Position numbers and translations under genes: made by a program. Below the pieces are notes generated by a model, which saw only the letters and a program-made list of their open reading frames with translations, was not told where the DNA came from and ran no database searches. A DNA stretch of 64,000 bases. Origin: an uncultured Planctomycetales bacterium (GTDB taxonomy: Bacteria; Omnitrophota; Gorgyraeia; Zapsychrales; JANLHA01). Location of the stretch: positions 91,631-155,630 of the forward strand of contig CAYYRJ010000001.1 in the NCBI GenBank assembly GCA_964474085.1. Reading direction: 5' to 3'. Of the stretch, positions 1 to 64,000 are shown one piece after another; within the stretch, counting starts at the first letter, position 1; the number at the start of each line of letters is the position of its first letter.

Positions 1-1038
1 TATTTTTCGACCGATTTAGAAAAGATGGAATGCGAACTCGATGATCCGTTTATCTTAATTTACGAAAAGAAAATTTCTAACATCAAGGACATGTTGCCTT
101 TGTTAGAAAAAGTCGCCAAGAGCGGCCGTCCGCTTTTGATCGTCTGCGAAGACGTTGAAGGGGAAGCGTTGGCAACGTTAGTCGTCAACAATATGAGAAA
201 AACACTTTCCTGCGCAGCTGTCAAGGCCCCGGGTTACGGCGATCGCCGCAAGGCTATGCTCGATGATATCGCGGTTTTGACCGGCGGCAAGGCCATTACC
301 GAAGATCTCGGTTTAAAACTGGAAACCGTTGAGTTAACCAGTTTAGGCCGCGCTAAGAAAGTCAAGATCAACAAAGATAACACCACAATCGTTGAAGGCG
401 CTGGCAAGACAGACGCAATCAAAGGCCGCATTGCCCAGATCAAAAATCAAATCACCACGACGGAATCTTCTTATGACAAAGAAAAATTGCAAGAACGTTT
501 GGCCAAGTTAGCCGGCGGGGTAGCGATTATCAACGTCGGGGCTGCGACCGAAACCGAAATGAAAGAAAAGAAAGCTCGTGTTGAAGACGCTTTGCACGCA
601 ACTCGCGCTGCGGTTGAAGAAGGGATTGTTCCCGGCGGTGGAGTCGCTCTTTTGCGCGCAATCGAAAGTTTAGACGGCCTTAAGATTAAGGGTGATGATG
701 AAAAGACCGGTGTGGATATTATCCGCCGTTCGCTTGAGTCTCCGCTTCGTCAGCTTTGTGATAATGCAGGGTTGGAAGCCTCTGTCATCGTGGCTCATCT
801 TAAGACCGAAAAGAGTGCTAATATCGGTTACGACATCAATCAGGATGCGTATGTCGATATGCTAGAAAGCGGCGTTATTGATCCGGCCAAAGTGACCCGT
901 ACCGCTTTGCAAAATGCGGCGAGTATTTCGGCGCTTCTTTTGACGACCGAAGCTTTGATTACGGATGTTCCAGAAAAAGATAAGCCTGCTATGCCCCAAA
1001 TGCCTGGTGGAATGGGCGGCATGGGAATGGGAATGTAA
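1..1038 (+). CDS. groEL: Chaperonin GroEL, 3' portion (5' end lies upstream of the window)
   Basis: Frame is open from nt 1 ([26 protein letters not shown]...). GroEL equatorial/apical motifs are present and the protein ends in the typical [10 protein letters not shown] tail. Confidence 0.9.
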
Positions 1039-1089
1039 GAAACATGAATCGATGTAGGGAACGGTTTTAAACCGTTCTCTACAGATTTT

Positions 1090-1126
1090 AAGCCCCCCGT
1101 CTGACAACAGGCGGGGGGCTTTCCCC
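1090..1126 (+). terminator. Putative intrinsic terminator after groEL
   Basis: GC-rich hairpin gccccccg-(tctgacaacag)-cggggggc followed by cttt, preceded by a second hairpin (aacggtt ttaa aaccgtt). The T-tract is weak. Confidence 0.4.
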
Positions 1127-1268
1127 TTATATAGCCTGTTTGATTTATTTATCCACTCAGCATCCTGCAAATTTTAAAAATATTAAATTTAAGAAATTAG
1201 TACAAAGACGAATATTTTTAAGTATATTGTATTAGTACTTTTTATTTTCCGTCAGCGAAAGCAAGGCT

Positions 1269-1742
1269 GTGAAAAAAATCGTTCTCATTGATGACGACAA
1301 AGAAATTTGTAATCTGCTCAAGTCCACCTTGGAGCGCACGGGGCTTTACCAGATATTTGTCGCCTATAATGCCAAAGATGCCTGCGCGATTTGCCTTAAA
1401 GAAAAACCCGACCTTGTCTTTTTGGATTACATCTTGCTTAATGAAAAAGGCGATGAAGTCATTAATTTTTTGCGCTCGCACGTTGAAACAAAAGATGTCC
1501 CGATTGTGCTTATGACCGGTTTGGGCGAAATGGTTTATTCGCCGCGCAATGATAAATGGCAATGGCTGCCTAATTCGCCGGCGGCACGCAATCGCGGTGA
1601 GATCCCCGAATCATTAAAATGGAAAAAGTTATCCGAAGATGTCGCCCGCGAGATGGGTGTCGACGTTTATTTGACTAAGCCGTTTAACCGTGCAACGCTC
1701 GTCGAATTGGCCGAGAGCTTTTTGAGAACATCGGAAGAATAA
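1269..1742 (+). CDS. Single-domain response regulator (CheY-like receiver) with an insertion of about 35 aa
   Basis: GTG start. Has the acidic pocket VLIDDD, a conserved Asp in DLVFLDY, LMTG and a KPF motif. No output domain. Confidence 0.65.
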   Translation: MKKIVLIDDDKEICNLLKSTLERTGLYQIFVAYNAKDACAICLKEKPDLVFLDYILLNEKGDEVINFLRSHVETKDVPIVLMTGLGEMVYSPRNDKWQWLPNSPAARNRGEIPESLKWKKLSEDVAREMGVDVYLTKPFNRATLVELAESFLRTSEE

Positions 1743-1772
1743 ATTGATTTTTTAAAAAATCCCGTCATAGAT

Positions 1773-2360
1773 ATGAAAACAAATCACAAAAGAGTCCTGA
1801 TCGTCGACGACGCGCAAGATTACCGTGTTTTATTGTCCAAGGCTTTTAAACAGCAAGGCTACAAGGTTTATCTGGCCAAGGACGGGATTGAAGCGTATTT
1901 AAAATTTTTTAAGGTCAATCCGGATATTGTACTCATTGACATTTTGCTGCCGAAGATGCGCGGGGACACTTTGATCAAATGGCTCAAGGGCTCGGATCAG
2001 GGGCAGGATACGCCGATTATCGTCGTGTCGGGACATAGCCAGATGAAAGATTATGTTTATCAGCTGGGCATAGAACTTTTTTTTGAAAAGCCTTGCAAGG
2101 TCAAAGAGGTCTTAAGTGCAGCCGAGGAAATTTTGGCGATTGAGGAAAATATGGGCCAGCTGCGAGCAAAGCTTAGAGCGCTTAAACTTCGCTTTGATCA
2201 GAAGTATTTTACGCAAAGGGCAGAGATTGAAGATAATCTCATTGGGCCAGAATATCAATTTTGTGCCCGCTGTCATCGCAGAGTCCCGATAGAAGCGACC
2301 CGTTGCCCGCGTTGCGGCAATGCGCAACTGCAGATTAAAAGCAAATCCGATTCCTTTTAA
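1773..2360 (+). CDS. Response regulator receiver domain fused to a C-terminal coiled-coil and zinc-ribbon (CxxC...CxxC)
   Basis: Receiver motifs VLIVDDA, DIVLIDILLP, VVSGH and EKP. The C-terminal CARCHRRVPIEATRCPRCGN is a 4-Cys zinc ribbon. Confidence 0.65.
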   Translation: MKTNHKRVLIVDDAQDYRVLLSKAFKQQGYKVYLAKDGIEAYLKFFKVNPDIVLIDILLPKMRGDTLIKWLKGSDQGQDTPIIVVSGHSQMKDYVYQLGIELFFEKPCKVKEVLSAAEEILAIEENMGQLRAKLRALKLRFDQKYFTQRAEIEDNLIGPEYQFCARCHRRVPIEATRCPRCGNAQLQIKSKSDSF

Positions 2361-2411
2361 TTAATCATAACGTATTCAAATCAAATACTTTAAAATTGGC
2401 CAAGTTATGCT

Positions 2412-2440
2412 TTGACAAGATAAGTTGTGTATGTTATGTT
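2412..2440 (+). promoter_or_regulatory. Candidate sigma70-like promoter for paralog 1
   Basis: TTGACA at 2412-2417, a 17-nt spacer, then TATGTT. About 100 nt upstream of the RBS gaaggagg. Confidence 0.3.
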
Positions 2441-2543
2441 TATTGCACTTTATCATGTATTCAGCAAGTATTTCCGGTTCTTCCTCAATAATAAATTTAA
2501 TGATTAAAAGATTTTAATTGCTGTTTTGAAGGAGGCTTACCCT

Positions 2544-5500
2544 ATGTTTTTGTCTTTCGCACATCGTCCCAAATTCACTCTGATTCGCAAAGTCGTTTCT
2601 TCTATCATGACGGTTGCGTTTTTGACAAGTTTGTCGACACCCGCCGGCGCGCAGTTGGCGAGTTTATTGCCTACGCCGGGCAGTGCGGTAACAATCTCAC
2701 CAGTCTTTGTTCCTCCGACGCTCAAAGGTCTTAATATTCATCCCGAGAATCCGTTTCTTTTTGACTTTATCGTCGGGCGTGGTGATGAAAAGGTTCAGGG
2801 TGAGGCGCTTAAGGCCGAGTCGGAAAAGTTAGTCAAGTTTTTCTTAACCGCGATGACGATTCCCGATAAGGAAGCGTGGGTCAATCTTTCTCCGTATGAA
2901 ACTAATCGAATCATCCCCGACGCCTTAGGCAAGACAGAGATGGGCAAGGTCATGCTCGAGCAGGATTATCTTTTAAAACAGTTGGCCTCGTCGCTCACCA
3001 ATCCTGACACGGATTTGGGCAAAAAATTTTGGACGAATGTGCGCGCTAAAGCCAAAGAAAAATTTGGAACCACAGATATCCCGATGAGTACCTTTAATAA
3101 GGTCTGGATTGTTCCGGCCAAAGCTGAAGTCGCCGAAAAAGACGGAAAAGTGTTTATTACCAAAAACAGTTTGAAGGTGATGTTGGAGGAAGACTATGTA
3201 GCGATGTCCAATCAGAAGGACATCGCGGAATCCCGTGCACCTGCACGGGATCAAGCTCCGTTGACGGCTGAGGCAATGGCTTCGCGCGGAGCGCTCAGCA
3301 CTCCTTCGGACGTTGCGTCCTCAGTCGCGTTAGACTCTGGACGCTCGACGTTAGAAAAAACGGCCAACGTCCAACCTCCAACGTCTAGCCTCTCATCTGA
3401 AGTATTCCGTTCCACGATTCTGCCGTCGATCGAAAAAGAAATCAACGAAGGAAAGAACTTTGCCGCGGTGCGCCAGATTTATGATGCGGCGATTCTCGCC
3501 GTCTGGTACAAGAGCGCATTAAAAGAATCTTTGCTCGGAAAGATTTATGCCGACAAAAGCAAAGTCAAAGGCATTGAGACCGACGCGGTTGGTTTTAAAG
3601 AAGAAGTTTACAAGCAGTATGTCGCCGCCTTCAAAAAAGGCGCGTACAATATGATCAAAGAAGATTTTGACATGACTAAAGACGAGTCTGTCCCCACACG
3701 CTATTTTTCGGGTGGGATGTCGACAGCGTATCCTGCTGGCGTTGCAGTAAGTTCTGGAGTAACTGAGAGTGAAGCTAATCTTAGTACTGATGATGTAATT
3801 GTACAAGTGGTGGGTACTGAAGGACCTGAAGCTCCCGTCGTTGCTCAAGCTGCCGCCGCTCAATCCGCCGCCAGCGCGGTGGAGGATAATTTAGATAAAT
3901 ATGTGATGGATTTGCGGGCAGAAGGTTTGTCGTATGAGCAAATGTATAGGGCATTTGAAAGCCGCTACAACACCAACAGAAGGTTATTGCAGGATGTTGC
4001 TAATAATTTCCTTTTTACAAAGGATGAAAAAACCGCTGCACCGCTGGCCGCAGATTATAAACAGGCGTACGAAATGGCGCTTGCCCAGCTTTCAGAACTT
4101 GACAATCTCTTTTTGCTTTTTTTCGAAGATGTGAACAAGAGAATTAATGCATTAAAAGCCGAAGGCCAAAGCGAAACGCAAGCAATAAATGACGTCTTAG
4201 AAAAAGAAGTTCAAAGGATAGAAAACATCCAAAAAATAGAGCAAGAGCGTTTGAAGGAAAGAGCCGAAAGGTTGGTAGAATTAAGAGGAAAAGTTGAGAA
4301 TTTGTTTCCTGAGATTGAAAAAGAATTAGTTCAAATACAAACAACCGTAACAGCGAGTCTTGCTGCCGACGCTGATCAATCTCAAAAAGACGCGGCAATT
4401 CGTTCTGAAATTCAGAGACGATATGACGCGCTTAAGGCACGAATAGAACAGCGTGTTAGGCAAATCAATTTTGGCAAAGATGTAAAGACGACGAACATCC
4501 TGCCCGGACAAGCTTTGCCTAGAGCGATATCAGAACTTTCTCTGCAAGATCAGATACGTTATCAACTTTTTCCAGAATTACAAAAACAAATGGAAAAGAT
4601 GACTCTCAGTAACCCTTCTGCCAACGATAAATTTGACCGAGCCCTCAAGGCCGCGAAAGAAGAAACGATCAAAAGAACTCTCGCCGCTTCAAGCGCGATC
4701 GATAAGCCTCAAATAGCAATTACAGGTGGTACGATTGAAATTATTTTTGCTAACGGGGAAAGTGCTAGATATCAACTGCCTACGGATCTTGCGGTCAGGA
4801 GTGTTTTTCCACTGCGGGTTAAGGCCGAGGATTTTTTTGCAGCAATTTCCATTAAGGGGGATTCGCAAAATAAAAATTATCGAATTTTGATTTTGAATAA
4901 AAATGGTCAAAGGGTTGACACCGTTGGGAAGGCAACGGATCAAGTGATTGCGGCTGCGGAATTCGCCCTAGAGTCGATCAAAGCTGCTCATAAGCAAGAA
5001 AGATTTGTTAAGCTGATTTTAAGCAAGACGCCAGAATTTGCCATCCCTCAAGGTAAAGAAAATGCCACAGATTTGGCTAAGAAAATGCTCAAGGGCTGGG
5101 AAAAAATCGCCGCCTCGAGCAGTTTGGAAGATGAGGCATTAAAGCAGAAGGCAGAAGTGCAATTGCGCAATGATTTAGATTTGCCAGGTGATGCAAGTAT
5201 TGATGTAGTGATAGCTGAATATTTGAAAAATAAAAAGGGGTCAGATGAAGTTGCGTTTAATATTAAGTTTTATAATCAGGGAGATTATCCTGGCGGGATA
5301 GAAGGATTTTATGAGGACTTGGTTATTGCCAGAATGCAAGATTTGCCGGAATATCAAGAGCAAATGGATCCTGAAATGGCTGAACTTTTAGCCGCTGGCC
5401 GAAAGATTATAGATGACGAATTTTCTGATGTCCCCAGTTCGATGCCGGCAGGTGAGCAAAAATCCTCGTCGCCTCTTAAGCCGGTCGGTGGTATCAACTT

Positions 5501-5747
5501 TGACCCGACTTTGATGAATCTTCAAGTCAAGCGTGACAAAAACGGCGTTCCGCTACCGGTATTTCAACAGGATTTGCCCAATATCAATATCGAAGGACTT
5601 TATCCGGTGATTATAAATATCGCGCCGGCAACGCTGGCGAACTTTCCTCTTTTAAGTAAGGCTGAGGAAGAAAAGCAAAGAATCCCGTCGGTCAAAGACG
5701 ATATATCTCCTGTGGATCGGCAAAAATTGGTGGGTCGGGCAGGATAA
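2544..5747 (+). CDS. Large secreted modular protein, paralog 1 of 4: conserved N-domain, coiled-coil-rich core, conserved C-terminal tail
   Basis: RBS gaaggagg precedes ATG 2544 (the ORF track starts at TTG 2526). Signal-peptide-like N-terminus. The N-domain motifs NPFLFDFIV, WVNLSPYE, IIPDALGKTEMG, FNKVWIVP, NEGKNFAAVRQIY and YFSGG are shared with the genes at 11559, 15877 and 19720. The C-terminus GGINFDPTLMNLQVKRDKNGVPLPVFQQ...YPVIINIAPA is shared as well. The core is charged and coiled-coil-like (EKEVQRIENIQKIEQERLKERAERLVELRGKVENL...). Confidence 0.75.
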   Translation: MFLSFAHRPKFTLIRKVVSSIMTVAFLTSLSTPAGAQLASLLPTPGSAVTISPVFVPPTLKGLNIHPENPFLFDFIVGRGDEKVQGEALKAESEKLVKFFLTAMTIPDKEAWVNLSPYETNRIIPDALGKTEMGKVMLEQDYLLKQLASSLTNPDTDLGKKFWTNVRAKAKEKFGTTDIPMSTFNKVWIVPAKAEVAEKDGKVFITKNSLKVMLEEDYVAMSNQKDIAESRAPARDQAPLTAEAMASRGALSTPSDVASSVALDSGRSTLEKTANVQPPTSSLSSEVFRSTILPSIEKEINEGKNFAAVRQIYDAAILAVWYKSALKESLLGKIYADKSKVKGIETDAVGFKEEVYKQYVAAFKKGAYNMIKEDFDMTKDESVPTRYFSGGMSTAYPAGVAVSSGVTESEANLSTDDVIVQVVGTEGPEAPVVAQAAAAQSAASAVEDNLDKYVMDLRAEGLSYEQMYRAFESRYNTNRRLLQDVANNFLFTKDEKTAAPLAADYKQAYEMALAQLSELDNLFLLFFEDVNKRINALKAEGQSETQAINDVLEKEVQRIENIQKIEQERLKERAERLVELRGKVENLFPEIEKELVQIQTTVTASLAADADQSQKDAAIRSEIQRRYDALKARIEQRVRQINFGKDVKTTNILPGQALPRAISELSLQDQIRYQLFPELQKQMEKMTLSNPSANDKFDRALKAAKEETIKRTLAASSAIDKPQIAITGGTIEIIFANGESARYQLPTDLAVRSVFPLRVKAEDFFAAISIKGDSQNKNYRILILNKNGQRVDTVGKATDQVIAAAEFALESIKAAHKQERFVKLILSKTPEFAIPQGKENATDLAKKMLKGWEKIAASSSLEDEALKQKAEVQLRNDLDLPGDASIDVVIAEYLKNKKGSDEVAFNIKFYNQGDYPGGIEGFYEDLVIARMQDLPEYQEQMDPEMAELLAAGRKIIDDEFSDVPSSMPAGEQKSSSPLKPVGGINFDPTLMNLQVKRDKNGVPLPVFQQDLPNINIEGLYPVIINIAPATLANFPLLSKAEEEKQRIPSVKDDISPVDRQKLVGRAG

Positions 5748-5784
5748 GGAAATGCTTCAAATTGTTCTTAAGTCTCTTCGTGTT

Positions 5785-5876
5785 CAAGTTTTTATCTATC
5801 GTTGTCATTCTGAGGCCAGAGGCCGAAGAATCTCAAGCATGGATTCTTCGCTGCGCTCAGGATGACAAAAACTTGC
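5785..5876. repeat. Long imperfect palindromic element (hairpin family H), copy 1
   Basis: caagttttt..gtcattctgaggccagaggccgaagaatc-loop-gattcttcgctgcgctcaggatgac..aaaaacttg. Related copies occur at 39600-39690 (inverted) and 37521-37580 (degenerate). All three lie just 3' of large genes. Confidence 0.6.
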
Positions 5877-6052
5877 ACATCGTCTTAAGTCATTTATTTG
5901 CAAAAGATTATAAGAAAATAGCCGTGCCTTTGGGTGCGGCTATTTTTTTTAAATCGTTGACTTTTAAGAGCTTTATATATATAGTATTGGCTTATTCTTA
6001 TTATAAAATTCGCTTAAAATCTATTTTTACCAATATACAGGAGGTTTTTTAA

Positions 6053-7213
6053 ATGGCTGAATGGATCGGAATTGGCCGTCGCGCACGGCGCTGTTATGGG
6101 TTTGACGAAGTCGCTTTAGTCCCGGGCATGGTAACGGTTAACCCCAATGAAGTGGATATCAGCTGGACGATTGGCGGGATGAAATTTGCGGTGCCGATTT
6201 TGGCGGCTGCCATGGACGGCGTTGTGGATGTTAAATTCGCTATCGCTATGGGTAAGTTAGGGGGGGTAGCGGTTCTTAATCTCGATGGTATTCAGACCCG
6301 CTACGAAAAGCCCGACGAAGTTTTAAACGATATTGCCAATGCTTCCCCCGAAGAAGCGACAAAACTCGTCCAAACCGTTTATTTAAAGCCAGTCAAAGAA
6401 GATTTGATTGCCAAGCGTATCCGCGAAATCAAAAAAGCCAAAGTTCCTGCCATTGTCAGCTGTATTCCTCAGAACGCTAAAGCGTTTTCGGACATCGCTG
6501 TCGACGCTGGCTGTGATATTTTTGTCGTCCAGCAAACGGTGGCTACCACGCGTCATATTTCCACCCAGTACAAAATTTTAGATTTGGAGAAGTTCGTTAA
6601 GAATTGCAAAATTCCTGTCATTATCGGAAACTGCGTAACCTATGACATGACCTTGGAGCTTATGGAAATCGGTGCGGCCGGTATTTTGGTCGGTGTAGGA
6701 CCCGGCGCGGCTTGCACAACGCGCGGAGTTTTAGGGATCGGCGTGCCGCAGGTGACCGCGACTGTTGATGCGGCCGCTGCACGCGATTATTTCTTTAAAC
6801 GCCGCGGACAATATATTCCGATTATTACCGACGGGGGTATGCGTATCGGTGGCGAAATTTGCAAGGCCGTTGCCGCCGGGTCAGATGCGGTTATGGTTGG
6901 TTCTTCTTTTGCCCGCGCTGAAGAGGCTCCGGGTCGTGGGTATCATTGGGGCATGGCCACGTCGCATGCGAATTTGCCGCGCGGAACACGCATTCGCGTC
7001 GGGACAACCGGGGCTTTGCAGGAAATTCTTTTTGGACCGGCCAAGGTTGATGATGGTTCTCAAAATTTGGTCGGAGCGCTTCGTACCTCGATGGGTTCCT
7101 TAGGCTGTGCGAACATTCAGGAAATGCATGATGTCGAAATGATTATTGCTCCGTCGATTCAGACAGAAGGAAAAGTTTTTCAAGTAGGTCAAAGAGTGGG
7201 AATGGGCAAGTAA
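6053..7213 (+). CDS. IMP dehydrogenase/GMP reductase family protein without CBS domains (GuaB3-like)
   Basis: RBS aggagg precedes the start. The TIM-barrel IMPDH motifs GVGPGAACTTR (catalytic Cys loop) and ITDGGMRIGGEICKAVAAGSDAVMVGSSFA are present. At 386 aa there is no CBS pair. The gene sits immediately upstream of guaA. Confidence 0.7.
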   Translation: MAEWIGIGRRARRCYGFDEVALVPGMVTVNPNEVDISWTIGGMKFAVPILAAAMDGVVDVKFAIAMGKLGGVAVLNLDGIQTRYEKPDEVLNDIANASPEEATKLVQTVYLKPVKEDLIAKRIREIKKAKVPAIVSCIPQNAKAFSDIAVDAGCDIFVVQQTVATTRHISTQYKILDLEKFVKNCKIPVIIGNCVTYDMTLELMEIGAAGILVGVGPGAACTTRGVLGIGVPQVTATVDAAAARDYFFKRRGQYIPIITDGGMRIGGEICKAVAAGSDAVMVGSSFARAEEAPGRGYHWGMATSHANLPRGTRIRVGTTGALQEILFGPAKVDDGSQNLVGALRTSMGSLGCANIQEMHDVEMIIAPSIQTEGKVFQVGQRVGMGK

Positions 7214-7216
7214 GTC

Positions 7217-7256
7217 AACCCCCTCACCTTTATCCTTTCCCCACGGGGAGAGGAAG
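7217..7256. repeat. Small G/C-tract palindromic repeat (ccccctcacc...ggggagaggaag family)
   Basis: aaccccctcacctttatcctttccccacggggagaggaag. Related copies lie at 58061-58100 (inverted) and 58123-58169. Confidence 0.4.
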
Positions 7257-7286
7257 TTAAAAGTAAAATTTAAAAAAGGTTAAAAT

Positions 7287-8990
7287 ATGACAGCGAAAGC
7301 TAAAGCAGCGAGCACTTCAGTCCGTCGATCGTTACAAAAGAAATTTATGAACCGCAAAAAGAAGTTTAAGGCCAGCCGTTGGGCGGCCAAGCCTTCGCGC
7401 AGCGCGAAATTTCATAAAATGGTCAAATCCTCGACGGTCACCAAACCGCGCGTCAAGGAACTTATTTTGGTGCTCGACTTCGGTTCCCAATATACACAGC
7501 TGATTGCCCGTCGTATCCGTGAAAATAAAGTTTTTAGCCGCATTGTTCCTTACAATATTTCGCCCGAAGAAATTCAGAAACAAAATCCCAAAGGGATTAT
7601 TCTCTCCGGCGGGCCCATGAGTGTTTATGACAAAGGCGCGCCGATGCCTGATCCGGGAATTTTTAAATTGGACATTCCGATTTTGGGTATTTGTTATGGC
7701 ATGCAGCTGATTACGCATATGTTTGACGGAACCGTACAAAAATCCAAAGAACGTGAATTTGGCCGCGCCGAGCTTTTTGTCGACAGCAATAAAGACCTTT
7801 TTGCCAATCTGCCGACGAACTTGACCTGCTGGATGAGCCATTCGGACATTGTTACCAAAATTCCGCAGGGCTTTACGACGCTGGCCCATACGCTTAATAC
7901 CTCATTTGCCGGTATGGCCAATCGTCAGAAAAAAATCTTTGCCGTCCAGTTTCATCCGGAAGTTGTGCATACACAGCGCGGGTCGCAGATTTTGGTCAAC
8001 TTCGTCAATCAGATTTGCGGGTGTTTGCCGCGCTGGACGATGGACAAATTCATTGACGCTTCAATTACCCAGATTCAGGAACTGGTCGGATCAAAGCGCG
8101 TTGTGTTGGGCTTAAGCGGCGGGGTGGATTCGTCGGTGGCTGCGGTTTTATTGCAGAAAGCCATTGGAAAGAATTTGCACTGCATTTTTGTCGATAACGG
8201 GCTGCTTCGTAAAAACGAGGCCGCGTCTGTCGAGAAAACGTTTAAGGGCCATTTTAAAATGAATTTGCATTGCGTTGATGCCGCGGCACGTTTTCTTAAC
8301 CGTTTAAAAGGTGTCGAAGATCCGGAACAAAAACGCAAAATTATCGGCGATGAATTTATTAAGGTTTTTGAAGATACCGCCCAAAAAATCAAAGGCGCTG
8401 AATTTTTAGGCCAAGGCACGCTTTATCCGGACGTTATTGAGTCGATTTCTCCGATCGGCGGGCCCTCCGCGACGATCAAAAGTCATCATAATGTCGGCGG
8501 GTTGCCGAAAGACATGAAGTTTCAGCTCGTTGAACCGCTGCGCGAATTGTTCAAAGACGAAGTGCGCACGATCGGTAAAGTTTTGGAAATGCCCGAGACT
8601 GTTTTGGCCCGTCAGCCTTTTCCCGGGCCGGGATTGGCGATCCGGATTTTGGGCGAAGTTACCAAAGAGCGTTTAGAAATTTTGCGCGAAGCCGACGAGC
8701 GGGTGATCGATGAGATCAAAAAAGCCGGGCTTTACACCGAAGTCTGGCAATCGTTTGCGGTTCTTCTTCCCATTAAAACGGTTGGCGTTATGGGCGATCA
8801 GCGCACTTACGAAAACGTCATTGCGATCCGTTGCGTGTCGAGTTTGGACGGCATGACAGCCGACTGGGTGCATTTGCCGTATGATCTTTTAGCAAGGATT
8901 TCAAATCGCATCATCAATGAAGTTGCCGGAGTTAATCGTGTTGTTTATGACATTAGCTCCAAACCGCCTGCAACCATCGAGTGGGAATAA
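7287..8990 (+). CDS. guaA: GMP synthase (glutamine-hydrolysing) GuaA, with a K/R-rich N-terminal extension of about 45 aa
   Basis: Has the class-I glutamine amidotransferase motif [19 protein letters not shown], the ATP-PPase SGGVDSSV motif and the C-terminal dimerisation domain. An alternative start at ATG 7419 (MVKSST...) would remove the basic extension. Confidence 0.85.
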
Positions 8991-9018
8991 GCGGCGGTAT
9001 TTTTAAGGAGGAAAAGCC

Positions 9019-9573
9019 ATGATGATTCTAGGGATTCTTTTGGGGTTAGTTGTCGTTGTCGGTTTGGTTTTGATCGGGATTTATAATAATCTTGTCGCCT
9101 TGCGCGAAAGCGTCAAAAACGGCTGGTCTCAAATTCAGGTCCAGCTTAACCGCCGCCATGATTTGATCCCTAATCTTGTCGAGACAGCCAAGGGTTATTT
9201 GAAACACGAAAGTTCGACTCTTGAGGCGGTCATCAAAGCGCGGCAGATTGCGGTTGATGCTTCGTCGATCAAAGATAAGCAAGCCGCCGAAAACATGTTG
9301 ACCTCAACTCTGCGCAGTTTGTACGCTGTTACCGAGAATTATCCGGACCTTAAAGCCAATGCCCAGATGATCCGTTTGCAGGAAGAGATCACCTCGACCG
9401 AAAATCGCATCGCCTTTGCCCGTCAATATTACAATGATCAGGTCAATAGTCTAAATGTTGCGGTACAGTCTTTCCCTAATAATATGATTGCCAATTCTTT
9501 TCATTTCGAAAAAGCGGAATTTTTTCAAGTCGATGATCCGGCTGTGGCCAAAGCTCCGGAAGTCAGATTCTAA
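9019..9573 (+). CDS. lemA: LemA family membrane protein
   Basis: RBS aaggagg. N-terminal TM helix followed by the LemA signature NLVALRESVKNGWSQIQVQLNRRHDLIPNLVETAKGY. Confidence 0.8.
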   Translation: MMILGILLGLVVVVGLVLIGIYNNLVALRESVKNGWSQIQVQLNRRHDLIPNLVETAKGYLKHESSTLEAVIKARQIAVDASSIKDKQAAENMLTSTLRSLYAVTENYPDLKANAQMIRLQEEITSTENRIAFARQYYNDQVNSLNVAVQSFPNNMIANSFHFEKAEFFQVDDPAVAKAPEVRF

Positions 9574-9583
9574 ACCACTATAA

Positions 9584-11332
9584 ATGGCGTATTCATTTAC
9601 CCAAATTGAAAAAGAAAAAAGTCGCACGATCACTGCGGCTTTTTTCTTTTTGGTGTTTGTTTATTTTGCCGGGATTTGGGTCATTGCCTTATTAATTAGA
9701 AATTTTTGGTTTTTTCAAAGTCAATTTGATTCCCGACATGTCGTTTTTTCGGATCAATCTTTTGTTTGGTTAGGTTGGTTGGACAGTTTTTATATTGCGT
9801 TTTGGTCTTTTGTTGTCGCAGGGGCCCATTGGTTCTTTGCCTCGTTGGGCTTAGTCGAACGGCTCAACGGTGTTTTTAATGCGAAGCCGCCTGACAGCAA
9901 TGATCCTGATGAGAAAATGTTTCAAAATATTGTTGAGGAAGTTTCGGTAGCTACCGGCGGGGTTCCCATTCGTCCGATGATAATCCCCAGCATGATGCTC
10001 AATGCTTGCGCTTATGCCGACGGGAATTCTGTCCCGGTCATTGCGGTGACCAAGGGACTTCTTTCAAAATTAAATCGCAATCAATTGGAAGCTGTCGTAG
10101 GTCATGAGGCCGCGCATGTTGTTAGCGAAGATTGTCAAAGCACGACGATTATAAGTGCGATGTTTGAAATTTTTGGCGCGGCTTTGATGGCGGGACAAAC
10201 CATTGCCGAGGGGGCGTTTGGAGCAAATAAAAGAGAAGACCGCAGTTGGGGGGTCAGTGGCAATTTCCCGTCGGGTGGTGGCAGAGGATCAGGACAAGGT
10301 GCTTTTTTTATCGTATTTGTGGTGATTATTATTTTTATCATTTGGCTCGTAAAAAGTTTGGCGCTCTTGATGCGAATGTTTATTTCCCGCCAGCGCGAGT
10401 ACCGTGCGGACGCGACCGCCGTGCGGTTGACCCGCAACCCCCAAGCCTTGGCCGAGGCTTTGTATATTATCGGTCACCGTCGGCATTCGCTCTATGAAGG
10501 GGAAGATTCTTTGCAAAGTTTATTTATCATAAACCCCGCCGAGTCGATTTTAAATGACCGCGAGGGTGTTGTCGCGGATTTGTTCTCAACGCATCCGCCA
10601 CTGCAGGAGCGGATCACAATCCTTTTGTCTATGGCCAATAGCAGTCAGGAGGTTTTAGAGAACACTCTCAAAAATGTCACGGACAAAGAAGAACAACAAT
10701 TGCAAGAGCGGCAAAAAGTTTTTGGTCAGGCTCAAGGCGGTTTGTGGTACGTCCAGACGCCGGGGAACAATTGGTCGGGGCCGCACAATATAAGTGCGAT
10801 GTTAGCTTTTGAATGGCTTGTGCCCCAGACTCGGGTTCGTAAAATGGGCGAGAACACGGTTATGCCCGTTTCGAGTATTGAAAATTATATGACCGCGCAT
10901 AAAGAGACATTAAAAAGTCATCCGGCGTTGACTTGCCCCTCGTGCAGCGGGACGATGGCAGAAATCCTTTATGAGGGCATCAAAATTCTGGAGTGTCAAC
11001 AATGTCACGGCGTTTTGGTCAATGAAGAAAAAATCAGTATGATTTTGGCACGTAAAGACAAGACTTTTGACAGCCGTATTAAGCAAATGGCAAGGACTTT
11101 GCTCGAGGAAAAACAATTGTCGATTAAGGATAGCAGTCTGTCTTTTGAGTCACAGCGAATGTATCGCTGCGATCAGTGCAAAAACAATCCGCACAAAATG
11201 CGGCGGCGAATTTTTAACCGTTATTTTCCTGTTGAGATTGATAAATGCCAGCAGTGCGGCTTGACGTGGTTTGATAAAGATGAGTTGGAAGTTATGCAAT
11301 GCCTGTATGAAATGCGAAATGCGCAACTTTAG
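9584..11332 (+). CDS. M48-family (HtpX-like) zinc metallopeptidase with two C-terminal zinc-ribbon modules
   Basis: N-terminal TM segments, HEXXH (GHEAAHV), a later TM hairpin and an Ala-Glu region. The C-terminus carries two Cys4 ribbons (CPSCSG...CQQCHG and CDQCKN...CQQCG). Sits directly downstream of lemA. Confidence 0.7.
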   Translation: MAYSFTQIEKEKSRTITAAFFFLVFVYFAGIWVIALLIRNFWFFQSQFDSRHVVFSDQSFVWLGWLDSFYIAFWSFVVAGAHWFFASLGLVERLNGVFNAKPPDSNDPDEKMFQNIVEEVSVATGGVPIRPMIIPSMMLNACAYADGNSVPVIAVTKGLLSKLNRNQLEAVVGHEAAHVVSEDCQSTTIISAMFEIFGAALMAGQTIAEGAFGANKREDRSWGVSGNFPSGGGRGSGQGAFFIVFVVIIIFIIWLVKSLALLMRMFISRQREYRADATAVRLTRNPQALAEALYIIGHRRHSLYEGEDSLQSLFIINPAESILNDREGVVADLFSTHPPLQERITILLSMANSSQEVLENTLKNVTDKEEQQLQERQKVFGQAQGGLWYVQTPGNNWSGPHNISAMLAFEWLVPQTRVRKMGENTVMPVSSIENYMTAHKETLKSHPALTCPSCSGTMAEILYEGIKILECQQCHGVLVNEEKISMILARKDKTFDSRIKQMARTLLEEKQLSIKDSSLSFESQRMYRCDQCKNNPHKMRRRIFNRYFPVEIDKCQQCGLTWFDKDELEVMQCLYEMRNAQL

Positions 11333-11558
11333 GCAGGTTAAATTCCAAGCGGGAAAGAAAAAATTTCTTTTCAGCGTTTGATCATCGTGCTATGATTCTT
11401 TCATTAAATCTTTCCTATTTTTGTCGTCGTGCAATTCTTCGTTTTCTGATCTGTTAAAAGTCCTTAGCCAGCAACATTTATTTGCTTTCCAAGGGCTTTT
11501 CTTTTATTGTTCTGAAATTTCCTAATATCATATCTTCCCCAAACAGGAGGGACACTTG

Positions 11559-14500
11559 ATGAAAAAAAATCTTTTCATGACAAACCATGCGTTTGCGCGT
11601 CGGGTAACGAGTTTTTTCATGCTCATTGTCTTTTCGCTGACCACGATTCTTTTGCCGGCTCAAGCCAGCGCCCAGAGCATTGGCATTCCCGGCGTTAATC
11701 TTCCGGCTGTCGGAACAATGCTTGGATTAAGCGAAAGTTTTCAACCGGCGATTATCCGTGGGATGACGGTGTATCCGGACAATCCTTTGAAATTTGATTT
11801 TATTGTCAATACTGGCGACAAAAACCTTAAAGGCCAGGCGCTTGAAAAAGAGTCGCAGAAGCTGATCAAATATTTTTTGGCGTCGTTAACGACACCGGAG
11901 AATGAGTTTTGGGTCAATCTCTCGCCGTATGAAAGCGGACGGATTATTCCTGAAGCTTTGGGTACAACCGAAATGGGCCGGGATATGTTGGCGCAGGATT
12001 ATATTCTTAAGCAGTTGACTGCGTCTTTGTTGTATCCGGAAAAAGATTTAGGCAATAAATTCTGGCAACGAGTGCATGAAAAAGCCAAAAAGCTTTATGG
12101 GGTCAGCGAAGTTCCAGTGGACACTTTTAATAAAGTGTGGATTATGCCGGACAAAGCAGCGGTTTACGAAAACGATAATCGGGTTTTTGTCGTCGAGCGG
12201 CATTTGAAGGTGATGTTGGCGGAGGACTATGAGAAAAATTTAACTCCCCCCAGCCCCCTCTTTAAAAAAGCGGGGGAGAGCGGGAGCACTCAACTAACCC
12301 CCTCTTTAGATAAAGAGGGGGAAGGGGGAGTTCTGAAGAATAACATTCCCTCCCAAATCATGCGCGAACTGATCATCCCCGAGATCGAAAAGGAAGTCAA
12401 CGAAGGGGAGAATTTTGCTGTTGTGCGACAGATTTATAATTCGATGATTTTAGCGACGTGGTACAAAAAACGTTTGAAAGAAAGTCTTTTGGGCCAAGTG
12501 TATGTTAACCAAAACAAAGTTAAGGGCATTGACTTAGCCGATAAAGCGACAAAACAAAAAATTTACGAACAGTATTTGGCCGCGTTTAAGAAGGGTGTTT
12601 ACAACTATATTAAGGAAGATGTCGACGCTCTGACTAACGAACCGATTCCAACCAAGTATTTTTCGGGCGGGTTGACCGCAGGTGCTGTGACACAAGCGGC
12701 TTTGACTGAATATAATGGTGAACTTTCCCGCCAACCGAAAGTTGTCTCTGCCGCGGTCACACAGCCGCTGACAGACAAGGGAGAGGACGTCGTTGTTTCC
12801 TCGACGCTGGTAGAAAATGCCAATCAAGCCCAAGCCGCCGCTGCAACTCCAATCAAGTCCGTTTTGACAGACCTCAGAACAAACGCTTCTTTCGCAATTC
12901 CGAAATCATCGTTTATGGATACTAAACTTTATCAACTCACCGGAGCAGCAAGTACGTGGTCTGTTTCCATGGGAGGGATAATGGAGAGAATTCAAGGTTT
13001 TGGACTTGGCGCAGAGACGTGGGCGATAGAGGCTGCCGAGTTTGCAACATATCATCCGGGAACAGTTTTGCTAGGCGCTATCGCGTTTTATGCAGTTGCC
13101 TCTTTTGACCCGATTGGGTACTTTAGAAATAAAGTGGATTTTAACTTAAGGCAAGCGAATGCACTTAAGGATGATGATCAAAAACGTTATCTTTATTTAG
13201 ATAGAATTGTTGCGCGGGGACAAGAAGTTGTTCCTGACTTATTGAATCAATTTCAACAGCCCGACGCTAGTCAGGCTAAGGTACGTGATATTGCTTATGT
13301 ATTGGGAAAACTTAAAGTTGCCCAAGCTGTTGAGCCGTTGATTTCTAAATTTAGTCAAAATATTGCAGTTGATGAAATTGTTGTAGCTTTAGGAGAAATC
13401 GGAGGACAGAAGGCTAGTGAACTGCTAGCACAACAGCTTTTAGAGAAAGGTTCACTTAGAAGCATCGCTGTTGCAGAAGGTTTAGTGAAATTGGGTGTTG
13501 ATCGTGGCAAAGAATTTTTGTTTGAAATGTTAAAGAGTACGGATATTAAGCTGCGGACAGCGGCCAGAGTTTCTTTAAGTCGTTTGGAGATCAATGATGC
13601 GCCCGCGGTTATAATTTATGATGAGGTTTATCAAAGACTGCAAGCAGTAGTAAGTCCTGAAAATATCACTCTTCAATATAATTTTGCTTCTGAATTTTCT
13701 GCGGCTTATGCGATTGCTTTGAGTGGAGGGGATTTTTACGTTACGTATGTTTCCGAGGCAACAGTTCTTCGTCCTGTTAAGGAAAATTCTTCCCTGAATG
13801 CTGATTATGAGAAAGTTATTGTGCCGGCAAAATTGGTAATTGTTAAAGAAGGTAATAAGTCTAGCCCTTCCTCCGCCTCGTCAGGGATTGATAAACTACA
13901 ACTCACCGGTGCGGTGGGTGATCTGACGGTTTCTGCACAGGGCGTTTCGGAGTTAGCAAAGGATTCGTTAACAGAAAGAACGTCTGATTCCAGCAGTTCG
14001 GCGATTACGCGATGGCTCGATAATTCATATCTTTGGAATGTCCGGCAATTGTTACCTCGTTTTCCCACAGAGAAAAGATTAAAAGCTCTCGGCAATTTGG
14101 TCCGCTTAAACGATTCCAGGGCTATAGAGTCGATCCGTCCTTTGTTGGGTGATGATAATTCACAGATCAAAGCTCGTGCCGCATATGCGTTAGGGCATTT
14201 TAATGATCAAAATGTAAAAGGTCAGCTTCTTTCTTTGTTGTCTGATCCTTGGACAGAAGTTCGAAAAGCTGCACGAGGAGCTCTCACGCGTTTTGGAACG
14301 GAAACTAATGAATTGATTGACGCGAATATAAAGGCACTTTCCGCTTCCAAGGAAGCTAGGCTTGAAGCGGCAAATGAGCTTGCGCAGTTAGGTCGCGGGA
14401 GGGACGACGTTTATAACGCATTACTTTCTTTATTGGAATCGATTGATTCTGATGATCGACTTGTTGGTGCAAACGCGTTAGGTTGGTTGCAAGATTCACG

Positions 14501-15785
14501 TGCCGGCCAACGGCTTTTAGCGTTATTAGACAAAGAGTTTGAATCAAGCAAAGTTATTGAGCAAGTCATACATTCTTTGGGGCGACTTAAAGAATATCAG
14601 GCGCAAGAGCCATTAATTAAGATGCTTTTTAGCTATAGCGAATTAGAGATCAGTGCGTATCGGGCATTGCGTCAGATTGGTGGCCCAAAGGCTAACTTTA
14701 TTATTTCTGTTGTTGAGAAAATAAAAAGCCAAAATCCTGATCTTTTGGATAGCGAGATTTTGGGAGTGTTATTGCCCAAAGTTTTTCTAATGTCCATTGA
14801 AGGATATGATTTTGTTGCGACCTATACGCCGCAAGAAGGTCATATGTCAACGCAGGTACAAGAAGGCTTTTATTCAGATGCCCAAGGATATGTGCCTTTT
14901 AGGCATGTATTTGGACCATACTTTATCCAGACCAAAGAGGGAATTCCTGTGAACGTGGTTAGAGGAAAAAAGACTTCGAATCCGATCGCCATTTTTTCAG
15001 CAGAATTTATTGATTCGTTGCGCAGTTCTCTTCAACCTCATTTAGAAGATGACCAATTGGGCGTTTCGCTGAGACTTGGTGAACCCCAGGAAGAAATCCA
15101 GAGTTCTTCCTCGGCCGCGATTGATATAGAAAAAATCATTACAGATATTAAATCTGGTGATCAACTGGCCGTTGAGACTTTGATTAGTTTGTTGGCAAAT
15201 GAATCTCGTTCTTATCGTCAGCGTGTTAGAGCAGTATTAAAAGATTTAAATATCAATGACCTTCGGATTGATCTTTATGACAGCGTTGAACAACGATTGC
15301 GGGCAACGGTTCCTGCCGATGTGGATTTTGATGTTTTTGGGCAAAAAGTCCTTGAAGCGTATCGCATTGTTTTGGCTGGGGATGATTTTAGTGCTGAATA
15401 TGTTCAAAGGATGCTAACAGAATATGATTGGAGCGGAATATATGATACTTATAGCTGGCCGGAGGATCCAAACAATCGCGAGTATCAAACTCTTGATCCG
15501 GACAGCTTGACTATTACAAGGATACCAAAGACTACAGATAGCGGTGTCGCCTCGGCCGCGGTGACCCAACCCGTCGGTGGTATCGACTTTAATTCGGCGG
15601 CGCTGGATTTGCAGATTAAACGCGACGGCAATGGTGTTGCGCTGCCCTTGCCGCAGCAGACAATTCAAAATATGAAAATCGACGGATTTTATCCGGTTAT
15701 TATCAACATCGCGCCGGTCAATATTCCGATGCTTTTGGGACAAAAGACACAAAAAGAGCCGATACAGTTAAGTGCGTTAAGATAA
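11559..15785 (+). CDS. Large secreted modular protein, paralog 2 of 4: conserved N-domain, HEAT-repeat core, conserved C-terminal tail
   Basis: RBS aggaggg. Signal peptide MKKNLFMTNHAFARRVTSFFMLIVFSLTTILLPAQASAQS. The N-domain is as in paralog 1. HEAT/PBS-lyase-like repeats are present (LGEIGGQKASELL, LGHFNDQNVKGQLLSLLSD, LGWLQDSRAGQRLLALL). The C-terminal tail is GGIDFNSAALDLQIKRDGNGVALPLPQQ...YPVIINIAPV. The first roughly 770 codons are nearly identical to the next gene. Confidence 0.75.
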   Translation: MKKNLFMTNHAFARRVTSFFMLIVFSLTTILLPAQASAQSIGIPGVNLPAVGTMLGLSESFQPAIIRGMTVYPDNPLKFDFIVNTGDKNLKGQALEKESQKLIKYFLASLTTPENEFWVNLSPYESGRIIPEALGTTEMGRDMLAQDYILKQLTASLLYPEKDLGNKFWQRVHEKAKKLYGVSEVPVDTFNKVWIMPDKAAVYENDNRVFVVERHLKVMLAEDYEKNLTPPSPLFKKAGESGSTQLTPSLDKEGEGGVLKNNIPSQIMRELIIPEIEKEVNEGENFAVVRQIYNSMILATWYKKRLKESLLGQVYVNQNKVKGIDLADKATKQKIYEQYLAAFKKGVYNYIKEDVDALTNEPIPTKYFSGGLTAGAVTQAALTEYNGELSRQPKVVSAAVTQPLTDKGEDVVVSSTLVENANQAQAAAATPIKSVLTDLRTNASFAIPKSSFMDTKLYQLTGAASTWSVSMGGIMERIQGFGLGAETWAIEAAEFATYHPGTVLLGAIAFYAVASFDPIGYFRNKVDFNLRQANALKDDDQKRYLYLDRIVARGQEVVPDLLNQFQQPDASQAKVRDIAYVLGKLKVAQAVEPLISKFSQNIAVDEIVVALGEIGGQKASELLAQQLLEKGSLRSIAVAEGLVKLGVDRGKEFLFEMLKSTDIKLRTAARVSLSRLEINDAPAVIIYDEVYQRLQAVVSPENITLQYNFASEFSAAYAIALSGGDFYVTYVSEATVLRPVKENSSLNADYEKVIVPAKLVIVKEGNKSSPSSASSGIDKLQLTGAVGDLTVSAQGVSELAKDSLTERTSDSSSSAITRWLDNSYLWNVRQLLPRFPTEKRLKALGNLVRLNDSRAIESIRPLLGDDNSQIKARAAYALGHFNDQNVKGQLLSLLSDPWTEVRKAARGALTRFGTETNELIDANIKALSASKEARLEAANELAQLGRGRDDVYNALLSLLESIDSDDRLVGANALGWLQDSRAGQRLLALLDKEFESSKVIEQVIHSLGRLKEYQAQEPLIKMLFSYSELEISAYRALRQIGGPKANFIISVVEKIKSQNPDLLDSEILGVLLPKVFLMSIEGYDFVATYTPQEGHMSTQVQEGFYSDAQGYVPFRHVFGPYFIQTKEGIPVNVVRGKKTSNPIAIFSAEFIDSLRSSLQPHLEDDQLGVSLRLGEPQEEIQSSSSAAIDIEKIITDIKSGDQLAVETLISLLANESRSYRQRVRAVLKDLNINDLRIDLYDSVEQRLRATVPADVDFDVFGQKVLEAYRIVLAGDDFSAEYVQRMLTEYDWSGIYDTYSWPEDPNNREYQTLDPDSLTITRIPKTTDSGVASAAVTQPVGGIDFNSAALDLQIKRDGNGVALPLPQQTIQNMKIDGFYPVIINIAPVNIPMLLGQKTQKEPIQLSALR
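11587..13889. repeat. Copy A of a 2.3-kb near-identical direct repeat (tandem segmental duplication)
   Basis: Matches 15905-18207 at a constant offset of 4318 bp. The embedded antisense ORFs translate identically. Only one a/g difference was noticed, near the 3' boundary. Confidence 0.8.
12241..12336. repeat. Palindromic element of about 95 bp inserted in-frame within a CDS (translates as LTPPSPLFKKAGESGSTQLTPSLDKEGEGGVL)
   Basis: ctccccccagccccctctttaaaaaagcgggggagagcggg...accccctcttt-agat-aaagaggggg (a perfect 10-bp stem) aagggggag. Near-identical copies lie at 16559-16654 and 20404-20499. Confidence 0.6.
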
Positions 15786-15876
15786 ATTATCAATAAGAAG
15801 AATATCTTTCGTGGCAGATTTTTTATTATCGTTCTAAAAAATTCCTCATTTTTCATTTAAACAGGAGGCACACATT

Positions 15877-18800
15877 ATGAAAAAAAACTTTTTTATGATG
15901 AATTATGCGTTTGCGCGTCGGGTAACGAGTTTTTTCATGCTCATTGTCTTTTCGCTGACCACGATTCTTTTGCCGGCTCAAGCCAGCGCCCAGAGCATTG
16001 GCATTCCCGGCGTTAATCTTCCGGCTGTCGGAACAATGCTTGGATTAAGCGAAAGTTTTCAACCGGCGATTATCCGTGGGATGACGGTGTATCCGGACAA
16101 TCCTTTGAAATTTGATTTTATTGTCAATACTGGCGACAAAAACCTTAAAGGCCAGGCGCTTGAAAAAGAGTCGCAGAAGCTGATCAAATATTTTTTGGCG
16201 TCGTTAACGACACCGGAGAATGAGTTTTGGGTCAATCTCTCGCCGTATGAAAGCGGACGGATTATTCCTGAAGCTTTGGGTACAACCGAAATGGGCCGGG
16301 ATATGTTGGCGCAGGATTATATTCTTAAGCAGTTGACTGCGTCTTTGTTGTATCCGGAAAAAGATTTAGGCAATAAATTCTGGCAACGAGTGCATGAAAA
16401 AGCCAAAAAGCTTTATGGGGTCAGCGAAGTTCCAGTGGACACTTTTAATAAAGTGTGGATTATGCCGGACAAAGCAGCGGTTTACGAAAACGATAATCGG
16501 GTTTTTGTCGTCGAGCGGCATTTGAAGGTGATGTTGGCGGAGGACTATGAGAAAAATTTAACTCCCCCCAGCCCCCTCTTTAAAAAAGCGGGGGAGAGCG
16601 GGAGCACTCAACTAACCCCCTCTTTAGATAAAGAGGGGGAAGGGGGAGTTCTGAAGAATAACATTCCCTCCCAAATCATGCGCGAACTGATCATCCCCGA
16701 GATCGAAAAGGAAGTCAACGAAGGGGAGAATTTTGCTGTTGTGCGACAGATTTATAATTCGATGATTTTAGCGACGTGGTACAAAAAACGTTTGAAAGAA
16801 AGTCTTTTGGGCCAAGTGTATGTTAACCAAAACAAAGTTAAGGGCATTGACTTAGCCGATAAAGCGACAAAACAAAAAATTTACGAACAGTATTTGGCCG
16901 CGTTTAAGAAGGGTGTTTACAACTATATTAAGGAAGATGTCGACGCTCTGACTAACGAACCGATTCCAACCAAGTATTTTTCGGGCGGGTTGACCGCAGG
17001 TGCTGTGACACAAGCGGCTTTGACTGAATATAATGGTGAACTTTCCCGCCAACCGAAAGTTGTCTCTGCCGCGGTCACACAGCCGCTGACAGACAAGGGA
17101 GAGGACGTCGTTGTTTCCTCGACGCTGGTAGAAAATGCCAATCAAGCCCAAGCCGCCGCTGCAACTCCAATCAAGTCCGTTTTGACAGACCTCAGAACAA
17201 ACGCTTCTTTCGCAATTCCGAAATCATCGTTTATGGATACTAAACTTTATCAACTCACCGGAGCAGCAAGTACGTGGTCTGTTTCCATGGGAGGGATAAT
17301 GGAGAGAATTCAAGGTTTTGGACTTGGCGCAGAGACGTGGGCGATAGAGGCTGCCGAGTTTGCAACATATCATCCGGGAACAGTTTTGCTAGGCGCTATC
17401 GCGTTTTATGCAGTTGCCTCTTTTGACCCGATTGGGTACTTTAGAAATAAAGTGGATTTTAACTTAAGGCAAGCGAATGCACTTAAGGATGATGATCAAA
17501 AACGTTATCTTTATTTAGATAGAATTGTTGCGCGGGGACAAGAAGTTGTTCCTGACTTATTGAATCAATTTCAACAGCCCGACGCTAGTCAGGCTAAGGT
17601 ACGTGATATTGCTTATGTATTGGGAAAACTTAAAGTTGCCCAAGCTGTTGAGCCGTTGATTTCTAAATTTAGTCAAAATATTGCAGTTGATGAAATTGTT
17701 GTAGCTTTAGGAGAAATCGGAGGACAGAAGGCTAGTGAACTGCTAGCACAACAGCTTTTAGAGAAAGGTTCACTTAGAAGCATCGCTGTTGCAGAAGGTT
17801 TAGTGAAATTGGGTGTTGATCGTGGCAAAGAATTTTTGTTTGAAATGTTAAAGAGTACGGATATTAAGCTGCGGACAGCGGCCAGAGTTTCTTTAAGTCG
17901 TTTGGAGATCAATGATGCGCCCGCGGTTATAATTTATGATGAGGTTTATCAAAGACTGCAAGCAGTAGTAAGTCCTGAAAATATCACTCTTCAATATAAT
18001 TTTGCTTCTGAATTTTCTGCGGCTTATGCGATTGCTTTGAGTGGAGGGGATTTTTACGTTACGTATGTTTCCGAGGCAACAGTTCTTCGTCCTGTTAAGG
18101 AAAATTCTTCCCTGAATGCTGATTATGAGAAAGTTATTGTGCCGGCAAAATTGGTAATTGTTAAAGAAGGTAATAAGTCTAGCCCTTCCTCCGCCTCGTC
18201 GGGGATTATGGAAAAGGCCAAGGCTCACGCTGTCATTTATTTCGGCCGTAAAGGTTTTAAAAAATCAATGCCTTATTTATTTAAGCTTTTAGGGCATAAA
18301 GATGAAAAGATTCGCTCAGAAGCTGAAGCAGTTTTAGTTAAGTTAGGGGCAACAAAAGAGCAAATGGTTGGTGCGTATATTATGGTTTTGAAAGGTTCTC
18401 CTAGGAACGGGGATCAGAAAAATGTTATTAAAAAATTGGGTGAAATTGGAGATAAAAAAACAATTGAGGTATTGTTGCCCTACTTAAAATTTAGTTGGTA
18501 CGAGTTTGAAGCCCAAACAGCTTTGGAAAAATTAGGCGTAACAAAAGAGCAAATAGTGGATTGGTATATTGTAGCTTTGAGTCAGGAACGAGATTATTAT
18601 AAGGATTATATTATTATAAGATTGGGTGAGCTTGGAGATCCGCGGGCAATTCCGGTATTATTGCCATATTTAGAAAGTAACGGTTTCACTGTAGCTAAAA
18701 TAGCTTTGACAAAGTTAGGCGTCACAAAAGAGCAAATGTCTGATGTTGTGAGTGAGCAGTTGGGAAGAGAATTTGTTGTTTATGATAAAAAACTCGATGA

Positions 18801-19602
18801 TAAGTATGTTTTAGATTTTAAAAGAAAACTTATTGGAAGATTAAATGAATTGGGGGATCCACGAGCAATTAAGCACTTATTGCCGTATTTAAATAGTAAC
18901 AATTACGCTGAAGCCCAAATAGCTTTGGAAAAATTAGGAGCAACAAAAGAGCAATTAACAGATGCGTATATTGTAGCGTTAGAAAACCCTTCTTTAGATA
19001 TTTCAATTGCTGCAGCAAATGCATTAGCTGACTTAGGGGATCAACGTTGCGTAGAGTTTTTGATTGAAACGTTGAAAAAAAGAAATGTGGTCAAGTCGTT
19101 AAATCGTCTGGGGATCCGTGACCCTAGGGTTGATCGTTTTAATGAGGTTGTTAGAAGAGTCCCTAGTAGTAATTTAATTGTTAAAGCGTATAACATTATT
19201 GAATCTGGTAATGATTTTATAGTTATTCATCACCCAGCTACGTATGAGATGTCAAATTATGACTGGTATGATCCGAACGGATTTAATTACGGACCTATTC
19301 CAATAGAGGTTTCTCCTTCTTCTGATTCACTTCAAATAATTCCAAAGGGTTCGCAGCCACCAGCAGCCTCGGCTGCTGTGACCACACCCGTTGGTGGTAT
19401 CGACTTTAATTCGGCGGCGCTTGATTTGCAGATTAAACGCGACAAAAAGGGCGTCCCGTTGCCTTTGCCCCAGCAGACGATACAAAACATGAAAATCGAC
19501 GGGTTTTATCCGGTCATTATCAATATCACGCCGGTCAATATTCCGATGCTTTTGGGACAAAAGACACAAAAAGAGCCGCAGCAGTTAAGTGCGTTAAGGT
19601 AA
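15877..19602 (+). CDS. Large secreted modular protein, paralog 3 of 4: N-terminus identical to paralog 2, different PBS-lyase HEAT-repeat core, conserved C-terminal tail
   Basis: RBS aggagg precedes ATG 15877. Identical to paralog 2 up to about aa 770, then at least five tandem repeats of about 46 aa (LGEIGDKKTIEVLLPYL..., LGELGDPRAIPVLLPYL..., LNELGDPRAIKHLLPYL..., LGxTKEQ). The C-terminal tail is GGIDFNSAALDLQIKRDKKGVPLPLPQQ...YPVIINITPV. Confidence 0.75.
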   Translation: MKKNFFMMNYAFARRVTSFFMLIVFSLTTILLPAQASAQSIGIPGVNLPAVGTMLGLSESFQPAIIRGMTVYPDNPLKFDFIVNTGDKNLKGQALEKESQKLIKYFLASLTTPENEFWVNLSPYESGRIIPEALGTTEMGRDMLAQDYILKQLTASLLYPEKDLGNKFWQRVHEKAKKLYGVSEVPVDTFNKVWIMPDKAAVYENDNRVFVVERHLKVMLAEDYEKNLTPPSPLFKKAGESGSTQLTPSLDKEGEGGVLKNNIPSQIMRELIIPEIEKEVNEGENFAVVRQIYNSMILATWYKKRLKESLLGQVYVNQNKVKGIDLADKATKQKIYEQYLAAFKKGVYNYIKEDVDALTNEPIPTKYFSGGLTAGAVTQAALTEYNGELSRQPKVVSAAVTQPLTDKGEDVVVSSTLVENANQAQAAAATPIKSVLTDLRTNASFAIPKSSFMDTKLYQLTGAASTWSVSMGGIMERIQGFGLGAETWAIEAAEFATYHPGTVLLGAIAFYAVASFDPIGYFRNKVDFNLRQANALKDDDQKRYLYLDRIVARGQEVVPDLLNQFQQPDASQAKVRDIAYVLGKLKVAQAVEPLISKFSQNIAVDEIVVALGEIGGQKASELLAQQLLEKGSLRSIAVAEGLVKLGVDRGKEFLFEMLKSTDIKLRTAARVSLSRLEINDAPAVIIYDEVYQRLQAVVSPENITLQYNFASEFSAAYAIALSGGDFYVTYVSEATVLRPVKENSSLNADYEKVIVPAKLVIVKEGNKSSPSSASSGIMEKAKAHAVIYFGRKGFKKSMPYLFKLLGHKDEKIRSEAEAVLVKLGATKEQMVGAYIMVLKGSPRNGDQKNVIKKLGEIGDKKTIEVLLPYLKFSWYEFEAQTALEKLGVTKEQIVDWYIVALSQERDYYKDYIIIRLGELGDPRAIPVLLPYLESNGFTVAKIALTKLGVTKEQMSDVVSEQLGREFVVYDKKLDDKYVLDFKRKLIGRLNELGDPRAIKHLLPYLNSNNYAEAQIALEKLGATKEQLTDAYIVALENPSLDISIAAANALADLGDQRCVEFLIETLKKRNVVKSLNRLGIRDPRVDRFNEVVRRVPSSNLIVKAYNIIESGNDFIVIHHPATYEMSNYDWYDPNGFNYGPIPIEVSPSSDSLQIIPKGSQPPAASAAVTTPVGGIDFNSAALDLQIKRDKKGVPLPLPQQTIQNMKIDGFYPVIINITPVNIPMLLGQKTQKEPQQLSALR
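15905..18207. repeat. Copy B of the 2.3-kb direct repeat
   Basis: See 11587-13889. Confidence 0.8.
16559..16654. repeat. In-frame palindromic element, copy 2
   Basis: Same sequence as 12241-12336. Lies inside the duplicated block. Confidence 0.6.
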
Positions 19603-19630
19603 AACAGTTTTAGAAAATTGTTTTTTAAAA

Positions 19631-19669
19631 GGCGGTGAGGCTTTGCAAAAGCTTCATCGCCTTTGTTTT
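19631..19669 (+). terminator. Intrinsic terminator after paralog 3
   Basis: ggcggtgaggct-(ttgcaaa)-agcttcatcgcc is a 12-bp stem with 2 G:U pairs, followed by tttgtttt. Confidence 0.65.
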
Positions 19670-19719
19670 GCCGTCCGGTTGCATAGTAAGAGAGTGACCT
19701 ATATACTTATACTATTATT

Positions 19720-22700
19720 ATGTCAATTTCTTCCAAACAGATAGCTCGTTTTTTGCGCAAGTCCTTATTTTGGCTTCTGATCGTTAGCTTTGCGCTAAAC
19801 ACCACCTTGCCGGCGTATGCCAAAGGGACGGAGGGTTTTTCTTTGCCTAGCGTCGGAGAGCAGGTTGCCTTAAGCTCTGCGTTTTCGCCAGTATTGCTAA
19901 AGGCGGTCAAAGTCAATCCGGATAATCCGTTTCAATTCGATTTTATCGTCGATGTCGGAAGCTCCAATTTGAAAGACGATGAATTAAAAGCGCAAGCGCA
20001 AAAACTGATCCGTTACTTTTTAGCGTCTTTGACAACGCCCGAAAATGATTTGTGGGTCAACCTTTCTCCGTATGAAAAAGAACGAATTATCCCAGAGTCT
20101 TTTGGTACAACTGAAATGGGTCGCGATCTTTTGGCAGAGGATTATTTGCTTAAGCAGATCACCGCGACTTTGCTTTCCCCGCAAGGGGAGCTGGGGAAAA
20201 AATATTGGGAAAAGGTTCATCGAGAAGAGACGTTAGACGTTAGACGCTTGACGCTGGCAAATAATTTAACCCCTAACCCCCAACCCCAAGCCACCAATAA
20301 TTTTAATAAAGTCTGGATCGTCCCGCAAAAGGCTGTTGTCTACGAGAATGGTACTACTGCTTACGTCGACGAAACGCATTTGAAAGTGATGATGGAAGAA
20401 GATTTAACTCCCCCCAGCCCCCTCTTTAAAAAAGCGGGGGAGAGCGGGAGCGTTCAATTAACCCCCTCTTTAGATAAAGAGGGGGAAGGGGGAGTTCTGA
20501 CAACCATCGTCCAGCGTCCATCGTCCATCGTCTCTGGTCAGCCTCGGCCGGATGGCCTCGGCATTCCCTCGGACGTTGCGTCCTCGGTCATACGTGAGTT
20601 CATCATCCCAGAGCTTGAGAAAGAAGTTAACGAAGGTAAAAATTTTGCGCCTTTGCGTCAGATTTACAATTCACTAATTCTTGCAAATTGGTATAAGAAG
20701 CGATTAAAAAACAGCATTCTTTCGCAGGTCTATGTTGATAAGAACAAGCTAGCCGGCATTGACTTAGATGACAAAGAACAAGCTCAGAAAATTTATGATC
20801 AGTATGTCGCAGCTTTTAAAAAAGGCGTTTATAACTATATCAAAGAAGACTATGACCCAGCGACGCAAGAAACCGTTCCGCGTAAATATTTTTCGGGCGG
20901 AATGGGTTTCGCCAGCTCGAGCGCGGCGACGCAATACCGTCAAGGTTTGCCTGAAAATGCTGGCGTTGCAAGCTCTGGATTGCGTAAAATTACGGTCGAT
21001 ACTCGACCATATGACACGAAAGAATTGGAAGACAAAGAAGTTCTTAAGCGGTTTGCAAAAATACAAGCTCAAAATAATGATAAAGCTAGACTTGCGCAGA
21101 GCAAGAATCGTGTTTACGAGGTGTTTAATTTGTCTGGGTTAAAACACATTGATTTTGCTTCTATGTATGAAGCATCTCAATCGGTTGCGCATACGCCAGC
21201 GTGGGGGGGTGTCGTTGCGATTCAGCCGTTATTGACCAAGTTTATCGACGATGTTTTTGAAAAAGCTTTGGATTTTGATGATCCGAAAGCAACTCAGATT
21301 GTATTTTTGCAGGCTGGGGCCCAACCGATTTATGAGACTGCGGTTTTAATGGCCAAAGTTACTGGAGTTTTTCCTGCCGAAAACCTTAAGAGCGTTTGGG
21401 CCACAATGGGAAATTATCGGCAAATGAAGGACGATAAAGAACAACGCTTACTATTTATTAAGTATTTGCATGATCAGGGAGTTTTGTCGCCGAAGACGAA
21501 ACATTTATTAATTGTTGATACCGACGCTGGAATTGTTGAAATCGGCACAGCAGCAATTTTTGCAAAAACACTTTTGGATAATGATGTTCTTCAAACGGCA
21601 AATCAGCGGTTTGGATTAAACATCAAGCTTTTTAATGAAGTTGGAGGTGAAAACACTTTAGATTTTTCTTATTTGTATAGCGCCTATGTTGCAAGTCCTG
21701 CAAAACGTGAAATTCATATTAAGGCTGAAAAAATATCTGGGCAAATAGACGCTAAATTACGCATTGAAGGATATAACGACAATACATCGGACATAGATCA
21801 AGCCATTCGCATTTCTAACCTATGGTATCCTGTTGACAGTTTTGTAAAAACGGCGAATATTTCTGATCGTTTTTCTTTAGATCAGGAAGGGCGATCCCAG
21901 GTGACTTTTCTGGCGCCCAATAAGCAACCTTATGATAATTTGAAGATATTAAATTTACTCCGTGCGGTTGAGGATATTGGTTTGTTAATAGGGACGCTTA
22001 ACGTTATGAGTGCCAAGGGTTTTGATGTGGCAGAGCAGGCGGACCAGTTGATTGAAAGGCTAGAGGACGTTTTTAAAACAAGCGGGGTCACGCAAGCGGA
22101 TATCGATGCTTCCAAACCGCAGCAAGGTTATCGGGCGTCTTCGTCGATCGCGTTTGGGACATCCGCAAAGATGCTTTTAAGTCCCCAAGATTTGGCCCGA
22201 TCAGAGGTTGTTAGCGTTCTACATACAATTGAGGATAGTGTAACAGGAAAACGTCGGATGACTTTAGAAATTAAGTCGCCCGATGGTAAAACTTTTATTT
22301 TAAAACTTTATAGTAAAAGCGAAGATTTCAATAATGAATCGTTGGGGTATGCTGTGGCCGAGAAACTTGGGATGCATGTGCCTAAGCATCAAGAGTTTGA
22401 AGAGTCGTCTGATTTTGATGGATTAGTCAAACAAGCCGTTAAAGTTGGGAATATTCTGCCGCAAATGGCTGAGCCTTACGGTTGGGCACGCTTGATTGAG
22501 CAGGTACAAGAATATAAAACGGATAAACCTTATAATGGATTAGAAGAATTGGTCGTTTTTACACATTTGATGCATTTTGAAGATTACGATAAATTAAAAC
22601 CGCAACAAATTTTTTCAAGGAATATATTTTTCACAAAAGACGGTAAGTATGTCGTTTATGATTATGAAACGGAGTGGGATGTAGATTTTTCAAATAATTA

Positions 22701-23169
22701 TTTTTCTAAGTATAAAGATGTAGCCTATAGAATTGATCAGGGCAGATTAGAAAATGTTATTAAAGTAGCCCGCAAATTAACGGCTGATGATTTTCGAGAT
22801 CTTCTGGTGACTGATCAAAGCCGTCAAAATTTTCAAAAACGGGTTGAGAGCTTCGAGGAGGATATGATTCGACAATTGGGATATTTCCGCGATGAACCTC
22901 AGGCCGTTCGACTCTTGGAGATCGTCAAAAACATGCCGTCATCTTCGGATGTCGGCGGGATTGATTTGACGGCTGGCAAAACGCCGTTGGATATCCGCGC
23001 CCAAAGCGAGCCGGTCGAGTTTAATTTTGACCCTCAACAGCTGCAAAATTTGCAATTCGACGGCTTGGTACCGGTGATTATTAACATTGCCCCGGTTATT
23101 AATCTTCCGCAATTTTTAACCGAAAAACCTGTCTTTCAATCCGCCGGGCAGTTAAGCAGATCCAATTGA
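19720..23169 (+). CDS. Large secreted modular protein, paralog 4 of 4: conserved N-domain, distinct globular core (possibly kinase-like), conserved C-terminal tail
   Basis: Signal peptide MSISSKQIARFLRKSLFWLLIVSFALNTTLPAYAKG. N-domain motifs NPFQFDFIV, WVNLSPYE, IIPESFGTTEMGRDLL, FNKVWIVP, NEGKNFAPLRQIY and YFSGG. The C-terminus is GGIDLTAGKTPLDIRAQSEPVEFNFDPQQLQNLQFDGLVPVIINIAPV. About 50% identical to paralogs 2 and 3 in the N-domain. Confidence 0.75.
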   Translation: MSISSKQIARFLRKSLFWLLIVSFALNTTLPAYAKGTEGFSLPSVGEQVALSSAFSPVLLKAVKVNPDNPFQFDFIVDVGSSNLKDDELKAQAQKLIRYFLASLTTPENDLWVNLSPYEKERIIPESFGTTEMGRDLLAEDYLLKQITATLLSPQGELGKKYWEKVHREETLDVRRLTLANNLTPNPQPQATNNFNKVWIVPQKAVVYENGTTAYVDETHLKVMMEEDLTPPSPLFKKAGESGSVQLTPSLDKEGEGGVLTTIVQRPSSIVSGQPRPDGLGIPSDVASSVIREFIIPELEKEVNEGKNFAPLRQIYNSLILANWYKKRLKNSILSQVYVDKNKLAGIDLDDKEQAQKIYDQYVAAFKKGVYNYIKEDYDPATQETVPRKYFSGGMGFASSSAATQYRQGLPENAGVASSGLRKITVDTRPYDTKELEDKEVLKRFAKIQAQNNDKARLAQSKNRVYEVFNLSGLKHIDFASMYEASQSVAHTPAWGGVVAIQPLLTKFIDDVFEKALDFDDPKATQIVFLQAGAQPIYETAVLMAKVTGVFPAENLKSVWATMGNYRQMKDDKEQRLLFIKYLHDQGVLSPKTKHLLIVDTDAGIVEIGTAAIFAKTLLDNDVLQTANQRFGLNIKLFNEVGGENTLDFSYLYSAYVASPAKREIHIKAEKISGQIDAKLRIEGYNDNTSDIDQAIRISNLWYPVDSFVKTANISDRFSLDQEGRSQVTFLAPNKQPYDNLKILNLLRAVEDIGLLIGTLNVMSAKGFDVAEQADQLIERLEDVFKTSGVTQADIDASKPQQGYRASSSIAFGTSAKMLLSPQDLARSEVVSVLHTIEDSVTGKRRMTLEIKSPDGKTFILKLYSKSEDFNNESLGYAVAEKLGMHVPKHQEFEESSDFDGLVKQAVKVGNILPQMAEPYGWARLIEQVQEYKTDKPYNGLEELVVFTHLMHFEDYDKLKPQQIFSRNIFFTKDGKYVVYDYETEWDVDFSNNYFSKYKDVAYRIDQGRLENVIKVARKLTADDFRDLLVTDQSRQNFQKRVESFEEDMIRQLGYFRDEPQAVRLLEIVKNMPSSSDVGGIDLTAGKTPLDIRAQSEPVEFNFDPQQLQNLQFDGLVPVIINIAPVINLPQFLTEKPVFQSAGQLSRSN
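20404..20499. repeat. In-frame palindromic element, copy 3 (about 97% identical to copy 1 within otherwise diverged flanks)
   Basis: ctccccccagccccctctttaaaaaagcgggggagagcgggagcgttcaattaaccccctctttagataaagagggggaagggggag. The flanking nucleotides are not conserved with paralog 2. Confidence 0.6.
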
Positions 23170-23443
23170 TGGTTGCCTCAAAAAATTTTTCTGCCCTAAA
23201 AATATTGTGTTAATATAAACCCGGATTTTGTATTAGCCAAAGCTCCTGCTTTGGCCAAACAAAATCCGCCCAAAGGGCCGCATGTCTCGACACAGTCGAG
23301 ACGTGCTTAGGTTAATCTTTGTCCCTGCGGGACAACCGAAGGCAAATTTTGCATTTCACTTTTTTGTGCGCGACGGATCGTCGCGCAATAGGTTGTAATG
23401 CAAAATTTGGGATAAAACACATTTTAAACCCCAACAAAGTTGT

Positions 23444-26400
23444 TTGTTTATGCACTTTTCTGATTACGTCCATTTGCACGTTCATACCCAATACAGTTTG
23501 CTCGATGGGGCTTGCCGTGTTTCTGAACTCATTAAGAAAGCCGCCGAATACAAAATGCCAGCCTTAGGCATGACCGATCACGGGAATCTTTTTGGCGCGA
23601 TCACTTTTTACGAAACGGCAATCAAGCACGGTGTTAAACCAATCATCGGCTGCGAAGCGTATCTGGCGCCGTTAAGCCGTTTTGATCGCAGTCCTCAGCA
23701 GGGTGGGGCTTCGCATTTGGTGTTGTTTGCAAAAGATAATACCGGTTACAAGAATTTGATGAAGCTTGTTTCCGCCGGATATTTGGAAGGGTTTTACTAT
23801 CGTCCGCGCATGGACAAAGAAATTTTGGCCCAACACAGTGAGGGGCTCTTGTGCACATCCGCGTGCCTGCGCGGTGAAGTTGCGTACAACCTTATGAAGG
23901 GAAATTATGACGCCGCTTTAAAGTCCGCGTCGGAGTTTAGTCAGATTTTTGGCAAAGGAAATTTTTATATCGAACTTATGGAGCACGGCCTGCCTGACCA
24001 AAAGCCGGTCAATGAAGGTTTGCTTAAAATTGCCAAAGAATTGGATTTGCCTTTGGTCGTCACCAATGATGTTCATTATCTTGAACAAGCGCAGTACAAG
24101 GCGCACGAAGCGCTTTTGTGCATTCAGACGCAGACGTTTTTAAATGATCCTAACCGCATGCGGCTAAAGACCGACCAGTTTTTCTTTAAATCTCCCGAGC
24201 AGATGAAACGCGAATTTTTGTGGGTGCCGGAAGCTCTCAAGAACACCGTCGAGATTGCGGATAAATGTAATTTGGATTTGCGTTTTGGCCAATATCATTT
24301 GCCCAACTACACACCGCCGGGGGGCATGGGAAAAGACGAGTATTTAGAAGAACTCTGTGCCAAGGGCATCCGTGAGCGTTATGGGCTTATGACCTTAGGT
24401 TTGCAAGAGCGGCTGACCCATGAATTGCAGACGATTAAAAAGATGGGTTTTGTCAGTTACTTTTTGATCGTCTGGGATTTTATCCATTACGCCAAGCAGC
24501 GCGGCATTCCCGTCGGGCCTGGGCGCGGTTCGGCGGCGGGGAGCTTAGTCAGCTATTTGCTGGGCATCACGGATCTTGACCCGATCAAGTACGGCCTTCT
24601 TTTTGAACGGTTTTTAAATCCTGAGCGGATGAGTATGCCGGATATTGATATTGATTTTTGTTTTGAACGAAGACAGGAAGTCATTGATTATGTGACCAAC
24701 AAATATGGCAAGGACAATGTGGCTCAGATTATTACGTTTGGGACGATGCAGGCGCGCGCCGCTGTGCGCGACGTAGGGCGTGTCATGAGTGCGCCTTATG
24801 CGGACGTGGACAAAATTGCCAAACTGATTCCTGCCGAGATTGGCATGACGCTTAAGGATGCGCTTAAGGTCGAGCCGCAATTAGCCAAGTTGTGTCAGGA
24901 AAATCAGACCGCCAACGATATCGTCGAAACCGCGCAGGTTTTAGAAGGTTTAAACCGCCATGCCTCGATACACGCGGCGGGCGTTGTCATATCCGATAAG
25001 CCTTTAACCGAATACGTTCCGCTTTTTAAAAGTACTGACGGGCAGGTGACGACGGGCTTTTCGATGGACGGGATTGCCAAGATCGGTTTGTTAAAAATGG
25101 ACTTTTTAGGGTTACGCAACTTGACCGTCATTGACAAGGCTGTTAAGTGGATCAAAAAAACGCGCGGTATTGATTTAGATTTAAGCAAGTTGCCTTTCGA
25201 CGACAAAAAAACGTACGAGCTTTTAGGCAGCGGAAACGCGTCGGGGATTTTTCAGCTGGAAAGTGCGGGGATGCGCGATCTTCTGCGCAAGATTAAACCC
25301 AATCAATTTGAAGACTTGATTTCAATTTTGGCGCTTTACCGTCCGGGGCCGATGGGTTCGGGCATGCTTGAAGATTTTATCAAACGCAAACGCGGGGAAG
25401 CCGCGGTCAAATATCCGCATCCTAAGCTCGAAGGGATTCTTAAAAGCACGTTTGGCATTATCGTTTATCAAGAGCAGGTCATGCAGATGGCCAGCATTTT
25501 AGCTGGCTTCTCGATGACGCAGGCGGACCATCTTCGTCGGGCGATGAGCAAAAAAATTCCGGAAGACATGGAAAAGATCCGCAAACTTTTTGTCGACGGA
25601 TGTCTTAAGGCCAGTCACATCAAGGAAGATGAGGCCAACAAACTTTTTGATTTGATCGATTATTTTTCAGGTTATGGCTTTAACCGCAGCCACTCGGCCG
25701 CGTATGCGGTCATTTCTTACCAAACGGCTTTTTTGAAAGCCAATTATTCCGTCGAGTACATGGCCGCTCTTTTAACCTGCGAAAAAGATAATACCGACAA
25801 AGTTGTCGAGTACGTCAATGCCAGCGAGGAGTTGGGGATTAGCATTTTGCCGCCGGATATTAATGAAAGCATCGTTGAGTTTAACGTGATTGACGAAAAA
25901 ACGATACGCTTTGGATTTTTGGCAATCAAGAATGTCGGTCAAACTGCGATTGAATCCATTGTCGCCAACCGTCTGGCGGATGGCCCGTACACGTCGATTT
26001 TTGAATTCTGCAAGCGCGTAGATTTGCGCGTGACGAATCGCAAGGTTTTGGAAAGTCTCATCAAATGCGGCGCTTTTGATAGTTTTAAGGTTTATCGCTC
26101 GCAGCTGATGGCTGTTTTGGATCGCGCGCTTGAGATGGGCACCAAGGCGCAGAAGGAAGAAGCGGTCGGGCAATTTTCATTTTTTAGCATGGGCGAGGCC
26201 GCGGGCGGATTTAAAAAAGGCGAAGACACTTTTCCGCAGATCAAAGAGTTTCCCAAAAATGAGATTTTAACTTACGAAAAAGAAATTCTAGGGTTTTATT
26301 TAAGTGGGCATCCTTTGACGCATTACAAGACGGAGATCAAAGAGTTTGTTAAACATACGACCAAAGATTTAAAGAGCGTTGTTGAGGGGCAAGAAGTCAA

Positions 26401-26884
26401 AATTATCGGTATCATTAGTGGCGTTAAACTCACGACTACCCGCAAAGGCAATGAGCGCATGGCCATTGTCAAGGTGCAGGATTTGGAAGGCGAAGTGGAG
26501 GCTGTCGTTTTTCCGTCGACGTATCCGAATGTCGCTGAAATTTTAAAGGAAGGCGCGGTCGTGGTTGTCATCGGACGAGTCGGCTTTCGCGAAGAGTCGC
26601 CTAATATCGTCGCCAGCGATATTAAGCGCATCGAAGAAATTTATAAAGCCATTAAGGCCATTAACTTAAATGTTTCGACGGTTACTCAACCGATGTTAGT
26701 ATCTTTGCGTGAAAAGTTGAGTTTATTCCCCGGCAAAACACCCATATATCTGCATTTAAATACGCAAGAATTTAAAAGCGTACAAATCCTAGTCGGCGAA
26801 GATCTTTTCGTCGCTCCCAGCGAAGCGCTGATCAATGAAATCAAGGAATTGGTTGGCGAAGAAAGTTTTTCGGTTGCGATGTAA
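23444..26884 (+). CDS. dnaE: DNA polymerase III alpha subunit
   Basis: PHP domain HLHVHTQYSLLDGA, the pol-beta-like palm, the FNRSHSAAY motif and a C-terminal OB fold. 1146 aa. Confidence 0.9.
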   Translation: MFMHFSDYVHLHVHTQYSLLDGACRVSELIKKAAEYKMPALGMTDHGNLFGAITFYETAIKHGVKPIIGCEAYLAPLSRFDRSPQQGGASHLVLFAKDNTGYKNLMKLVSAGYLEGFYYRPRMDKEILAQHSEGLLCTSACLRGEVAYNLMKGNYDAALKSASEFSQIFGKGNFYIELMEHGLPDQKPVNEGLLKIAKELDLPLVVTNDVHYLEQAQYKAHEALLCIQTQTFLNDPNRMRLKTDQFFFKSPEQMKREFLWVPEALKNTVEIADKCNLDLRFGQYHLPNYTPPGGMGKDEYLEELCAKGIRERYGLMTLGLQERLTHELQTIKKMGFVSYFLIVWDFIHYAKQRGIPVGPGRGSAAGSLVSYLLGITDLDPIKYGLLFERFLNPERMSMPDIDIDFCFERRQEVIDYVTNKYGKDNVAQIITFGTMQARAAVRDVGRVMSAPYADVDKIAKLIPAEIGMTLKDALKVEPQLAKLCQENQTANDIVETAQVLEGLNRHASIHAAGVVISDKPLTEYVPLFKSTDGQVTTGFSMDGIAKIGLLKMDFLGLRNLTVIDKAVKWIKKTRGIDLDLSKLPFDDKKTYELLGSGNASGIFQLESAGMRDLLRKIKPNQFEDLISILALYRPGPMGSGMLEDFIKRKRGEAAVKYPHPKLEGILKSTFGIIVYQEQVMQMASILAGFSMTQADHLRRAMSKKIPEDMEKIRKLFVDGCLKASHIKEDEANKLFDLIDYFSGYGFNRSHSAAYAVISYQTAFLKANYSVEYMAALLTCEKDNTDKVVEYVNASEELGISILPPDINESIVEFNVIDEKTIRFGFLAIKNVGQTAIESIVANRLADGPYTSIFEFCKRVDLRVTNRKVLESLIKCGAFDSFKVYRSQLMAVLDRALEMGTKAQKEEAVGQFSFFSMGEAAGGFKKGEDTFPQIKEFPKNEILTYEKEILGFYLSGHPLTHYKTEIKEFVKHTTKDLKSVVEGQEVKIIGIISGVKLTTTRKGNERMAIVKVQDLEGEVEAVVFPSTYPNVAEILKEGAVVVVIGRVGFREESPNIVASDIKRIEEIYKAIKAINLNVSTVTQPMLVSLREKLSLFPGKTPIYLHLNTQEFKSVQILVGEDLFVAPSEALINEIKELVGEESFSVAM

Positions 26885-26949
26885 AAGTGTGCTCAGTCGG
26901 CCTCGCTCTGATGGCCATAAAGGGCTTGAAAATTAAGCATTTATAAATC

Positions 26950-26978
26950 TTGACATCGTAACACATTGTTTATACTAT
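26950..26978 (+). promoter_or_regulatory. Sigma70-like promoter upstream of hup
   Basis: TTGACA at 26950-26955, then TATACT/TACTAT at 15-17 nt. Followed by RBS aaggagg and ATG 27003. Confidence 0.5.
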
Positions 26979-27002
26979 ACTTACAATAAGGAGGTGAATT
27001 CT

Positions 27003-27275
27003 ATGACGAAAAAAGATATCGTCTTGAAAATCACTGATGCAACTGGAATCAAGCAAGTTGACGTCAAAGCTATTGTTCAGCAGACCTTTGATGTGATCGT
27101 CGAGAGCTTGATGCGCAATGAAAAGGTGGAGTTACGTAATTTTGGCGTTTTTAAAATCAAAGAACGTCGCGCAAGATTTGGACGCAATCCGCGTACTGGC
27201 GCCAGCGTTCCGGTTCCCCCGCGTAAAGTCGTTGTTTTTAAGCCGGGCTTGGAAATGAAACACAAGATTAAGTAA
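27003..27275 (+). CDS. hup: HU/IHF family nucleoid-associated DNA-binding protein
   Basis: MTKKDIV...FGVFKIKERRARFGRNPRTGASVPVPPRKVVVFKPG is the HU beta-arm signature. ATG with a strong SD is preferred over the track's GTG at 26994. Confidence 0.85.
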   Translation: MTKKDIVLKITDATGIKQVDVKAIVQQTFDVIVESLMRNEKVELRNFGVFKIKERRARFGRNPRTGASVPVPPRKVVVFKPGLEMKHKIK

Positions 27276-27307
27276 TCCCATGATTTACAAAATAGATTCT
27301 ATTTCTT

Positions 27308-27338
27308 AAGCGGAGAATATTTTCTCCGCTTAAAATTT
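27308..27338 (+). terminator. Putative terminator after hup
   Basis: aagcggaga-(atattt)-tctccgctt hairpin followed by an A/T-rich run. Confidence 0.45.
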
Positions 27339-27350
27339 GTAGGAAATCGT

Positions 27351-28634
27351 TTGATGAAAAATTTTTCTGTCCCTCGCGGCACAGCCGATATTCTTCCTGA
27401 TGAAATTGGTCTCTGGCAGGATCTTGAGCAAAAATCGCGTGAACTTTTGTCGCGTTTTGGTTATCGGGAAATCCGCACGCCTTTGTTTGAAGAAACCGAA
27501 CTTTTTGCCCGTTCTATGGGTCAAACCAGCGATATTGTCCAAAAGCAAATGTTGCAACTAAGGTCCCAGAGCGACGAAACAGATGCGTCCAATTTCTCTC
27601 TGCGTCCTGAAGGGACGGCCGCGATCGTACGCTCGTATATTCAGAATGATTTGGACAAAAAAGAGGCGCTGTCTAAATTGTTTTATGTCGGCCCCATGTT
27701 TCGTGGGGAGCGTCCGCAAAAGGGGCGCTTGCGGCAATTTCACCAGATCGGTGCTGAGGCAATCGGGCCCAATTCGGCTTCGCCATTTCAGGATGCAGAA
27801 ATGATTTTGCTATGTGTTGAACTTCTTAAAGCCGCTGGTCTGTCAACAGAGCAATTTCATCTTAAACTAAACACGTTGGGTTCGACAGAAGATAAAGAAA
27901 ATTTTTCAACATTTTTGCGTCAAACTCTTTCGCCGCAGTTGTCTCAACTTTGTCCTGATTGTCAGAACCGTTTTGAACGCAATGTGTTTCGGATTTTGGA
28001 TTGCAAAAACCGTGACTGCAAAAATGTCGTTGCCAAACTTGAGTTGAACCATTCCTATCTATCTTCGGAGAGCCGTAGATATTTTAACGAAGTTTGTGAA
28101 GCGCTTGAGAGTTCGTCGGTTAAATATGAAGTAAATCGAACGTTAGTCCGCGGTTTAGATTATTATACGCACACGGTTTTTGAAATTTCGTGTCCGGCCT
28201 TAGGCAGCCAAGATGCCTTGGGCGCCGGTGGGCGATACAGCGGCTTGGTGTCTCAATTAGGGGGGCCGTCGGTTGATGCGATTGGTTTTGCTTTAGGGAT
28301 GGAGCGTGTTTTATTAGCACTGGGCAAAGAAACGGCGCAGGATAAACCTATCGATGCATTTTTCGTTTCGCTGGATGAAACTTCGTTAAAACGTAACTTT
28401 ATTATTTCTCAGCAAATCCGTCAGGCGGGTTTGTCGGCGGCAATGAGCTATCGTTTAGGTTCAATGAAAAGTCAAATGCGTTTAGCTGACAAAATACGTG
28501 CGCGCTATGTTATAATCCTCGGCCAAGACGAAATCAATAAAGGTGTTGTGACGATTAAGAATATGGCCGACGGAAATCAAGAACAGATTGCTTTTAAGGA
28601 AATCGAGAAGATTATTACATTTTTGAAACAATGA
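27351..28634 (+). CDS. hisS: Histidine--tRNA ligase
   Basis: Class II aaRS motifs. The N-terminal VPRGTADILPDE is the HisRS signature, GGRYSGLV and the C-terminal anticodon-binding domain follow. ATG 27354 is a possible alternative start. Confidence 0.9.
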   Translation: MMKNFSVPRGTADILPDEIGLWQDLEQKSRELLSRFGYREIRTPLFEETELFARSMGQTSDIVQKQMLQLRSQSDETDASNFSLRPEGTAAIVRSYIQNDLDKKEALSKLFYVGPMFRGERPQKGRLRQFHQIGAEAIGPNSASPFQDAEMILLCVELLKAAGLSTEQFHLKLNTLGSTEDKENFSTFLRQTLSPQLSQLCPDCQNRFERNVFRILDCKNRDCKNVVAKLELNHSYLSSESRRYFNEVCEALESSSVKYEVNRTLVRGLDYYTHTVFEISCPALGSQDALGAGGRYSGLVSQLGGPSVDAIGFALGMERVLLALGKETAQDKPIDAFFVSLDETSLKRNFIISQQIRQAGLSAAMSYRLGSMKSQMRLADKIRARYVIILGQDEINKGVVTIKNMADGNQEQIAFKEIEKIITFLKQ

Positions 28635-28675
28635 GAGATGGCTAATATTGTCCCTATTTTTAATATTGCTTTAAT

Positions 28676-28702
28676 GTCATCCCTGCGAAAGCAGGGATCC
28701 AT
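28676..28702. repeat. Left terminal hairpin flanking the GIY-YIG gene
   Basis: gtcatccctgcgaaagcagggatccat. Its reverse complement recurs at 29010-29036, so the pair forms terminal inverted repeats. Confidence 0.6.
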
Positions 28703-28719
28703 GTTTTTAAAGACATGCA

Positions 28720-29010
28720 ATGAATTCATATTTTGTTTATATTCTTGCAAGTAAAAAGAATGGGACATTATATATTGGTGTTACTTCAAACCTAATAAAG
28801 CGTATTTGGGAACATAAACAAGGCCTTGTTGAAGGATTTACAAAGAAATACAATGTCCATCGTCTTGTTTATTTTGAAGAAACACCTGACATCGAAAGCG
28901 CAATAATTCGTGAGAAGCAAATGAAGAAATGGAAACGTCAATGGAAAATAGAATTAATTGAAGAAATGAATCCTGCATGGGATGATTTATATGACAGTAT
29001 TATTAAATAA
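28720..29010 (+). CDS. GIY-YIG nuclease family protein (small, YhbQ/COG2827-like)
   Basis: YFVYILASKKNGTLYIGVTSNLIKRIWEHKQG...REKQMKKWKR is a GIY-YIG catalytic module of about 90 aa. The gene is bracketed by inverted hairpin repeats. Confidence 0.75.
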   Translation: MNSYFVYILASKKNGTLYIGVTSNLIKRIWEHKQGLVEGFTKKYNVHRLVYFEETPDIESAIIREKQMKKWKRQWKIELIEEMNPAWDDLYDSIIK

Positions 29011-29036
29011 TGGATTCCCGCTTTCGCGGGAATGAC
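29010..29036. repeat. Right terminal hairpin flanking the GIY-YIG gene
   Basis: atggattcccgctttcgcgggaatgac, the reverse complement (with 3 mismatches) of 28676-28702. Confidence 0.6.
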
Positions 29037-29078
29037 AGAGTGGGCGTCGGGAATGACAGGGTGGGAAGCGGGAATGAG
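29030..29078. repeat. Short tandem repeat (21-bp unit, about 2.3 copies) derived from the hairpin arm
   Basis: gggaatgacagagtgggcgtc gggaatgacagggtgggaagc gggaatgag. Confidence 0.5.
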
Positions 29079-29481
29079 AAAATTCATCTTAATAATTTCT
29101 TGGTGCGTTTTAGCTGTCGGTTATAACAATCAATTTTGTTTTGCTGCAGCTAAAGCAAAAAATGTTGAAATTGAAGCTTATTATCAAACTGTTTTTGATG
29201 ACAGTATGGTCAATATCATTATTGATTTTGATAATTGGGAAAAGGTGGAACTTACTATTCGTAAACCCGCCGAGATTGAAACCGGAATAGAAAATATAAA
29301 AAAGGTTCTTACTGAATTAAAATCAGAAAAGGATTTGGTCGTCGTTAGGGTAGCCCCAGGAACATTTCGTGATATAGCAATAGATTTTGTGGCACTATTA
29401 AAGAAGTGTGGTGTTGGAAAGATTATTTTTGTGGAAGCAAGAGGAAAATCTTCTGGTCCAATAATGCAAGTTATAGAATAA
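29073..29481 (+). CDS. Hypothetical small secreted protein
   Basis: ATG 29073 (MRKFILIISWCVLAVGYNNQFCFAAAKA is a signal peptide). The longer track ORF starts inside the repeat. No recognisable domain. Confidence 0.45.
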
Positions 29482-29510
29482 TTTGAAAATTTTAAAGGAA
29501 GGCTGTTGAA

Positions 29511-30911
29511 ATGCTTCGGACACATACATGCGGGGAATTAAGAAAAGAACATAAAGATCAGCTGGTGACTTTGTGTGGTTGGGTGCATCGGCGTCGGGAT
29601 CACGGCAAATTGACGTTTATTGATATTCGTGATCGTTATGGCGTGACACAAGTTGTTTTTATCCCATCCGTTGCTAAATTAGCGCACGAAAAAGCACAAA
29701 CGCTAGGGCCCGAATTTGTCGTCCAGATTACCGGCAAAGTCAATGTGCGTCCGCCCAAGAATGTCAACCCTGAACTTGCCACCGGCGAAACAGAATTAGT
29801 CGCCGAGCAGTTGGAAATTCTTAATACGAGCAAAGTCCCTGTTTTTGAAATCGACAGCGCTGTCGAAGCCTCTGAAGAATTGCGTTTGACCTATCGCTAT
29901 TTGGATATCCGTCGGGATAAGGTGCGTGAGGCTTTACTTTTGCGTCACAAACTTTGCCAGATTATGCGAAAGGTTATGAATGGCGAAAATTTTATCGAGG
30001 TCGAAACGCCGATCCTGACAAAGTCAACGCCAGAAGGCGCCCGGGACTTTTTGGTGCCGTCGCGTTTAAATCCGGGCACGTTTTATGCACTGCCGCAATC
30101 GCCGCAACTGTTTAAACAGCTTCTGATGGTCTCGGGTATGGACCGTTATTTCCAGATCGTTAAATGTTTCCGCGACGAGGATTTGCGCGCTGACCGCCAG
30201 CCGGAGTTTACACAGCTGGATATTGAAATGTCTTTTGTCACACAGGAAGATATTTTTTCACTGACTGAGAATTTATTTAAACAAATTTTTAAAGAAATCA
30301 AAGGCATTGACCTTCCTACACCTTTTCCTCGCATGACGCATGCCGACGCTATGAAAAATTATCAAAGCGACAAGCCGGACATCCGTAAAGAGGGTGATAA
30401 ATTTGCGTTTCTTTGGGTTGTGGATTTTCCAATGTTCAAATATAATAAGGACGAAAAAAGATGGGAAAGTGAACATCATCCGTTTACGTCATTGCATGAG
30501 GACGATGTCCATCTTTTGGAAGAGGGCAAGTTTGATCAGATCCGCGCCCGTTCGTATGATTTGGTATTAAACGGGACCGAGTTAGGCAGCGGATCTATCC
30601 GTATTCATCGACGGGAATTGCAAAGAAAGATTTTTGAAATTATCGGGCTTACCGATGAAGAAGCAGAAAAGCGGTTTGGATTTTTGTTGCGTGCTTTTGA
30701 ATACGGCGCGCCTCCGCATGCGGGTGTCGCTTACGGAGTTGATCGTTTGGTCAGTATTCTCGCAGGGTTGGATTCGATAAGAGATACGATGGCATTTCCA
30801 AAAACACAAAAGGGCAGCTGTCTTTTAACAGATGCTCCGTCAACAATTGACGAAAAGCAATTAACTGAGTTAGGACTCATGACGCTCAAAAAAGGAGAGA
30901 AGCATGTCTAG
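29511..30911 (+). CDS. aspS: Aspartate--tRNA ligase, short form (466 aa, lacks the bacterial GAD insertion domain)
   Basis: The N-terminal OB fold MLRTHTCGELRKEHKDQLVTLCGWVHRRRDHGKLTFIDIRDRYGVTQVVF is followed by class II motifs (FRDEDLRADRQPEFTQLD, GSGSIRIHRRE, GAPPHAGVAYGVDRL). Confidence 0.85.
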   Translation: MLRTHTCGELRKEHKDQLVTLCGWVHRRRDHGKLTFIDIRDRYGVTQVVFIPSVAKLAHEKAQTLGPEFVVQITGKVNVRPPKNVNPELATGETELVAEQLEILNTSKVPVFEIDSAVEASEELRLTYRYLDIRRDKVREALLLRHKLCQIMRKVMNGENFIEVETPILTKSTPEGARDFLVPSRLNPGTFYALPQSPQLFKQLLMVSGMDRYFQIVKCFRDEDLRADRQPEFTQLDIEMSFVTQEDIFSLTENLFKQIFKEIKGIDLPTPFPRMTHADAMKNYQSDKPDIRKEGDKFAFLWVVDFPMFKYNKDEKRWESEHHPFTSLHEDDVHLLEEGKFDQIRARSYDLVLNGTELGSGSIRIHRRELQRKIFEIIGLTDEEAEKRFGFLLRAFEYGAPPHAGVAYGVDRLVSILAGLDSIRDTMAFPKTQKGSCLLTDAPSTIDEKQLTELGLMTLKKGEKHV

Positions 30912-31479
30912 AAAATTTGTACTACAATCCCTCTTAGGTGTGTTGGCTTTGGCAGTCGCCGGATGCGCCGGCACAACCGCTACGAGTGGTGGTGTTGAAA
31001 CCCGCGCCTATATTGCAGAAAAAGATCGGGTGGACCAAAAGATGGAAGGCGGTAACTTTGGGTATGTCAACGGAACGCCCAAACAGCCTGATTTGTCTAA
31101 GATGTCCAAATCGCGCAAAGTTTATGTTTTGGAATTTACCAAAAATCCCGATGTAACACCGGATCAACTTCGCAAAGGCGCGCCTCCAGTCGAACCTGTG
31201 ACGATCAATGTCCCGCAACGTCGTGCCCCTGAGCCGGTTTCGTCGTATGAGGCCCCAGCACCGATTGTGATTGAACCCCCAGCTTCCCAAGTTGATTCCA
31301 CAGAAAGTGCTGCAGCGACTCCTAGCGAGTATGTCATCCAAAAAAATGACACTTTGCAGAAGATTTCTAAAAAAGTTTATGGCACTTATAGCAAATGGTA
31401 CAAAATTTATGAAGCCAATAAGGACATCATTCCTGACGCTAATCGTATTAAGCCGGGAATAACGATCCGGATTCCTTAA
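30904..31479 (+). CDS. LysM domain lipoprotein
   Basis: Lipobox LALAVAGCAG and a Pro-rich linker. The C-terminal LysM is YVIQKNDTLQKISKKVYGTYSKWYKIYEANKD...IKPGITIRIP. Confidence 0.7.
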   Translation: MSRKFVLQSLLGVLALAVAGCAGTTATSGGVETRAYIAEKDRVDQKMEGGNFGYVNGTPKQPDLSKMSKSRKVYVLEFTKNPDVTPDQLRKGAPPVEPVTINVPQRRAPEPVSSYEAPAPIVIEPPASQVDSTESAAATPSEYVIQKNDTLQKISKKVYGTYSKWYKIYEANKDIIPDANRIKPGITIRIP

Positions 31480-31506
31480 ATTTGAAAGGCAAAGGCCGTT
31501 AAATCA

Positions 31507-32478
31507 ATGGATCGTATTATTTATCTAAACAATAACAAGAACCTGCAGGCTCTTTTTGGAAAATACGATCAGAATTTAAAGCTGATCGAAGATGAACTCA
31601 AAGTCCGCGTTGTCCGACACGAAAATGGATTGAAAGTTTCGGGCGACGATGGTTCGGTCGAGAAGGTCAGCGACTTAGTTGATTACTTGATTTCAATTAC
31701 CGACGACGGTCGCGAGGTCAAACGGCAAGATATTGTTTATGCCATTGACCTGACGAAGCCGGGCAAAGGTTTTGATTTTAAGAGGTTGGCCAAAGAAAAG
31801 ATTGAAGTTTACCTGCGCGGCGGGCTTGTCATCCCTAAAACCAAAGGGCAAATTGAGTACGTCGAGGCGATCAAAAAACATGATATCGTTTTTGCCGTCG
31901 GGCCAGCTGGGACAGGAAAAACTTATCTGGCTATGGCGATGGCAGTCAATGCGCTTAAAAAGGGCATCGTCCGGCGTATTATTTTGACCCGTCCGGCGAT
32001 TGAAGCGGGTGAGAATTTAGGATTTTTACCCGGGGATATGGTCGAAAAAGTTTTGCCGTACTTACGTCCCTTGTATGATGCGCTTTATGACATGATGGAG
32101 CCGGATCAGGTTGAGCAGTATACCGAACAGGGGATCATTGAAGTAGCTCCCTTGGCTTTTATGCGCGGTCGGACGCTTAATGATGCATTTGTCATTCTTG
32201 ATGAGGCGCAGAATTCGACGCCTTTTCAGATGAAAATGTTTTTAACGCGTTTGGGCTTTGATTCCAAAACGGTCATAACAGGCGACATTACGCAAAGCGA
32301 TTTGCCCAAAGGCTCCTTGATTGGGCTTGTGGATGCGGAAAATATTTTGCGGGAAACAGAAGGAATCAAGTTTGTTCATTTAAACGGCGATGATGTCGTC
32401 CGCCATGAACTGGTGCAACGGATCATCGAAGCTTACGGCAAATCTGACGAGCAGACGGGTAAGAATATCCTCTCTTAA
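31507..32478 (+). CDS. phoH: PhoH family ATPase (PhoH-like / YbeZ)
   Basis: Walker A VFAVGPAGTGKTYLAMAMAV and the PhoH signature. Part of the conserved phoH-(7TM-HD)-ybeY neighbourhood. Confidence 0.85.
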   Translation: MDRIIYLNNNKNLQALFGKYDQNLKLIEDELKVRVVRHENGLKVSGDDGSVEKVSDLVDYLISITDDGREVKRQDIVYAIDLTKPGKGFDFKRLAKEKIEVYLRGGLVIPKTKGQIEYVEAIKKHDIVFAVGPAGTGKTYLAMAMAVNALKKGIVRRIILTRPAIEAGENLGFLPGDMVEKVLPYLRPLYDALYDMMEPDQVEQYTEQGIIEVAPLAFMRGRTLNDAFVILDEAQNSTPFQMKMFLTRLGFDSKTVITGDITQSDLPKGSLIGLVDAENILRETEGIKFVHLNGDDVVRHELVQRIIEAYGKSDEQTGKNILS

Positions 32479-32491
32479 CCGAATTCTATTT

Positions 32492-33943
32492 ATGAAGCCT
32501 CCCATAAAAATCAAACTCACTTACCGCGATTCTCTTTTGTCGTTGGGGGTTGTTTTTTTTCTTACTATTTTTTGTAAATCCGTTGGCTTGCCGCTGATCA
32601 TTCCGTTTTTGCTGCTTTTTTTGGGTCTGCATTTATTTTTCTTTAATAAAAGCAGTATTAAATTGTTTTTAAGCCTGGGGCTTTTACTGACCATTGTTGT
32701 TTTTGCGATGACGATGATGCAAACGTATTCGACGGCCTGTCCGCTTTATTTGCCGGTGGCCGGTATTGCCATGCTGACGATGCTTTTGTTTGATGATTTG
32801 CAGCTGGTTTTTATTATGTCGTTTTTAAGCAGTGTGTTTGCGGGATTGATGTTTAGCCCTCGCTGGCTTTTGAATTTGGGAGTCACTCCGCTGGATGTTA
32901 TGCTCATTTTTTTTATCGGCGGTTTGGCGGGCGCTTACTCGGTGCGCGATGCCCGCACGCGCGGTACTTTGATTGCCGCCGGGTTTTATGTCGGGATTAT
33001 TCAGACGGTTGTGATGGTCTTGATTCATCGTGATTTTTTGTTGCAATGGACGCCGGATTCATTTAAATCGTACTTGTCGCCGGCTTTTTCAAGTGGAATG
33101 TTGTGCGTCGGGGTCGTTTCCTCTTTGAAAGTTTTTGAGTACTTGTTCAGCGTGATTACTAATTTTAGTTTGCTTGAACTGGCGGATTTTAATCAACCGC
33201 TTCTTAAACGCATGATTTTGGAAGCTCCGGGCACGTATCATCACAGCTTGGTCGTTAGCAATATTGCCGAAGCGGCCGCGGATGCCATTGGAGCTAATGC
33301 GCTTTTGACGCGTGTCGGTGCGTATTATCATGATATCGGCAAATTGGTCAAACCGGACTATTTTACTGAAAATCAGATTTCTGTGGGCAACAAGCATGAC
33401 GATCTTGAGCCGTCGATTAGCCGGCTGGTTATTCTTAATCATGTCAAGGAAGGCATAGAGTTGGCCAAAAAATATCGTTTAAATCCGATTATAACCAATT
33501 TTATTCCCGAGCATCACGGGACGAGCCTTATGCATTATTTTTACCAAAGAGCGCTTACCAAAACACCTGACATCGACGAGGTGGATGAAGAAAATTATCG
33601 TTATCCTGGGCCTAAGCCACAGCGCAAAGAAACGGCGATTGTGCTTTTGGCAGATTCTGCGGAAGCCGCCACACGTTCTTTGGAAGATTTGACGCCTGGC
33701 CGCATTGAAGAGGTTGTGCGCAAAGTCATCAATAATAAATTTATCGACGGACAGTTGGATGAAAGCAATCTGACTTTAAAGGAAATTGAAACAATTGCGG
33801 TGACTTTTACGCGCAGTTTAAGTGCTGCGTATCACGGCCGCGTCAAATATCCGGAACTTAAAAATGCCAGTGACTATCGAAATCCAAAATCTACAGACGA
33901 CAATTCCACTCAATTGCGCCCATCTGACGAAAACCATCCGTAA
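32492..33943 (+). CDS. 7TM receptor with intracellular HD/HDIG phosphohydrolase domain (YqfF-like)
   Basis: Multiple TM helices followed by the HD domain YHHSLVVSNIAEAAADAIGANALLTRVGAYYHDIGK. The start is moved to ATG 32492 from the track's 32390, which overlaps phoH. The 3' end overlaps ybeY in another frame. Confidence 0.75.
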   Translation: MKPPIKIKLTYRDSLLSLGVVFFLTIFCKSVGLPLIIPFLLLFLGLHLFFFNKSSIKLFLSLGLLLTIVVFAMTMMQTYSTACPLYLPVAGIAMLTMLLFDDLQLVFIMSFLSSVFAGLMFSPRWLLNLGVTPLDVMLIFFIGGLAGAYSVRDARTRGTLIAAGFYVGIIQTVVMVLIHRDFLLQWTPDSFKSYLSPAFSSGMLCVGVVSSLKVFEYLFSVITNFSLLELADFNQPLLKRMILEAPGTYHHSLVVSNIAEAAADAIGANALLTRVGAYYHDIGKLVKPDYFTENQISVGNKHDDLEPSISRLVILNHVKEGIELAKKYRLNPIITNFIPEHHGTSLMHYFYQRALTKTPDIDEVDEENYRYPGPKPQRKETAIVLLADSAEAATRSLEDLTPGRIEEVVRKVINNKFIDGQLDESNLTLKEIETIAVTFTRSLSAAYHGRVKYPELKNASDYRNPKSTDDNSTQLRPSDENHP

Positions 33944-34289
33944 AGTTTTTAAAAGTTTGCAGCTAATAAGCGGACAACTTTCATTTGTCTTTGTCAGCGA
34001 TGCAAAAATGAAAACTTTAAACAAAAAGTTTTTGCGGCATGATTTTGCGACTGATGTTTTGACCTTTGATTGGAAACAGAGTGGCAGTGCGCTTGATATC
34101 GACGGAGAAATTATTATTTCTGTGCAAACCGCCAAACGCAATGCGCTGGAGTATGATGCGAGCGTCAAACGTGAGATTTTGCTTTATATGATTCATGGAA
34201 TTTTGCATCTTTGCGGATTTGATGACAAGAGCCCCCGTCAGGTCAAGCAAATGCGTGATAAAGAAAAAAAACTTTTGGCTCTCTTATGA
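33864..34289 (+). CDS. ybeY: rRNA maturation endoribonuclease YbeY
   Basis: Zinc-binding motif HGILHLCGFDD. Start placed at MPVTIEIQN (ATG 33864). The track ORF begins at 33822. Confidence 0.8.
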   Translation: MPVTIEIQNLQTTIPLNCAHLTKTIRKVFKSLQLISGQLSFVFVSDAKMKTLNKKFLRHDFATDVLTFDWKQSGSALDIDGEIIISVQTAKRNALEYDASVKREILLYMIHGILHLCGFDDKSPRQVKQMRDKEKKLLALL

Positions 34290-35020
34290 TTCTTAAGACT
34301 GACGGCATTGTTTTAAAAACGTTTGACCTTCGTGAGACAAGCCGCATAGCAATATTTTTTACCAAAGAGTATGGCAAGGTCAGCGGCGTTCTAAAAGGGA
34401 TTCGCAAAGACCATAAAAAGTTTGGCAGCAGCGTCGATCGGTTTTCCGAAAATTTTATTGTGTATTACCAGTATCGTAATTCGGATTTACATTTGATTAG
34501 TCATTGCGATTTGAAAAGTTATTTTTATCCGATCCGGCAGGACTTGAAAAAATCGTTGGCGGCCAGTTATATTTTGGAATTAGTCAATTTAATAATGCCG
34601 CCGGAGCAGAAGAATGAAAAAGTTTATCAGTTGATGATGGATTTTTTGGAGAGTTTGCAAACTCAAAGCGATCCGAATCTTTTAGTTCATTTTTTTCAGG
34701 TTAAAATTTTGTCTTTGTCGGGGTTTAAGCCGCATTTAGACACGTGCCTTAAGTGCAAAAAACGGATCATAGAGCATGCGCGGTTTAGTTTAAGAGAAGG
34801 AGGCCTTGTCTGCCTGGATTGTGCGGCAGGCGATTTGACCCTTGAGACGCTTTCGCCGGGTGCGGTCTCGTCGATTATTTATGCCGAAAGCCATCCGTGG
34901 CCCGTTTGCCTGCGGCTCAAATTGACGGAGTCGGTGCAAAAGGAGTTGAAGTATGTTTTAAATAATTTTTTGGTTTTTCATTTAGGCCGAAAAATAAAAT
35001 CAGCGAAATATTTGCGCTAA
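34286..35020 (+). CDS. recO: DNA repair protein RecO
   Basis: The N-terminal OB fold MILKTDGIVLKTFDLRETSRIAIFFTKEYGKVSGVLKG and the C-terminal Cys4 zinc motif (CLKCKK...CLDC). Confidence 0.8.
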   Translation: MILKTDGIVLKTFDLRETSRIAIFFTKEYGKVSGVLKGIRKDHKKFGSSVDRFSENFIVYYQYRNSDLHLISHCDLKSYFYPIRQDLKKSLAASYILELVNLIMPPEQKNEKVYQLMMDFLESLQTQSDPNLLVHFFQVKILSLSGFKPHLDTCLKCKKRIIEHARFSLREGGLVCLDCAAGDLTLETLSPGAVSSIIYAESHPWPVCLRLKLTESVQKELKYVLNNFLVFHLGRKIKSAKYLR

Positions 35021-35094
35021 AGCGCAGTTGAATAAGTGGTTGGTCGTTAGTAGCTGGTCGTTGGCAAAAAAATCTAATAAAAAGGAGTATTACA

Positions 35095-35484
35095 ATGTCG
35101 CTTCAGAGAAAAATCATTAAACCTGCGAATGCCCCGGTTGCCGTCGGGCCGTATAATCAAGCTGTTGTGGCTGGGAATTTTGTTTTTACCGCCGGACAAA
35201 TTCCGTTAGATCCGGTCAGTGGCGCTATTGTCGGCACTACGATCAAGGAACAGACCGAGCAGGTTTTAAAAAATTTGCAGGCCGTGCTTATCGGGGCGGG
35301 AACATCGTTTGACAATGCGGTGAAGATGACAGTGTTTCTTAAGGACATGAATGATTTTGCGGGAATGAATGAGGTTTATGCAAAATTTATCCGCGCTGAG
35401 AATGCGCCGGCTCGCTCGACGATACAGGTTGCGCGCTTGCCTAAAGATGCATTGGTCGAAATTGAGGCGGTAGCGATCATTTAG
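35095..35484 (+). CDS. ridA: RidA/YjgF family reactive-intermediate deaminase
   Basis: 129 aa with the APVAVGPYNQAV...GQIPLDP...ARSTIQVARLP signature. Confidence 0.85.
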   Translation: MSLQRKIIKPANAPVAVGPYNQAVVAGNFVFTAGQIPLDPVSGAIVGTTIKEQTEQVLKNLQAVLIGAGTSFDNAVKMTVFLKDMNDFAGMNEVYAKFIRAENAPARSTIQVARLPKDALVEIEAVAII

Positions 35485-35535
35485 ATTCCTTTTTTACGCA
35501 CTGATCTATCGAAGTTGATAAAAATTTGGGTTAAT

Positions 35536-37512
35536 TTATTTGTTGAGGAGAGCTGCTTTTAAACTCTGCACATCATTTTCGAGAGTGGTTAAAATTTTGT
35601 CTTGCTCGGCAATTGTTTTCTTTTGGTCTTTAAGGACGGCCGTCAAGACGGCGGTTACCGGCATAGCGTTTAGGCCTTTGCGCCCTTGTTCGGCGAGAAG
35701 ATCGGGAACATCTTCGGCAATAAACCCGACGTGATGTTCGGCTTTGTCAGCTTTATAATTGTATGTCACAGGATTTAGCTTTTGAAAAGTTTCAAGCGCT
35801 TTTTGTGTCTCAAGCGGTAAAATATTGTCTTTGAATTTTTGGCTTGACGTGTTGGTCCAAACTCCGCCGACGGTCAAATAAGCGCCGTTACCATTGGTTA
35901 CTCCGGTTCCGATTTGTAATGGGTAGCCTGGATTATATTTGGCTATGCCGACATAGCCGTTATTTTTGACAATAAAAATATTGCCGGCAGTTGCAGCATT
36001 TGTTGATGTTAGCGCCAAAAAGTCACTGGGATTTGCTGCGGGTAAGGTAATGCTCAAAATAGCGCTGGGATTTGTTTCACCGATACTAAGTCGTGGATTA
36101 ACAGGACTTCCTCCGCTTGTTCCGGGAGCCAAGATAAAAGCATCAGCGGCAGTTATATTAACTGTGGTATCTGAATAGCCCCAAACAAAAGTTCGGTCGG
36201 CCGCAGTAGAAAGATTCATATAACGTCCGCCCACCCAAGAATAATCACCAGCGACCGTGTTATGGTCACCTCCCGCGATCACCGAATAATGTCCCGATGC
36301 GGTATTATTTGATCCGGCTGCGATTATTGAGGATGTTCCGCTAGCGGTATTGCTTAATCCTCCTAGGACAGTTGCATAAGTTCCCGAGGCTGTGTTTGAT
36401 TTTCCTCCGGAAACGACGGCCCAATCACTTGAAACTGTATTAGAATCTCCCCCGCCGATAACCGAATAAGAACCGCTTGCATTATTTGTATTTCCGCCAC
36501 CGACATAACTATAGGGTCCATTTGCGATGTTAGATTTTCCGCCGCCTATGGCAGCATAATTACCATTGATCCCATTTTGAACGCCTCCGCCGATAAACGT
36601 GTAATTTTTTCCTGTGACATTATTACCTGATCCACCGGAAATCGTTGAATAAGTGCTGTTGACGGCGATCACATTAAATGTTCCGCCACCGATTGTTTCG
36701 CCAATGCCCGAGGAAACATTATTTGCTCCGCCGCCAATCGTATTATAGTCTCCGGTGGCTCCATTTGAAGCCCCAGAAACGGCCGAATATTGGCTTGATA
36801 TTGTGTTTGATTCTCCACCTGTGATCGTTGAATAAGCTCCAGTGACGCTGTTGTTTTTTCCACCCGCGACAGTGCAATAATCGGCGCTGGCTATATTAAA
36901 GATTCCGCTAACGGTTGAGGCGCTGCCTGTTACCGTCGGCCTATCGCCAAATCCGACGGAATAATTTCCAAGATTGATGTCATCTGTAACATTGCTTCGA
37001 TCCCAAACTGCCCGAAAAACCGCTTTGCGTGGGTACCAGATAAAACGGGCAATGGGCGGGGTTACTCCGTTGCTAGGGTAAGATGTTACGGTTCCGCTAT
37101 TGAAGGTTCCCATCGCTAAAATTCCGCCGTCATTGTCCAGCGTTAATTTAAAATTAGGGACAGATGTCCCGATCCCTGCAAAAATAAGCGGCTTGCTGTC
37201 CGTATCCTTTGGATAAACATAATTTCCTAAGGTCGTCCATACATTGCTTAAAGGTCCCCACGTACCGACGCCGAGAACATCGTGGCAATAAAAGATTTTT
37301 CCGCTGGACTGTTCGACGCTCAGTGTTCCTATTGTACAGGTGGCGGGAAGACTTGTTTGCGGGATTAGAGTCATCCGGTCAAAAGCGCCTTGCGGTGCGG
37401 GATAGTACGTTGTCAATTGAATATTTCCGGCTTTGCTGATCGTCGGGCAAGCTAAGAATGCGAGCGTAAACCAAACTATCAGCATTAATTTGTTTAATAT
37501 TGAAAAATACAT
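35536..37512 (-). CDS. Secreted tail-fibre-like protein A: G/S/N-rich repeat core plus C-terminal phage-type intramolecular chaperone (peptidase S74) domain
   Basis: Start set at MYFSILNKLMLIVWFTLAFLACPTISKA (signal peptide), because the track's N-terminal extension translates the hairpin repeat. N-terminal YYPAPQGAFDRMTLIPQ module. About 20 SGGxSNTxSGxYSxIxGG repeats. The C-terminus SSQKFKDNILPLETQKALETFQKLNPVTYNYK...HVGFIAEDVPDLLA...TAVLTAVLKDQ matches the endosialidase/tail-spike chaperone fold. Confidence 0.75.
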   Translation of the reverse strand: MYFSILNKLMLIVWFTLAFLACPTISKAGNIQLTTYYPAPQGAFDRMTLIPQTSLPATCTIGTLSVEQSSGKIFYCHDVLGVGTWGPLSNVWTTLGNYVYPKDTDSKPLIFAGIGTSVPNFKLTLDNDGGILAMGTFNSGTVTSYPSNGVTPPIARFIWYPRKAVFRAVWDRSNVTDDINLGNYSVGFGDRPTVTGSASTVSGIFNIASADYCTVAGGKNNSVTGAYSTITGGESNTISSQYSAVSGASNGATGDYNTIGGGANNVSSGIGETIGGGTFNVIAVNSTYSTISGGSGNNVTGKNYTFIGGGVQNGINGNYAAIGGGKSNIANGPYSYVGGGNTNNASGSYSVIGGGDSNTVSSDWAVVSGGKSNTASGTYATVLGGLSNTASGTSSIIAAGSNNTASGHYSVIAGGDHNTVAGDYSWVGGRYMNLSTAADRTFVWGYSDTTVNITAADAFILAPGTSGGSPVNPRLSIGETNPSAILSITLPAANPSDFLALTSTNAATAGNIFIVKNNGYVGIAKYNPGYPLQIGTGVTNGNGAYLTVGGVWTNTSSQKFKDNILPLETQKALETFQKLNPVTYNYKADKAEHHVGFIAEDVPDLLAEQGRKGLNAMPVTAVLTAVLKDQKKTIAEQDKILTTLENDVQSLKAALLNK

Positions 37513-37520
37513 GTTCTCTG

Positions 37521-37580
37521 GCATTCTGAAGCCAACAGCCGAAGAATCTAAATCATGATCCTTCGCTTCGCTTACGATGA
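37521..37580. repeat. Hairpin family H, degenerate copy in the spacer between tail-fibre-like genes A and B
   Basis: cattctgaagccaacagccgaagaatct-aaatcat-gatccttcgcttcgcttacgatgac. Confidence 0.5.
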
Positions 37581-37613
37581 CAGAAATTAGTATATTGTGT
37601 TTATTTTTCATCA

Positions 37614-39716
37614 TTAAGGACCCAGCATTTTTTTAAGTGTTTTAATTTCGTTTTTGATTCTTTCAATTTTTTCTTTTTGTATTTTGATCGTTTGTTCCTG
37701 ATCCTGTGATACCTTGGTCAAGACGGCAATAATGTCCATTGAGCTTAATGCTTGGCGGCCGTTTAAGGCCACAATTTCGGGAACGTCCTCGGCGATAAAA
37801 CCGGCTGTCGTCTGCCGGCTGGCTTTATAGTTAAACGTCATGGGATTGAGTTTTTCCAAGGTGTCTTCTGCCGTTTGAGAAGCAAGAGGAGTAATATTTT
37901 CTTTGGATTTTCGTGAGGAGCCATTGGTCCAAACGCCGCCAGCGCTTAGAAATGCATTGTTAGCATTTCCAAATTGCATGGCATATGTTCCATCCGTTGG
38001 GGTCGCTTTATTTACGCCAAGATACCCATTATTTTTTACGATAAAAACATCGCCGGAAGCGGTTCTTTTGATATTGATATAATCGTCAGCGGTTGCGTTA
38101 GCATTGATTTCCATGACACCGGAAGGGGATGTGTCCCTAATCCCAACTTTGGGGTTCCAGGGTTGGCCGCTAATTGTTCCGGGGGCGATGATAAAAGCAT
38201 CCGCTGTTGTGACAGAAACAGGAGTATCCGAATAGCCCCAGACAAAAGTCCTGTCGGCCACGGGGTTTAGGAATAACCGCAGTAACTGCATATTTTTTCC
38301 GCCGGCCCAGGAATAGTCACCAGCCGCAGTATTATCTGTGCCGCCCATAACCGTTGAGGAAACGCCGTTGGCGAAGTTTCGTTCTCCGCCGCCGCTGATC
38401 GAATAAGCACCGTTGGCGCTATTTTGTAATCCGCCGCCGATTGCAATGTAATGTCCTGTAAGGTTACTATTATTTTTTCCTCCTGAGATAGTTGAGTAAT
38501 CTCCGAGAGGAATATTACTTTGGCCGCCGGAAACGCGGGAATAATTACCTATTAATGGTGTAAAAACTCCAGGGGCAGGTTGTGCGCTTATCATGCTGCT
38601 GCTTCCTCCACCAATGCTTGCATATTGACCTGTGACAATATTGTTTTCTCCTCCTGAAACAACGGCATAGTCATCGCGCGCTTGATTATTTTTTCCGCCG
38701 CCGATGACAGCATAGCCGCTTGTCCCTCCCCCAACAAGGGGATTGATAGTATTATGTTCTCCGCCGTTGATATTTGAGTAGGGAGTTGAAACTGTATTTG
38801 ATACTCCGCCGCCAACGGTTGCGTAAATGACGCTTGTGGTATTGCTTTGTCCTCCGATGATAGTGGCGTAATCGGCATTTGCGATATTTGCTTGTCCGCC
38901 GGTGATTGTTGCATATTGGCCGCTTGCGGTATTGTTTGTCCCTCCAGTTATTGCAGAGTAATCACCGCTGGCCGTATTTGTTTGTCCTCCGATGACATTA
39001 GAATATTGACCGCTGGCCGTATTTGTGTCTCCGCCGCCGACGACTGAATAAGCGCCGCTGGCTGTTGAATCTTTTCCAAGCGCTGCAGAATAATTTCCGA
39101 TATTCGTATCATCCCATTGGACGCCGCTGACATAACCGGCACGAAAAGCCGCTTTGCGTGGATACCAGATCAAACGGCTGCCTGCGCTAATTCCATCCGG
39201 CAAGACAACGCCGCTGCCAAAAGTTCCCATGGCAATGATTCCGGCATCATTGGCAAGACTTAATTTGAATTCGGGTGTTTTAGTCCCGATGCCGACTTTG
39301 AGCGTTGTGTCCGTTACATAAATGTCGTCGTTGTTTTGGTCCCAGGCATCGCTGACAGATCCCCATTGGCCTGTTCCGCTATTATCGTGGCAATATAGAA
39401 GTAGATTACTTGAGTTGACATAAAGGGTTCCGATCGTGCAGGGATCTGTTAAGTCAACACTTCTGGGCAAAAGGCGCATTTGATCGTATTCACCGGACAA
39501 CGACGGATAATAGAGCGTCATCGTCATCTCCGAGGCTTGCAGACTTGTAGGCAGAATCAATAAAAACCCAAAGATGATTTTGAGAATTAATGCGATGTTC
39601 AAGTTTTTGTCATCCTGAGCGTAGCGAAGGATCTCCATTCCAGATTCTTCGGCCTTTGGCCTCAGAATGACGAGTATAGATAAAAACTTGCATATGACGT
39701 TATCTGGTTTTTTCAT
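37614..39716 (-). CDS. Secreted tail-fibre-like protein B (same architecture as A)
   Basis: Coordinates follow the ORF track. The first 36 or so codons (VILRPKAEESGMEILRYAQDDK) translate hairpin copy 39600-39690. The true start is probably near 39600-39640, just before the signal peptide LNIALILKIIFGFLLILPTSLQAS. Has the LYYPSLSGEYDQMRLLPR module, G/S/N repeats, and the S74-like tail SSRKSKENITPLASQTAEDTLEKLNPMTFNYK...AGFIAEDVPEIVA. Confidence 0.7.
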   Translation of the reverse strand: MKKPDNVICKFLSILVILRPKAEESGMEILRYAQDDKNLNIALILKIIFGFLLILPTSLQASEMTMTLYYPSLSGEYDQMRLLPRSVDLTDPCTIGTLYVNSSNLLLYCHDNSGTGQWGSVSDAWDQNNDDIYVTDTTLKVGIGTKTPEFKLSLANDAGIIAMGTFGSGVVLPDGISAGSRLIWYPRKAAFRAGYVSGVQWDDTNIGNYSAALGKDSTASGAYSVVGGGDTNTASGQYSNVIGGQTNTASGDYSAITGGTNNTASGQYATITGGQANIANADYATIIGGQSNTTSVIYATVGGGVSNTVSTPYSNINGGEHNTINPLVGGGTSGYAVIGGGKNNQARDDYAVVSGGENNIVTGQYASIGGGSSSMISAQPAPGVFTPLIGNYSRVSGGQSNIPLGDYSTISGGKNNSNLTGHYIAIGGGLQNSANGAYSISGGGERNFANGVSSTVMGGTDNTAAGDYSWAGGKNMQLLRLFLNPVADRTFVWGYSDTPVSVTTADAFIIAPGTISGQPWNPKVGIRDTSPSGVMEINANATADDYINIKRTASGDVFIVKNNGYLGVNKATPTDGTYAMQFGNANNAFLSAGGVWTNGSSRKSKENITPLASQTAEDTLEKLNPMTFNYKASRQTTAGFIAEDVPEIVALNGRQALSSMDIIAVLTKVSQDQEQTIKIQKEKIERIKNEIKTLKKMLGP
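39600..39690. repeat. Hairpin family H, copy 3 (inverted relative to 5785-5876), in the spacer between tail-fibre-like genes B and C
   Basis: caagttttt gtcatcctgagcgtagcgaaggatc-tccattcca-gattcttcggcctttggcctcagaatgac...aaaaacttg. Confidence 0.6.
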
Positions 39717-41665
39717 AAATTTTTTGAACGCACGTTAGACGGATTTTTAATTTGTGCTTTGTTTTTTAATTCTTCAAACTCTTTTAATAATTTATCTGTT
39801 TCATTTTTTTGTTGTTTGAGAATATCCTGTTGATGTGCGACGACTTTTGTCAGCAGCGCGGTAATGTCCATGGGTGATAAGCCGTCACGATTTTTGGTTG
39901 CAACAATATCCGGCACGTCCTCGGCAATAAAGCCAAGGTAGCGATGATCGGGTTCGTTTTTATAATTGTATTCAACGGGTTTAAGCCTTAAAAAAGCATA
40001 GAGCGCATCCGAAGAAGAAAGAGAGTTAATATTTTCTTTATATTCGCGGCTTGAGGCATTGACAAAGTTGCCGGCAGCTGAAACATAGGCGCCGTTGCCA
40101 AATTCCAATGGGTTTGTCGGAGCGCTTTGATTGACACCCACGAAACCATTATTTTTGATTTTTAATATGTTGCCGACAACTGCGGCGGATGTGCTGGTTA
40201 AATTTAGATAATCATCGGTGGAGCCATTCGTGTTGATTTCCAATAAGGCCGCAGGCGTAATGTCGCGGATACCCATCGAGCCCGAGTAAATGATCATTGC
40301 ATCTGAGGCAGCTATTGCCCCAATTGCGCCGGCAGAATAACCCCAAACAAAGGAATGGGCGCCCGAAACATTCATGTTTCTTCCGGCGGCGAGTGAGTAA
40401 CTTCCGTCGGCGGTATTACTTTGTCCTCCGGGCACAATGGCGTGATCGCCGCTGGCGGTATTTGAGTTTCCGCCAATAACTGTTGAAAAGTCGCCGCTGG
40501 CCGTATTTGAGAAGCCGCCGCTGTTTGTACAGTAGCCGTTTTGGCAGTTGGCTGTATTATTTTTCCCGCCGGATATTGTGGTATATTGACTCTCTGCGGT
40601 ATTGGTATCGCCGCCGGAAACCGTTGAGTAAGCTCCCGAAACCGTATTGGAATTTCCGCCGCTTATGACAGAATAAATATTGTAACCGGCATTGCTATAT
40701 CCGCCGGCAATTGTGCTGAAATCACAGGCTGCATCTATTATGTTGCCTTGTCCCCCAGAAATTGTGCTGTAATTTGCAAAAATATTATTTCCTTTTCCCC
40801 CAGAAATGGCTGAACCAGCTGAATTAATGTTGTTGAAAGTTCCGCCGGAAATCGTAGCATACTGACCGTTTGCCACATTGCTTTCCCCTCCGCCGATCAT
40901 GGAGATTCTTTCGTTGCTGGTATTATTTTTTCCAGAAGCTCGAGATCTAAAATTGGCGTTGTTGCCTGATCCGCCTAAGATTTGTGCTCCCCCGATTGCA
41001 ATATTGTTTTTTCCTCCAGCGATTGTCGCAGAGGTCCAATAAACCGTGGGAGCGAATTCGGAGTCTTTAGTTAAATTATTTTCACCTCCCCAAACGCTTG
41101 TCCCTTCGCCTTGAGCCGTGTTTCCAGAACCCATCGCCATCGAACTTGTGCCGATATTCGCATCGTCCCATTGATCGCCGTCAATATATCCGGCACGAAA
41201 AGCACCTTTAAGCGGATACCATATCAGCCGCGTTCCTGGGCCTGAAACGGGCAAAGCTGATGAAGTTGAGGCCAAGCCGTCGCTTAAAATTCCGCCATCG
41301 TTTTCTAATGTTAGTTTAAAGATTGGTGCCGTGGTTCCAATACCGATTTTTTTGTTCTCGGGAGTTGTTGTATCGGTCAAATAAAGATCGTTTCCGCTTA
41401 AAGTCCACGGTCCGGCAATGGGCGCAAACGCTGGCAGCCCAACGGTCGGGCCGCAAAAATAGGGAAGACTGTTGTCGTCAGAATTGGCATAGATCGTTCC
41501 TAAAAAACAATTGCTTGTGGCAAGTGCTGATTGGGGGGTTAAATGGATGCTTTCGTAACTTCCTGCGGGAGCCGGGTAGTAGGATGTGAAATTAAAGTTT
41601 TCTGCCAGAGTGCTTGTGGTAAGCACGAAGAAGAAAGTCAGGGATAAGAAGAGCGTTTTTTTCAT
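39713..41665 (-). CDS. Secreted tail-fibre-like protein C (same architecture as A and B)
   Basis: Signal peptide MKKTLFLSLTFFFVLTTSTLA. FTSYYPAPAGSYESIHLTPQ module, SGGxxNTASGxxS repeats, and the C-terminus SSREYKENINSLSSSDALYAFLRLKPVEYNYKNEPDHRYLGFIAEDVPDIVATKNRDGLSPMDITALLTKVV, a near-consensus S74 intramolecular chaperone. Confidence 0.75.
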   Translation of the reverse strand: MKKTLFLSLTFFFVLTTSTLAENFNFTSYYPAPAGSYESIHLTPQSALATSNCFLGTIYANSDDNSLPYFCGPTVGLPAFAPIAGPWTLSGNDLYLTDTTTPENKKIGIGTTAPIFKLTLENDGGILSDGLASTSSALPVSGPGTRLIWYPLKGAFRAGYIDGDQWDDANIGTSSMAMGSGNTAQGEGTSVWGGENNLTKDSEFAPTVYWTSATIAGGKNNIAIGGAQILGGSGNNANFRSRASGKNNTSNERISMIGGGESNVANGQYATISGGTFNNINSAGSAISGGKGNNIFANYSTISGGQGNIIDAACDFSTIAGGYSNAGYNIYSVISGGNSNTVSGAYSTVSGGDTNTAESQYTTISGGKNNTANCQNGYCTNSGGFSNTASGDFSTVIGGNSNTASGDHAIVPGGQSNTADGSYSLAAGRNMNVSGAHSFVWGYSAGAIGAIAASDAMIIYSGSMGIRDITPAALLEINTNGSTDDYLNLTSTSAAVVGNILKIKNNGFVGVNQSAPTNPLEFGNGAYVSAAGNFVNASSREYKENINSLSSSDALYAFLRLKPVEYNYKNEPDHRYLGFIAEDVPDIVATKNRDGLSPMDITALLTKVVAHQQDILKQQKNETDKLLKEFEELKNKAQIKNPSNVRSKNL

Positions 41666-41810
41666 GATCTACCTTTTTAGTGAAGCGTTGCAAAAGGTAA
41701 CAGAGCCAACAACGGGTTACATAAAATATATGTGATAATTCCATATTAAACAAGTCAGAAGGCTAAAAATTTAAAAAGCGCTTTCTTTGGAGGAAATATT
41801 AAAAATACGA

Positions 41811-41839
41811 TTGACAAACGTAAAGGGCTTAATTAAAGT
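41811..41839 (+). promoter_or_regulatory. Candidate promoter for the ACP-like gene
   Basis: TTGACA at 41811-41816, 17 nt, then TAAAGT. Confidence 0.3.
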
Positions 41840-41881
41840 ACATTTGTATTTATCGTTCTTATCCTAAAAATTGCGAGAGAG

Positions 41882-42157
41882 GTGAATATGGCAGATTCCG
41901 GCAAAGGTATCAACGTCGAAAAAGATATGCGTTCCCTTGTGGCTGAAATTCTTGAAACCGAACCCGATCAATTGGATCTTTCCGCAAAGTTTGTCAAAGA
42001 TTTAGGCATGGACTCGATGATGGCTTTAGAGATTCTCGCCGGCATCGAGAAAAAATACCGCATCGTGATCCCCGAGGAGATGCTTTCAAAATTTACCGAT
42101 CTTGCGGCTACCGTAGAAATTGTTACGGCAATCCTTGTTAAAAATAAAAAACTTTAG
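41882..42157 (+). CDS. Acyl carrier protein-like (phosphopantetheine-binding) protein
   Basis: 91 aa. DLGMDSMMALEILAGIE carries the conserved Ser within a DSL-like motif. No fab genes are adjacent. Confidence 0.6.
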   Translation: MNMADSGKGINVEKDMRSLVAEILETEPDQLDLSAKFVKDLGMDSMMALEILAGIEKKYRIVIPEEMLSKFTDLAATVEIVTAILVKNKKL

Positions 42158-42177
42158 TCAATTTCCAAAGAGGCTTT

Positions 42178-45100
42178 GTGTATTTTAAACGATTAGAAAT
42201 TTTTGGTTTTAAGTCTTTTGCTGACAAAACCACGCTTAATTTTGAGCCTGGCATTACTGCTGTCGTCGGGCCCAATGGGTGTGGGAAGAGCAATGTTTTT
42301 GATGCGATCCGCTGGGTTTTAGGCGAGCAAAGTGTCAAGGAATTGCGCGGTTCGGCGATGGAAGATGTGATCTTTAGCGGCACCGACAAAAAGCATGGGC
42401 TTGGTTTTGCGGAGGTCAGCGTCACGTTTTCTAATGAAGCGCGCGTTTTGCCGATTGATTATAATGAAGTCACTGTCACCCGTCGGCTGTTTCGTTCCGG
42501 CGAAAGCGAATATCTGATGAACCGAACACCCGTTCGGCTCAAGGATATTAATGAGCTTTTTATGGGGACCGGGATTGGCGCCGAGGCGTATTCGCTTGTA
42601 CAACAGGGCAAGGTCGATTTGGTTGTCAGCGCCCGCCCGGAGGAGCGCCGCTCGATTTTAGACGAAGCGTCCGGGATTACCAAATATAAAGCCAAACGCA
42701 AAGAAGCGTTAGGTAAACTCGCGGACACCGACCAAAACCTTTTGCGTATTAATGATATTGTCGTCGAGGTTAAACGCCAGATTTCTTCATTGGAACGTCA
42801 AGCCAACAAAGCCCGCAAATATAAAGAAGAATATGTCCGTCTTAAAGATTTAGAAGTCCAGTTGGCGCGTGTTCAATTAAATATGGCCGCACAGCAGCGT
42901 CAGGAGATTCTTTCTCGACTTGAGGAGTTTAAAAACAAAGAGGTTGCTTTAAGCCAGGAAGTTGCACAGTTTAACGATTTGCTTGAAGGTCAAAGCGGTC
43001 TTCTTGAGGAGTTGGAAGATAATATCAATCAGGTTAATGCCGATGCCATCAAGCTCGACGGACAAATTGATATCAGCAATCGCCAAATTGGTTTTAATGA
43101 AGAACGATTGACCAATATTGACGAGACGGCCAAACGTTTAGAAGAGAACAAAGTTGCTTTAAAAGAGCGTGCTCGTCTGCAAGAAGAAAAAATTTCTGAA
43201 GCAGCCGCAGTTTTGGCAACGTTAGATGAGGTTGTCGAAAAAAATCAGCAGATTTGTGAAGCGCGTCGGGCAGAATTGTCCTCTTTGGCGCAAGACGTGT
43301 CCGTCTCGCAGGCGATTGTTAAAGTTGAAGAAGAAAAAATCCTTGCCATAACATCCAGCCAGGTCCACATTAAAAATCAACTGACCGACGTGATGAAAGA
43401 AGTCCAAGGCGCTTTGGCGCGCAAACGCCGGTTGGAATTTGAAAATACAAAAGTGTTTGGCGAAAAGCAGCAAATTGATTTGAAGTTACAGTCGATTTCT
43501 CAGCAGCTTGTTTTTTCTTCTGCGCACCTCGAAGAATTAAATGCCCAGCTTGCCAATAATCAACAAGTCTTAGAACAAATTCAAGGCGATCTCAAAGCTT
43601 TGGATCAGCATATTGACGAGCTTGAAAAAAAGAGGCTATTTCTTAAGTCGCAAAAAGAATTTATTGAAAAGCTCTCTGTCCAGTATCAGGACATTCCTGA
43701 TCCGATTATTGAAGGCCGTATTATTACGACGTCTAAGCCGATGGAGCATCACAGCGGGCTAATCGGTAAGGTCAAGGAAGTTTTAGAAATGGACCCTGCA
43801 CGTGCTGCTGTGTTAGGCGGCAGTTTAGCAGCCGATGGACGGCCTTTATACGAAGTGATTTGCGAGGCTAAGTTTATTGAGCTAGATCCCCAACAGATTT
43901 CCGTGCAGATTGACGAACTTGGCCGTCAGTTAGACGAACAGATCAATCAAAAAGCTCAAGTCATGGCAAAGCTTGCCGAGCAGGAAATCGCGGTTAAGAA
44001 AAACCAATTTGAAATTCAGCAGCAGGAAAAAAGCTTTTCGATTTTTCAGTCGCAAAAAAACGATGTCGACAGTGAAGCCCAAAAGTTAAGCCAGGAGCTG
44101 GCGATTGTCGAATCCGAATTTCAGGAAGTCACGACCTCTTTGGCAAATTTAAAAATTTCCGAGGACGATTTAGTCGGTCAGCTTGATGTCCTCAATCAAG
44201 ATCTTGCTCTCAGTCAGATTAAGATTCGTGAAAATCAGGATGCGATAGCAGCTAAAGCCAATGAGCGTGAGCAGATCACCCTTTTAATTGCGCAGGCACA
44301 GAATGAAATGGCGTCTTTGCAAGCGACGAAAAACGGGCATTTTGAAAAAGTGAGTATGCTTAAAGAAACGCTCGCTTCCGCAATGGCAGAGCTGGCCCGT
44401 TTTGCTGCTCAAGCGCAAGAGCTCGACGGAAAAAAAGAGCAATACACTCGCGAAATTGTTATTTTGCAGGAAAAAATCGATTTGCTTAAAGAAGAAAAAA
44501 ATTCTTTGTCAGGTGTTTTGTCCGGTTATTCCCGTCAAAAAGAAGAAGTTGCCGCCCGTTTAAACAGTGCGCGTGCGAATATTAATTCATACAATCAACG
44601 GATTGACGCAATCAAAAACACTTTGCACCAGGAGCAAATGCAGGAGCAGGAAATCGTGTTTCAGGAAAAAGCGATCCGTGACCGGCTCATGCAATCGTAT
44701 AAGATTGACGTCGATCATTATGTTATGGAAGTTGTCGCCCCTGCGCCAGTAGCGCAAGGTGAGCCGGCGGAGGCTACCTCCATCGAATCAAGCCAACCAG
44801 CTCAAGGGACAAAATCTTTTGATATCAATGAGTTAAGTATTGAAATCGAACGCTTGCGCAAACGCTGCGACTCGTTTGGTTCGGTTAACCTTGTTGCTAT
44901 CGAAGAATTTGACCAGTTAAAGGAACGTTTTGAGTTTTTGACCAAACAGCAAAGTGATCTTTTGACCGCCAAGGATTCGCTGCATCAGACGATTACCAAG
45001 ATCAATCGCCAGACGAGACAGATGTTTATGGACACCTTTACGAAGGTCAGCGAAGAGTTCCGGATTTATTATCGAATGCTTTTTGGCGGCGGGGAAGCGC

Positions 45101-45513
45101 AACTGGTTCTTTTGGACCCGGAAAATGTTTTGGAATCCGGCATTGAAATTATTGCCCGGCCTCCTGGTAAAAAGTTGCAAAATATTTCGTTGCTCTCCGG
45201 TGGGGAAAAATCTTTGACCGCTATTGCCCTTATTTTTGGCGTTTTTAAAGTTAATCCAAGTCCGTTTTGTGTGCTAGACGAAATTGATGCCGCTCTTGAC
45301 GAATCTAATGTTGGGCGTTTCGGCTATTTGCTTAAAGATTTTGCTAAGATTGCCCAATTTATTGTGATTACGCACAACAAAAAAACTATGGCTTGCGCGG
45401 ATGTTCTTTACGGGATCACAATGCAGGAGACAGGTGTTTCAAAACTTGTTTCTGTTAAATTTAAGGATCAAGAAAAACCACTTGCTGTTGAAGAAGTTCC
45501 CTCCGAAGTTTAA
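42178..45513 (+). CDS. smc: Chromosome segregation protein SMC
   Basis: GTG start. Walker A FKSFADKTTLNFEPGITAVVGPNGCGKSN, long coiled coils, hinge, and the C-terminal signature LSGGEKSLTAIALIF plus Walker B. Confidence 0.9.
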   Translation: MYFKRLEIFGFKSFADKTTLNFEPGITAVVGPNGCGKSNVFDAIRWVLGEQSVKELRGSAMEDVIFSGTDKKHGLGFAEVSVTFSNEARVLPIDYNEVTVTRRLFRSGESEYLMNRTPVRLKDINELFMGTGIGAEAYSLVQQGKVDLVVSARPEERRSILDEASGITKYKAKRKEALGKLADTDQNLLRINDIVVEVKRQISSLERQANKARKYKEEYVRLKDLEVQLARVQLNMAAQQRQEILSRLEEFKNKEVALSQEVAQFNDLLEGQSGLLEELEDNINQVNADAIKLDGQIDISNRQIGFNEERLTNIDETAKRLEENKVALKERARLQEEKISEAAAVLATLDEVVEKNQQICEARRAELSSLAQDVSVSQAIVKVEEEKILAITSSQVHIKNQLTDVMKEVQGALARKRRLEFENTKVFGEKQQIDLKLQSISQQLVFSSAHLEELNAQLANNQQVLEQIQGDLKALDQHIDELEKKRLFLKSQKEFIEKLSVQYQDIPDPIIEGRIITTSKPMEHHSGLIGKVKEVLEMDPARAAVLGGSLAADGRPLYEVICEAKFIELDPQQISVQIDELGRQLDEQINQKAQVMAKLAEQEIAVKKNQFEIQQQEKSFSIFQSQKNDVDSEAQKLSQELAIVESEFQEVTTSLANLKISEDDLVGQLDVLNQDLALSQIKIRENQDAIAAKANEREQITLLIAQAQNEMASLQATKNGHFEKVSMLKETLASAMAELARFAAQAQELDGKKEQYTREIVILQEKIDLLKEEKNSLSGVLSGYSRQKEEVAARLNSARANINSYNQRIDAIKNTLHQEQMQEQEIVFQEKAIRDRLMQSYKIDVDHYVMEVVAPAPVAQGEPAEATSIESSQPAQGTKSFDINELSIEIERLRKRCDSFGSVNLVAIEEFDQLKERFEFLTKQQSDLLTAKDSLHQTITKINRQTRQMFMDTFTKVSEEFRIYYRMLFGGGEAQLVLLDPENVLESGIEIIARPPGKKLQNISLLSGGEKSLTAIALIFGVFKVNPSPFCVLDEIDAALDESNVGRFGYLLKDFAKIAQFIVITHNKKTMACADVLYGITMQETGVSKLVSVKFKDQEKPLAVEEVPSEV

Positions 45514-45581
45514 GTGTAAAACGTTTATTCTCAGCCATTTAGAGGCTTGCTGGATGGTTTGGTTGCGTGCGCGCTGTCAGC

Positions 45582-45609
45582 TTGACAGGGGAGAATAATA
45601 TGTTATACT
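45582..45609 (+). promoter_or_regulatory. Candidate sigma70-like promoter ahead of cvpA-dnaG-rpoD
   Basis: TTGACA at 45582-45587, a 16-nt spacer, then TATACT. Confidence 0.45.
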
Positions 45610-45638
45610 CTAAACATTCCAACGCATAAACATTGAAA

Positions 45639-46217
45639 ATGAGTGTAAATATTTTGACAAGTTTTAATTGGCTTGATTTGCTAATGATCATTGTCATGAT
45701 CGCTACCGTTTTTCGCGGAGTCGTTTGTGGCTTTGTCGTTGAATTATTCAAAATTTTCGGCGTGATTTTTGCGACGGTTTTTGCTTTGCATTTTTATGTT
45801 CGCGCGGCAGAGCAGCTGCAGCATCTGGTGTCTTTGCCAGTGAAAGCTAGTGAAATTTTAAGCTTCATTCTGATTGTCTCGGCAGTGATTTTGATTTTTA
45901 AGTTAATTCGTGAGGGTTGGCTGTTAGTATTAAAGAGTGAAGCTAAGGGCGGTTTTAGCCAGTGGGCGGGTGGTCTTGTTGCGATTTTTCGTTCATTTTT
46001 TGTTTGCGGTTTTTTGTTTTTTCTCATCTTCCTTTTTGGCAACGAAACATTAAACGCGTTTGCTGAAAAATCAGCAACTGGGATGTATCTTTGTGATCTT
46101 TCGCCGAAGGTTTATAAATTCTCTTACGAGGGGATATTGGAAAAATTTTTCCCCGAGGAAGAACTCAATAAGAAAGCTTTTAAAACGATTAAAATTGAAT
46201 CTGTTTTAAAGAAATAA
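45639..46217 (+). CDS. cvpA: CvpA family membrane protein
   Basis: FNWLDLLMIIVMIATVFRGVVCGFV matches the CvpA N-terminus. Four predicted TM helices. The track ORF starts at TTG 45633. Confidence 0.6.
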   Translation: MSVNILTSFNWLDLLMIIVMIATVFRGVVCGFVVELFKIFGVIFATVFALHFYVRAAEQLQHLVSLPVKASEILSFILIVSAVILIFKLIREGWLLVLKSEAKGGFSQWAGGLVAIFRSFFVCGFLFFLIFLFGNETLNAFAEKSATGMYLCDLSPKVYKFSYEGILEKFFPEEELNKKAFKTIKIESVLKK

Positions 46218-46218
46218 G

Positions 46219-47994
46219 TTGATGGGGTTGATTCCACAGGAAATTATTTCTCAAATTTTGGACCGTGCGAATATCGCCGACGTGATTGGCGGATATATTC
46301 CTTTAAAACAGGCGGGTCGGAATTTTAAAGCGCCATGTCCGTTTCATCACGAAAAAACACCGTCCTTTGTTGTTAATCCTGATAAGCAGATTTTTCATTG
46401 TTTTGGTTGTGGCGTCGGTGGAAATGTCGTGACTTTTGTCATGAAGCAGGAACGGATGGAATTTCCAGAGGCTTTGAAGTTTTTGGCTGAAAAAATGGGA
46501 ATTGAAATTCCTGCAACAGACGTTAAGAATAATCAAGTCCATGAATTTCGTCAGCAGATTTTGCGTGTCAATGAGTTGGCCGCAAAATATTATCATCAGA
46601 ATCTGATCTCTGATAAAAGCGAGTTGGCAAAAACAGCCCGGGAATATTTAAAGAGCCGTGGTTTGAGTCTTGAGAGTGTTTCAAAATTCCAATTGGGACT
46701 TGCATTAGACGGATGGGATGGGTTGCTTAAGGCTTTGGTCGCACAAAATTTTAGCGCTTCTTTTTTGGAAAAAGCCGGTCTTTTGATTGCCAAAAATCAG
46801 GGCAGCGGTCATTATGATCGTTTTCGGCAGCGTGTGATATTTCCGATTTTTAATGCGCGTGGCCAGATTGTTGCCTTTGGCGCACGTTCTTTGAACAAAG
46901 ATAGTTCGGCGAAATATATCAACTCGCCGGAAACTTCGCTTTATACCAAAGGACAGTATCTTTATGGCCTAAATTGGGCGAAGGAAGCCATCAGCCGGCA
47001 AGATTCGGTTATTGTCGTCGAAGGGTATATGGATTTTATCACTCCTTTTTCCGCGGGAGTTGAAAACATTGTCGCATCCCTTGGGACCGCATTGACGGTT
47101 GAACAGATCCGGCTGATTGGGCGGTATACAAAAAATATTGTGATGCTTTTTGATGCGGATCCGGCTGGGCAAGCGGCCATGATTAGAAGTTTGGATCTTT
47201 TGGTGGAAGAAGGAATGACCGTAAAAGTCGCCGCATTATCTGACGGCGATGATCCGGATTCATTTGTTCGCAAGGCCGGCGCACAGGCTTTTGGTGAGGC
47301 TGTAAAAAATGCGCAATCGTTATTTGATTTTAAGTTGCAGTTTTTAGTTAAGCAAAATCCCGGCGCGACGGTCGAAAGCAATGCCAAGATTGCCGCTCAA
47401 ATGCTGTCGACAATCGCCAAGTTTGATAATGCGATCATCCAAACCGAATATCTTAAGCGTTTGGCGCAGGCTTTGATGATAGCGCCTGAAGCTCTTTTGC
47501 TTGAAATCAAAAAGGTTAAGCCGGACGGTAATCGCAGAGCTGCAGTGGCGTCAGAAAGAAAAATGGCTCGCGAACCGATACGACCGGTGGAACGTAATCT
47601 TTTGAGGTTGATGTTTGAAGAAAACGATTTTGTTGTTTTAAGCCGCAGGGATATTGCACTTGCGGATTTGCAAAATCGCCATGTTCGTGATATTGTTTCT
47701 AAGATTTTTGAACTATTTGACAGCGGCCGTGAAACGAATGCGCCAGCTTTAATGAATTGTTTTGGCGAACAAGATATTCTTGATACAATTTCTGGAATTA
47801 TAGCGTCGGAAGAAGCGGTCGCCGGCGATAAACAGAAAATTTATCGAGATTGTACTTTACGGCTTCGCCAGGAAAATTTGAAGCTTAGGCGGCAAGAGAT
47901 TTTGCGGCAAATGGAAATCGCCCGTAATCAAGGCGACCACAAAACGCTGGAAGACCTTTCTTATGCTTTTAACCTACTAATTAAGGGGTCATAA
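46219..47994 (+). CDS. dnaG: DNA primase
   Basis: CHC2 zinc finger CPFHHEKTPSFVVNPDKQIFHCFGCG, then the TOPRIM domain (EGYMDF, DADPAGQ). Confidence 0.9.
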   Translation: MMGLIPQEIISQILDRANIADVIGGYIPLKQAGRNFKAPCPFHHEKTPSFVVNPDKQIFHCFGCGVGGNVVTFVMKQERMEFPEALKFLAEKMGIEIPATDVKNNQVHEFRQQILRVNELAAKYYHQNLISDKSELAKTAREYLKSRGLSLESVSKFQLGLALDGWDGLLKALVAQNFSASFLEKAGLLIAKNQGSGHYDRFRQRVIFPIFNARGQIVAFGARSLNKDSSAKYINSPETSLYTKGQYLYGLNWAKEAISRQDSVIVVEGYMDFITPFSAGVENIVASLGTALTVEQIRLIGRYTKNIVMLFDADPAGQAAMIRSLDLLVEEGMTVKVAALSDGDDPDSFVRKAGAQAFGEAVKNAQSLFDFKLQFLVKQNPGATVESNAKIAAQMLSTIAKFDNAIIQTEYLKRLAQALMIAPEALLLEIKKVKPDGNRRAAVASERKMAREPIRPVERNLLRLMFEENDFVVLSRRDIALADLQNRHVRDIVSKIFELFDSGRETNAPALMNCFGEQDILDTISGIIASEEAVAGDKQKIYRDCTLRLRQENLKLRRQEILRQMEIARNQGDHKTLEDLSYAFNLLIKGS

Positions 47995-49590
47995 ATGCAG
48001 ACCAAAGAATTGAAAGCAGACATTGATAAGCTCATCGCTTTAGGTAAGAAAAAAGGTTTCTTGACCTATGATGAAGTTAATGAAACGCTTTCTGAAAAAA
48101 TTGAATCTTCCGAGGAAATCGACAAGGTTTTTGAAATTCTTGATGCCAAAAATATCAAGGTTCTTGAATCTGATGATGATTTTGAAGAGGGCACTCCTGC
48201 GGCTTCCGATGAAGAAAGTGAATCAGATGATCAATCCACCGTCCGTGCCGTTGAGGAACCTGTGCGCGAAGAAGTCGATTATGCTGATAAATTTATTCCG
48301 CTCGACGATCCGGTAAAAATGTATTTAAAACAAATGGGTTCGATTCCGCTTTTAACGCGCGATGAAGAAATTACTTTGGCCAAACGGATTGAAGAGGCGG
48401 AACAAAAATTGGCGGAAGCACTGTTTATGACCGCCTATGCCCGCAAAGCGGCGCTGGAGATGATCAATAAAGTTTTAAACGGGGAAGTCAATGTCGAAGA
48501 TGTTGTCAAGGATGAGTTGGAACGTCGTCCTAAACTTATCCGTGATTTAAACCGGATCATTAAAAAAGTGCGGACCAGCCGTGTCGGAACGGTTCAGTCG
48601 GCGATGACGTTAGCTGAATTTAAATTGACCGCCGCGTTTAACGAAGATGTTATTGTTAAGATCGCCGATTGGGTTGAACGAGTTGAAAAAATCGACCATG
48701 CACTCAAAGGCCGTCGCGGCGTTGTGGATGTCGACGAGCTTCGCAAGGAAAAAAAGCAAATTCTAAAAGACCTTGCTGATCCACTGGCTAAGATTAAAGA
48801 ACAGCTGCGTGTTATTAAAATCCGTCAGGCGAAGTTTAATAAAGCCAAAAAACTTCTTGTTGAAGCAAACCTTCGTTTGGTCGTCAGTATCGCCAAAAAA
48901 TATATTAATCGAGGCCTTTCTTTTCTGGACCTTATTCAGGAAGGGAATATGGGGCTTATTCGCGCGGTTGAAAAATTTGAATATAAGCGCGGGTATAAAT
49001 TTTCTACGTATGCAACCTGGTGGATTCGCCAGGCGATTACCCGTTCGATAGCAGATCAGGCGCGGACTATTCGTATTCCTGTGCATATGACCGAAACGAT
49101 TAATAAAATTATTCGTGTCTCCCGTCAGTTTGTTCAGGAAAGCGGCCGTGAGCCTTCCGCCCAGGAAATTGCCAAGCAAATGCGTATTCCTGTCGGAAAA
49201 GTTAAGGAGATCTTAAAAATTTCGCAGGTCCCGATTTCTTTGCAGACGCCGATTGGCGATGAAGGGGACACGAACTTTGGCGATTTTATTGAGGACAAAA
49301 AAGCTGTTTCGCCGGCGAATGCAACGCTTCACTCGATGCTCAAAGAAGAGATCGGTGCTGTTTTGCAGACGCTTGATGAACGCGAACGCAAAATTCTGGA
49401 ATTGCGTTTTGGAATTTACGACGGAACCAGCCGCACTCTTGAAGAGGTCGGCAGTGAATTTAATGTTACCCGTGAACGTGTTCGCCAGATTGAATCCAAG
49501 GCTTTGCGCAAGTTGCGTCATCCCAGCCGCTCACGTCGTATCAAGTCGTTTATTGATATGTCTTTAAGGGAAGCGGAGAGTACCGCGTAA
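47995..49590 (+). CDS. rpoD: RNA polymerase sigma-70 factor RpoD
   Basis: Regions 1.2 through 4 are present ([78 protein letters not shown]). Confidence 0.9.
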
Positions 49591-49622
49591 TTAAAATTCT
49601 CTTGCGCTGTTAAAATTTTCAA

Positions 49623-49658
49623 AGCCCTGCATCCGTTTTGGTGCAGGGCTTTGATTTT
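49623..49658 (+). terminator. Intrinsic terminator after rpoD
   Basis: agccctgca-(tccgttttgg)-tgcagggct is a perfect 9-bp stem followed by ttgatttt. Confidence 0.7.
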
Positions 49659-49735
49659 ATAAGGGGTAAGTAGAAAATGTTTACTGTTATGTTATATTAG
49701 TACTACTAATTTTAACCCGGATTTTTAGCCAAACT

Positions 49736-50737
49736 ATGCGTAATATTATCATTCTAATTTTTTTACTTATCTGCAGTATAACTTGTGGTCAGAAAGTTTA
49801 TGCGCAAGAGCCGCCTCCAGAAGATGAGGACGTGAAAGATATTTTTGCCGTTAAAGAGGATGCGGTCACCAAAATTAACAGTATTGTCCAAAGAATTTAT
49901 GATCAGGCGCTTGCTGCGAAAGAAAAATCCAAGGAATTGGCTGATTTTGACCAGAAGTGTTTGGGTAAAAATGATAACGGCTTTTTGACGATTACCTACG
50001 AGACACAAGTTGCCTCTGCGGGCGGCAAAACAACTTTATATGCTTTTAAGCTTGATGTTGAGCCGCTTGAAAATAAGACGTATAAGTCGCACGATGGGTA
50101 TTTTAGGTATCCGATGCCCGCATTGGATTTGCAATTTTCGGGCTATGTCATCAAGCATCCTCTGCGACGGCAATTTGATTTAGAAATCGTTCTGGATAAA
50201 TATACAAATGAATTAGCAGATTACCAGCAGCAATTTTTGCCTTTGCGTTTTGTGATTGTGCCGCAGCAAAATGTTTATCGTGTTCACGAGCCGATTCGTT
50301 TTCAGGCAGTTTTAGCAAATGTTTCTCAGGCGAATATGTTAGTTAAGGGGCTATCGGAAGAGACGCTTTTTTTTACGCTCAATAATGCGTTTTGGGGAAC
50401 TTCGCCCGATGGGGTGGAAGAAACGCTTTCTCCTAAACAGCTTCGGCAACGCCAGCGTGAAGAAGCTCGTCAGGCCCGAGCAGAGGCCCGTGCGGCTCAA
50501 AAAAATGCTCGTGAAATTGAGAGACGCTTAAAAAAAGGTCTTGGTTTGCCAACGGAAATTGGCAAGAAAACTCACGTTAAAGACAAAATTATATTGCGAG
50601 CCCAGGAAGCCTTGACGATTGATTTTATTGGTGAAGGTTACAAAAGAGCCCAAGATGTTGAAATTCGTGGGATTTATCTTGAGAGTATAAAAGGACTTAA
50701 GCCTACCGGAAAATTCACCTTAAAAATTGTCGAATGA
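49736..50737 (+). CDS. Hypothetical secreted protein
   Basis: Signal peptide MRNIIILIFLLICSITCGQKVYA and an Arg/Glu/Gln-rich low-complexity stretch. No recognisable domain. Confidence 0.45.
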   Translation: MRNIIILIFLLICSITCGQKVYAQEPPPEDEDVKDIFAVKEDAVTKINSIVQRIYDQALAAKEKSKELADFDQKCLGKNDNGFLTITYETQVASAGGKTTLYAFKLDVEPLENKTYKSHDGYFRYPMPALDLQFSGYVIKHPLRRQFDLEIVLDKYTNELADYQQQFLPLRFVIVPQQNVYRVHEPIRFQAVLANVSQANMLVKGLSEETLFFTLNNAFWGTSPDGVEETLSPKQLRQRQREEARQARAEARAAQKNAREIERRLKKGLGLPTEIGKKTHVKDKIILRAQEALTIDFIGEGYKRAQDVEIRGIYLESIKGLKPTGKFTLKIVE

Positions 50738-50890
50738 TTTGCAATTGAAAGTTAAGAGCGCTTGTGATATTGTAAACATTCGTCTTTAGGCATCTTTTTG
50801 TGATTTTATACCTGTGGGGCCTTCGTTTCGGGCCTATAGCTCAGTCTCCGCCGGAGGCGGATCCGCCTTTGGCGGAGGTTAGAATGTTTC

Positions 50891-50964
<74 letters not shown>

Positions 50965-51058
50965 GTAAAAAAATAGCTTTAAGTTTTAAGGACTCATAGC
51001 TTGAGTACCATAAATCTTTTATGGCACTTCGCTATGAGTAAGGAATTTCTAGATTTAA

Positions 51059-51132
51059 GGACTCATAGCTCAGCTGGTTAGAGCGCTGCCCTCACATGGC
51101 AGAGGTCGGAGGTTCGAGCCCCCCTGAGTCCA
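51059..51132 (+). tRNA. tRNA-Val (CAC)
   Basis: ggactcatagctcagctggttagagcgctgccctCACatggcagaggtcggaggttcgagcccccctgagtcca. The cloverleaf folds, with one A:C mismatch in the T stem. Confidence 0.7.
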
Positions 51133-51139
51133 TATTTAT

Positions 51140-51424
51140 ATGCGAGAAGACATTTCGTATGTTTATGTTTTGCGAAGTTTAAAGAATAAGAAAAGATATA
51201 TCGGAAGTACTCGATCAACGCCAGAAGAGAGATTGAAACAACATCAATATGGATCTAATAAATGGACGAGTCAAAATGGTCCGTTTGTGTTAGTTTATTC
51301 TGAAGAATTTTCAACATTTTCTGAGGCAAGGAAACGAGAGAATTTTTTAAAAAGTGGGGTAGGGCGAAAGTTTTTAGACGAAATTTTAAAAAATATAAAT
51401 AACTCAGCTTCAGCCATAGGCTGA
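51140..51424 (+). CDS. GIY-YIG nuclease family protein (small)
   Basis: YVYVLRSLKNKKRYIGSTRSTPEERLKQH...REN. Starts 8 nt after tRNA-Val and is followed by a duplicated tRNA-Val 3' half. Confidence 0.7.
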   Translation: MREDISYVYVLRSLKNKKRYIGSTRSTPEERLKQHQYGSNKWTSQNGPFVLVYSEEFSTFSEARKRENFLKSGVGRKFLDEILKNINNSASAIG

Positions 51425-51445
51425 TCCGCCTAAGGCGGAGGTTAT

Positions 51446-51532
51446 AGCGCTGCCCTCACATGGCAGAGGTCGGAGGTTTCAGCCTGAGGCTGATCAGCCT
51501 TTGGCTGACGATAGCCCCCCTGAGTCCATATT
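51446..51532 (+). pseudogene. Partial duplicate of the tRNA-Val 3' half, interrupted by a 34-nt hairpin insert (attachment-site-like remnant)
   Basis: agcgctgccctcacatggcagaggtcggaggtt-[tcagcctgaggctgatcagcctttggctgacgat]-agcccccctgagtccatattt repeats 51082-51138, including the post-tRNA tattt. Confidence 0.55.
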
Positions 51533-51572
51533 TGAAATACCATTTCATACTTAAAAGAAGGGTAAAGCCAAA

Positions 51573-52301
51573 GTGAGCGAAACGCTTTCCATCAAAGATC
51601 AGATTAAGAAATTAATTGAACTCCAAAATCTCGACGCTGATATTTATGCCTTAAAGCGCGATTTGCGGCAAAAGCCGGAATATTTGGCTAAACTTAAATC
51701 GGATTTTGAAAATAAAAAAGCGACCCTTAAAGCGCACGAAGAACAATACAAAAATCAGCAAGCGATCCATAAGGCTTTGGAAGGTGATTTAAAAAGTCAG
51801 GATGATGCGATCGCAAAAGCGAATGCGCAATTGTCGGTTTTAAAAACCAATAAAGAATACACCGCAAAACTGACTGAAATCGAGCATGTTAAGGCGGATA
51901 AGTCGCAAGTTGAAGAAAAGTTGATCAATTCCTATGACGCTCTGGATGCGGCCAAGAGCAATGTGGACAAAGAAAAGATTGTTGTTGCCGACGAAGAAAA
52001 AAAGTATTTAGCTGAAAAAAAGACGGTTGAAGATTCTATCGCGGTTTTAGAGGACCGGATCAAAGTATTGACCAGCCAGAGAGCGATGATTTTGCCGTCG
52101 GTTCCTAAGTCCAGTTTGGGCAGATATGAACGGGTTTTGGAACATACCGATGGGCTGGCGATTGTCCCTGTGAAAGACGGCGTTTGTGGCGGATGTTACA
52201 TGAATGTTCCAGCGCAAGTGGCCAACCAGATTAAGATGAATAAAGAGTTGGTTTTTTGTGAGACGTGCGCGCGTATTATTTATTTGGCTGAAGATTTGTA
52301 A
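51573..52301 (+). CDS. Coiled-coil protein with C-terminal C4 zinc ribbon (COG1579/DUF164-like)
   Basis: GTG start, a long coiled coil, then CGGCYMNVPAQV...CETCARIIY. Confidence 0.6.
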   Translation: MSETLSIKDQIKKLIELQNLDADIYALKRDLRQKPEYLAKLKSDFENKKATLKAHEEQYKNQQAIHKALEGDLKSQDDAIAKANAQLSVLKTNKEYTAKLTEIEHVKADKSQVEEKLINSYDALDAAKSNVDKEKIVVADEEKKYLAEKKTVEDSIAVLEDRIKVLTSQRAMILPSVPKSSLGRYERVLEHTDGLAIVPVKDGVCGGCYMNVPAQVANQIKMNKELVFCETCARIIYLAEDL

Positions 52302-52780
52302 TGGCAATGACTGAAAAAAGTTTTGAGATTTTTACCGATGGTGGGGCAAGCGGAAATCCGGGGCCAGCCGGCATCGGGGTTGTTATTAAAGAGGACGGAC
52401 AGACGATTTTTGAAATTTCCAAAAGCATTGGAGAGGCGACAAATAATGTGGCTGAATACAGGGCCGTCATCGCCGCACTAGAAGAAGCAATTGCCCGCAG
52501 TGCTCAAAAAGTTTTTTTAAATACGGACAGCGAACTGGTCTATTTTCAACTGATAGGCAGTTACAAAGTCAAAAATGAAAATTTGCTTTTGCTCGTCGAA
52601 AAGGTGAGAGAATTGTCACGCAAGATCAAGTCTGTCGAAATCAAGGCGATTCCCCGAGAACAGAATGTGGACGCTGACCGTTTAGCAAAACAAGCGATAT
52701 TAAAAAATAGATTTCATCAGGCCAAGGTGGTTGCCTCGAAGTCCATCTTCGGGGAGGAAAGTCCGAGCTCCAAAGGGTAA
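52301..52780 (+). CDS. rnhA: Ribonuclease HI
   Basis: FTDGGASGNPGPAGIGVV...EATNNVAEYRAVIAALE...TDSELV...REQNVDADRLA is the RNase H catalytic DEDD core. The last 65 or so nt overlap the start of rnpB. Confidence 0.8.
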   Translation: MAMTEKSFEIFTDGGASGNPGPAGIGVVIKEDGQTIFEISKSIGEATNNVAEYRAVIAALEEAIARSAQKVFLNTDSELVYFQLIGSYKVKNENLLLLVEKVRELSRKIKSVEIKAIPREQNVDADRLAKQAILKNRFHQAKVVASKSIFGEESPSSKG

Positions 52781-53089
52781 TGCATTCAGGTAACGCTGAA
52801 CCCTCGTTAAGGAAACTGACGTGAGGAGGATTAGAGCTACAGAGACGAGCGTACTGCTTATGGCGAGTGTCATCATCGTCAGGCGATACGAGTGAAACGA
52901 GCAATCTCTGCAGGGAGAAAGGCCAAATAGGAAGCGACTGTCCGTCAAGGACGACGAAGTGACCCGCTTTGTTAAAAGCTTCGGGTAGGCTGCAAGAGTT
53001 AGAGGGGCGACCTTCTAAGTCAGTTGAATAACCATCATTCCCGCCCTTAATATTATCGGGAAAACATAACTCGGCTTACTGGCCTGATG
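52715..53089 (+). ncRNA. rnpB: RNase P RNA (bacterial type A-like)
   Basis: P1 pairing catcaggcca/tggcctgatg joins the two ends. The universally conserved ggaggaaagtccgagctcc (P4 5' strand) and a 3' acataactcggcttac (P4 3' strand) are present. About 375 nt. Confidence 0.75.
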
Positions 53090-53154
53090 AATTTTTTGGG
53101 AGTATTTCTAAAGCAGAACTCATAAACTAATGTAACAGCACTTAGGAGGTTTCA

Positions 53155-53910
53155 ATGTCAGGTCATTCAAAGTGGGCGAGTATTAAACATAAAAAAGCTG
53201 CTACCGACGCAAAGCGCGGAGCGGCGTTTACAAAAGTCACCCGAGAAATTACGGCAGCAGCCCGTGCTAGCGGCGGAGACATGAACACCAATCCGCGTCT
53301 TCGCACCGCAGTTGCACGTGCGCGGTTTTTAAATATGCCCAACATTAACGTTGAGAACGCAATCAAAAAAGGGACCGGCGAGCTTCCGGGTGTTGTTTAT
53401 GAAGATGTCGTTTTTGACGCCTATGGCCCCGGTGGGGTAGCGATGCTTATTCAAGGCTTGACCGACAACAAAAATCGTACGACGGCGGAAGTCCGTAATA
53501 TTTTGGCCAAAAAAAACGGCAGCCTTGCTGGTGCCGGCAGCACGTCGTGGATGTTTACTTCCAAAGGTTTTATTTCGGTTGAAAAAAATAAGGTCAGCGA
53601 AGATCAACTCATGGAAATTGCTCTGGAAGCAGGTGCTGATGATATCAAGACCGAGGGCAGTTATTATGAGATCACCTCTGACCCGGCGAGTCTCGAAACG
53701 ATTAAAACCGCTTTAAGTGCAAAAAATATTTCGATTGAAACCGCTGAATTGACCAAGGTTCCCAACGCCTATGTTAAGGCGACCGGTGCGGAAGCCAAGC
53801 AACTTTTAGGCCTGATGGAAGCTTTAGAAGAGCATGAAGATATTCAGGAAGTGCACGCAAATTTTGACATCCCCGAAGAGGAAATGGAAAAATTGTCCCA
53901 ATCGGAATAA
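53155..53910 (+). CDS. yebC: YebC/PmpR family DNA-binding transcriptional regulator
   Basis: MSGHSKWASIKHKKAATDAKRGAAFTKVTREI is the family N-terminus. Confidence 0.85.
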   Translation: MSGHSKWASIKHKKAATDAKRGAAFTKVTREITAAARASGGDMNTNPRLRTAVARARFLNMPNINVENAIKKGTGELPGVVYEDVVFDAYGPGGVAMLIQGLTDNKNRTTAEVRNILAKKNGSLAGAGSTSWMFTSKGFISVEKNKVSEDQLMEIALEAGADDIKTEGSYYEITSDPASLETIKTALSAKNISIETAELTKVPNAYVKATGAEAKQLLGLMEALEEHEDIQEVHANFDIPEEEMEKLSQSE

Positions 53911-53911
53911 G

Positions 53912-54397
53912 ATGAGAATTCTTGGTATTGACCCAGGGTTAAAGGCGACAGGGTACGGAGTTATTGAAATCGGGCAATCGCCCAACCGGGCTGTCAGGCT
54001 ATTGGAAACAGGGACCATTGAACCGGACGAACGCTGTACTCTTCCCGAAAAGGTCAGTAAGATTTATAAAAATCTTGATGCTATCATTCTCGAGCATACT
54101 CCACAGGTCATGATTTTAGAAAAACTTTACGCTCATTATAAACATCCGACGACAGCTTGTATTTTGGGTCATGCGCGTGGAGTCATTTGTTTGGTCTGCG
54201 CCCAGCGGGGGATTGTGCTTGTTGAACAAAGTGTCAAAAGAATCCGCAAGGCTTTGGTCGGCAACGGCAGTGCTTCGAAGGAACAAACGCGCGGCGTTGT
54301 GGCGCATATTTTGAAATTTAATCCGGAAAAAATTACGCTCGATGCCAGTGACGCTTTGGCTTTGGCGTTGGGCTATGCGCATTTGGAGCGGTATTAA
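53912..54397 (+). CDS. ruvC: Holliday junction resolvase RuvC
   Basis: MRILGIDPGLKATGYGVIE. The track ORF begins 78 nt earlier and overlaps yebC. Confidence 0.85.
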   Translation: MRILGIDPGLKATGYGVIEIGQSPNRAVRLLETGTIEPDERCTLPEKVSKIYKNLDAIILEHTPQVMILEKLYAHYKHPTTACILGHARGVICLVCAQRGIVLVEQSVKRIRKALVGNGSASKEQTRGVVAHILKFNPEKITLDASDALALALGYAHLERY

Positions 54398-54449
54398 TTT
54401 GGACGAAATAAATTTAGCTTAAGGGTAAGTGTTCAACTAAAATGCTACG

Positions 54450-55079
54450 ATGATATCCAGGATTACAGGCGAGATTACTCAAATCAATGATTTTGCGGCA
54501 CTTGTCAATGTTGGCGGGATTACATATGAAGTTCTTGTCCCGTCACCTATTTTGCAGCGTTTAAATGAGCATAAGGACCCTAAGGGGCAGGTGACTTTTA
54601 CGACCTATCATTATTTTCAAATGAGCCAGTCGAGCGGTACGCCGGTTTTAGTGGGATTTTTAAACGAGATCGAAAAAGATTTTTTCTTGCAAATTATTAC
54701 TGTTTCGGGCATCGGCCCGCGCGCGGCGGTCAAGGCGCTCAACAAACCGTTTTCGGAAATTTCACGGGCTATTAGCGAGGCAGACATCAGTTATTTAAAG
54801 ACGTTGCCCGGGATTGGCCCTCAAAAAGCCAAAGAGATCGTTGCCAAACTTCAGGGCAAGGTTGGGAAGTTTGGACTTATTCGCGATCAGGAAATTTCTT
54901 CTAATCTGCAAGTCGCAGCGCCGGATTGGGCAGAAGAAGCGCTATCTGTACTTTTGCAATTGCAATATAAGCGTAGTGAAGCTCAGGAAATGATTGAAAA
55001 AGCTTTGAAGCGTACTACAGGGATTGCGTCGGTCGAAGAGCTATTAAATGAAATTTACAAACAAAGGATAAACGGGTAA
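54450..55079 (+). CDS. ruvA: Holliday junction branch-migration protein RuvA
   Basis: MISRITGEITQINDFAALVNVGGITYEVLVP. HhH motifs (LQIITVSGIGPRAAVKAL, LPGIGPQKAKEIV) and a C-terminal domain III. Confidence 0.85.
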   Translation: MISRITGEITQINDFAALVNVGGITYEVLVPSPILQRLNEHKDPKGQVTFTTYHYFQMSQSSGTPVLVGFLNEIEKDFFLQIITVSGIGPRAAVKALNKPFSEISRAISEADISYLKTLPGIGPQKAKEIVAKLQGKVGKFGLIRDQEISSNLQVAAPDWAEEALSVLLQLQYKRSEAQEMIEKALKRTTGIASVEELLNEIYKQRING

Positions 55080-55885
55080 TGGACACTTCAGCCAATGAAT
55101 ACCTAAAAGGTGCTATTGAAGCGTTGCTTTTTATCAGTGAAAAACCGGTTTCCCTAGAGCAGTTAACGCAAGTGATGCAAGAGAGCGTCGGTAGTGTGGA
55201 TGTGCGAAAGCTCATCGAGGAATTGCGCGACGAATACGAAACCAAGCAGCGAGGGATGGTGATTGTCGAAATTGCCGGCGGGTATCAGATGCTATCAAGC
55301 TCCCATTACGTTTCGTTTGTCCGCAGTTTTTTAAAGACAAAGGTGCGAGAAAAGTTGTCCCGTCCGGCTTTGGAAGCCTTGGCGATTGTCGCCTACAAGC
55401 AGCCGGTCTCACGCGGGGACATTGAAGTCGTTCGCGGGGTTAATTCCGACGGAGTTGTTTTGCATCTTTTAGACAAGGGCCTGATTAAAATTGTCGGCAA
55501 AAAAGATGTTCCGGGCCGACCTTTTCTTTATGGAACTTCAAAATTATTTTTGGAATACTTTGGCTTAAAATCTTTGCGCGATTTACCAAAGCTTGAAGAT
55601 GTTTCTCTTCTTTTAGCCAACGCAGAACAAAGTGCGGTGATTCCTCTAGAAGAAGGTTTGCCGCAAGCGCCTTCTGAAGAATCAACTTTGGATGCCACCC
55701 GCGCGCTTGATCAAGCGGAAGCTTTAGCGACCCAAGAAACACAACAGCCGCAGACTCTAAAAGAGGCAATGGACGATATTTCCCGAGGAGATATTGCCGT
55801 CGAAGAAAATTCTCCTGCTCTTGATACGATTGTTGCAGAAGAACATGAATCAGCTTTAGATGATTCTACGAAGGGGACGCTATGA
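55079..55885 (+). CDS. scpB: Segregation and condensation protein B
   Basis: Winged-helix repeats LKGAIEALLFISEKPVSLEQL and VSRGDIEVVRGVNSDGVVLHLLDKGLI, with an acidic C-terminal tail. ruvB is not present between ruvA and scpB. Confidence 0.8.
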   Translation: MDTSANEYLKGAIEALLFISEKPVSLEQLTQVMQESVGSVDVRKLIEELRDEYETKQRGMVIVEIAGGYQMLSSSHYVSFVRSFLKTKVREKLSRPALEALAIVAYKQPVSRGDIEVVRGVNSDGVVLHLLDKGLIKIVGKKDVPGRPFLYGTSKLFLEYFGLKSLRDLPKLEDVSLLLANAEQSAVIPLEEGLPQAPSEESTLDATRALDQAEALATQETQQPQTLKEAMDDISRGDIAVEENSPALDTIVAEEHESALDDSTKGTL

Positions 55886-56943
55886 GTTTGAAAGATTGCC
55901 GCAAAAAGATTGATGGGTTAGACGAAAAAATAGTCGCTCTTTTAAATGAGCGCGCCAATGTCAGTCTTGCGATCGGAAAAGAAAAAGCAAAAGAGCGCAA
56001 AGAAATTTATTCTCCCGCCCGTGAAAAACAGGTCTTAGACCGCGTCAAAGCGCTAAGCAAAGGCAGCTTGCCCTCGGAAGCGATTGCCGCGATATATCGC
56101 GAGATTATGTCGGCATCGTTATCATTGGAAAAGCCGCTGACGATTGCCGCATTGGGCAAAAGTGGCGCTTACACTTTTGAAGCGGCGCAAAAGATTTTTG
56201 GCCAACAGGTTGCTTATGAATCCTGCAAAGCGATTGGAGAAGTTTTTCAAAGTGTCGAAAGCGGACAGGCCAATTACGGGGTTGTCCCTGTCGAAAATTC
56301 GACGGAAGGCGCAGTGACGTGGACGTTTGACCTTTTGGTTGAGTCAGACCTTAAGATTTGCCGCCAAGAGCTGATGGAAATTAACCACAATTTGTTGTCA
56401 AAAGTTTCTAAAGAAAAAATTACCAAAGTCTATTCGAACTGGCAGGTTTTTGAACAATGCCGCAATTGGCTTGCGCGGAACTTGCCGTATGCCCAACAGA
56501 TTACCGTTGCTTCAACAACACAGGCGGCTGAAATCGCGGCTAAAGAAAAAAATGCCGCGGCGATCGCTTCGATTAAAGCCGGCGAAAACAATCAGTTAAA
56601 TTGCCTGGCTTCTGACATCCATGATCTGGCGCATAACACGACGCGTTTTTTAGTGATTGGGCCAGAAGATGCGGAACCAACGGGAAAAGATCGTACGTCG
56701 ATTGTTTTTTCGATTAAAGACAAGGTTGGCGCACTGTATAAAATGCTCGAGCCTTTTTATAAAGAGCGGATCAATTTGACCAAGATCGAGTCACGGCCGT
56801 CGAAGAAAAAAGCATGGGATTATTATTTCTTTGTGGATTTTGAAGGCCACGAAGAAGACCTGCGTGTTAAACGTGCTTTAAGCGAATTGGAAGATATGTG
56901 CAAGTATTTAAAGATTTTGGGTTCTTACCCGATTATGGAATAG
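55882..56943 (+). CDS. pheA: Bifunctional chorismate mutase / prephenate dehydratase
   Basis: N-terminal CM domain (LKDCRKKIDGLDEKIVALLNERA), a PDT domain and a C-terminal ACT domain (TSIVFSIKDKVGALYKMLEPF). Confidence 0.85.
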   Translation: MSLKDCRKKIDGLDEKIVALLNERANVSLAIGKEKAKERKEIYSPAREKQVLDRVKALSKGSLPSEAIAAIYREIMSASLSLEKPLTIAALGKSGAYTFEAAQKIFGQQVAYESCKAIGEVFQSVESGQANYGVVPVENSTEGAVTWTFDLLVESDLKICRQELMEINHNLLSKVSKEKITKVYSNWQVFEQCRNWLARNLPYAQQITVASTTQAAEIAAKEKNAAAIASIKAGENNQLNCLASDIHDLAHNTTRFLVIGPEDAEPTGKDRTSIVFSIKDKVGALYKMLEPFYKERINLTKIESRPSKKKAWDYYFFVDFEGHEEDLRVKRALSELEDMCKYLKILGSYPIME

Positions 56944-56947
56944 ACAT

Positions 56948-58033
56948 ATGAAACAAATGGCCAAACAGCGTATTTTTGACGTTGAGCCTTATCGTCCGGG
57001 TAAGCCGATCGACGAGGTCAAACGTGAGCTTAACCTAAAAAAAGTCATTAAGTTGGCTTCCAATGAGAATCCTTATGGCCCGTCGCCTAAAGTTTTAAAG
57101 GCGATGGTCAAAGAAGCCAAGTCGGTGAATCGTTATCCCGACGGGGGATGTTTTTATTTGCGCCAAGCGCTGGCCAAACATCTGGGTGTCGATGGTGAAA
57201 ATTTGATTTTTGGCAATGGCTCGGATGAAATTATTGTGATGGCGATACGCGCCTTTGTTGCACCAGGCGATGAGGTTGTGATTGCTAAACCGTCGTTTTT
57301 AATTTATGACATTGCCGCGCGGCTTGAGGGCGCGGTTATCAAAGCGATTGCACTCAAGGACCTTTATTATGACCTTGATAGGATGCGTGCGGCGATTACC
57401 GATAAGACCAAAATCGTTTTTATCGGAAATCCGGACAATCCAGCTGGAACTTTTGTTAATCAAATGCAATTGGTTAGCTTTTTAAAAAGTATCCGAAAAG
57501 ACATTTTAGTCTTTATCGACGAGGCTTACTTTGAATTTGTGGATGACAAAAGTTATCCGGACACCATCAAGCTTTTGAAAACATATAAAAATATCGTCGT
57601 CACCCGCACGTTTTCAAAGCTCTATGGTTTGGCGGGTTTGCGTTTAGGCTATGGGATTGCGGATAAAGAAATCATTGATATTTTAAATCGCCTTCGCGAA
57701 CCGTTTAATGTCAATTCGATAGCGCAAGTGGCCGCTGTTGCATGTTTGCAGGACAAGGCGTATTATCGACGCATTGGCCGTGAGGTTAGCCAAGAGCGCA
57801 AAAAGCTTTATCAGCAATTAAAGAAAATGGGTTTAGGCTACAGCGAAACGGTAACGAATTTTATTTTAGTGGATGTCAAAAAAGACTCAACAAAAGTGTG
57901 CAATGCGCTTCTTAAAAAAGGCGTGATTGTCCGCGACATGGCGTTTTGGGGGTTGAAAAATTATTTGCGTGTGTCGATTGGAACACCGTCGGAAAACGCG
58001 CAGTTTATCGCCGCGCTAAAAGCAGTTTTGTGA
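56948..58033 (+). CDS. hisC: Histidinol-phosphate / aromatic aminotransferase (HisC family, class II PLP)
   Basis: LASNENPYGPSPKV, DEAYFEF, and the PLP lysine in TFSKLYGLAGLRLGYG. The aromatic-cluster context suggests a role in Phe/Tyr synthesis. Confidence 0.8.
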   Translation: MKQMAKQRIFDVEPYRPGKPIDEVKRELNLKKVIKLASNENPYGPSPKVLKAMVKEAKSVNRYPDGGCFYLRQALAKHLGVDGENLIFGNGSDEIIVMAIRAFVAPGDEVVIAKPSFLIYDIAARLEGAVIKAIALKDLYYDLDRMRAAITDKTKIVFIGNPDNPAGTFVNQMQLVSFLKSIRKDILVFIDEAYFEFVDDKSYPDTIKLLKTYKNIVVTRTFSKLYGLAGLRLGYGIADKEIIDILNRLREPFNVNSIAQVAAVACLQDKAYYRRIGREVSQERKKLYQQLKKMGLGYSETVTNFILVDVKKDSTKVCNALLKKGVIVRDMAFWGLKNYLRVSIGTPSENAQFIAALKAVL

Positions 58034-58060
58034 AGACCGAGACATTAGTGTTTTGGTATA

Positions 58061-58100
58061 TTCCTTCTCCCCGACGGGGAGAAGGTTAGGATGAGGGGTT
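58061..58100. repeat. G/C-tract palindromic repeat, inverted copy
   Basis: ttccttctccccgacggggagaaggttaggatgaggggtt is the reverse complement of the element at 58123-58169 and 7217-7256. Confidence 0.45.
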
Positions 58101-58122
58101 ATTAAGAGTGAACAGATGAAGA

Positions 58123-58169
58123 TTCCCCCTCACCTTAGTTCTCTCCCCCAAAATGGGGAGAGGAAGGTT
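58123..58169. repeat. G/C-tract palindromic repeat, forward copy
   Basis: ttccccctcaccttagttctctcccccaaaatggggagaggaaggtt. Together with 58061-58100 it forms a composite inverted repeat of about 110 bp. Confidence 0.45.
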
Positions 58170-58223
58170 GATAAGCGGTATCCTGAAAACCTTTGTTAGA
58201 GTCTGTGAAATTAGAGGAGGGAT

Positions 58224-59225
58224 ATGAAAAGATTATTTTTTTATATTGGGTTGATGGTTTTTGGCTTGTCCTCATCTTGTTTTGCCTATGAAGTTGAGAA
58301 AGTTTTTTATAAAGACGGTGCTCTTAAAGAAGAAATAATTAAAGAGGATGAGGAGATATTTATAACAAGGAAATTTTATCTGACAGGTCAAATTGCGTCG
58401 ATGAATGTCTTTGCCCCGCGCAAATTTAATGAGAGCTATACATATTTTTTGGACGGTAAAATTAAAAGTCGTTCTTGTGCGGTTGACCAAGAAAATAAAA
58501 CTTTTGTGCAAGAATTTAATGACAACGGTTTGATTTTTATTGAAGTTGAAACTAAAGGTGCCGAAGTTGTTCGAAAACTTTTTGATGAAAATGGTCTTCG
58601 TCAAAAATGTATAGAAAAGAAAAATATAGAAAAATGCACGCGTTATGATCAAGATGGAAAAGTGCTTCGAGATGGAGTTAGCAAGGGATTTTATAAGAAC
58701 GGTAAATTGTTGTGGGAACAAGGATTAAAAGATGGGAAACTCAATGGATTAAGTCGGTTTTATTATTCAAATGGGCAAATAAAAAATGAAAGTAGTTTTA
58801 AGAATGACAATTTGATTGGTGATCAGAAGTTTTATACGCGCAATGGGGTTTTGACTTGTGAAATAAACTATCCGTACGAATTTAATCAATGGAATTTCGA
58901 GAAAGAGGTAGAAAACGGCTATGTAACAAAAATTTCTTATTCCGATTCACAAGGTAAATGTTTCGGTTCTTTGAAGGCTTACGATGAACAAGGGAAGATG
59001 ATTTTTCATTATTATTGCGATGGTGCAGGGAAACCAATAACAGAAATTTATGATGGTTTTAAAGATAATTCCGGGAATTTATATTTTTTGGGTGAATATC
59101 CAGACAGAATAAAAACTGAAATAGTAGTTTGGGTGGATGCTAATCCTCTTCCTAAGAATGGTTCAAAGGTAAAAATTAAGTATGATAGTGAGTTCCAAAA
59201 TAACATGCAAAAATATTTTAAATAA
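58224..59225 (+). CDS. Secreted MORN-variant repeat protein (YwqK-like)
   Basis: Signal peptide MKRLFFYIGLMVFGLSSSCFA. Repeated YKNGKLLWEQG / YSNGQIKNESSFKNDNLIGDQKFYTRNG motifs. Confidence 0.5.
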   Translation: MKRLFFYIGLMVFGLSSSCFAYEVEKVFYKDGALKEEIIKEDEEIFITRKFYLTGQIASMNVFAPRKFNESYTYFLDGKIKSRSCAVDQENKTFVQEFNDNGLIFIEVETKGAEVVRKLFDENGLRQKCIEKKNIEKCTRYDQDGKVLRDGVSKGFYKNGKLLWEQGLKDGKLNGLSRFYYSNGQIKNESSFKNDNLIGDQKFYTRNGVLTCEINYPYEFNQWNFEKEVENGYVTKISYSDSQGKCFGSLKAYDEQGKMIFHYYCDGAGKPITEIYDGFKDNSGNLYFLGEYPDRIKTEIVVWVDANPLPKNGSKVKIKYDSEFQNNMQKYFK

Positions 59226-59240
59226 GATAAAGGAGAAAAT

Positions 59241-60257
59241 ATGATTGTCATTCTTAAACCAGATGCATCCGAAGAGCAGTTGCAACACTTGATCAAAAAG
59301 ACAGAAGCTTTAGGGCTTAAAGCGCATGTTTCGCGCGGGGTCGAACGCACGATTATCGGCTTTATCGGGCCGGAAGATGTGCTGCGCGTCACACCTTTGG
59401 AAGTTTTTCCCGGTGTTGAAAGCGTTATTCCCGTCTTGGCGCCGTACAAGTTAGTTTCGCGCGAGTTTAAAAAGGAATCGTCGGTGATAAAGTTAAAGGA
59501 CGATATTTGTATCGGCGGCAAAAAAATCATTGTGATGGCCGGTCCCTGTTCGATCGAAAGCCACAGTTCCCTTTTATCTGTTGCCAAAGAAGTCCAAAAA
59601 TCCGGTGCAACGGTTTTGCGCGGCGGGGCTTTTAAACCGCGGACCTCGCCGTATGATTTTCAGGGGTTAGGCGAAGAAGGCTTAAAATATTTGCAGGACG
59701 TCGGACAATCGACAGGACTTGCAACGGTCACCGAAGTTATGGATGCGCGTGATGTTGAGCTGATCGGAAAGTACAGCGACATTTATCAAATTGGTGCGCG
59801 CAATATGCAGAATTTTTCACTTCTCAAGGAAGTCGGCATGACGCACAAGCCGGTCATGCTCAAACGTGGTTTAAGTGCGACGATCAAAGAGTTGCTCATG
59901 TCCGCCGAATACATTCTTTCCAAAGGAAATTTTAATGTTATTTTGTGTGAACGTGGAATCCGCACCTTTGAAACAGCGACGCGCAATACCCTAGATATTA
60001 ATGCTGTGGCAGTTGTCAAAGAGTTGACGCATCTTCCGATGATGGTTGATCCCAGCCATGCGACAGGATATTGGAATTTTGTTGGTGCGGCCGCTAAAGC
60101 CGGTGTCGCGGCCGGTTGTGATGGGCTTATGATTGAAGTCCATGCAAATCCACAACAGGCTTTATCCGACGGAGCTCAGTCTTTGTTGCCGCAGAAGTTT
60201 GAGGCGTTGATGGGGCAGTTGCGTTTGGTGGCCCAAGCGGTTTCTCGGGAAATTTAA
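59241..60257 (+). CDS. 3-deoxy-7-phosphoheptulonate (DAHP) synthase, type I-beta, with an N-terminal regulatory extension
   Basis: KKIIVMAGPCSIESHSSLL...LRGGAFKPRTSPYDFQGLGEEGL...YQIGARNMQN...MVDPSHATG are the DAHPS/KDO8PS-family motifs. Confidence 0.8.
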   Translation: MIVILKPDASEEQLQHLIKKTEALGLKAHVSRGVERTIIGFIGPEDVLRVTPLEVFPGVESVIPVLAPYKLVSREFKKESSVIKLKDDICIGGKKIIVMAGPCSIESHSSLLSVAKEVQKSGATVLRGGAFKPRTSPYDFQGLGEEGLKYLQDVGQSTGLATVTEVMDARDVELIGKYSDIYQIGARNMQNFSLLKEVGMTHKPVMLKRGLSATIKELLMSAEYILSKGNFNVILCERGIRTFETATRNTLDINAVAVVKELTHLPMMVDPSHATGYWNFVGAAAKAGVAAGCDGLMIEVHANPQQALSDGAQSLLPQKFEALMGQLRLVAQAVSREI

Positions 60258-60354
60258 CAGGAGCTTTTAAAAGAAAAATTCCTGGCAGCCCCAATTTTTT
60301 ATAAACTAAATCCTATCGAAAGAATTGGGATTAACATGATAAGAAAGCAAAAAT

Positions 60355-61215
60355 ATGATTGTTACCCTTCGCCCGACATTTTTTCGTAAAGTTACATTTT
60401 TGGGGTTAGGTTTAATCGGCGGGTCTCTGGCTAAAGCCATGCGTCAAAACCGTCTGGCCAAAGAAATTGTCGGCCTTTCGCAAAGTCAGCAAACGCTCTC
60501 CACGGCGCTTAAGGAAGGCATTATCGATCAGGGCTATCATGATGTTGCCAAAGCTGTTGCTAACGCAGATCTGGTTGTTTTGGCGGCACCGGTTGGTGTT
60601 ATTGCGACGATGTTGTCCTCCATGGGTCCTCATTTGCGCCGGGGATGTATTGTGACGGATGTTGGAAGTTCCAAACAGCTTATTGTTACTGCCGCACATA
60701 AATATTTACCGGATCATGTTTTTTTTGTCGGGTCGCATCCTTTGGCCGGTTCTGAAAAGACTGGAGTCGCTTACGCCAACGCCGATTTATTTCAAAATAC
60801 AACGTGTCTTATGACACCGACAGATGCGACACACAGAGTTGCAAAAGAAAGAGTCAAGCTTTTGTGGAGCAAGGTAGGCAGCCATGTGAAGTTTGTTTCC
60901 CCTGACGAGCATGACAAAATTTTGGGCTATGTCAGTCATTTGCCGCATTTGATCGCTTATGCGCTGATGGAAACAATTCCTTCTGAATTTTTGCCGTACG
61001 CGGCCCAAGGGTTAAAAGATACAACACGGATTGCCGGTTCTTCAAATCAAATGTGGACGGATATTGCCCTTAGCAATAAAAAGAATCTCATAAAATCTAT
61101 TGATGAAGTTGCAAAAAATCTTTCTTTGATCCGCAAGGCGATCAGTACCGACGATCAAAAGACTCTCCTTAACTTGTTTAAAAATGCAAAAGCCAAACGT
61201 GACAGCCTCAGCTAA
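60355..61215 (+). CDS. tyrA: Prephenate (or arogenate) dehydrogenase
   Basis: Rossmann GLGLIGGSLAKAM, then the catalytic region VGSHPLAGSEKTG. Confidence 0.8.
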   Translation: MIVTLRPTFFRKVTFLGLGLIGGSLAKAMRQNRLAKEIVGLSQSQQTLSTALKEGIIDQGYHDVAKAVANADLVVLAAPVGVIATMLSSMGPHLRRGCIVTDVGSSKQLIVTAAHKYLPDHVFFVGSHPLAGSEKTGVAYANADLFQNTTCLMTPTDATHRVAKERVKLLWSKVGSHVKFVSPDEHDKILGYVSHLPHLIAYALMETIPSEFLPYAAQGLKDTTRIAGSSNQMWTDIALSNKKNLIKSIDEVAKNLSLIRKAISTDDQKTLLNLFKNAKAKRDSLS

Positions 61216-61225
61216 GACAAACATC

Positions 61226-61876
61226 ATGACGATTGCCATTGATGGGCCGGCGGGCGCTGGGAAAAGTACCGTCGCCAAAATATTGGCCAAAGCGCTTGGC
61301 ATTTCGTATCTGGACACCGGGGCGATGTATCGCGCGTTGACGCTCAAGGCGATTGAAAAGAAAGTAAATCTGGAAAACGGTGAAGCTTTAGCGGACCTTG
61401 CGAAAGAAACCAAAATTGAATTAAAGCCTTCTGCTGCGGGATTAAATATTTTTTTAGACGGGGAAGATGTCAGCCAAGAAATTCGCACTCCTCAGGTGAC
61501 CAATAATACTTTTTATATTGCCCGCGCCCCAGAGGTTAGAGAGATAATGGTCAGCTTGCAAAGAGAGTTAGGGAAAAAGCAAAGCGTTGTGGCTGAAGGC
61601 AGGGACATCGGGACGGTTGTTTTTCCCCATGCGACCAAGAAGTTTTATTTAGACGCCGATTTTAACGAACGGGCCCGCCGGCGGATTAAAGAGCTACAGG
61701 ACAAAGGCAAGGTCGTTGACGAAAAGCAGTTGCAAAAAGAGTTGGATGAACGCGACCAAAAAGACTTTACCCGTAAAGTCGGGCCTCTAAAAAAAGCGTC
61801 GGACGCGATCGTGATTGATTCGACTGGATTAACCGCAGAAGAGACTGCAGAAAAAATTTTAGGATATCTTAAATAA
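61226..61876 (+). CDS. cmk: Cytidylate kinase
   Basis: MTIAIDGPAGAGKSTVAKILAKALGISYLDTGAMYRA. The track ORF starts at 61184 and overlaps tyrA. Confidence 0.85.
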   Translation: MTIAIDGPAGAGKSTVAKILAKALGISYLDTGAMYRALTLKAIEKKVNLENGEALADLAKETKIELKPSAAGLNIFLDGEDVSQEIRTPQVTNNTFYIARAPEVREIMVSLQRELGKKQSVVAEGRDIGTVVFPHATKKFYLDADFNERARRRIKELQDKGKVVDEKQLQKELDERDQKDFTRKVGPLKKASDAIVIDSTGLTAEETAEKILGYLK

Positions 61877-61883
61877 AAAAACT

Positions 61884-63674
61884 ATGGACCTATCATTAAT
61901 CAGAAATTTTTCTATCATTGCCCATATCGATCATGGCAAGTCGACACTTGCGGATCGTTTGCTTTTGTTTACCGGAGCTATTGACGAGCGTAAATTTAAA
62001 AACCAATTGCTCGACGATATGGATATCGAGCGCGAACGGGGGATCACGATCAAAGCCTCTGCGGTGCGCATTGAGTATAAGGCTAAAGACGGCAAGACCT
62101 ACATTTTTAATTTGATCGATACGCCCGGCCATGTTGATTTTTCGTATGAAGTCGAAAAGTCTCTGCGTGCCTGTGAAGGGGCGCTCTTGGTTGTTGACGC
62201 CTCTCAAGGGGTTGAGTCGCAGACGGTCGCTAATTATTATTTGGCTATCGATAACAATTTAGAAATTTTGCCTGTCGTCAACAAAATCGACATTGTCAAC
62301 ATTGATATCAACCACGCCAAAAACGAAATGGTCGAGGCTTTAGGATTTAAAGAGGCGGACATTCAATTTATTTCGGCCAAAGCAGGCATTGGGATCGATA
62401 AATTATTTGAAAAGATCGTCGAGTATATCCCGCCTCCGGAAGGTGATGAAAACAAGCCTCTGCAGGCGTTTATTTTTGACATGAAGTATGACATTTATAA
62501 AGGCATTATTATTTATGTGCGCGTCGTTAACGGATCGCTCAAGCCGGGCGTGCGGATCAAAATGATGCACACGGGCAAGGAATTTAATATCGAAGAGGTC
62601 GGTGTGTTTCATCCCGAGCCGGTTAAAGTTAAAGGTTTGTCGACGGGAGAAGTCGGGTATATTACCTGCAGCATTCATGAACCGCGGGAAGTGCAGATTG
62701 GAGACACTGTTACAGAAGTGGCCAATCCGGCAGCTGAACCTTTGCCTGGTTATCGGCAACTTAACCCGCTTGTGTTTTGCGGGGTTTATCCGGTTAACTC
62801 CAAAGATTTTATGGCCCTGCGGGAGGCGATTGAAAAATTGCGACTCAATGATCCGAGCTTTGTTTATGAATTAGAAAGTTCATTGTCGTTTGGTCATGGA
62901 TTTCGTTGCGGATTTTTAGGTCTTCTGCATATGGAGGTTGTGCAGGAACGTTTGCAAAGAGAATATGACTTAAATCTTATTTTGACGACGCCCAATGTTC
63001 AGTATCGTTGTATCCCAAAGAGCGGCGAGCCGTTTTTTATTGAAAACCCGGCCCAGCTTCCCGAATCGTCGGAGCAATACAAACTTGAAGAACCGGTGCT
63101 CGAAGTCGCCATTTTAACGCCGGTTGTCTCGATGGACCAAGTCATGGAGTTGGCCAAGCGCAAACGGGGAATTTTTGTCAAAAGCGAGTTTGTTTCGGAC
63201 CGCATGCGTGTTATTTTTGATATTCCGTTGTCTGAGGTCATCGTGGACTTTAATGATTTGATAAAATCCGTAACCCGCGGCTATGGCTCGATTGATTATA
63301 AGTTCAAAGGATTTTTTCCAGCTCAGATTGCCAAACTCGACATCATGATTAATGATAAAATCTGCGATGCGTTTTCGTGTTTGGTTAGCAAAGATCGTGC
63401 GTATGAAAAAGGCTCGGCGCTCGTCGGAAAACTGAAGGATTTGATTCCTCAACAGCTTTTTGAAGTCCGCGTGCAGGCGGTGAGTGATGGACGGATTATT
63501 TCGGGCGCCAAGGTCAAGGCGGCGGGAAAGAATGTGACGGCCAAGTGTTACGGTGGGGACATTTCGCGCAAACGCAAGCTTTGGGAAAAACAAAAAGAGG
63601 GAAAAAAGAAACTCAAGCAAATCGGGAATGTGGAGGTCCCTCAGGAAGCCTTTTTGGCCGCTTTGAAAATTTAA
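61884..63674 (+). CDS. lepA: Elongation factor 4 (LepA)
   Basis: GTPase domain IRNFSIIAHIDHGKSTLADRLL, DTPGHVDF and NKID, plus the LepA-specific C-terminal domain. Confidence 0.9.
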   Translation: MDLSLIRNFSIIAHIDHGKSTLADRLLLFTGAIDERKFKNQLLDDMDIERERGITIKASAVRIEYKAKDGKTYIFNLIDTPGHVDFSYEVEKSLRACEGALLVVDASQGVESQTVANYYLAIDNNLEILPVVNKIDIVNIDINHAKNEMVEALGFKEADIQFISAKAGIGIDKLFEKIVEYIPPPEGDENKPLQAFIFDMKYDIYKGIIIYVRVVNGSLKPGVRIKMMHTGKEFNIEEVGVFHPEPVKVKGLSTGEVGYITCSIHEPREVQIGDTVTEVANPAAEPLPGYRQLNPLVFCGVYPVNSKDFMALREAIEKLRLNDPSFVYELESSLSFGHGFRCGFLGLLHMEVVQERLQREYDLNLILTTPNVQYRCIPKSGEPFFIENPAQLPESSEQYKLEEPVLEVAILTPVVSMDQVMELAKRKRGIFVKSEFVSDRMRVIFDIPLSEVIVDFNDLIKSVTRGYGSIDYKFKGFFPAQIAKLDIMINDKICDAFSCLVSKDRAYEKGSALVGKLKDLIPQQLFEVRVQAVSDGRIISGAKVKAAGKNVTAKCYGGDISRKRKLWEKQKEGKKKLKQIGNVEVPQEAFLAALKI

Positions 63675-63706
63675 GTGAAACGCAACGATAATGAAAAGAG
63701 TTTTAT

Positions 63707-64000
63707 ATGGAAACATTGATGACTAATAGTGCGAACCAAAATTTTTCAAATCCTAGTAAGCGTATTTTTAGAGCTTTATGGAATTTCATTGCATTGCCGA
63801 TTGGCTATATTTTTGCGGCTGTCATAATTTTATCGTCTAAGCGTCCAGCTCAGGGATATTGGGCTTATTTATGCGGGCCAGATGGCCGAATATTAGCTCA
63901 GGAATGGGGGGACGCGGTTCTTTTTGCGTTTATCCTCGCAATGTTTATTCGTTCATTTTTTCTTCAGGCTTTTCGTATTCCCAGCGGTTCGATGCGTATG
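63707..64000 (+). CDS. lepB: Signal peptidase I, 5' portion (continues beyond the window)
   Basis: TM helix followed by the catalytic Ser box FRIPSGSM at the window end. Confidence 0.75.
   Translation, partial: METLMTNSANQNFSNPSKRIFRALWNFIALPIGYIFAAVIILSSKRPAQGYWAYLCGPDGRILAQEWGDAVLFAFILAMFIRSFFLQAFRIPSGSMRM

What the first reader, a model, noticed from the sequence alone, without database searches (positions are those of the whole stretch)
28676..29078. GIY-YIG nuclease gene bracketed by inverted copies of a hairpin, a minimal mobile-element-like unit
The 96-aa GIY-YIG ORF (28720-29010) is flanked 18 nt upstream by gtcatccctgcgaaagcagggatccat and at its stop codon by the reverse complement atggattcccgctttcgcgggaatgac. 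Each is itself a stem-loop. A 21-bp tandem repeat of the arm follows. The unit of about 360 bp is wedged between hisS and a small secreted-protein gene upstream of aspS. The arrangement, a nuclease gene with terminal inverted hairpins, looks like a tiny selfish element or a domesticated remnant of one.
Basis: seen in the sequence. Interest (0 to 1): 0.55.

Follow-up and report, generated by a model that had tools for sequence, protein, structure and literature searches.

The report
Ssn nuclease gene with its hairpins
This is a small single-strand-DNA nuclease gene of the recently described Ssn family, bracketed by the two DNA hairpins such nucleases recognise; the arrangement was published in 2025, so it is a new member of a known kind, though this copy looks recently acquired.

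Summary
A 96-aa GIY-YIG ORF (28720-29010) lies between two inverted 28-nt hairpins (28675-28702 on +, 29010-29037 on -). A 21-bp x2.5 array of the outer half-arm follows.

This is not a new kind of element. It matches the NTS-ssnA-NTS architecture of the Ssn family (Chenal et al., Nat Commun 2025, PMC11893778). Ssn proteins are single-domain GIY-YIG enzymes that bind a GTCAT-tagged hairpin in single-stranded DNA only and cut a few nt 5' of it.

- The window protein is 61% identical to the Neisseria gonorrhoeae SsnA orthologue and 64% to a Wolbachia homologue, with the catalytic residues intact.
- The right hairpin passes the published motif. Both hairpins score 46-49 bits with a model built from other loci, and nothing else in the 64 kb does.
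- Of 80 homologous loci from many phyla, 52-57 have the same outward-tagged hairpins on both sides.

New here is evidence for cassette mobility:
- The closest relative (AspS 94%) has an empty 44-nt hisS-aspS spacer.
- Other relatives have gene-less hairpin doublets or a toxin-antitoxin pair at that spot.
- The insert has 30-33% GC against 44-45% for its neighbours.
- Its synonymous divergence is 3-4 times lower than that of flanking hisS.

The mechanism of spread remains unproven.

The parts
28675..28702 (+). Left Ssn-related motif (SRM/NTS-like hairpin): TGTCATCCCTGCGAAAGCAGGGATCCAT. The GTCAT tag faces away from the gene. 8-bp stem 28679-28686 / 28691-28698, GAAA loop.
   Evidence: Sequence. 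DNA fold -9.3 kcal/mol, z -4.9. 45.9 bits, E 2.9e-9 with model R1 built from other loci, against only 9.7 bits on the opposite strand. Misses the published SRM regex by one substitution. Also scores as terminator-like, followed by CCATGTTTTT.
28700..28717 (.). Palindrome CATGTTTTTAAAGACATG in the 17-nt leader between the left hairpin and the ATG.
   Evidence: the repeat finder I14. A similar spacer, TGTCTTTTTAAAAGACG, lies between the two hairpins of the gene-less doublet in relative L093.
28720..29010 (+). ssn-like gene: 96-aa single-domain GIY-YIG nuclease.
   Evidence: PF01541 E=6e-17. 61% identity to the N. gonorrhoeae SsnA orthologue and 64% to a Wolbachia homologue. Y7, Y18, R28, H32, E65 and N84 are at least 95% conserved in 75 aligned family members including the window protein. 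dN/dS 0.16 against L081. GC 30.2% against 44% for the window.
29010..29037 (-). Right SRM. On the - strand it reads TGTCATTCCCGCGAAAGCGGGAATCCAT, with the tag facing away from the gene. Its end overlaps the stop codon by one base.
   Evidence: Exact match to the published degenerate SRM pattern. By eye, 26 of 28 positions agree with the Neisseria NTS consensus quoted in the paper. 48.6 bits, E 6e-10 with R1.
29026..29077 (+). 21-bp x2.5 tandem array of the outer half-arm plus flank (GCGGGAATGAC + about 10 nt). On the - strand these are extra GTCATTCCCG half-sites 5' of the right SRM. The third unit supplies the ATG of the next ORF.
   Evidence: The copy number differs between the window (3 half-sites) and the close relative L081 (2). 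Similar arrays lie outside the right SRM in several other loci and next to a Neisseria NTS.
29074..29481 (+). Small orphan ORF (135 aa, hydrophobic N-terminus). It is part of the same insertion relative to related genomes.
   Evidence: Absent from all relatives with conserved hisS-aspS synteny. Homologues occur only in L081-L084. No relative was found in JGI metagenome contigs. GC 32.8%. dS 0.22 against 0.70 for hisS.
28635..29510 (.). Whole hisS-aspS interval. It corresponds to a 44-nt spacer in the closest relative L166. Exact breakpoints could not be determined.

Best explanation
The locus is a member of the Ssn/SRM system. The ORF encodes a small, single-domain GIY-YIG endonuclease of the Ssn family, and the two flanking hairpins are its cognate recognition motifs (SRMs).

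Shown for homologues from Neisseria and Wolbachia: the protein binds the hairpin only when the DNA is single-stranded and only on the strand that reads GTCAT...; it cuts a few nucleotides 5' of the tag and ignores dsDNA and RNA.

Inferred here: because the two tags face outward on opposite strands, the predicted cuts fall just outside the cassette, one per strand, near 28671/28672 on + and 29040/29041 on -.

Shown here by comparison: in this Omnitrophota lineage the gene, its hairpins and a small orphan ORF form a low-GC insertion in the hisS-aspS spacer. It is missing from the nearest relative and is younger than the flanking hisS gene. It therefore behaves as a laterally acquired cassette.

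Not known: whether the nuclease itself drives that movement. No other canonical SRM lies in the 64-kb window, so within this window the enzyme's only evident targets are its own ends.
For: Family identity
- Pfam GIY-YIG only, 96 aa.
- 61.1% identity over residues 6-95 to the N. gonorrhoeae chromosomal orthologue of SsnA, which itself sits among NTS copies.
- 64% identity to a Wolbachia homologue.
- Catalytic Tyr/Tyr/Arg/His/Glu/Asn conserved.
- Biochemistry of the family: PMC11893778.

Hairpins are SRMs
- The right copy passes the published pattern.
- Both copies are the only strong hits of an independent covariance model in the window, and the hits are strand-specific.
- In 80 homologous loci, model hits run at 6.17 per kb within 150 nt of the gene and 0.079 per kb beyond 500 nt.
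- Orientation is 64:14 upstream and 62:7 downstream.
- Stem covariation: 98 double-sided changes against 28.9 +/- 4.6 in shuffles.
- The left and right hairpins of one locus resemble each other more than hairpins of different loci.

Cassette behaviour
- Empty site in L166 (AspS 94% identical) and in L086, L089, L090, L091, L094 and L168/L169.
- GC is 30.2% and 32.8% for the two inserted genes, against 44.5% and 45.2% for hisS and aspS.
- Window against L081: dS is 0.17 (ssn) and 0.22 (small ORF) against 0.70 (hisS), Fisher p=1.4e-6.
- Units about 90% identical in nucleotide sequence occur in MAGs of different phyla, with homology ending at or within a few tens of nt of the hairpin tags.
- Two 98.6%-identical copies occur in one MAG.
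Against: - No biochemical test was done on this protein.
- The left hairpin fails the exact published motif by one position.
- The CDD cd10448 assignment could not be checked.
- Breakpoints and target duplications could not be resolved, because the hisS 3' end and the spacer have diverged.
- The inserted block is larger than hairpin-gene-hairpin, so spread by homologous recombination of flanks (for example transformation) would explain the data without any transposition.
- Low dS in AT-rich genes could be partly compositional.
- MAG binning errors could inflate the cross-phylum similarity.
- Only 64 kb of the genome was examined for other SRMs.
Confidence: 0.85

Rival explanations
1. Autonomous transposon. 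Hairpin-ssn-hairpin is an insertion sequence of a new class in which the GIY-YIG single-strand nuclease acts as the transposase. Gene-less hairpin doublets would be its non-autonomous derivatives.
For: - Terminal inverted hairpins with predicted cuts just outside both ends.
- Presence/absence polymorphism at one site.
- Gene-less inverted doublets at the same spacer in L093/L088 (30.6-32.8 bits), and of another hairpin type in L085 and L087.
- Homology between units of unrelated MAGs ends at or close to the tags.
- Two near-identical copies in one MAG.
- The paper itself notes that the architecture is identical to an IS.
Against: - GIY-YIG enzymes hydrolyse DNA and form no covalent intermediate, so strand transfer would need other factors.
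- Each strand carries only one correctly oriented site, unlike IS200/IS605, where both cuts are on one strand.
- No target-site duplication or excision footprint was found here.
- The indel in this lineage also contains an unrelated ORF.
- In the one MAG with two copies, the repeated segment extends beyond the hairpins to separate 17-bp inverted repeats. This suggests mobilisation by something else.
Confidence: 0.2
2. Domesticated host function. As proposed for Neisseria, the nuclease restricts or trims incoming single-stranded DNA that carries SRMs and so modulates recombination. The flanking copies would be relics or regulatory sites.
For: - Shown experimentally for N. meningitidis SsnA.
- The protein is under purifying selection (dN/dS 0.16).
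- The family is conserved at 63-80% identity across phyla.
Against: - No other canonical SRM lies in 64 kb, so there is no genome-wide target set like the hundreds of NTS in Neisseria.
- The gene is missing from the nearest relatives, which does not fit a core function.
- Natural competence of Omnitrophota is unknown.
Confidence: 0.2
3. The hairpins are ordinary intrinsic terminators or generic REP-like structural repeats, and their position around a nuclease gene is coincidental.
For: Both hairpins satisfy a simple terminator rule: a GC-rich stem followed by a T-rich tail, on + after hisS and on - after the unit.
Against: - The same tagged sequence, not just any stem, recurs around homologues in dozens of phyla in a fixed orientation.
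- The tag GTCAT is invariant and the 3' flank (TCCAG) strongly conserved, while the stem covaries.
- Homologous nucleases bind this motif specifically.
Confidence: 0.03
4. Classical GIY-YIG homing endonuclease gene that cuts an empty allele and is copied in by repair.
For: GIY-YIG fold. Weak similarity to the group I intron endonuclease model TIGR01453 (21.3 bits). Patchy distribution.
Against: - The score is far below the 56-bit cut-off.
- There is no DNA-binding extension; the protein is a 96-aa single domain.
- It is not in an intron or intein.
- Family members need the hairpin for binding and ignore dsDNA. They would therefore cut occupied alleles, not empty ones.
Confidence: 0.03

Closest known systems
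Ssn family / SsnA with NTS (SRM) repeats (Chenal et al. 2025, Nat Commun 16:2388; CDD cd10448 GIY-YIG_unchar_3)
   Same: - Single-domain GIY-YIG protein of about 95 aa.
- 61% identity to the Neisseria orthologue.
- Same GTCAT-tagged 8-bp hairpin; the right copy fits the published motif.
- Hairpins on both sides of the gene.
- Family spread over many phyla.
   Different: - The host is an uncultivated Omnitrophota bacterium.
- No expansion of the motif: only the two flanking copies in 64 kb, against hundreds in Neisseria or Wolbachia.
- Here both tags face outward, whereas around the Neisseria gene the copies are numerous and mixed in orientation.
- The activity of this protein is untested.
RAYT/REP and IS200/IS605 (HUH Y1 transposases with subterminal hairpins)
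   Same: A small gene bracketed by hairpins that are recognised as single-stranded DNA. There are gene-less hairpin doublets elsewhere. Domestication is debated for both.
   Different: - Unrelated enzyme: GIY-YIG hydrolase, not an HUH tyrosine transposase.
- No covalent intermediate is expected.
- The recognition sites lie on opposite strands rather than the same strand.
Neisseria dRS3 / NIME repeats
   Same: The core palindrome ATTCCC-N8-GGGAAT is identical to the right hairpin.
   Different: dRS3 was defined without the oriented flanks. Here there is one pair only, not mosaic arrays.
GIY-YIG homing endonucleases (I-TevI type)
   Same: Catalytic domain and selfish-element flavour.
   Different: No DNA-binding domain, no intron context, and a single-strand hairpin target instead of a dsDNA homing site.
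UPF0213 / YhbQ-type small GIY-YIG proteins (PDB 1ZG2, BH0048)
   Same: Stand-alone GIY-YIG domain of about 100 aa. This is the only PDB sequence match (E=9.5e-5).
   Different: Only distant similarity. As far as I know, no associated hairpins have been described.

Membership tests
Ssn (cd10448) single-strand nucleases | Single-domain GIY-YIG protein of about 90-100 aa with no extra DNA-binding domain | tested here: met
   96 aa. The only Pfam hit is PF01541, covering residues 4-77.
Ssn (cd10448) single-strand nucleases | Sequence homology to experimentally characterised SsnA proteins (N. meningitidis, W. pipientis) | tested here: met
   61.1% identity, E=3e-30, to the N. gonorrhoeae chromosomal orthologue (locus L165). 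64% to a Wolbachia endosymbiont homologue, L061. These are close proxies, not the exact proteins assayed in the paper.
Ssn (cd10448) single-strand nucleases | Catalytic residues (Y6, Y17, E64 of Nm SsnA) present | tested here: met
   Y7, Y18 and E65, plus R28, H32 and N84, are at least 95% conserved in an alignment of 75 family members. The one-residue offset is inferred.
Ssn (cd10448) single-strand nucleases | Gene flanked by SRM hairpins matching HGTCWYN(0-2)YYVSBRHN(0-5)WNVSBRGN(0-2)RNCYNB | tested here: met
   The right copy matches exactly. The left copy needs one substitution but scores 45.9 bits with a covariance model built from other loci.
Ssn (cd10448) single-strand nucleases | Assignment to CDD model cd10448 | not testable with these tools
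   No CDD search is available. NCBIfam has no specific model.
Ssn (cd10448) single-strand nucleases | Binds and cuts only ssDNA, 5' of the hairpin, on the tag strand | not testable with these tools
   Needs purified protein and oligonucleotides. Known for homologues only.
RAYT/REP, IS200/IS605 | HUH Y1 transposase encoded between the hairpins | tested here: not met
   The encoded protein is GIY-YIG.
GIY-YIG homing endonucleases | Reaches the family score, with a DNA-binding extension and an intron or intein context | tested here: not met
   TIGR01453 scores 21.3 bits against a 56.05-bit cut-off. The gene is 96 aa and intergenic.
Insertion sequences / MITEs in the classical sense | Terminal inverted repeats | tested here: met
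   33-nt arms, 82% complementary.
Insertion sequences / MITEs in the classical sense | Target-site duplication and precise empty site | tested here: inconclusive
   Empty sites exist, but the flanks are too diverged to place breakpoints. No direct repeat is evident next to the hairpins.
Insertion sequences / MITEs in the classical sense | Multiple identical copies within one genome | tested here: inconclusive
   There is one copy in this 64-kb window. Two 98.6%-identical copies occur in another MAG.

The most novel reading that the evidence does not exclude
Hairpin-ssn-hairpin is an autonomous single-strand-DNA transposon of a new class, mobilised by a GIY-YIG nuclease. The nuclease would nick just outside each outward-facing hairpin. 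The gene-less inverted doublets (seen at the same hisS-aspS spacer in relatives and twice elsewhere in this window) would be its non-autonomous derivatives. The recurrent roughly 20-bp half-site arrays outside the hairpin distal to the gene's 3' end would be scars of its cleavage-and-repair cycle.
Probability: 0.2. Interest if true: 0.75.

Novelty: new member of a known kind. Interest (0 to 1): 0.3.

Why it matters
The Ssn family was described only in 2025. It is of interest as the first site-specific nuclease family that cuts single-stranded DNA only. Its role outside Neisseria, and the origin of its hairpin repeats, are open questions. The authors only hypothesised that NTS-ssnA-NTS is, or was, a mobile element.

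This locus is a clean minimal case. There is one gene, two cognate hairpins and no repeat expansion. An empty orthologous site exists in the nearest relative, the composition looks foreign, and the cassette is younger than its flanks. That makes it a convenient natural example for testing whether the cassette moves and how.

It also adds an Omnitrophota enzyme/site pair, with two slightly different hairpins, to the catalogue of potential ssDNA tools. Beyond that, it is not surprising to a specialist who knows the 2025 paper.

Tried and rejected
- A metagenome scan with the small downstream ORF found no relatives. I switched to AspS as the anchor.
- The published SRM regex with 1-2 mismatches allowed is no better than shuffled sequence: 5 hits against 2-12, and 51 against 73-93. 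I abandoned it for a covariance model.
- A generic scan for a GTYA tag plus a 6-bp stem is also noisy in the window: 24 hits against 14 expected. I used it only next to genes, where the background is low.
- A fixed-spacing pattern for the second hairpin type found nothing.
- The paper's supplementary tables are not held, so the Nm SsnA sequence itself was unavailable. A mislabelled N. gonorrhoeae chromosome in the plasmid collection served instead.
- No close homologue is in phage records (best 35% identity) or in IMG/VR contigs, so there is no evidence for phage carriage.
- Plasmid hits are mostly megaplasmids or mislabelled chromosomes.
- NCBIfam and Rfam have no specific family.
- The only PDB sequence match is the distant 1ZG2.
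- Two align_proteins calls failed on a stop codon. I replaced them with a script.
- Hairpins as mere terminators: considered and rejected (see rivals).
- The MNT-HepT pair that occupies the same spacer in L167 has no SRMs, so it is not part of the same system.

Full report
**Observation**

A 96-aa ORF at 28720-29010 (+) is a GIY-YIG domain protein (PF01541, E=6e-17).

- The left hairpin, GTCATCCCTGCGAAAGCAGGGATCCAT (28676-28702), ends seventeen nucleotides upstream of the ATG.
- The right hairpin, ATGGATTCCCGCTTTCGCGGGAATGAC (29010-29036), is its inverted counterpart and shares one base with the stop codon.
- The repeat finder gives 33-nt arms, 82% complementary.
- The four differences within the 27-nt hairpins are two compensated base pairs, so each copy keeps a perfect 8-bp stem.
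- The left hairpin and its complement fold as DNA at -9.3 and -9.2 kcal/mol, with z about -5. The right hairpin forms the same stem in its 81-nt context.
- A degenerate version of the hairpin occurs nowhere else in the 64 kb, against 0.1 expected by chance.
- A 21-bp x2.5 array of the outer half-arm follows at 29026-29077.
- HisS ends at 28634 and AspS starts at 29511.

**What the protein family looks like**

The protein has thousands of relatives. They are 63-80% identical in Omnitrophota, Patescibacteria, Chloroflexota, Planctomycetota, Proteobacteria (including Legionella and Wolbachia), Bacteroidota and others.

I printed the flanks of 80 genome loci. Almost all carry the same design: GTCAT-stem-loop-stem-CCAG a few tens of nt upstream of the start, and its reverse complement just after the stop.

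| Measure | Result |
|---|---|
| Hairpin on both sides, strict rule | 57 of 80 |
| Hairpin on at least one side, strict rule | 71 of 80 |
| Hairpin on both sides, covariance model | 52 of 80 |
| Hairpin on at least one side, covariance model | 69 of 80 |
| Model hits within 150 nt of the gene | 6.17 per kb |
| Model hits more than 500 nt away | 0.079 per kb |
| Orientation upstream (+ against -) | 64:14 |
| Orientation downstream (- against +) | 62:7 |

The covariance model was built from 72 hairpins, excluding the window's two sequences. It was built from hairpins of these same 80 loci, so the near-gene hits match partly by construction. The orientation ratios mean the tags face outward.

The stem is maintained by compensatory change. 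There are 98 double-sided changes against 28.9 +/- 4.6 in shuffles, and the given register is the best of seven. The two most variable pairs are exactly those at which the window's left and right copies differ. The left and right hairpins of one locus are more alike than hairpins of different loci (0 of 5000 permutations).

**It is a known system**

A literature search found Chenal et al. 2025 (PMC11893778). The paper reports the following:

- N. meningitidis SsnA (94 aa, CDD cd10448) binds the hairpin CGTCATTCCCGCGMAVGCGGGAATCYRG (NTS, an oriented superset of dRS3). It binds only as single-stranded DNA and only on that strand.
- It cuts a few nt 5' of the hairpin. It ignores dsDNA and RNA.
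- Homologues from two other Neisseria species and from Wolbachia cut their own variants (SRMs).
- 42% of homologues are flanked by SRMs on both sides.
- The NTS-ssnA-NTS architecture is described as 'identical to' insertion sequences, and domestication is put forward as a hypothesis.

I found no later paper on the subject in the library.

**Membership**

- The window protein is 61% identical (E=3e-30) to the N. gonorrhoeae chromosomal orthologue, which sits among eight NTS copies. It is 64% identical to a Wolbachia homologue.
- Y7, Y18, R28, H32, E65 and N84 are at least 95% conserved in 75 aligned family members. They correspond to the residues whose mutation abolished activity in the paper.
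- The right hairpin matches the published degenerate SRM pattern exactly. The left one misses it by one substitution.
- With the independent covariance model the two score 48.6 and 45.9 bits, are strand-specific, and are the only significant hits in the window.
- The CDD assignment and the enzymology could not be tested.

**Is it mobile?**

The host is an Omnitrophota bacterium. Synteny HU-hisS-aspS-LysM is conserved in its relatives. The state of the hisS-aspS spacer varies:

| Relative | AspS identity | State of the spacer |
|---|---|---|
| L166 | 94% | Empty, 44 nt |
| L086, L089, L090, L091, L094 | 72-77% | Empty |
| L168/L169 | 83% | Empty |
| L167 | 89% | MNT-HepT toxin-antitoxin pair, no SRMs |
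| L093/L088 | 74% | Gene-less inverted doublet of canonical SRMs (32.8 and 30.6 bits). The 17-nt spacer resembles the window's leader palindrome. |
| L085 and L087 | 88% and 77% | Gene-less doublets of a different GTCAT-tagged hairpin |
| Window, near-identical contigs L082-L084, and L081 | - | ssn cassette |

Further points bear on the age and origin of the cassette:

- The ssn ORF and the small downstream ORF have 30.2% and 32.8% GC, against 44.5% and 45.2% for hisS and aspS.
- Between the window and L081, synonymous divergence is 0.70 in hisS but 0.17 in ssn and 0.22 in the small ORF (p=1.4e-6). ssn is under purifying selection, with dN/dS 0.16.
- Elsewhere, units from MAGs assigned to different phyla are 87-91% identical in nucleotide sequence. 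In the Acetothermia/Dehalococcoidia pair the right boundary of homology lies at the tag, and the left boundary extends about 30 nt upstream into the tail of an adjacent hairpin. In the second pair the left boundary lies at the tag, and homology on the right runs about 40 nt beyond it through two half-site repeats.
- One MAG has two 98.6%-identical copies.

Together this shows a cassette that is gained, lost and exchanged. It does not show how. Here the indel includes an unrelated ORF, no target duplication could be seen, and recombination through flanking homology would suffice.

**Mechanism, with its status**

- Shown for homologues: hairpin-specific, strand-specific cleavage of ssDNA 5' of the tag.
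- Inferred here: with outward tags on opposite strands, the cuts should fall just outside the cassette, near 28671/28672 (+) and 29040/29041 (-). These positions come from my reading of the oligonucleotide lengths given in the paper.
- Inferred: no other canonical SRM is present in 64 kb, so within the window the enzyme's evident substrates are its own ends. That fits a self-directed role better than the genome-wide recombination control proposed for Neisseria.
- Not shown: any strand transfer or copying step.

A side role of the left hairpin as the hisS terminator is possible.

**Verdict**

The finding is real and correctly read as mobile-element-like, but it belongs to a family and an architecture published in 2025. 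The new information is a minimal Omnitrophota member with comparative evidence for recent lateral acquisition, plus several side observations listed separately. Interest is modest.

Noticed in passing
window 51059-51533: A second, unrelated stand-alone GIY-YIG ORF (51140-51424, 94 aa, PF01541 E=4.7e-17, only 33% identical to the Ssn-like one). It lies directly after tRNA-Val(CAC) (51059-51132). A duplicated 3' part of that tRNA follows it: 51440-51484 is 93% identical to 51076-51120, and 51513-51533 is identical to 51117-51137. A palindromic insert of about 30 nt sits in the T-arm. A 20-nt 5' repeat occurs at 50982 and 51051. It looks like a roughly 400-bp insertion at a tRNA gene with target duplication. 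There are no SRM hairpins.
   Followed up: partly
window 5803-5867 and 39607-39673: Two gene-less inverted doublets of GTCAT-tagged hairpins of another sequence type (GTCATTCTGAGGCCAGAGGCCGAAGAATC and GTCATCCTGAGCGYAGCGAAGRATC). The two copies are reverse complements of each other, including outer flanks CAAGTTTTT...AAAAACTTG, giving a MITE-like repeat of about 100 bp. They score only 11 bits with the canonical SRM model. No cognate nuclease gene was seen in the window.
   Followed up: partly
window 29026-29077; L013, L016, L033, L045, L053, L060, L061, L068 just outside the right hairpin; L165 288-330: Short tandem arrays (period 15-22 nt) of the tag plus 5' half-arm recur outside the hairpin distal to the gene's 3' end. 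They occur in about 7-10 of 64 loci, against 1 of 64 at the left end (p=0.06), and next to a Neisseria NTS. The copy number differs between the window (3) and the 95%-identical relative L081 (2). The 2025 paper does not mention this. The mechanism is unknown.
   Followed up: partly
L085 3308-3475; L087 937-1048; L093 3400-3472; L167 1921-2563: The hisS-aspS spacer is a hot spot in this Omnitrophota clade. Different relatives carry gene-less hairpin doublets of two sequence types. In L085 three 34-bp tandem units sit inside one hairpin, and hisS reads into the repeat. One relative carries an MNT-HepT toxin-antitoxin pair. Others are empty.
   Followed up: partly
L069 4911-5401 and L070 4884-5401 (same MAG, two contigs): Two 98.6%-identical copies of an ssn unit lie inside a repeat of about 490 bp that extends beyond the hairpins. 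It ends in 17-bp inverted repeats CATAAGSGCTAACTTAA / TTAAGTTAGCGCTTATG. Each copy is flanked by a possible 11-bp direct repeat (GGGGNCGGAGG; GGGCTGACCCC). One copy has a 27-nt insertion in the loop of its left hairpin.
   Followed up: no
window 11556-23169: Three tandem paralogous large ORFs (1409, 1241 and 1149 aa). The first has HEAT repeats. The first two share a 2.4-kb segment at 98.8% identity (11497-13889 against 15819-18207).
   Followed up: partly
window 29074-29481: The small ORF that arrived with the cassette is an orphan: no Pfam hit, and homologues only in the near-identical contigs and L081. Its start codon is created by the third, degenerate half-site repeat (GGGAATGAG). It evolves fast: 82% amino-acid identity and dN/dS 0.45 against L081.
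   Followed up: partly
L165 (N. gonorrhoeae NZ_CP119142.1, 2.17 Mb): Records labelled as plasmids in the plasmid collection are evidently whole Neisseria chromosomes. The ssnA reading frame there has no in-frame ATG immediately upstream of the conserved VYIL motif.
   Followed up: no

Follow-up and report, generated by a model that had tools for sequence, protein, structure and literature searches.

An ordered trio of Peptidase_S74 proteins, probable trimeric surface fibres, encoded in an Omnitrophota chromosome

The locus raises the question of what three tandem genes for exported proteins with phage-like C-terminal domains are doing among the housekeeping genes of a bacterial chromosome. They lie in a 64-kb stretch of Omnitrophota DNA (the window). 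The Omnitrophota are uncultured and ultra-small, parasitism or predation on other microbes is suspected, and the discussion of their attachment has so far centred on giant ORFs (PMC10066038). It is proposed here that the products of the three genes (A, B and C) are Sec-exported proteins that most likely form trimeric surface fibres of the Omnitrophota cell. The new point of the analysis is that the trio is ancient and fixed in its order, and that it is inherited and, where duplicated, duplicated as a unit.

Gene organization and N-terminal regions

The three paralogues are on the minus strand, where the original prediction had placed them: gene A at 39713-41665 (ORF of 650 aa), gene B at 37614-39716 (longest ORF of 700 aa, from an ancestral ATG overlapping the stop of A) and gene C at 35536-37614 (longest ORF of 692 aa, from its ancestral ATG). 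Alternative starts are a TTG at 39602 for B, downstream of an inserted element, giving 662 aa, and an ATG at 37512 for C, giving 658 aa. The genes are co-oriented and probably co-transcribed, presumably from a promoter in the divergent intergenic region (41666-41881, without assigned strand) that separates gene A from the ACP-like and SMC genes. A scan for promoters and terminators gave counts no higher than chance, and no site above chance in 41666-41881.

Each protein starts with a Sec-type signal peptide and a conserved N-terminal domain, continues with about 19 beta-roll repeats and ends in Peptidase_S74. In A, these parts are the signal peptide (residues 1-21), the cap/base domain (22-148), the beta-roll (149-438), the stem/tip (439-537) and S74 (538-650); B and C have the same architecture. 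The AF2 monomer model of A had a pLDDT of 80 overall and over 90 in the beta-roll, with residues 18-39 and 106-129 below 50.

Signal peptides were judged by inspection of the aligned N-termini of 12 triad proteins. All 12 display Sec features, with a K/R-rich n-region, a hydrophobic core of 12-20 residues and A or G at -1; in A the cut falls between MKKTLFLSLTFFFVLTTSTLA and ENF. A lipoprotein reading of C, through a Cys in its signal peptide, was ruled out, as this Cys is not kept in the C orthologues. As had been predicted for A, B and C, the YYPAPxGxY cap comes directly after the signal-peptide-like N-terminus, and the same holds for each orthologue. The cap/base domain of A (41222-41602, minus strand), defined by alignments and profile search, contains the xNFxFTSYYPAPxGxY motif, a beta-rich region with two Cys and the first VGIGTxxPxFKL loop motif. 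Both Cys (Cys53 and Cys71 of A) are kept in all 12 aligned proteins. An exhaustive search of representatives with the N-cap profile yielded 1104 clusters, with the domain nearly always at residues ~22-100; the alignment profile run against a word index of 5.8 billion proteins gave 0 matches. Among the fetched loci the domain is restricted to Omnitrophota.

Beta-roll shaft and S74 domain

The shaft occupies 40349-41221 in A, 38244-39167 in B and 36187-37038 in C, all on the minus strand. In A it makes about 19 turns of a repeat unit of 15 aa (45 nt), GGxxNxAxGxYSTIxGG. The expectation of a repetitive core of the YadA-head type was thus confirmed: the repeat is real, and the match to the UspA1 head (3pr7, E = 3.5e-17) marks it as a YadA/UspA1-type beta-roll. 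The best structural matches of the shaft are adhesin heads and, since these are obligately trimeric, they support a trimeric fibre; the trimeric state of A, B and C is suggested by sequence homology to such modules. The Pfam model LbR_Ice_bind is also matched by A, but to read the proteins from that name as ice-binding or antifreeze proteins is hardly credible at all, and this reading was ruled out because adhesin heads score far higher.

The predicted C-terminal S74 chaperone is genuine in all three proteins. Pfam Peptidase_S74 (PF13884, cut-off of 22 bits) is matched above its gathering score by A (40.5 bits, E = 3e-10), B (33.1 bits, E = 7e-8) and C (46.6 bits, E = 4e-12), and the Ser/Lys dyad is intact. 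The dyad is formed in A by Ser538 (40052-40054) and Lys543 (40037-40039), invariant columns that span 40037-40054, in B by Ser562 (37917-37919) and Lys567, and in C by Ser556 (35845-35847) and Lys561, always on the minus strand. In the motif SS[RQ]xxK, S538, S539 and K543 (A numbering) are invariant in the 12 triad proteins; in a wider alignment of 68 proteins the Lys is invariant and both Ser are present in at least 90%. The second motif residue is Ser instead of the usual Asp. The Pfam match begins at Ser538, and autocleavage is predicted from the sequence between Ala537 and Ser538 of A and at the equivalent sites of B and C.

Chromosomal setting and relation to phages

RidA, RecO and YbeY lie on one side of the trio and the ACP-like gene and SMC on the other, so the housekeeping neighbours named in the original prediction were found, with YbeY in addition. 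Each of the window ORFs scanned with Pfam or NCBIfam was either housekeeping or without match, and none was a phage gene (capsid, terminase, sheath, baseplate, integrase or lysis). For the relatives, with contigs of up to 505-633 kb, the inspection covered 20-22 kb at each locus; on the 505-kb and 633-kb contigs there were no phage neighbours within flanks of about 10 kb.

Tail fibres of a degraded prophage, of a tailocin or of an extracellular contractile injection system (CIS) would account for weak PHROG tail-fibre matches (E = 1e-5 to 1e-8), and S74 and beta-roll modules are known in viral proteins. Such an origin of the genes is nevertheless very improbable. Phage and CIS fibres are assembled in the cytoplasm, whereas A, B and C have Sec signal peptides. 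No phage structural, integrase or lysis genes were found among the scanned ORFs of the 64 kb or in the fetched flanks of relatives, and the GC content is like that of the surroundings. The place beside ACP/SMC, kept in L001, L003, L006, L007, L008, L011 and L013, is stable across genomes with SMC 67-94% identical. As to the proteins themselves, phage databases have at most 17% of the query in common, in the S74 part, and about 15% of the protein matches phage sequences. Viral contigs gave 77 matches, of which 75 are confined to S74 and stem, while the other two also cover the beta-roll, as far as residue ~150-180; the N-cap domain was present in 0 of the 77 viral loci with S74 relatives. A prophage was therefore rejected, given that no phage genes were found among the scanned ORFs or in the fetched flanks and that the likeness to phages is limited mainly to S74. 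The preference of the original prediction for a cellular fibre over a prophage remnant is borne out by the housekeeping setting, here and in relatives, and by the Sec signal peptides. Its further idea of phage-derived parts is plausible as one possible direction of transfer; what phages have in common with the trio is S74 and, rarely, the beta-roll, never the N-terminal domain.

Comparison with known systems

The closest known class is that of the MAT (mosaic adhesive trimeric) fibres of Bdellovibrio, a family described in 2024 by Caulton et al. (PMC10769870), and within it the S74 subgroup, e.g., Bd3182, the N-domains being compared by description only. MAT genes are chromosomal and non-phage, as here, and the layout is alike: behind a signal peptide come a conserved N-terminal domain rich in beta structure (~125-130 aa), a long fibre and S74 with Ser...Lys. 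The stem profile matches 8ojn, a construct of the Bd3182 tip, with the alignment ending at the cleavage Ser (a weak match, E = 0.012), and both have the capping-loop motif V-G-x-G/N-x-x-x-P-x-x-x-L, found at A107, A464 and A509 and at equivalent positions in B and C. Just as MATs are divided into S74 and NS74 subgroups, N-cap proteins occur both with and without S74 (28/70 sampled). There are also differences: MATs have ~1000 aa against ~650 aa here, their shaft is mainly an intertwined beta-helix instead of a YadA/UspA1-type beta-roll, and their motif is SDxxxK instead of SSxxxK. The MAT paper itself lists a 713-aa S74-like protein from Omnitrophica as a MAT, demonstrates autocleavage in Bdellovibrio and localizes sampled MATs to the predator surface, the invasion vesicle or the bdelloplast (PMC10769870).

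With the chaperones of phage tailspikes and tail fibres (K1F endosialidase, T5 L-shaped tail fibre pb1) the trio has in common S74, the Ser/Lys dyad and the C-terminal helix, but the phage proteins have neither signal peptide nor N-cap and are sited among structural genes. The shaft is of the same type as the heads of trimeric autotransporters (UspA1, BpaC, YadA, CbpF), and YadA-like head repeats, as in type Vc adhesins, are present. However, the trio lacks their coiled-coil stalk and neck, and its C-terminus consists of S74 plus a helix: a Pfam scan at E <= 0.1, which returned only S74 and LbR_Ice_bind, gave no YadA-type beta-barrel membrane anchor there. Assignment to type Vc was ruled out for lack of this anchor and, with S74 in its place, the export route must differ from that of autotransporters. 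Among solved structures the best match of the C-terminal domain is the ICA domain of MYRF (7dc3), a self-cleaving trimerising chaperone, matched weakly by sequence profile (E = 0.0036) and also by fold; MYRF itself acts as a membrane-bound transcription factor of eukaryotes, in a biological context unrelated to the trio.

Conservation of the trio

The orthologues fall into three clades that coincide with gene position, and the order A-B-C, or ABCABC, is kept in eight independent loci (L001/L010, L003, L006, L008, L011, L012, L013 and L017), covering seven other Omnitrophota genomes. In L003 the arrangement is ABCABC, a duplication en bloc. The synteny in relatives thus holds for the trio itself, while the flanking genes sometimes differ, and the order persists even where they do (e.g., L012). 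Ancient clades and a kept order mean a fixed set rather than a recent diversifying expansion. A triplication with divergent cores for variable specificity, which had been predicted, does not agree with these data, as the paralogues are ~40% identical in every domain, core included. Bdellovibrio, in contrast, has 21 scattered and variable MAT genes.

The fibres evolve faster than SMC, with identities of 76-80% against 94% in L006 and of 50-61% against 83% in L001, and the beta-roll is their fastest-evolving part. As judged from these comparisons, this fits an exposed binding surface.

The matching of clade and position suggests another possibility, an obligate heterotrimer in which a single fibre contains A, B and C in the ratio 1:1:1, with the S74 domains picking one of each. 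Besides the exact agreement of three ancient clades with gene position, the maintenance of the order in eight independent loci even with other flanks, and the en bloc duplication, this would be in line with the start-on-stop overlaps seen in relatives, which suggest equimolar coupled translation, and with shafts of nearly equal length (283-318 aa). Tandem trios also occur in Omnitrophota with other architectures, N-cap without S74 in L026 and S74 without N-cap in L082, whereas the S74 genes in ~60 loci of other phyla are almost all single. Yet in the core of the coiled coil A, B and C carry identical or comparably hydrophobic residues, with no chain-selection code visible in the alignment, and just seven positions are constant within clades yet different between them. 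The lengths of the repeat regions are unmatched within trios (e.g., 290, 307 and 283 aa for A, B and C of the window), the stem of A lacks an insertion of 10-13 residues present in B and C, and in L016 the tandem genes number at least four. To our knowledge, all S74 fibres and autotransporter heads of solved structure are homotrimers. So are the MAT fibres (PMC10769870). On balance the heterotrimer is doubtful, and it seems rather unlikely that chains are selected through S74 and that the three trio architectures (N-cap with S74, N-cap only, S74 only) reflect a lineage-wide switch from homotrimeric to heterotrimeric fibres. If true, heterotrimer formation would represent a novel way of assembling fibres with S74 chaperones.

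Proposed assembly and function

Considering the homologies together, we infer a sequence of events for the trimeric fibres in which each chain would be exported by Sec and lose its signal peptide. Trimerisation by the C-terminal S74 domains would then nucleate the folding of the stem, perhaps as an intertwined beta-helix with VGxxxxxPxxxL capping loops like that of Bd3182, and from this nucleation three left-handed beta-rolls of YadA/UspA1-head type could fold alongside one another. The Ser/Lys dyad would cut Ala537/Ser538 (in A), freeing a chaperone fragment of ~100-113 aa and exposing the mature C-terminal tip. The N-terminal domain may keep the fibre on the cell, while beta-roll and tip would be the ligand-binding parts, with the ligand probably carried by a host or prey cell.

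A structural coat, made of S-layer-like or sheath-like fibrils, or a role in cell-cell cohesion would dispense with host- or prey-specific adhesion. This is improbable: in structure the closest matches are to adhesin heads, the beta-roll changes more quickly than the other parts, as expected of a ligand-binding or antigenic surface, and no lattice-forming domain was recognised. As putative adhesive surface fibres, the trio offers compact, conserved and readily annotated candidates for the attachment apparatus of Omnitrophota, and it would widen the MAT-fibre concept beyond Bdellovibrio to a further phylum, in which an autotransporter-head beta-roll serves as shaft. Being strictly conserved, the three-gene set could also serve as a lineage marker.

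Gene junctions and hairpin elements

Near their 5′ ends, B and C each carry an inserted copy of a MITE-like element. One (39585-39690, minus strand, ~105 nt) lies shortly downstream of the ancestral ATG of B, the other (37502-37605, plus strand, in opposite orientation) shortly downstream of that of C. The terminal inverted repeats of the element (CAAGTTTTT...AAAAACTTG) enclose a 65-nt hairpin at its centre; z-scores range from -2.5 to -5.5. The hairpins that had been placed in both intergenic spacers are therefore real, but by the longest ORFs neither junction has a spacer. In the closest relative A and B overlap by ATGA, and B and C overlap by one base, as TAATG in the window and as CAATGA in L006. 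In the window the reading frame stays open through the element. The insertions could impair translation or export of B and C in this genome.

Fibre proteins A, B and C and their domains

The three minus-strand paralogues A, B and C are cellular fibre proteins ending in S74 (Pfam Peptidase_S74, a self-cleaving chaperone), a reading in which the original prediction was right. They are encoded by gene A (39713-41665; an ORF of 650 aa), gene B (37614-39716; 700 aa as the longest ORF) and gene C (35536-37614; 692 aa as the longest ORF), with the same GC content as their surroundings (0.455-0.46). Pfam placed S74 near the C-terminus of each protein, exceeding the curated cut-off, and the beta-roll model LbR_Ice_bind in mid-protein; the matches to PHROG tail-fibre families were weak. 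The fibre repeat has a period of 45 nt, i.e., 15 residues. In an alignment of 12 proteins from such gene trios, the Ser-Ser pair and the Lys of the catalytic motif SS[RQ]xxK were invariant (S538/K543 in A); the motif has the Ser...Lys spacing of S74, but Ser where Asp is usual. In the same alignment, the N-termini display a positively charged n-region, then a hydrophobic core with A or G at position -1 and, within 5-8 residues of this signal-peptide-like N-terminus, the conserved motif xNhxhTxYYPAPxGxY, shortly followed by two conserved cysteines. Thus, the initial description made from the sequence only was accurate, as the ORFs, S74, the 15-residue repeat and the N-terminal motifs are all present.

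The AlphaFold2 model of A had a mean pLDDT of 80, with values >90 across the beta-roll and <50 at residues 18-39 and 106-129. By sequence, the shaft of beta-roll repeats resembles the UspA1 head (3pr7, E = 3.5e-17), and Foldseek concurs. An autotransporter identity was rejected because the Pfam scan of A, B and C found no YadA-type membrane anchor.

Concerning the C-terminal part, a profile of the last 220 residues matched the self-cleaving ICA domain of MYRF, a eukaryotic trimerizing domain (7dc3, E = 0.0036), and the tip of mature Bd3182, a Bdellovibrio fibre (8ojn, E = 0.012), the latter alignment stopping at the serine where Bd3182 self-cleaves. A loop motif that occurs twice in the Bd3182 fragment (RVGVGTTAPTSAL and FFGINTAAPAYNI) recurs at A107, A464 and A509, and also in B and C.

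The conserved domain behind the signal peptide (N-cap; residues 22-148 in A) was searched as a profile of 78 positions against 1.84 billion representatives. At E <= 0.001, the search yielded 1104 clusters at 50% identity, the match lying nearly always around residues 22-100, directly behind the signal peptide. Among 70 full-length members sampled, S74 was present in 28 and YadA_head in 14, while most of the remaining ones had no Pfam match. The N-terminal domain of A, B and C looks phylum-specific: among the loci fetched from species-representative genomes, the N-cap occurred only in Omnitrophota, where all 19 of the N-cap-bearing ORFs among 99 ORFs with S74 were found. A separate observation concerns protein P0123 (1614 aa, RMH16936.1), from a MAG labelled 'Gammaproteobacteria bacterium', in which a segment of the N-cap profile that includes the cysteines (positions 24-62) recurs as 19 partial internal repeats; this is a different use of the Cys motif.

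Relationship to MAT fibres and to viral proteins

A, B and C belong to an already recognised kind of protein, described in 2024, whose nearest known counterparts are the 'mosaic adhesive trimeric' (MAT) fibres, of which Bdellovibrio has 21 (Caulton et al. 2024; PMC10769870). In MAT fibres, a signal peptide precedes an invariant, beta-rich N-terminal domain (~130 aa) with a proposed role in binding an element of the cell surface; a long trimeric fibre and a tip that varies between members complete the layout. S74 forms the end of 13 of the 21, Bd3182 was shown to cleave itself, and several MATs are found at the predator surface or in the invasion vesicle (PMC10769870). Supplementary Table S3 of that paper lists as a MAT the Omnitrophica protein A0A2H0LB00 (713 aa, 'S74-like') (PMC10769870). 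Unlike the Bdellovibrio MATs, A, B and C have an autotransporter-head shaft, a seemingly phylum-specific N-terminal domain and a fixed trio organization. The literature search found no paper joining Omnitrophota with 'tail fiber', and giant ORFs are the only adhesin candidates discussed in the main Omnitrophota study (PMC10066038). What is new, and testable, is the conserved three-gene organization of the fibre set.

In 50,697 phage genomes, the matches were confined to approximately residues 512-621 or to a short repeat stretch, covering at most 17% of the protein. In IMG/VR, relatives of S74 were found in 77 loci, two of which also matched the beta-roll; in these 77 loci there was no match to residues 1-150 and none to the N-cap local HMM. 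Predicted viral structures pair YadA-like rolls with S74. So, it can be said that the roll and S74 are modules common to fibre proteins and viruses.

Conservation and age of the gene trio

The closest homologues of A, B and C are in Omnitrophota metagenome-assembled genomes, with several on one contig, and when named they are called 'tail fiber domain-containing protein'. The neighbour-joining tree of 85 full-length proteins contained three clades in exact match to gene position. The genes run A-then-B-then-C on one strand in the fetched loci L001/L010, L006, L008, L011, L012 and L013, while L003 (3701-16011) is ABCABC and L017 (2-8069) is ...BC ABC, a tandem duplication of the whole unit. In the tree, the A copies of L003 are placed in separate subclades, each beside a partner from another genome, which makes this duplication an old one. 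In most trio loci, ACP and SMC genes lie divergent and upstream of A (SMC 67-94% identical to that of the window), and the downstream side varies: FabV and a nucleotidyltransferase in L001 and L003 versus RidA and RecO in the window. The L012 trio is surrounded by TPR, MFS, PurN and FtsH genes. Since the clades correspond to gene position and the order is kept despite differing flanks, the trio is old, maintains its order and moves as a unit, with two adjacent ABC sets in L003. The window paralogues are ~36-51% identical to one another in every domain, which, together with the old age of the trio, contradicts the earlier proposal of a recent diversifying triplication with specially divergent cores. 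The beta-roll is the region of greatest difference between orthologues.

In L008, the B orthologue (2910-5061) is divided into ORFs of 376 and 418 aa that overlap; a frameshift, a pseudogene or an assembly error might account for this. The MAGs of L006, L008, L011, L017 and L026, titled 'uncultured Planctomycetales bacterium', have the trio in common with Omnitrophota MAGs, and the first three also agree in SMC/ACP synteny, their SMC reaching up to 94-97% identity with the window copy; these five are probably mislabelled.

Considering cluster size, S74 genes were almost always single in ~60 loci of other phyla. The complete Omnitrophota clusters have three genes in the window, L006 (its closest relative), L010, L012, L026 and L082, three with one gene split in L008, and six in L003; L016, with at least four tandem genes, breaks the pattern. 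L026 and L082 are from more distant Omnitrophota: in L026 (3034-7362), three N-cap proteins stand in tandem and lack S74, and L082 (7499-11354) has three tandem signal-peptide S74 proteins of ~425 aa without the cap, with 47-52% mutual identity and overlapping start/stop codons. The occurrence of gene clusters of three in a protein class that forms trimers invites the idea that A, B and C are the chains of one heterotrimer. Indirect tests by shaft lengths, by clade-specific positions and by the coiled-coil core as read from the 12-protein alignment neither supported nor contradicted it. The solved relatives are all homotrimers, and an A:B:C heterotrimer seems unlikely.

Concerning the mechanism, we propose that the chains of A, B and C would be exported by Sec, and that the S74 domains would then trimerize, either in the periplasm or at the surface. 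The stem and the three beta-rolls would fold next, and autocleavage is predicted ahead of Ser538 (A), Ser562 (B) and Ser556 (C), which would make Ala537 the new C-terminus in A. The N-terminal domain would anchor the fibre for display at the surface, and the roll and the tip would bind a ligand in a putative adhesive role. The fibre would be roughly 15-20 nm long, counting 19 beta-roll turns of about 0.48 nm, a stem of about 6 nm and the N-domain. The domain content, catalytic residues, gene context and orthology were observed directly; the case for trimers, cleavage, surface display and adhesion is drawn from homologous systems.

MITE-like elements at the starts of B and C

The apparent spacers between the fibre genes are copies of a ~105-nt MITE-like element that has the terminal inverted repeats CAAGTTTTT...AAAAACTTG and forms a stable 65-nt hairpin at its centre (dG -25 to -35 kcal/mol). 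One copy lies just after the ancestral ATG of B (39585-39690, minus strand), another just after that of C (37502-37605, plus strand), and a third at ~5785-5890 (plus strand). In L006, A and B overlap by ATGA, and B and C by one base. The window keeps the ATG codons of B and C found in L006, with the element directly downstream and the frames open through it. Therefore, B and C may be extended at the N-terminus by 34-38 residues, or their translation may begin at internal codons, the candidates being TTG at 39602 for B (at the 3' end of the element, inside the terminal repeat AAAAACTTG) and ATG at 37512 for C. The in-frame copies translate to 'ILRYAQDDK'-type peptides, and the insertions resemble the in-frame palindromic elements of Rickettsia.

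Genomic setting

The trio is flanked on one side by PhoH, an HD-domain membrane protein, YbeY, RecO and RidA, and on the other by an ACP-like protein, SMC, a CvpA-like protein, DnaG and RpoD. The remaining genes of the window include IMPDH, GuaA, DnaE, HisS, an Asp/Lys-type tRNA synthetase, RuvA, ScpB, aromatic amino-acid enzymes and LepA. Among the genes of the 64 kb, none of phage, tailocin or injection-system type was found. The ACP-like gene (PP-binding; 41882-42157), directly upstream of smc and divergent from A, is kept in at least seven related loci; its score of 46 bits is below the NCBIfam ACP cut-off of 70.

The strand bias is extreme: in window 1-64000, all gene-like ORFs of >=120 aa are on the plus strand, except A, B and C. 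The GC skew stays positive along the window; 36-42 kb is the only interval in which it falls to about zero. Two large ORFs, of 1073 aa (2526-5747) and 1149 aa (19720-23169), matched no Pfam family at E <= 1e-5 and adjoin two HEAT-repeat giants, of 1409 aa (11556-15785) and 1241 aa (15877-19602). The class A RNase P RNA (52714-53094, 157 bits), tRNA-Met(CAT) (50891-50964) and tRNA-Val(CAC) (51059-51132) are ordinary.
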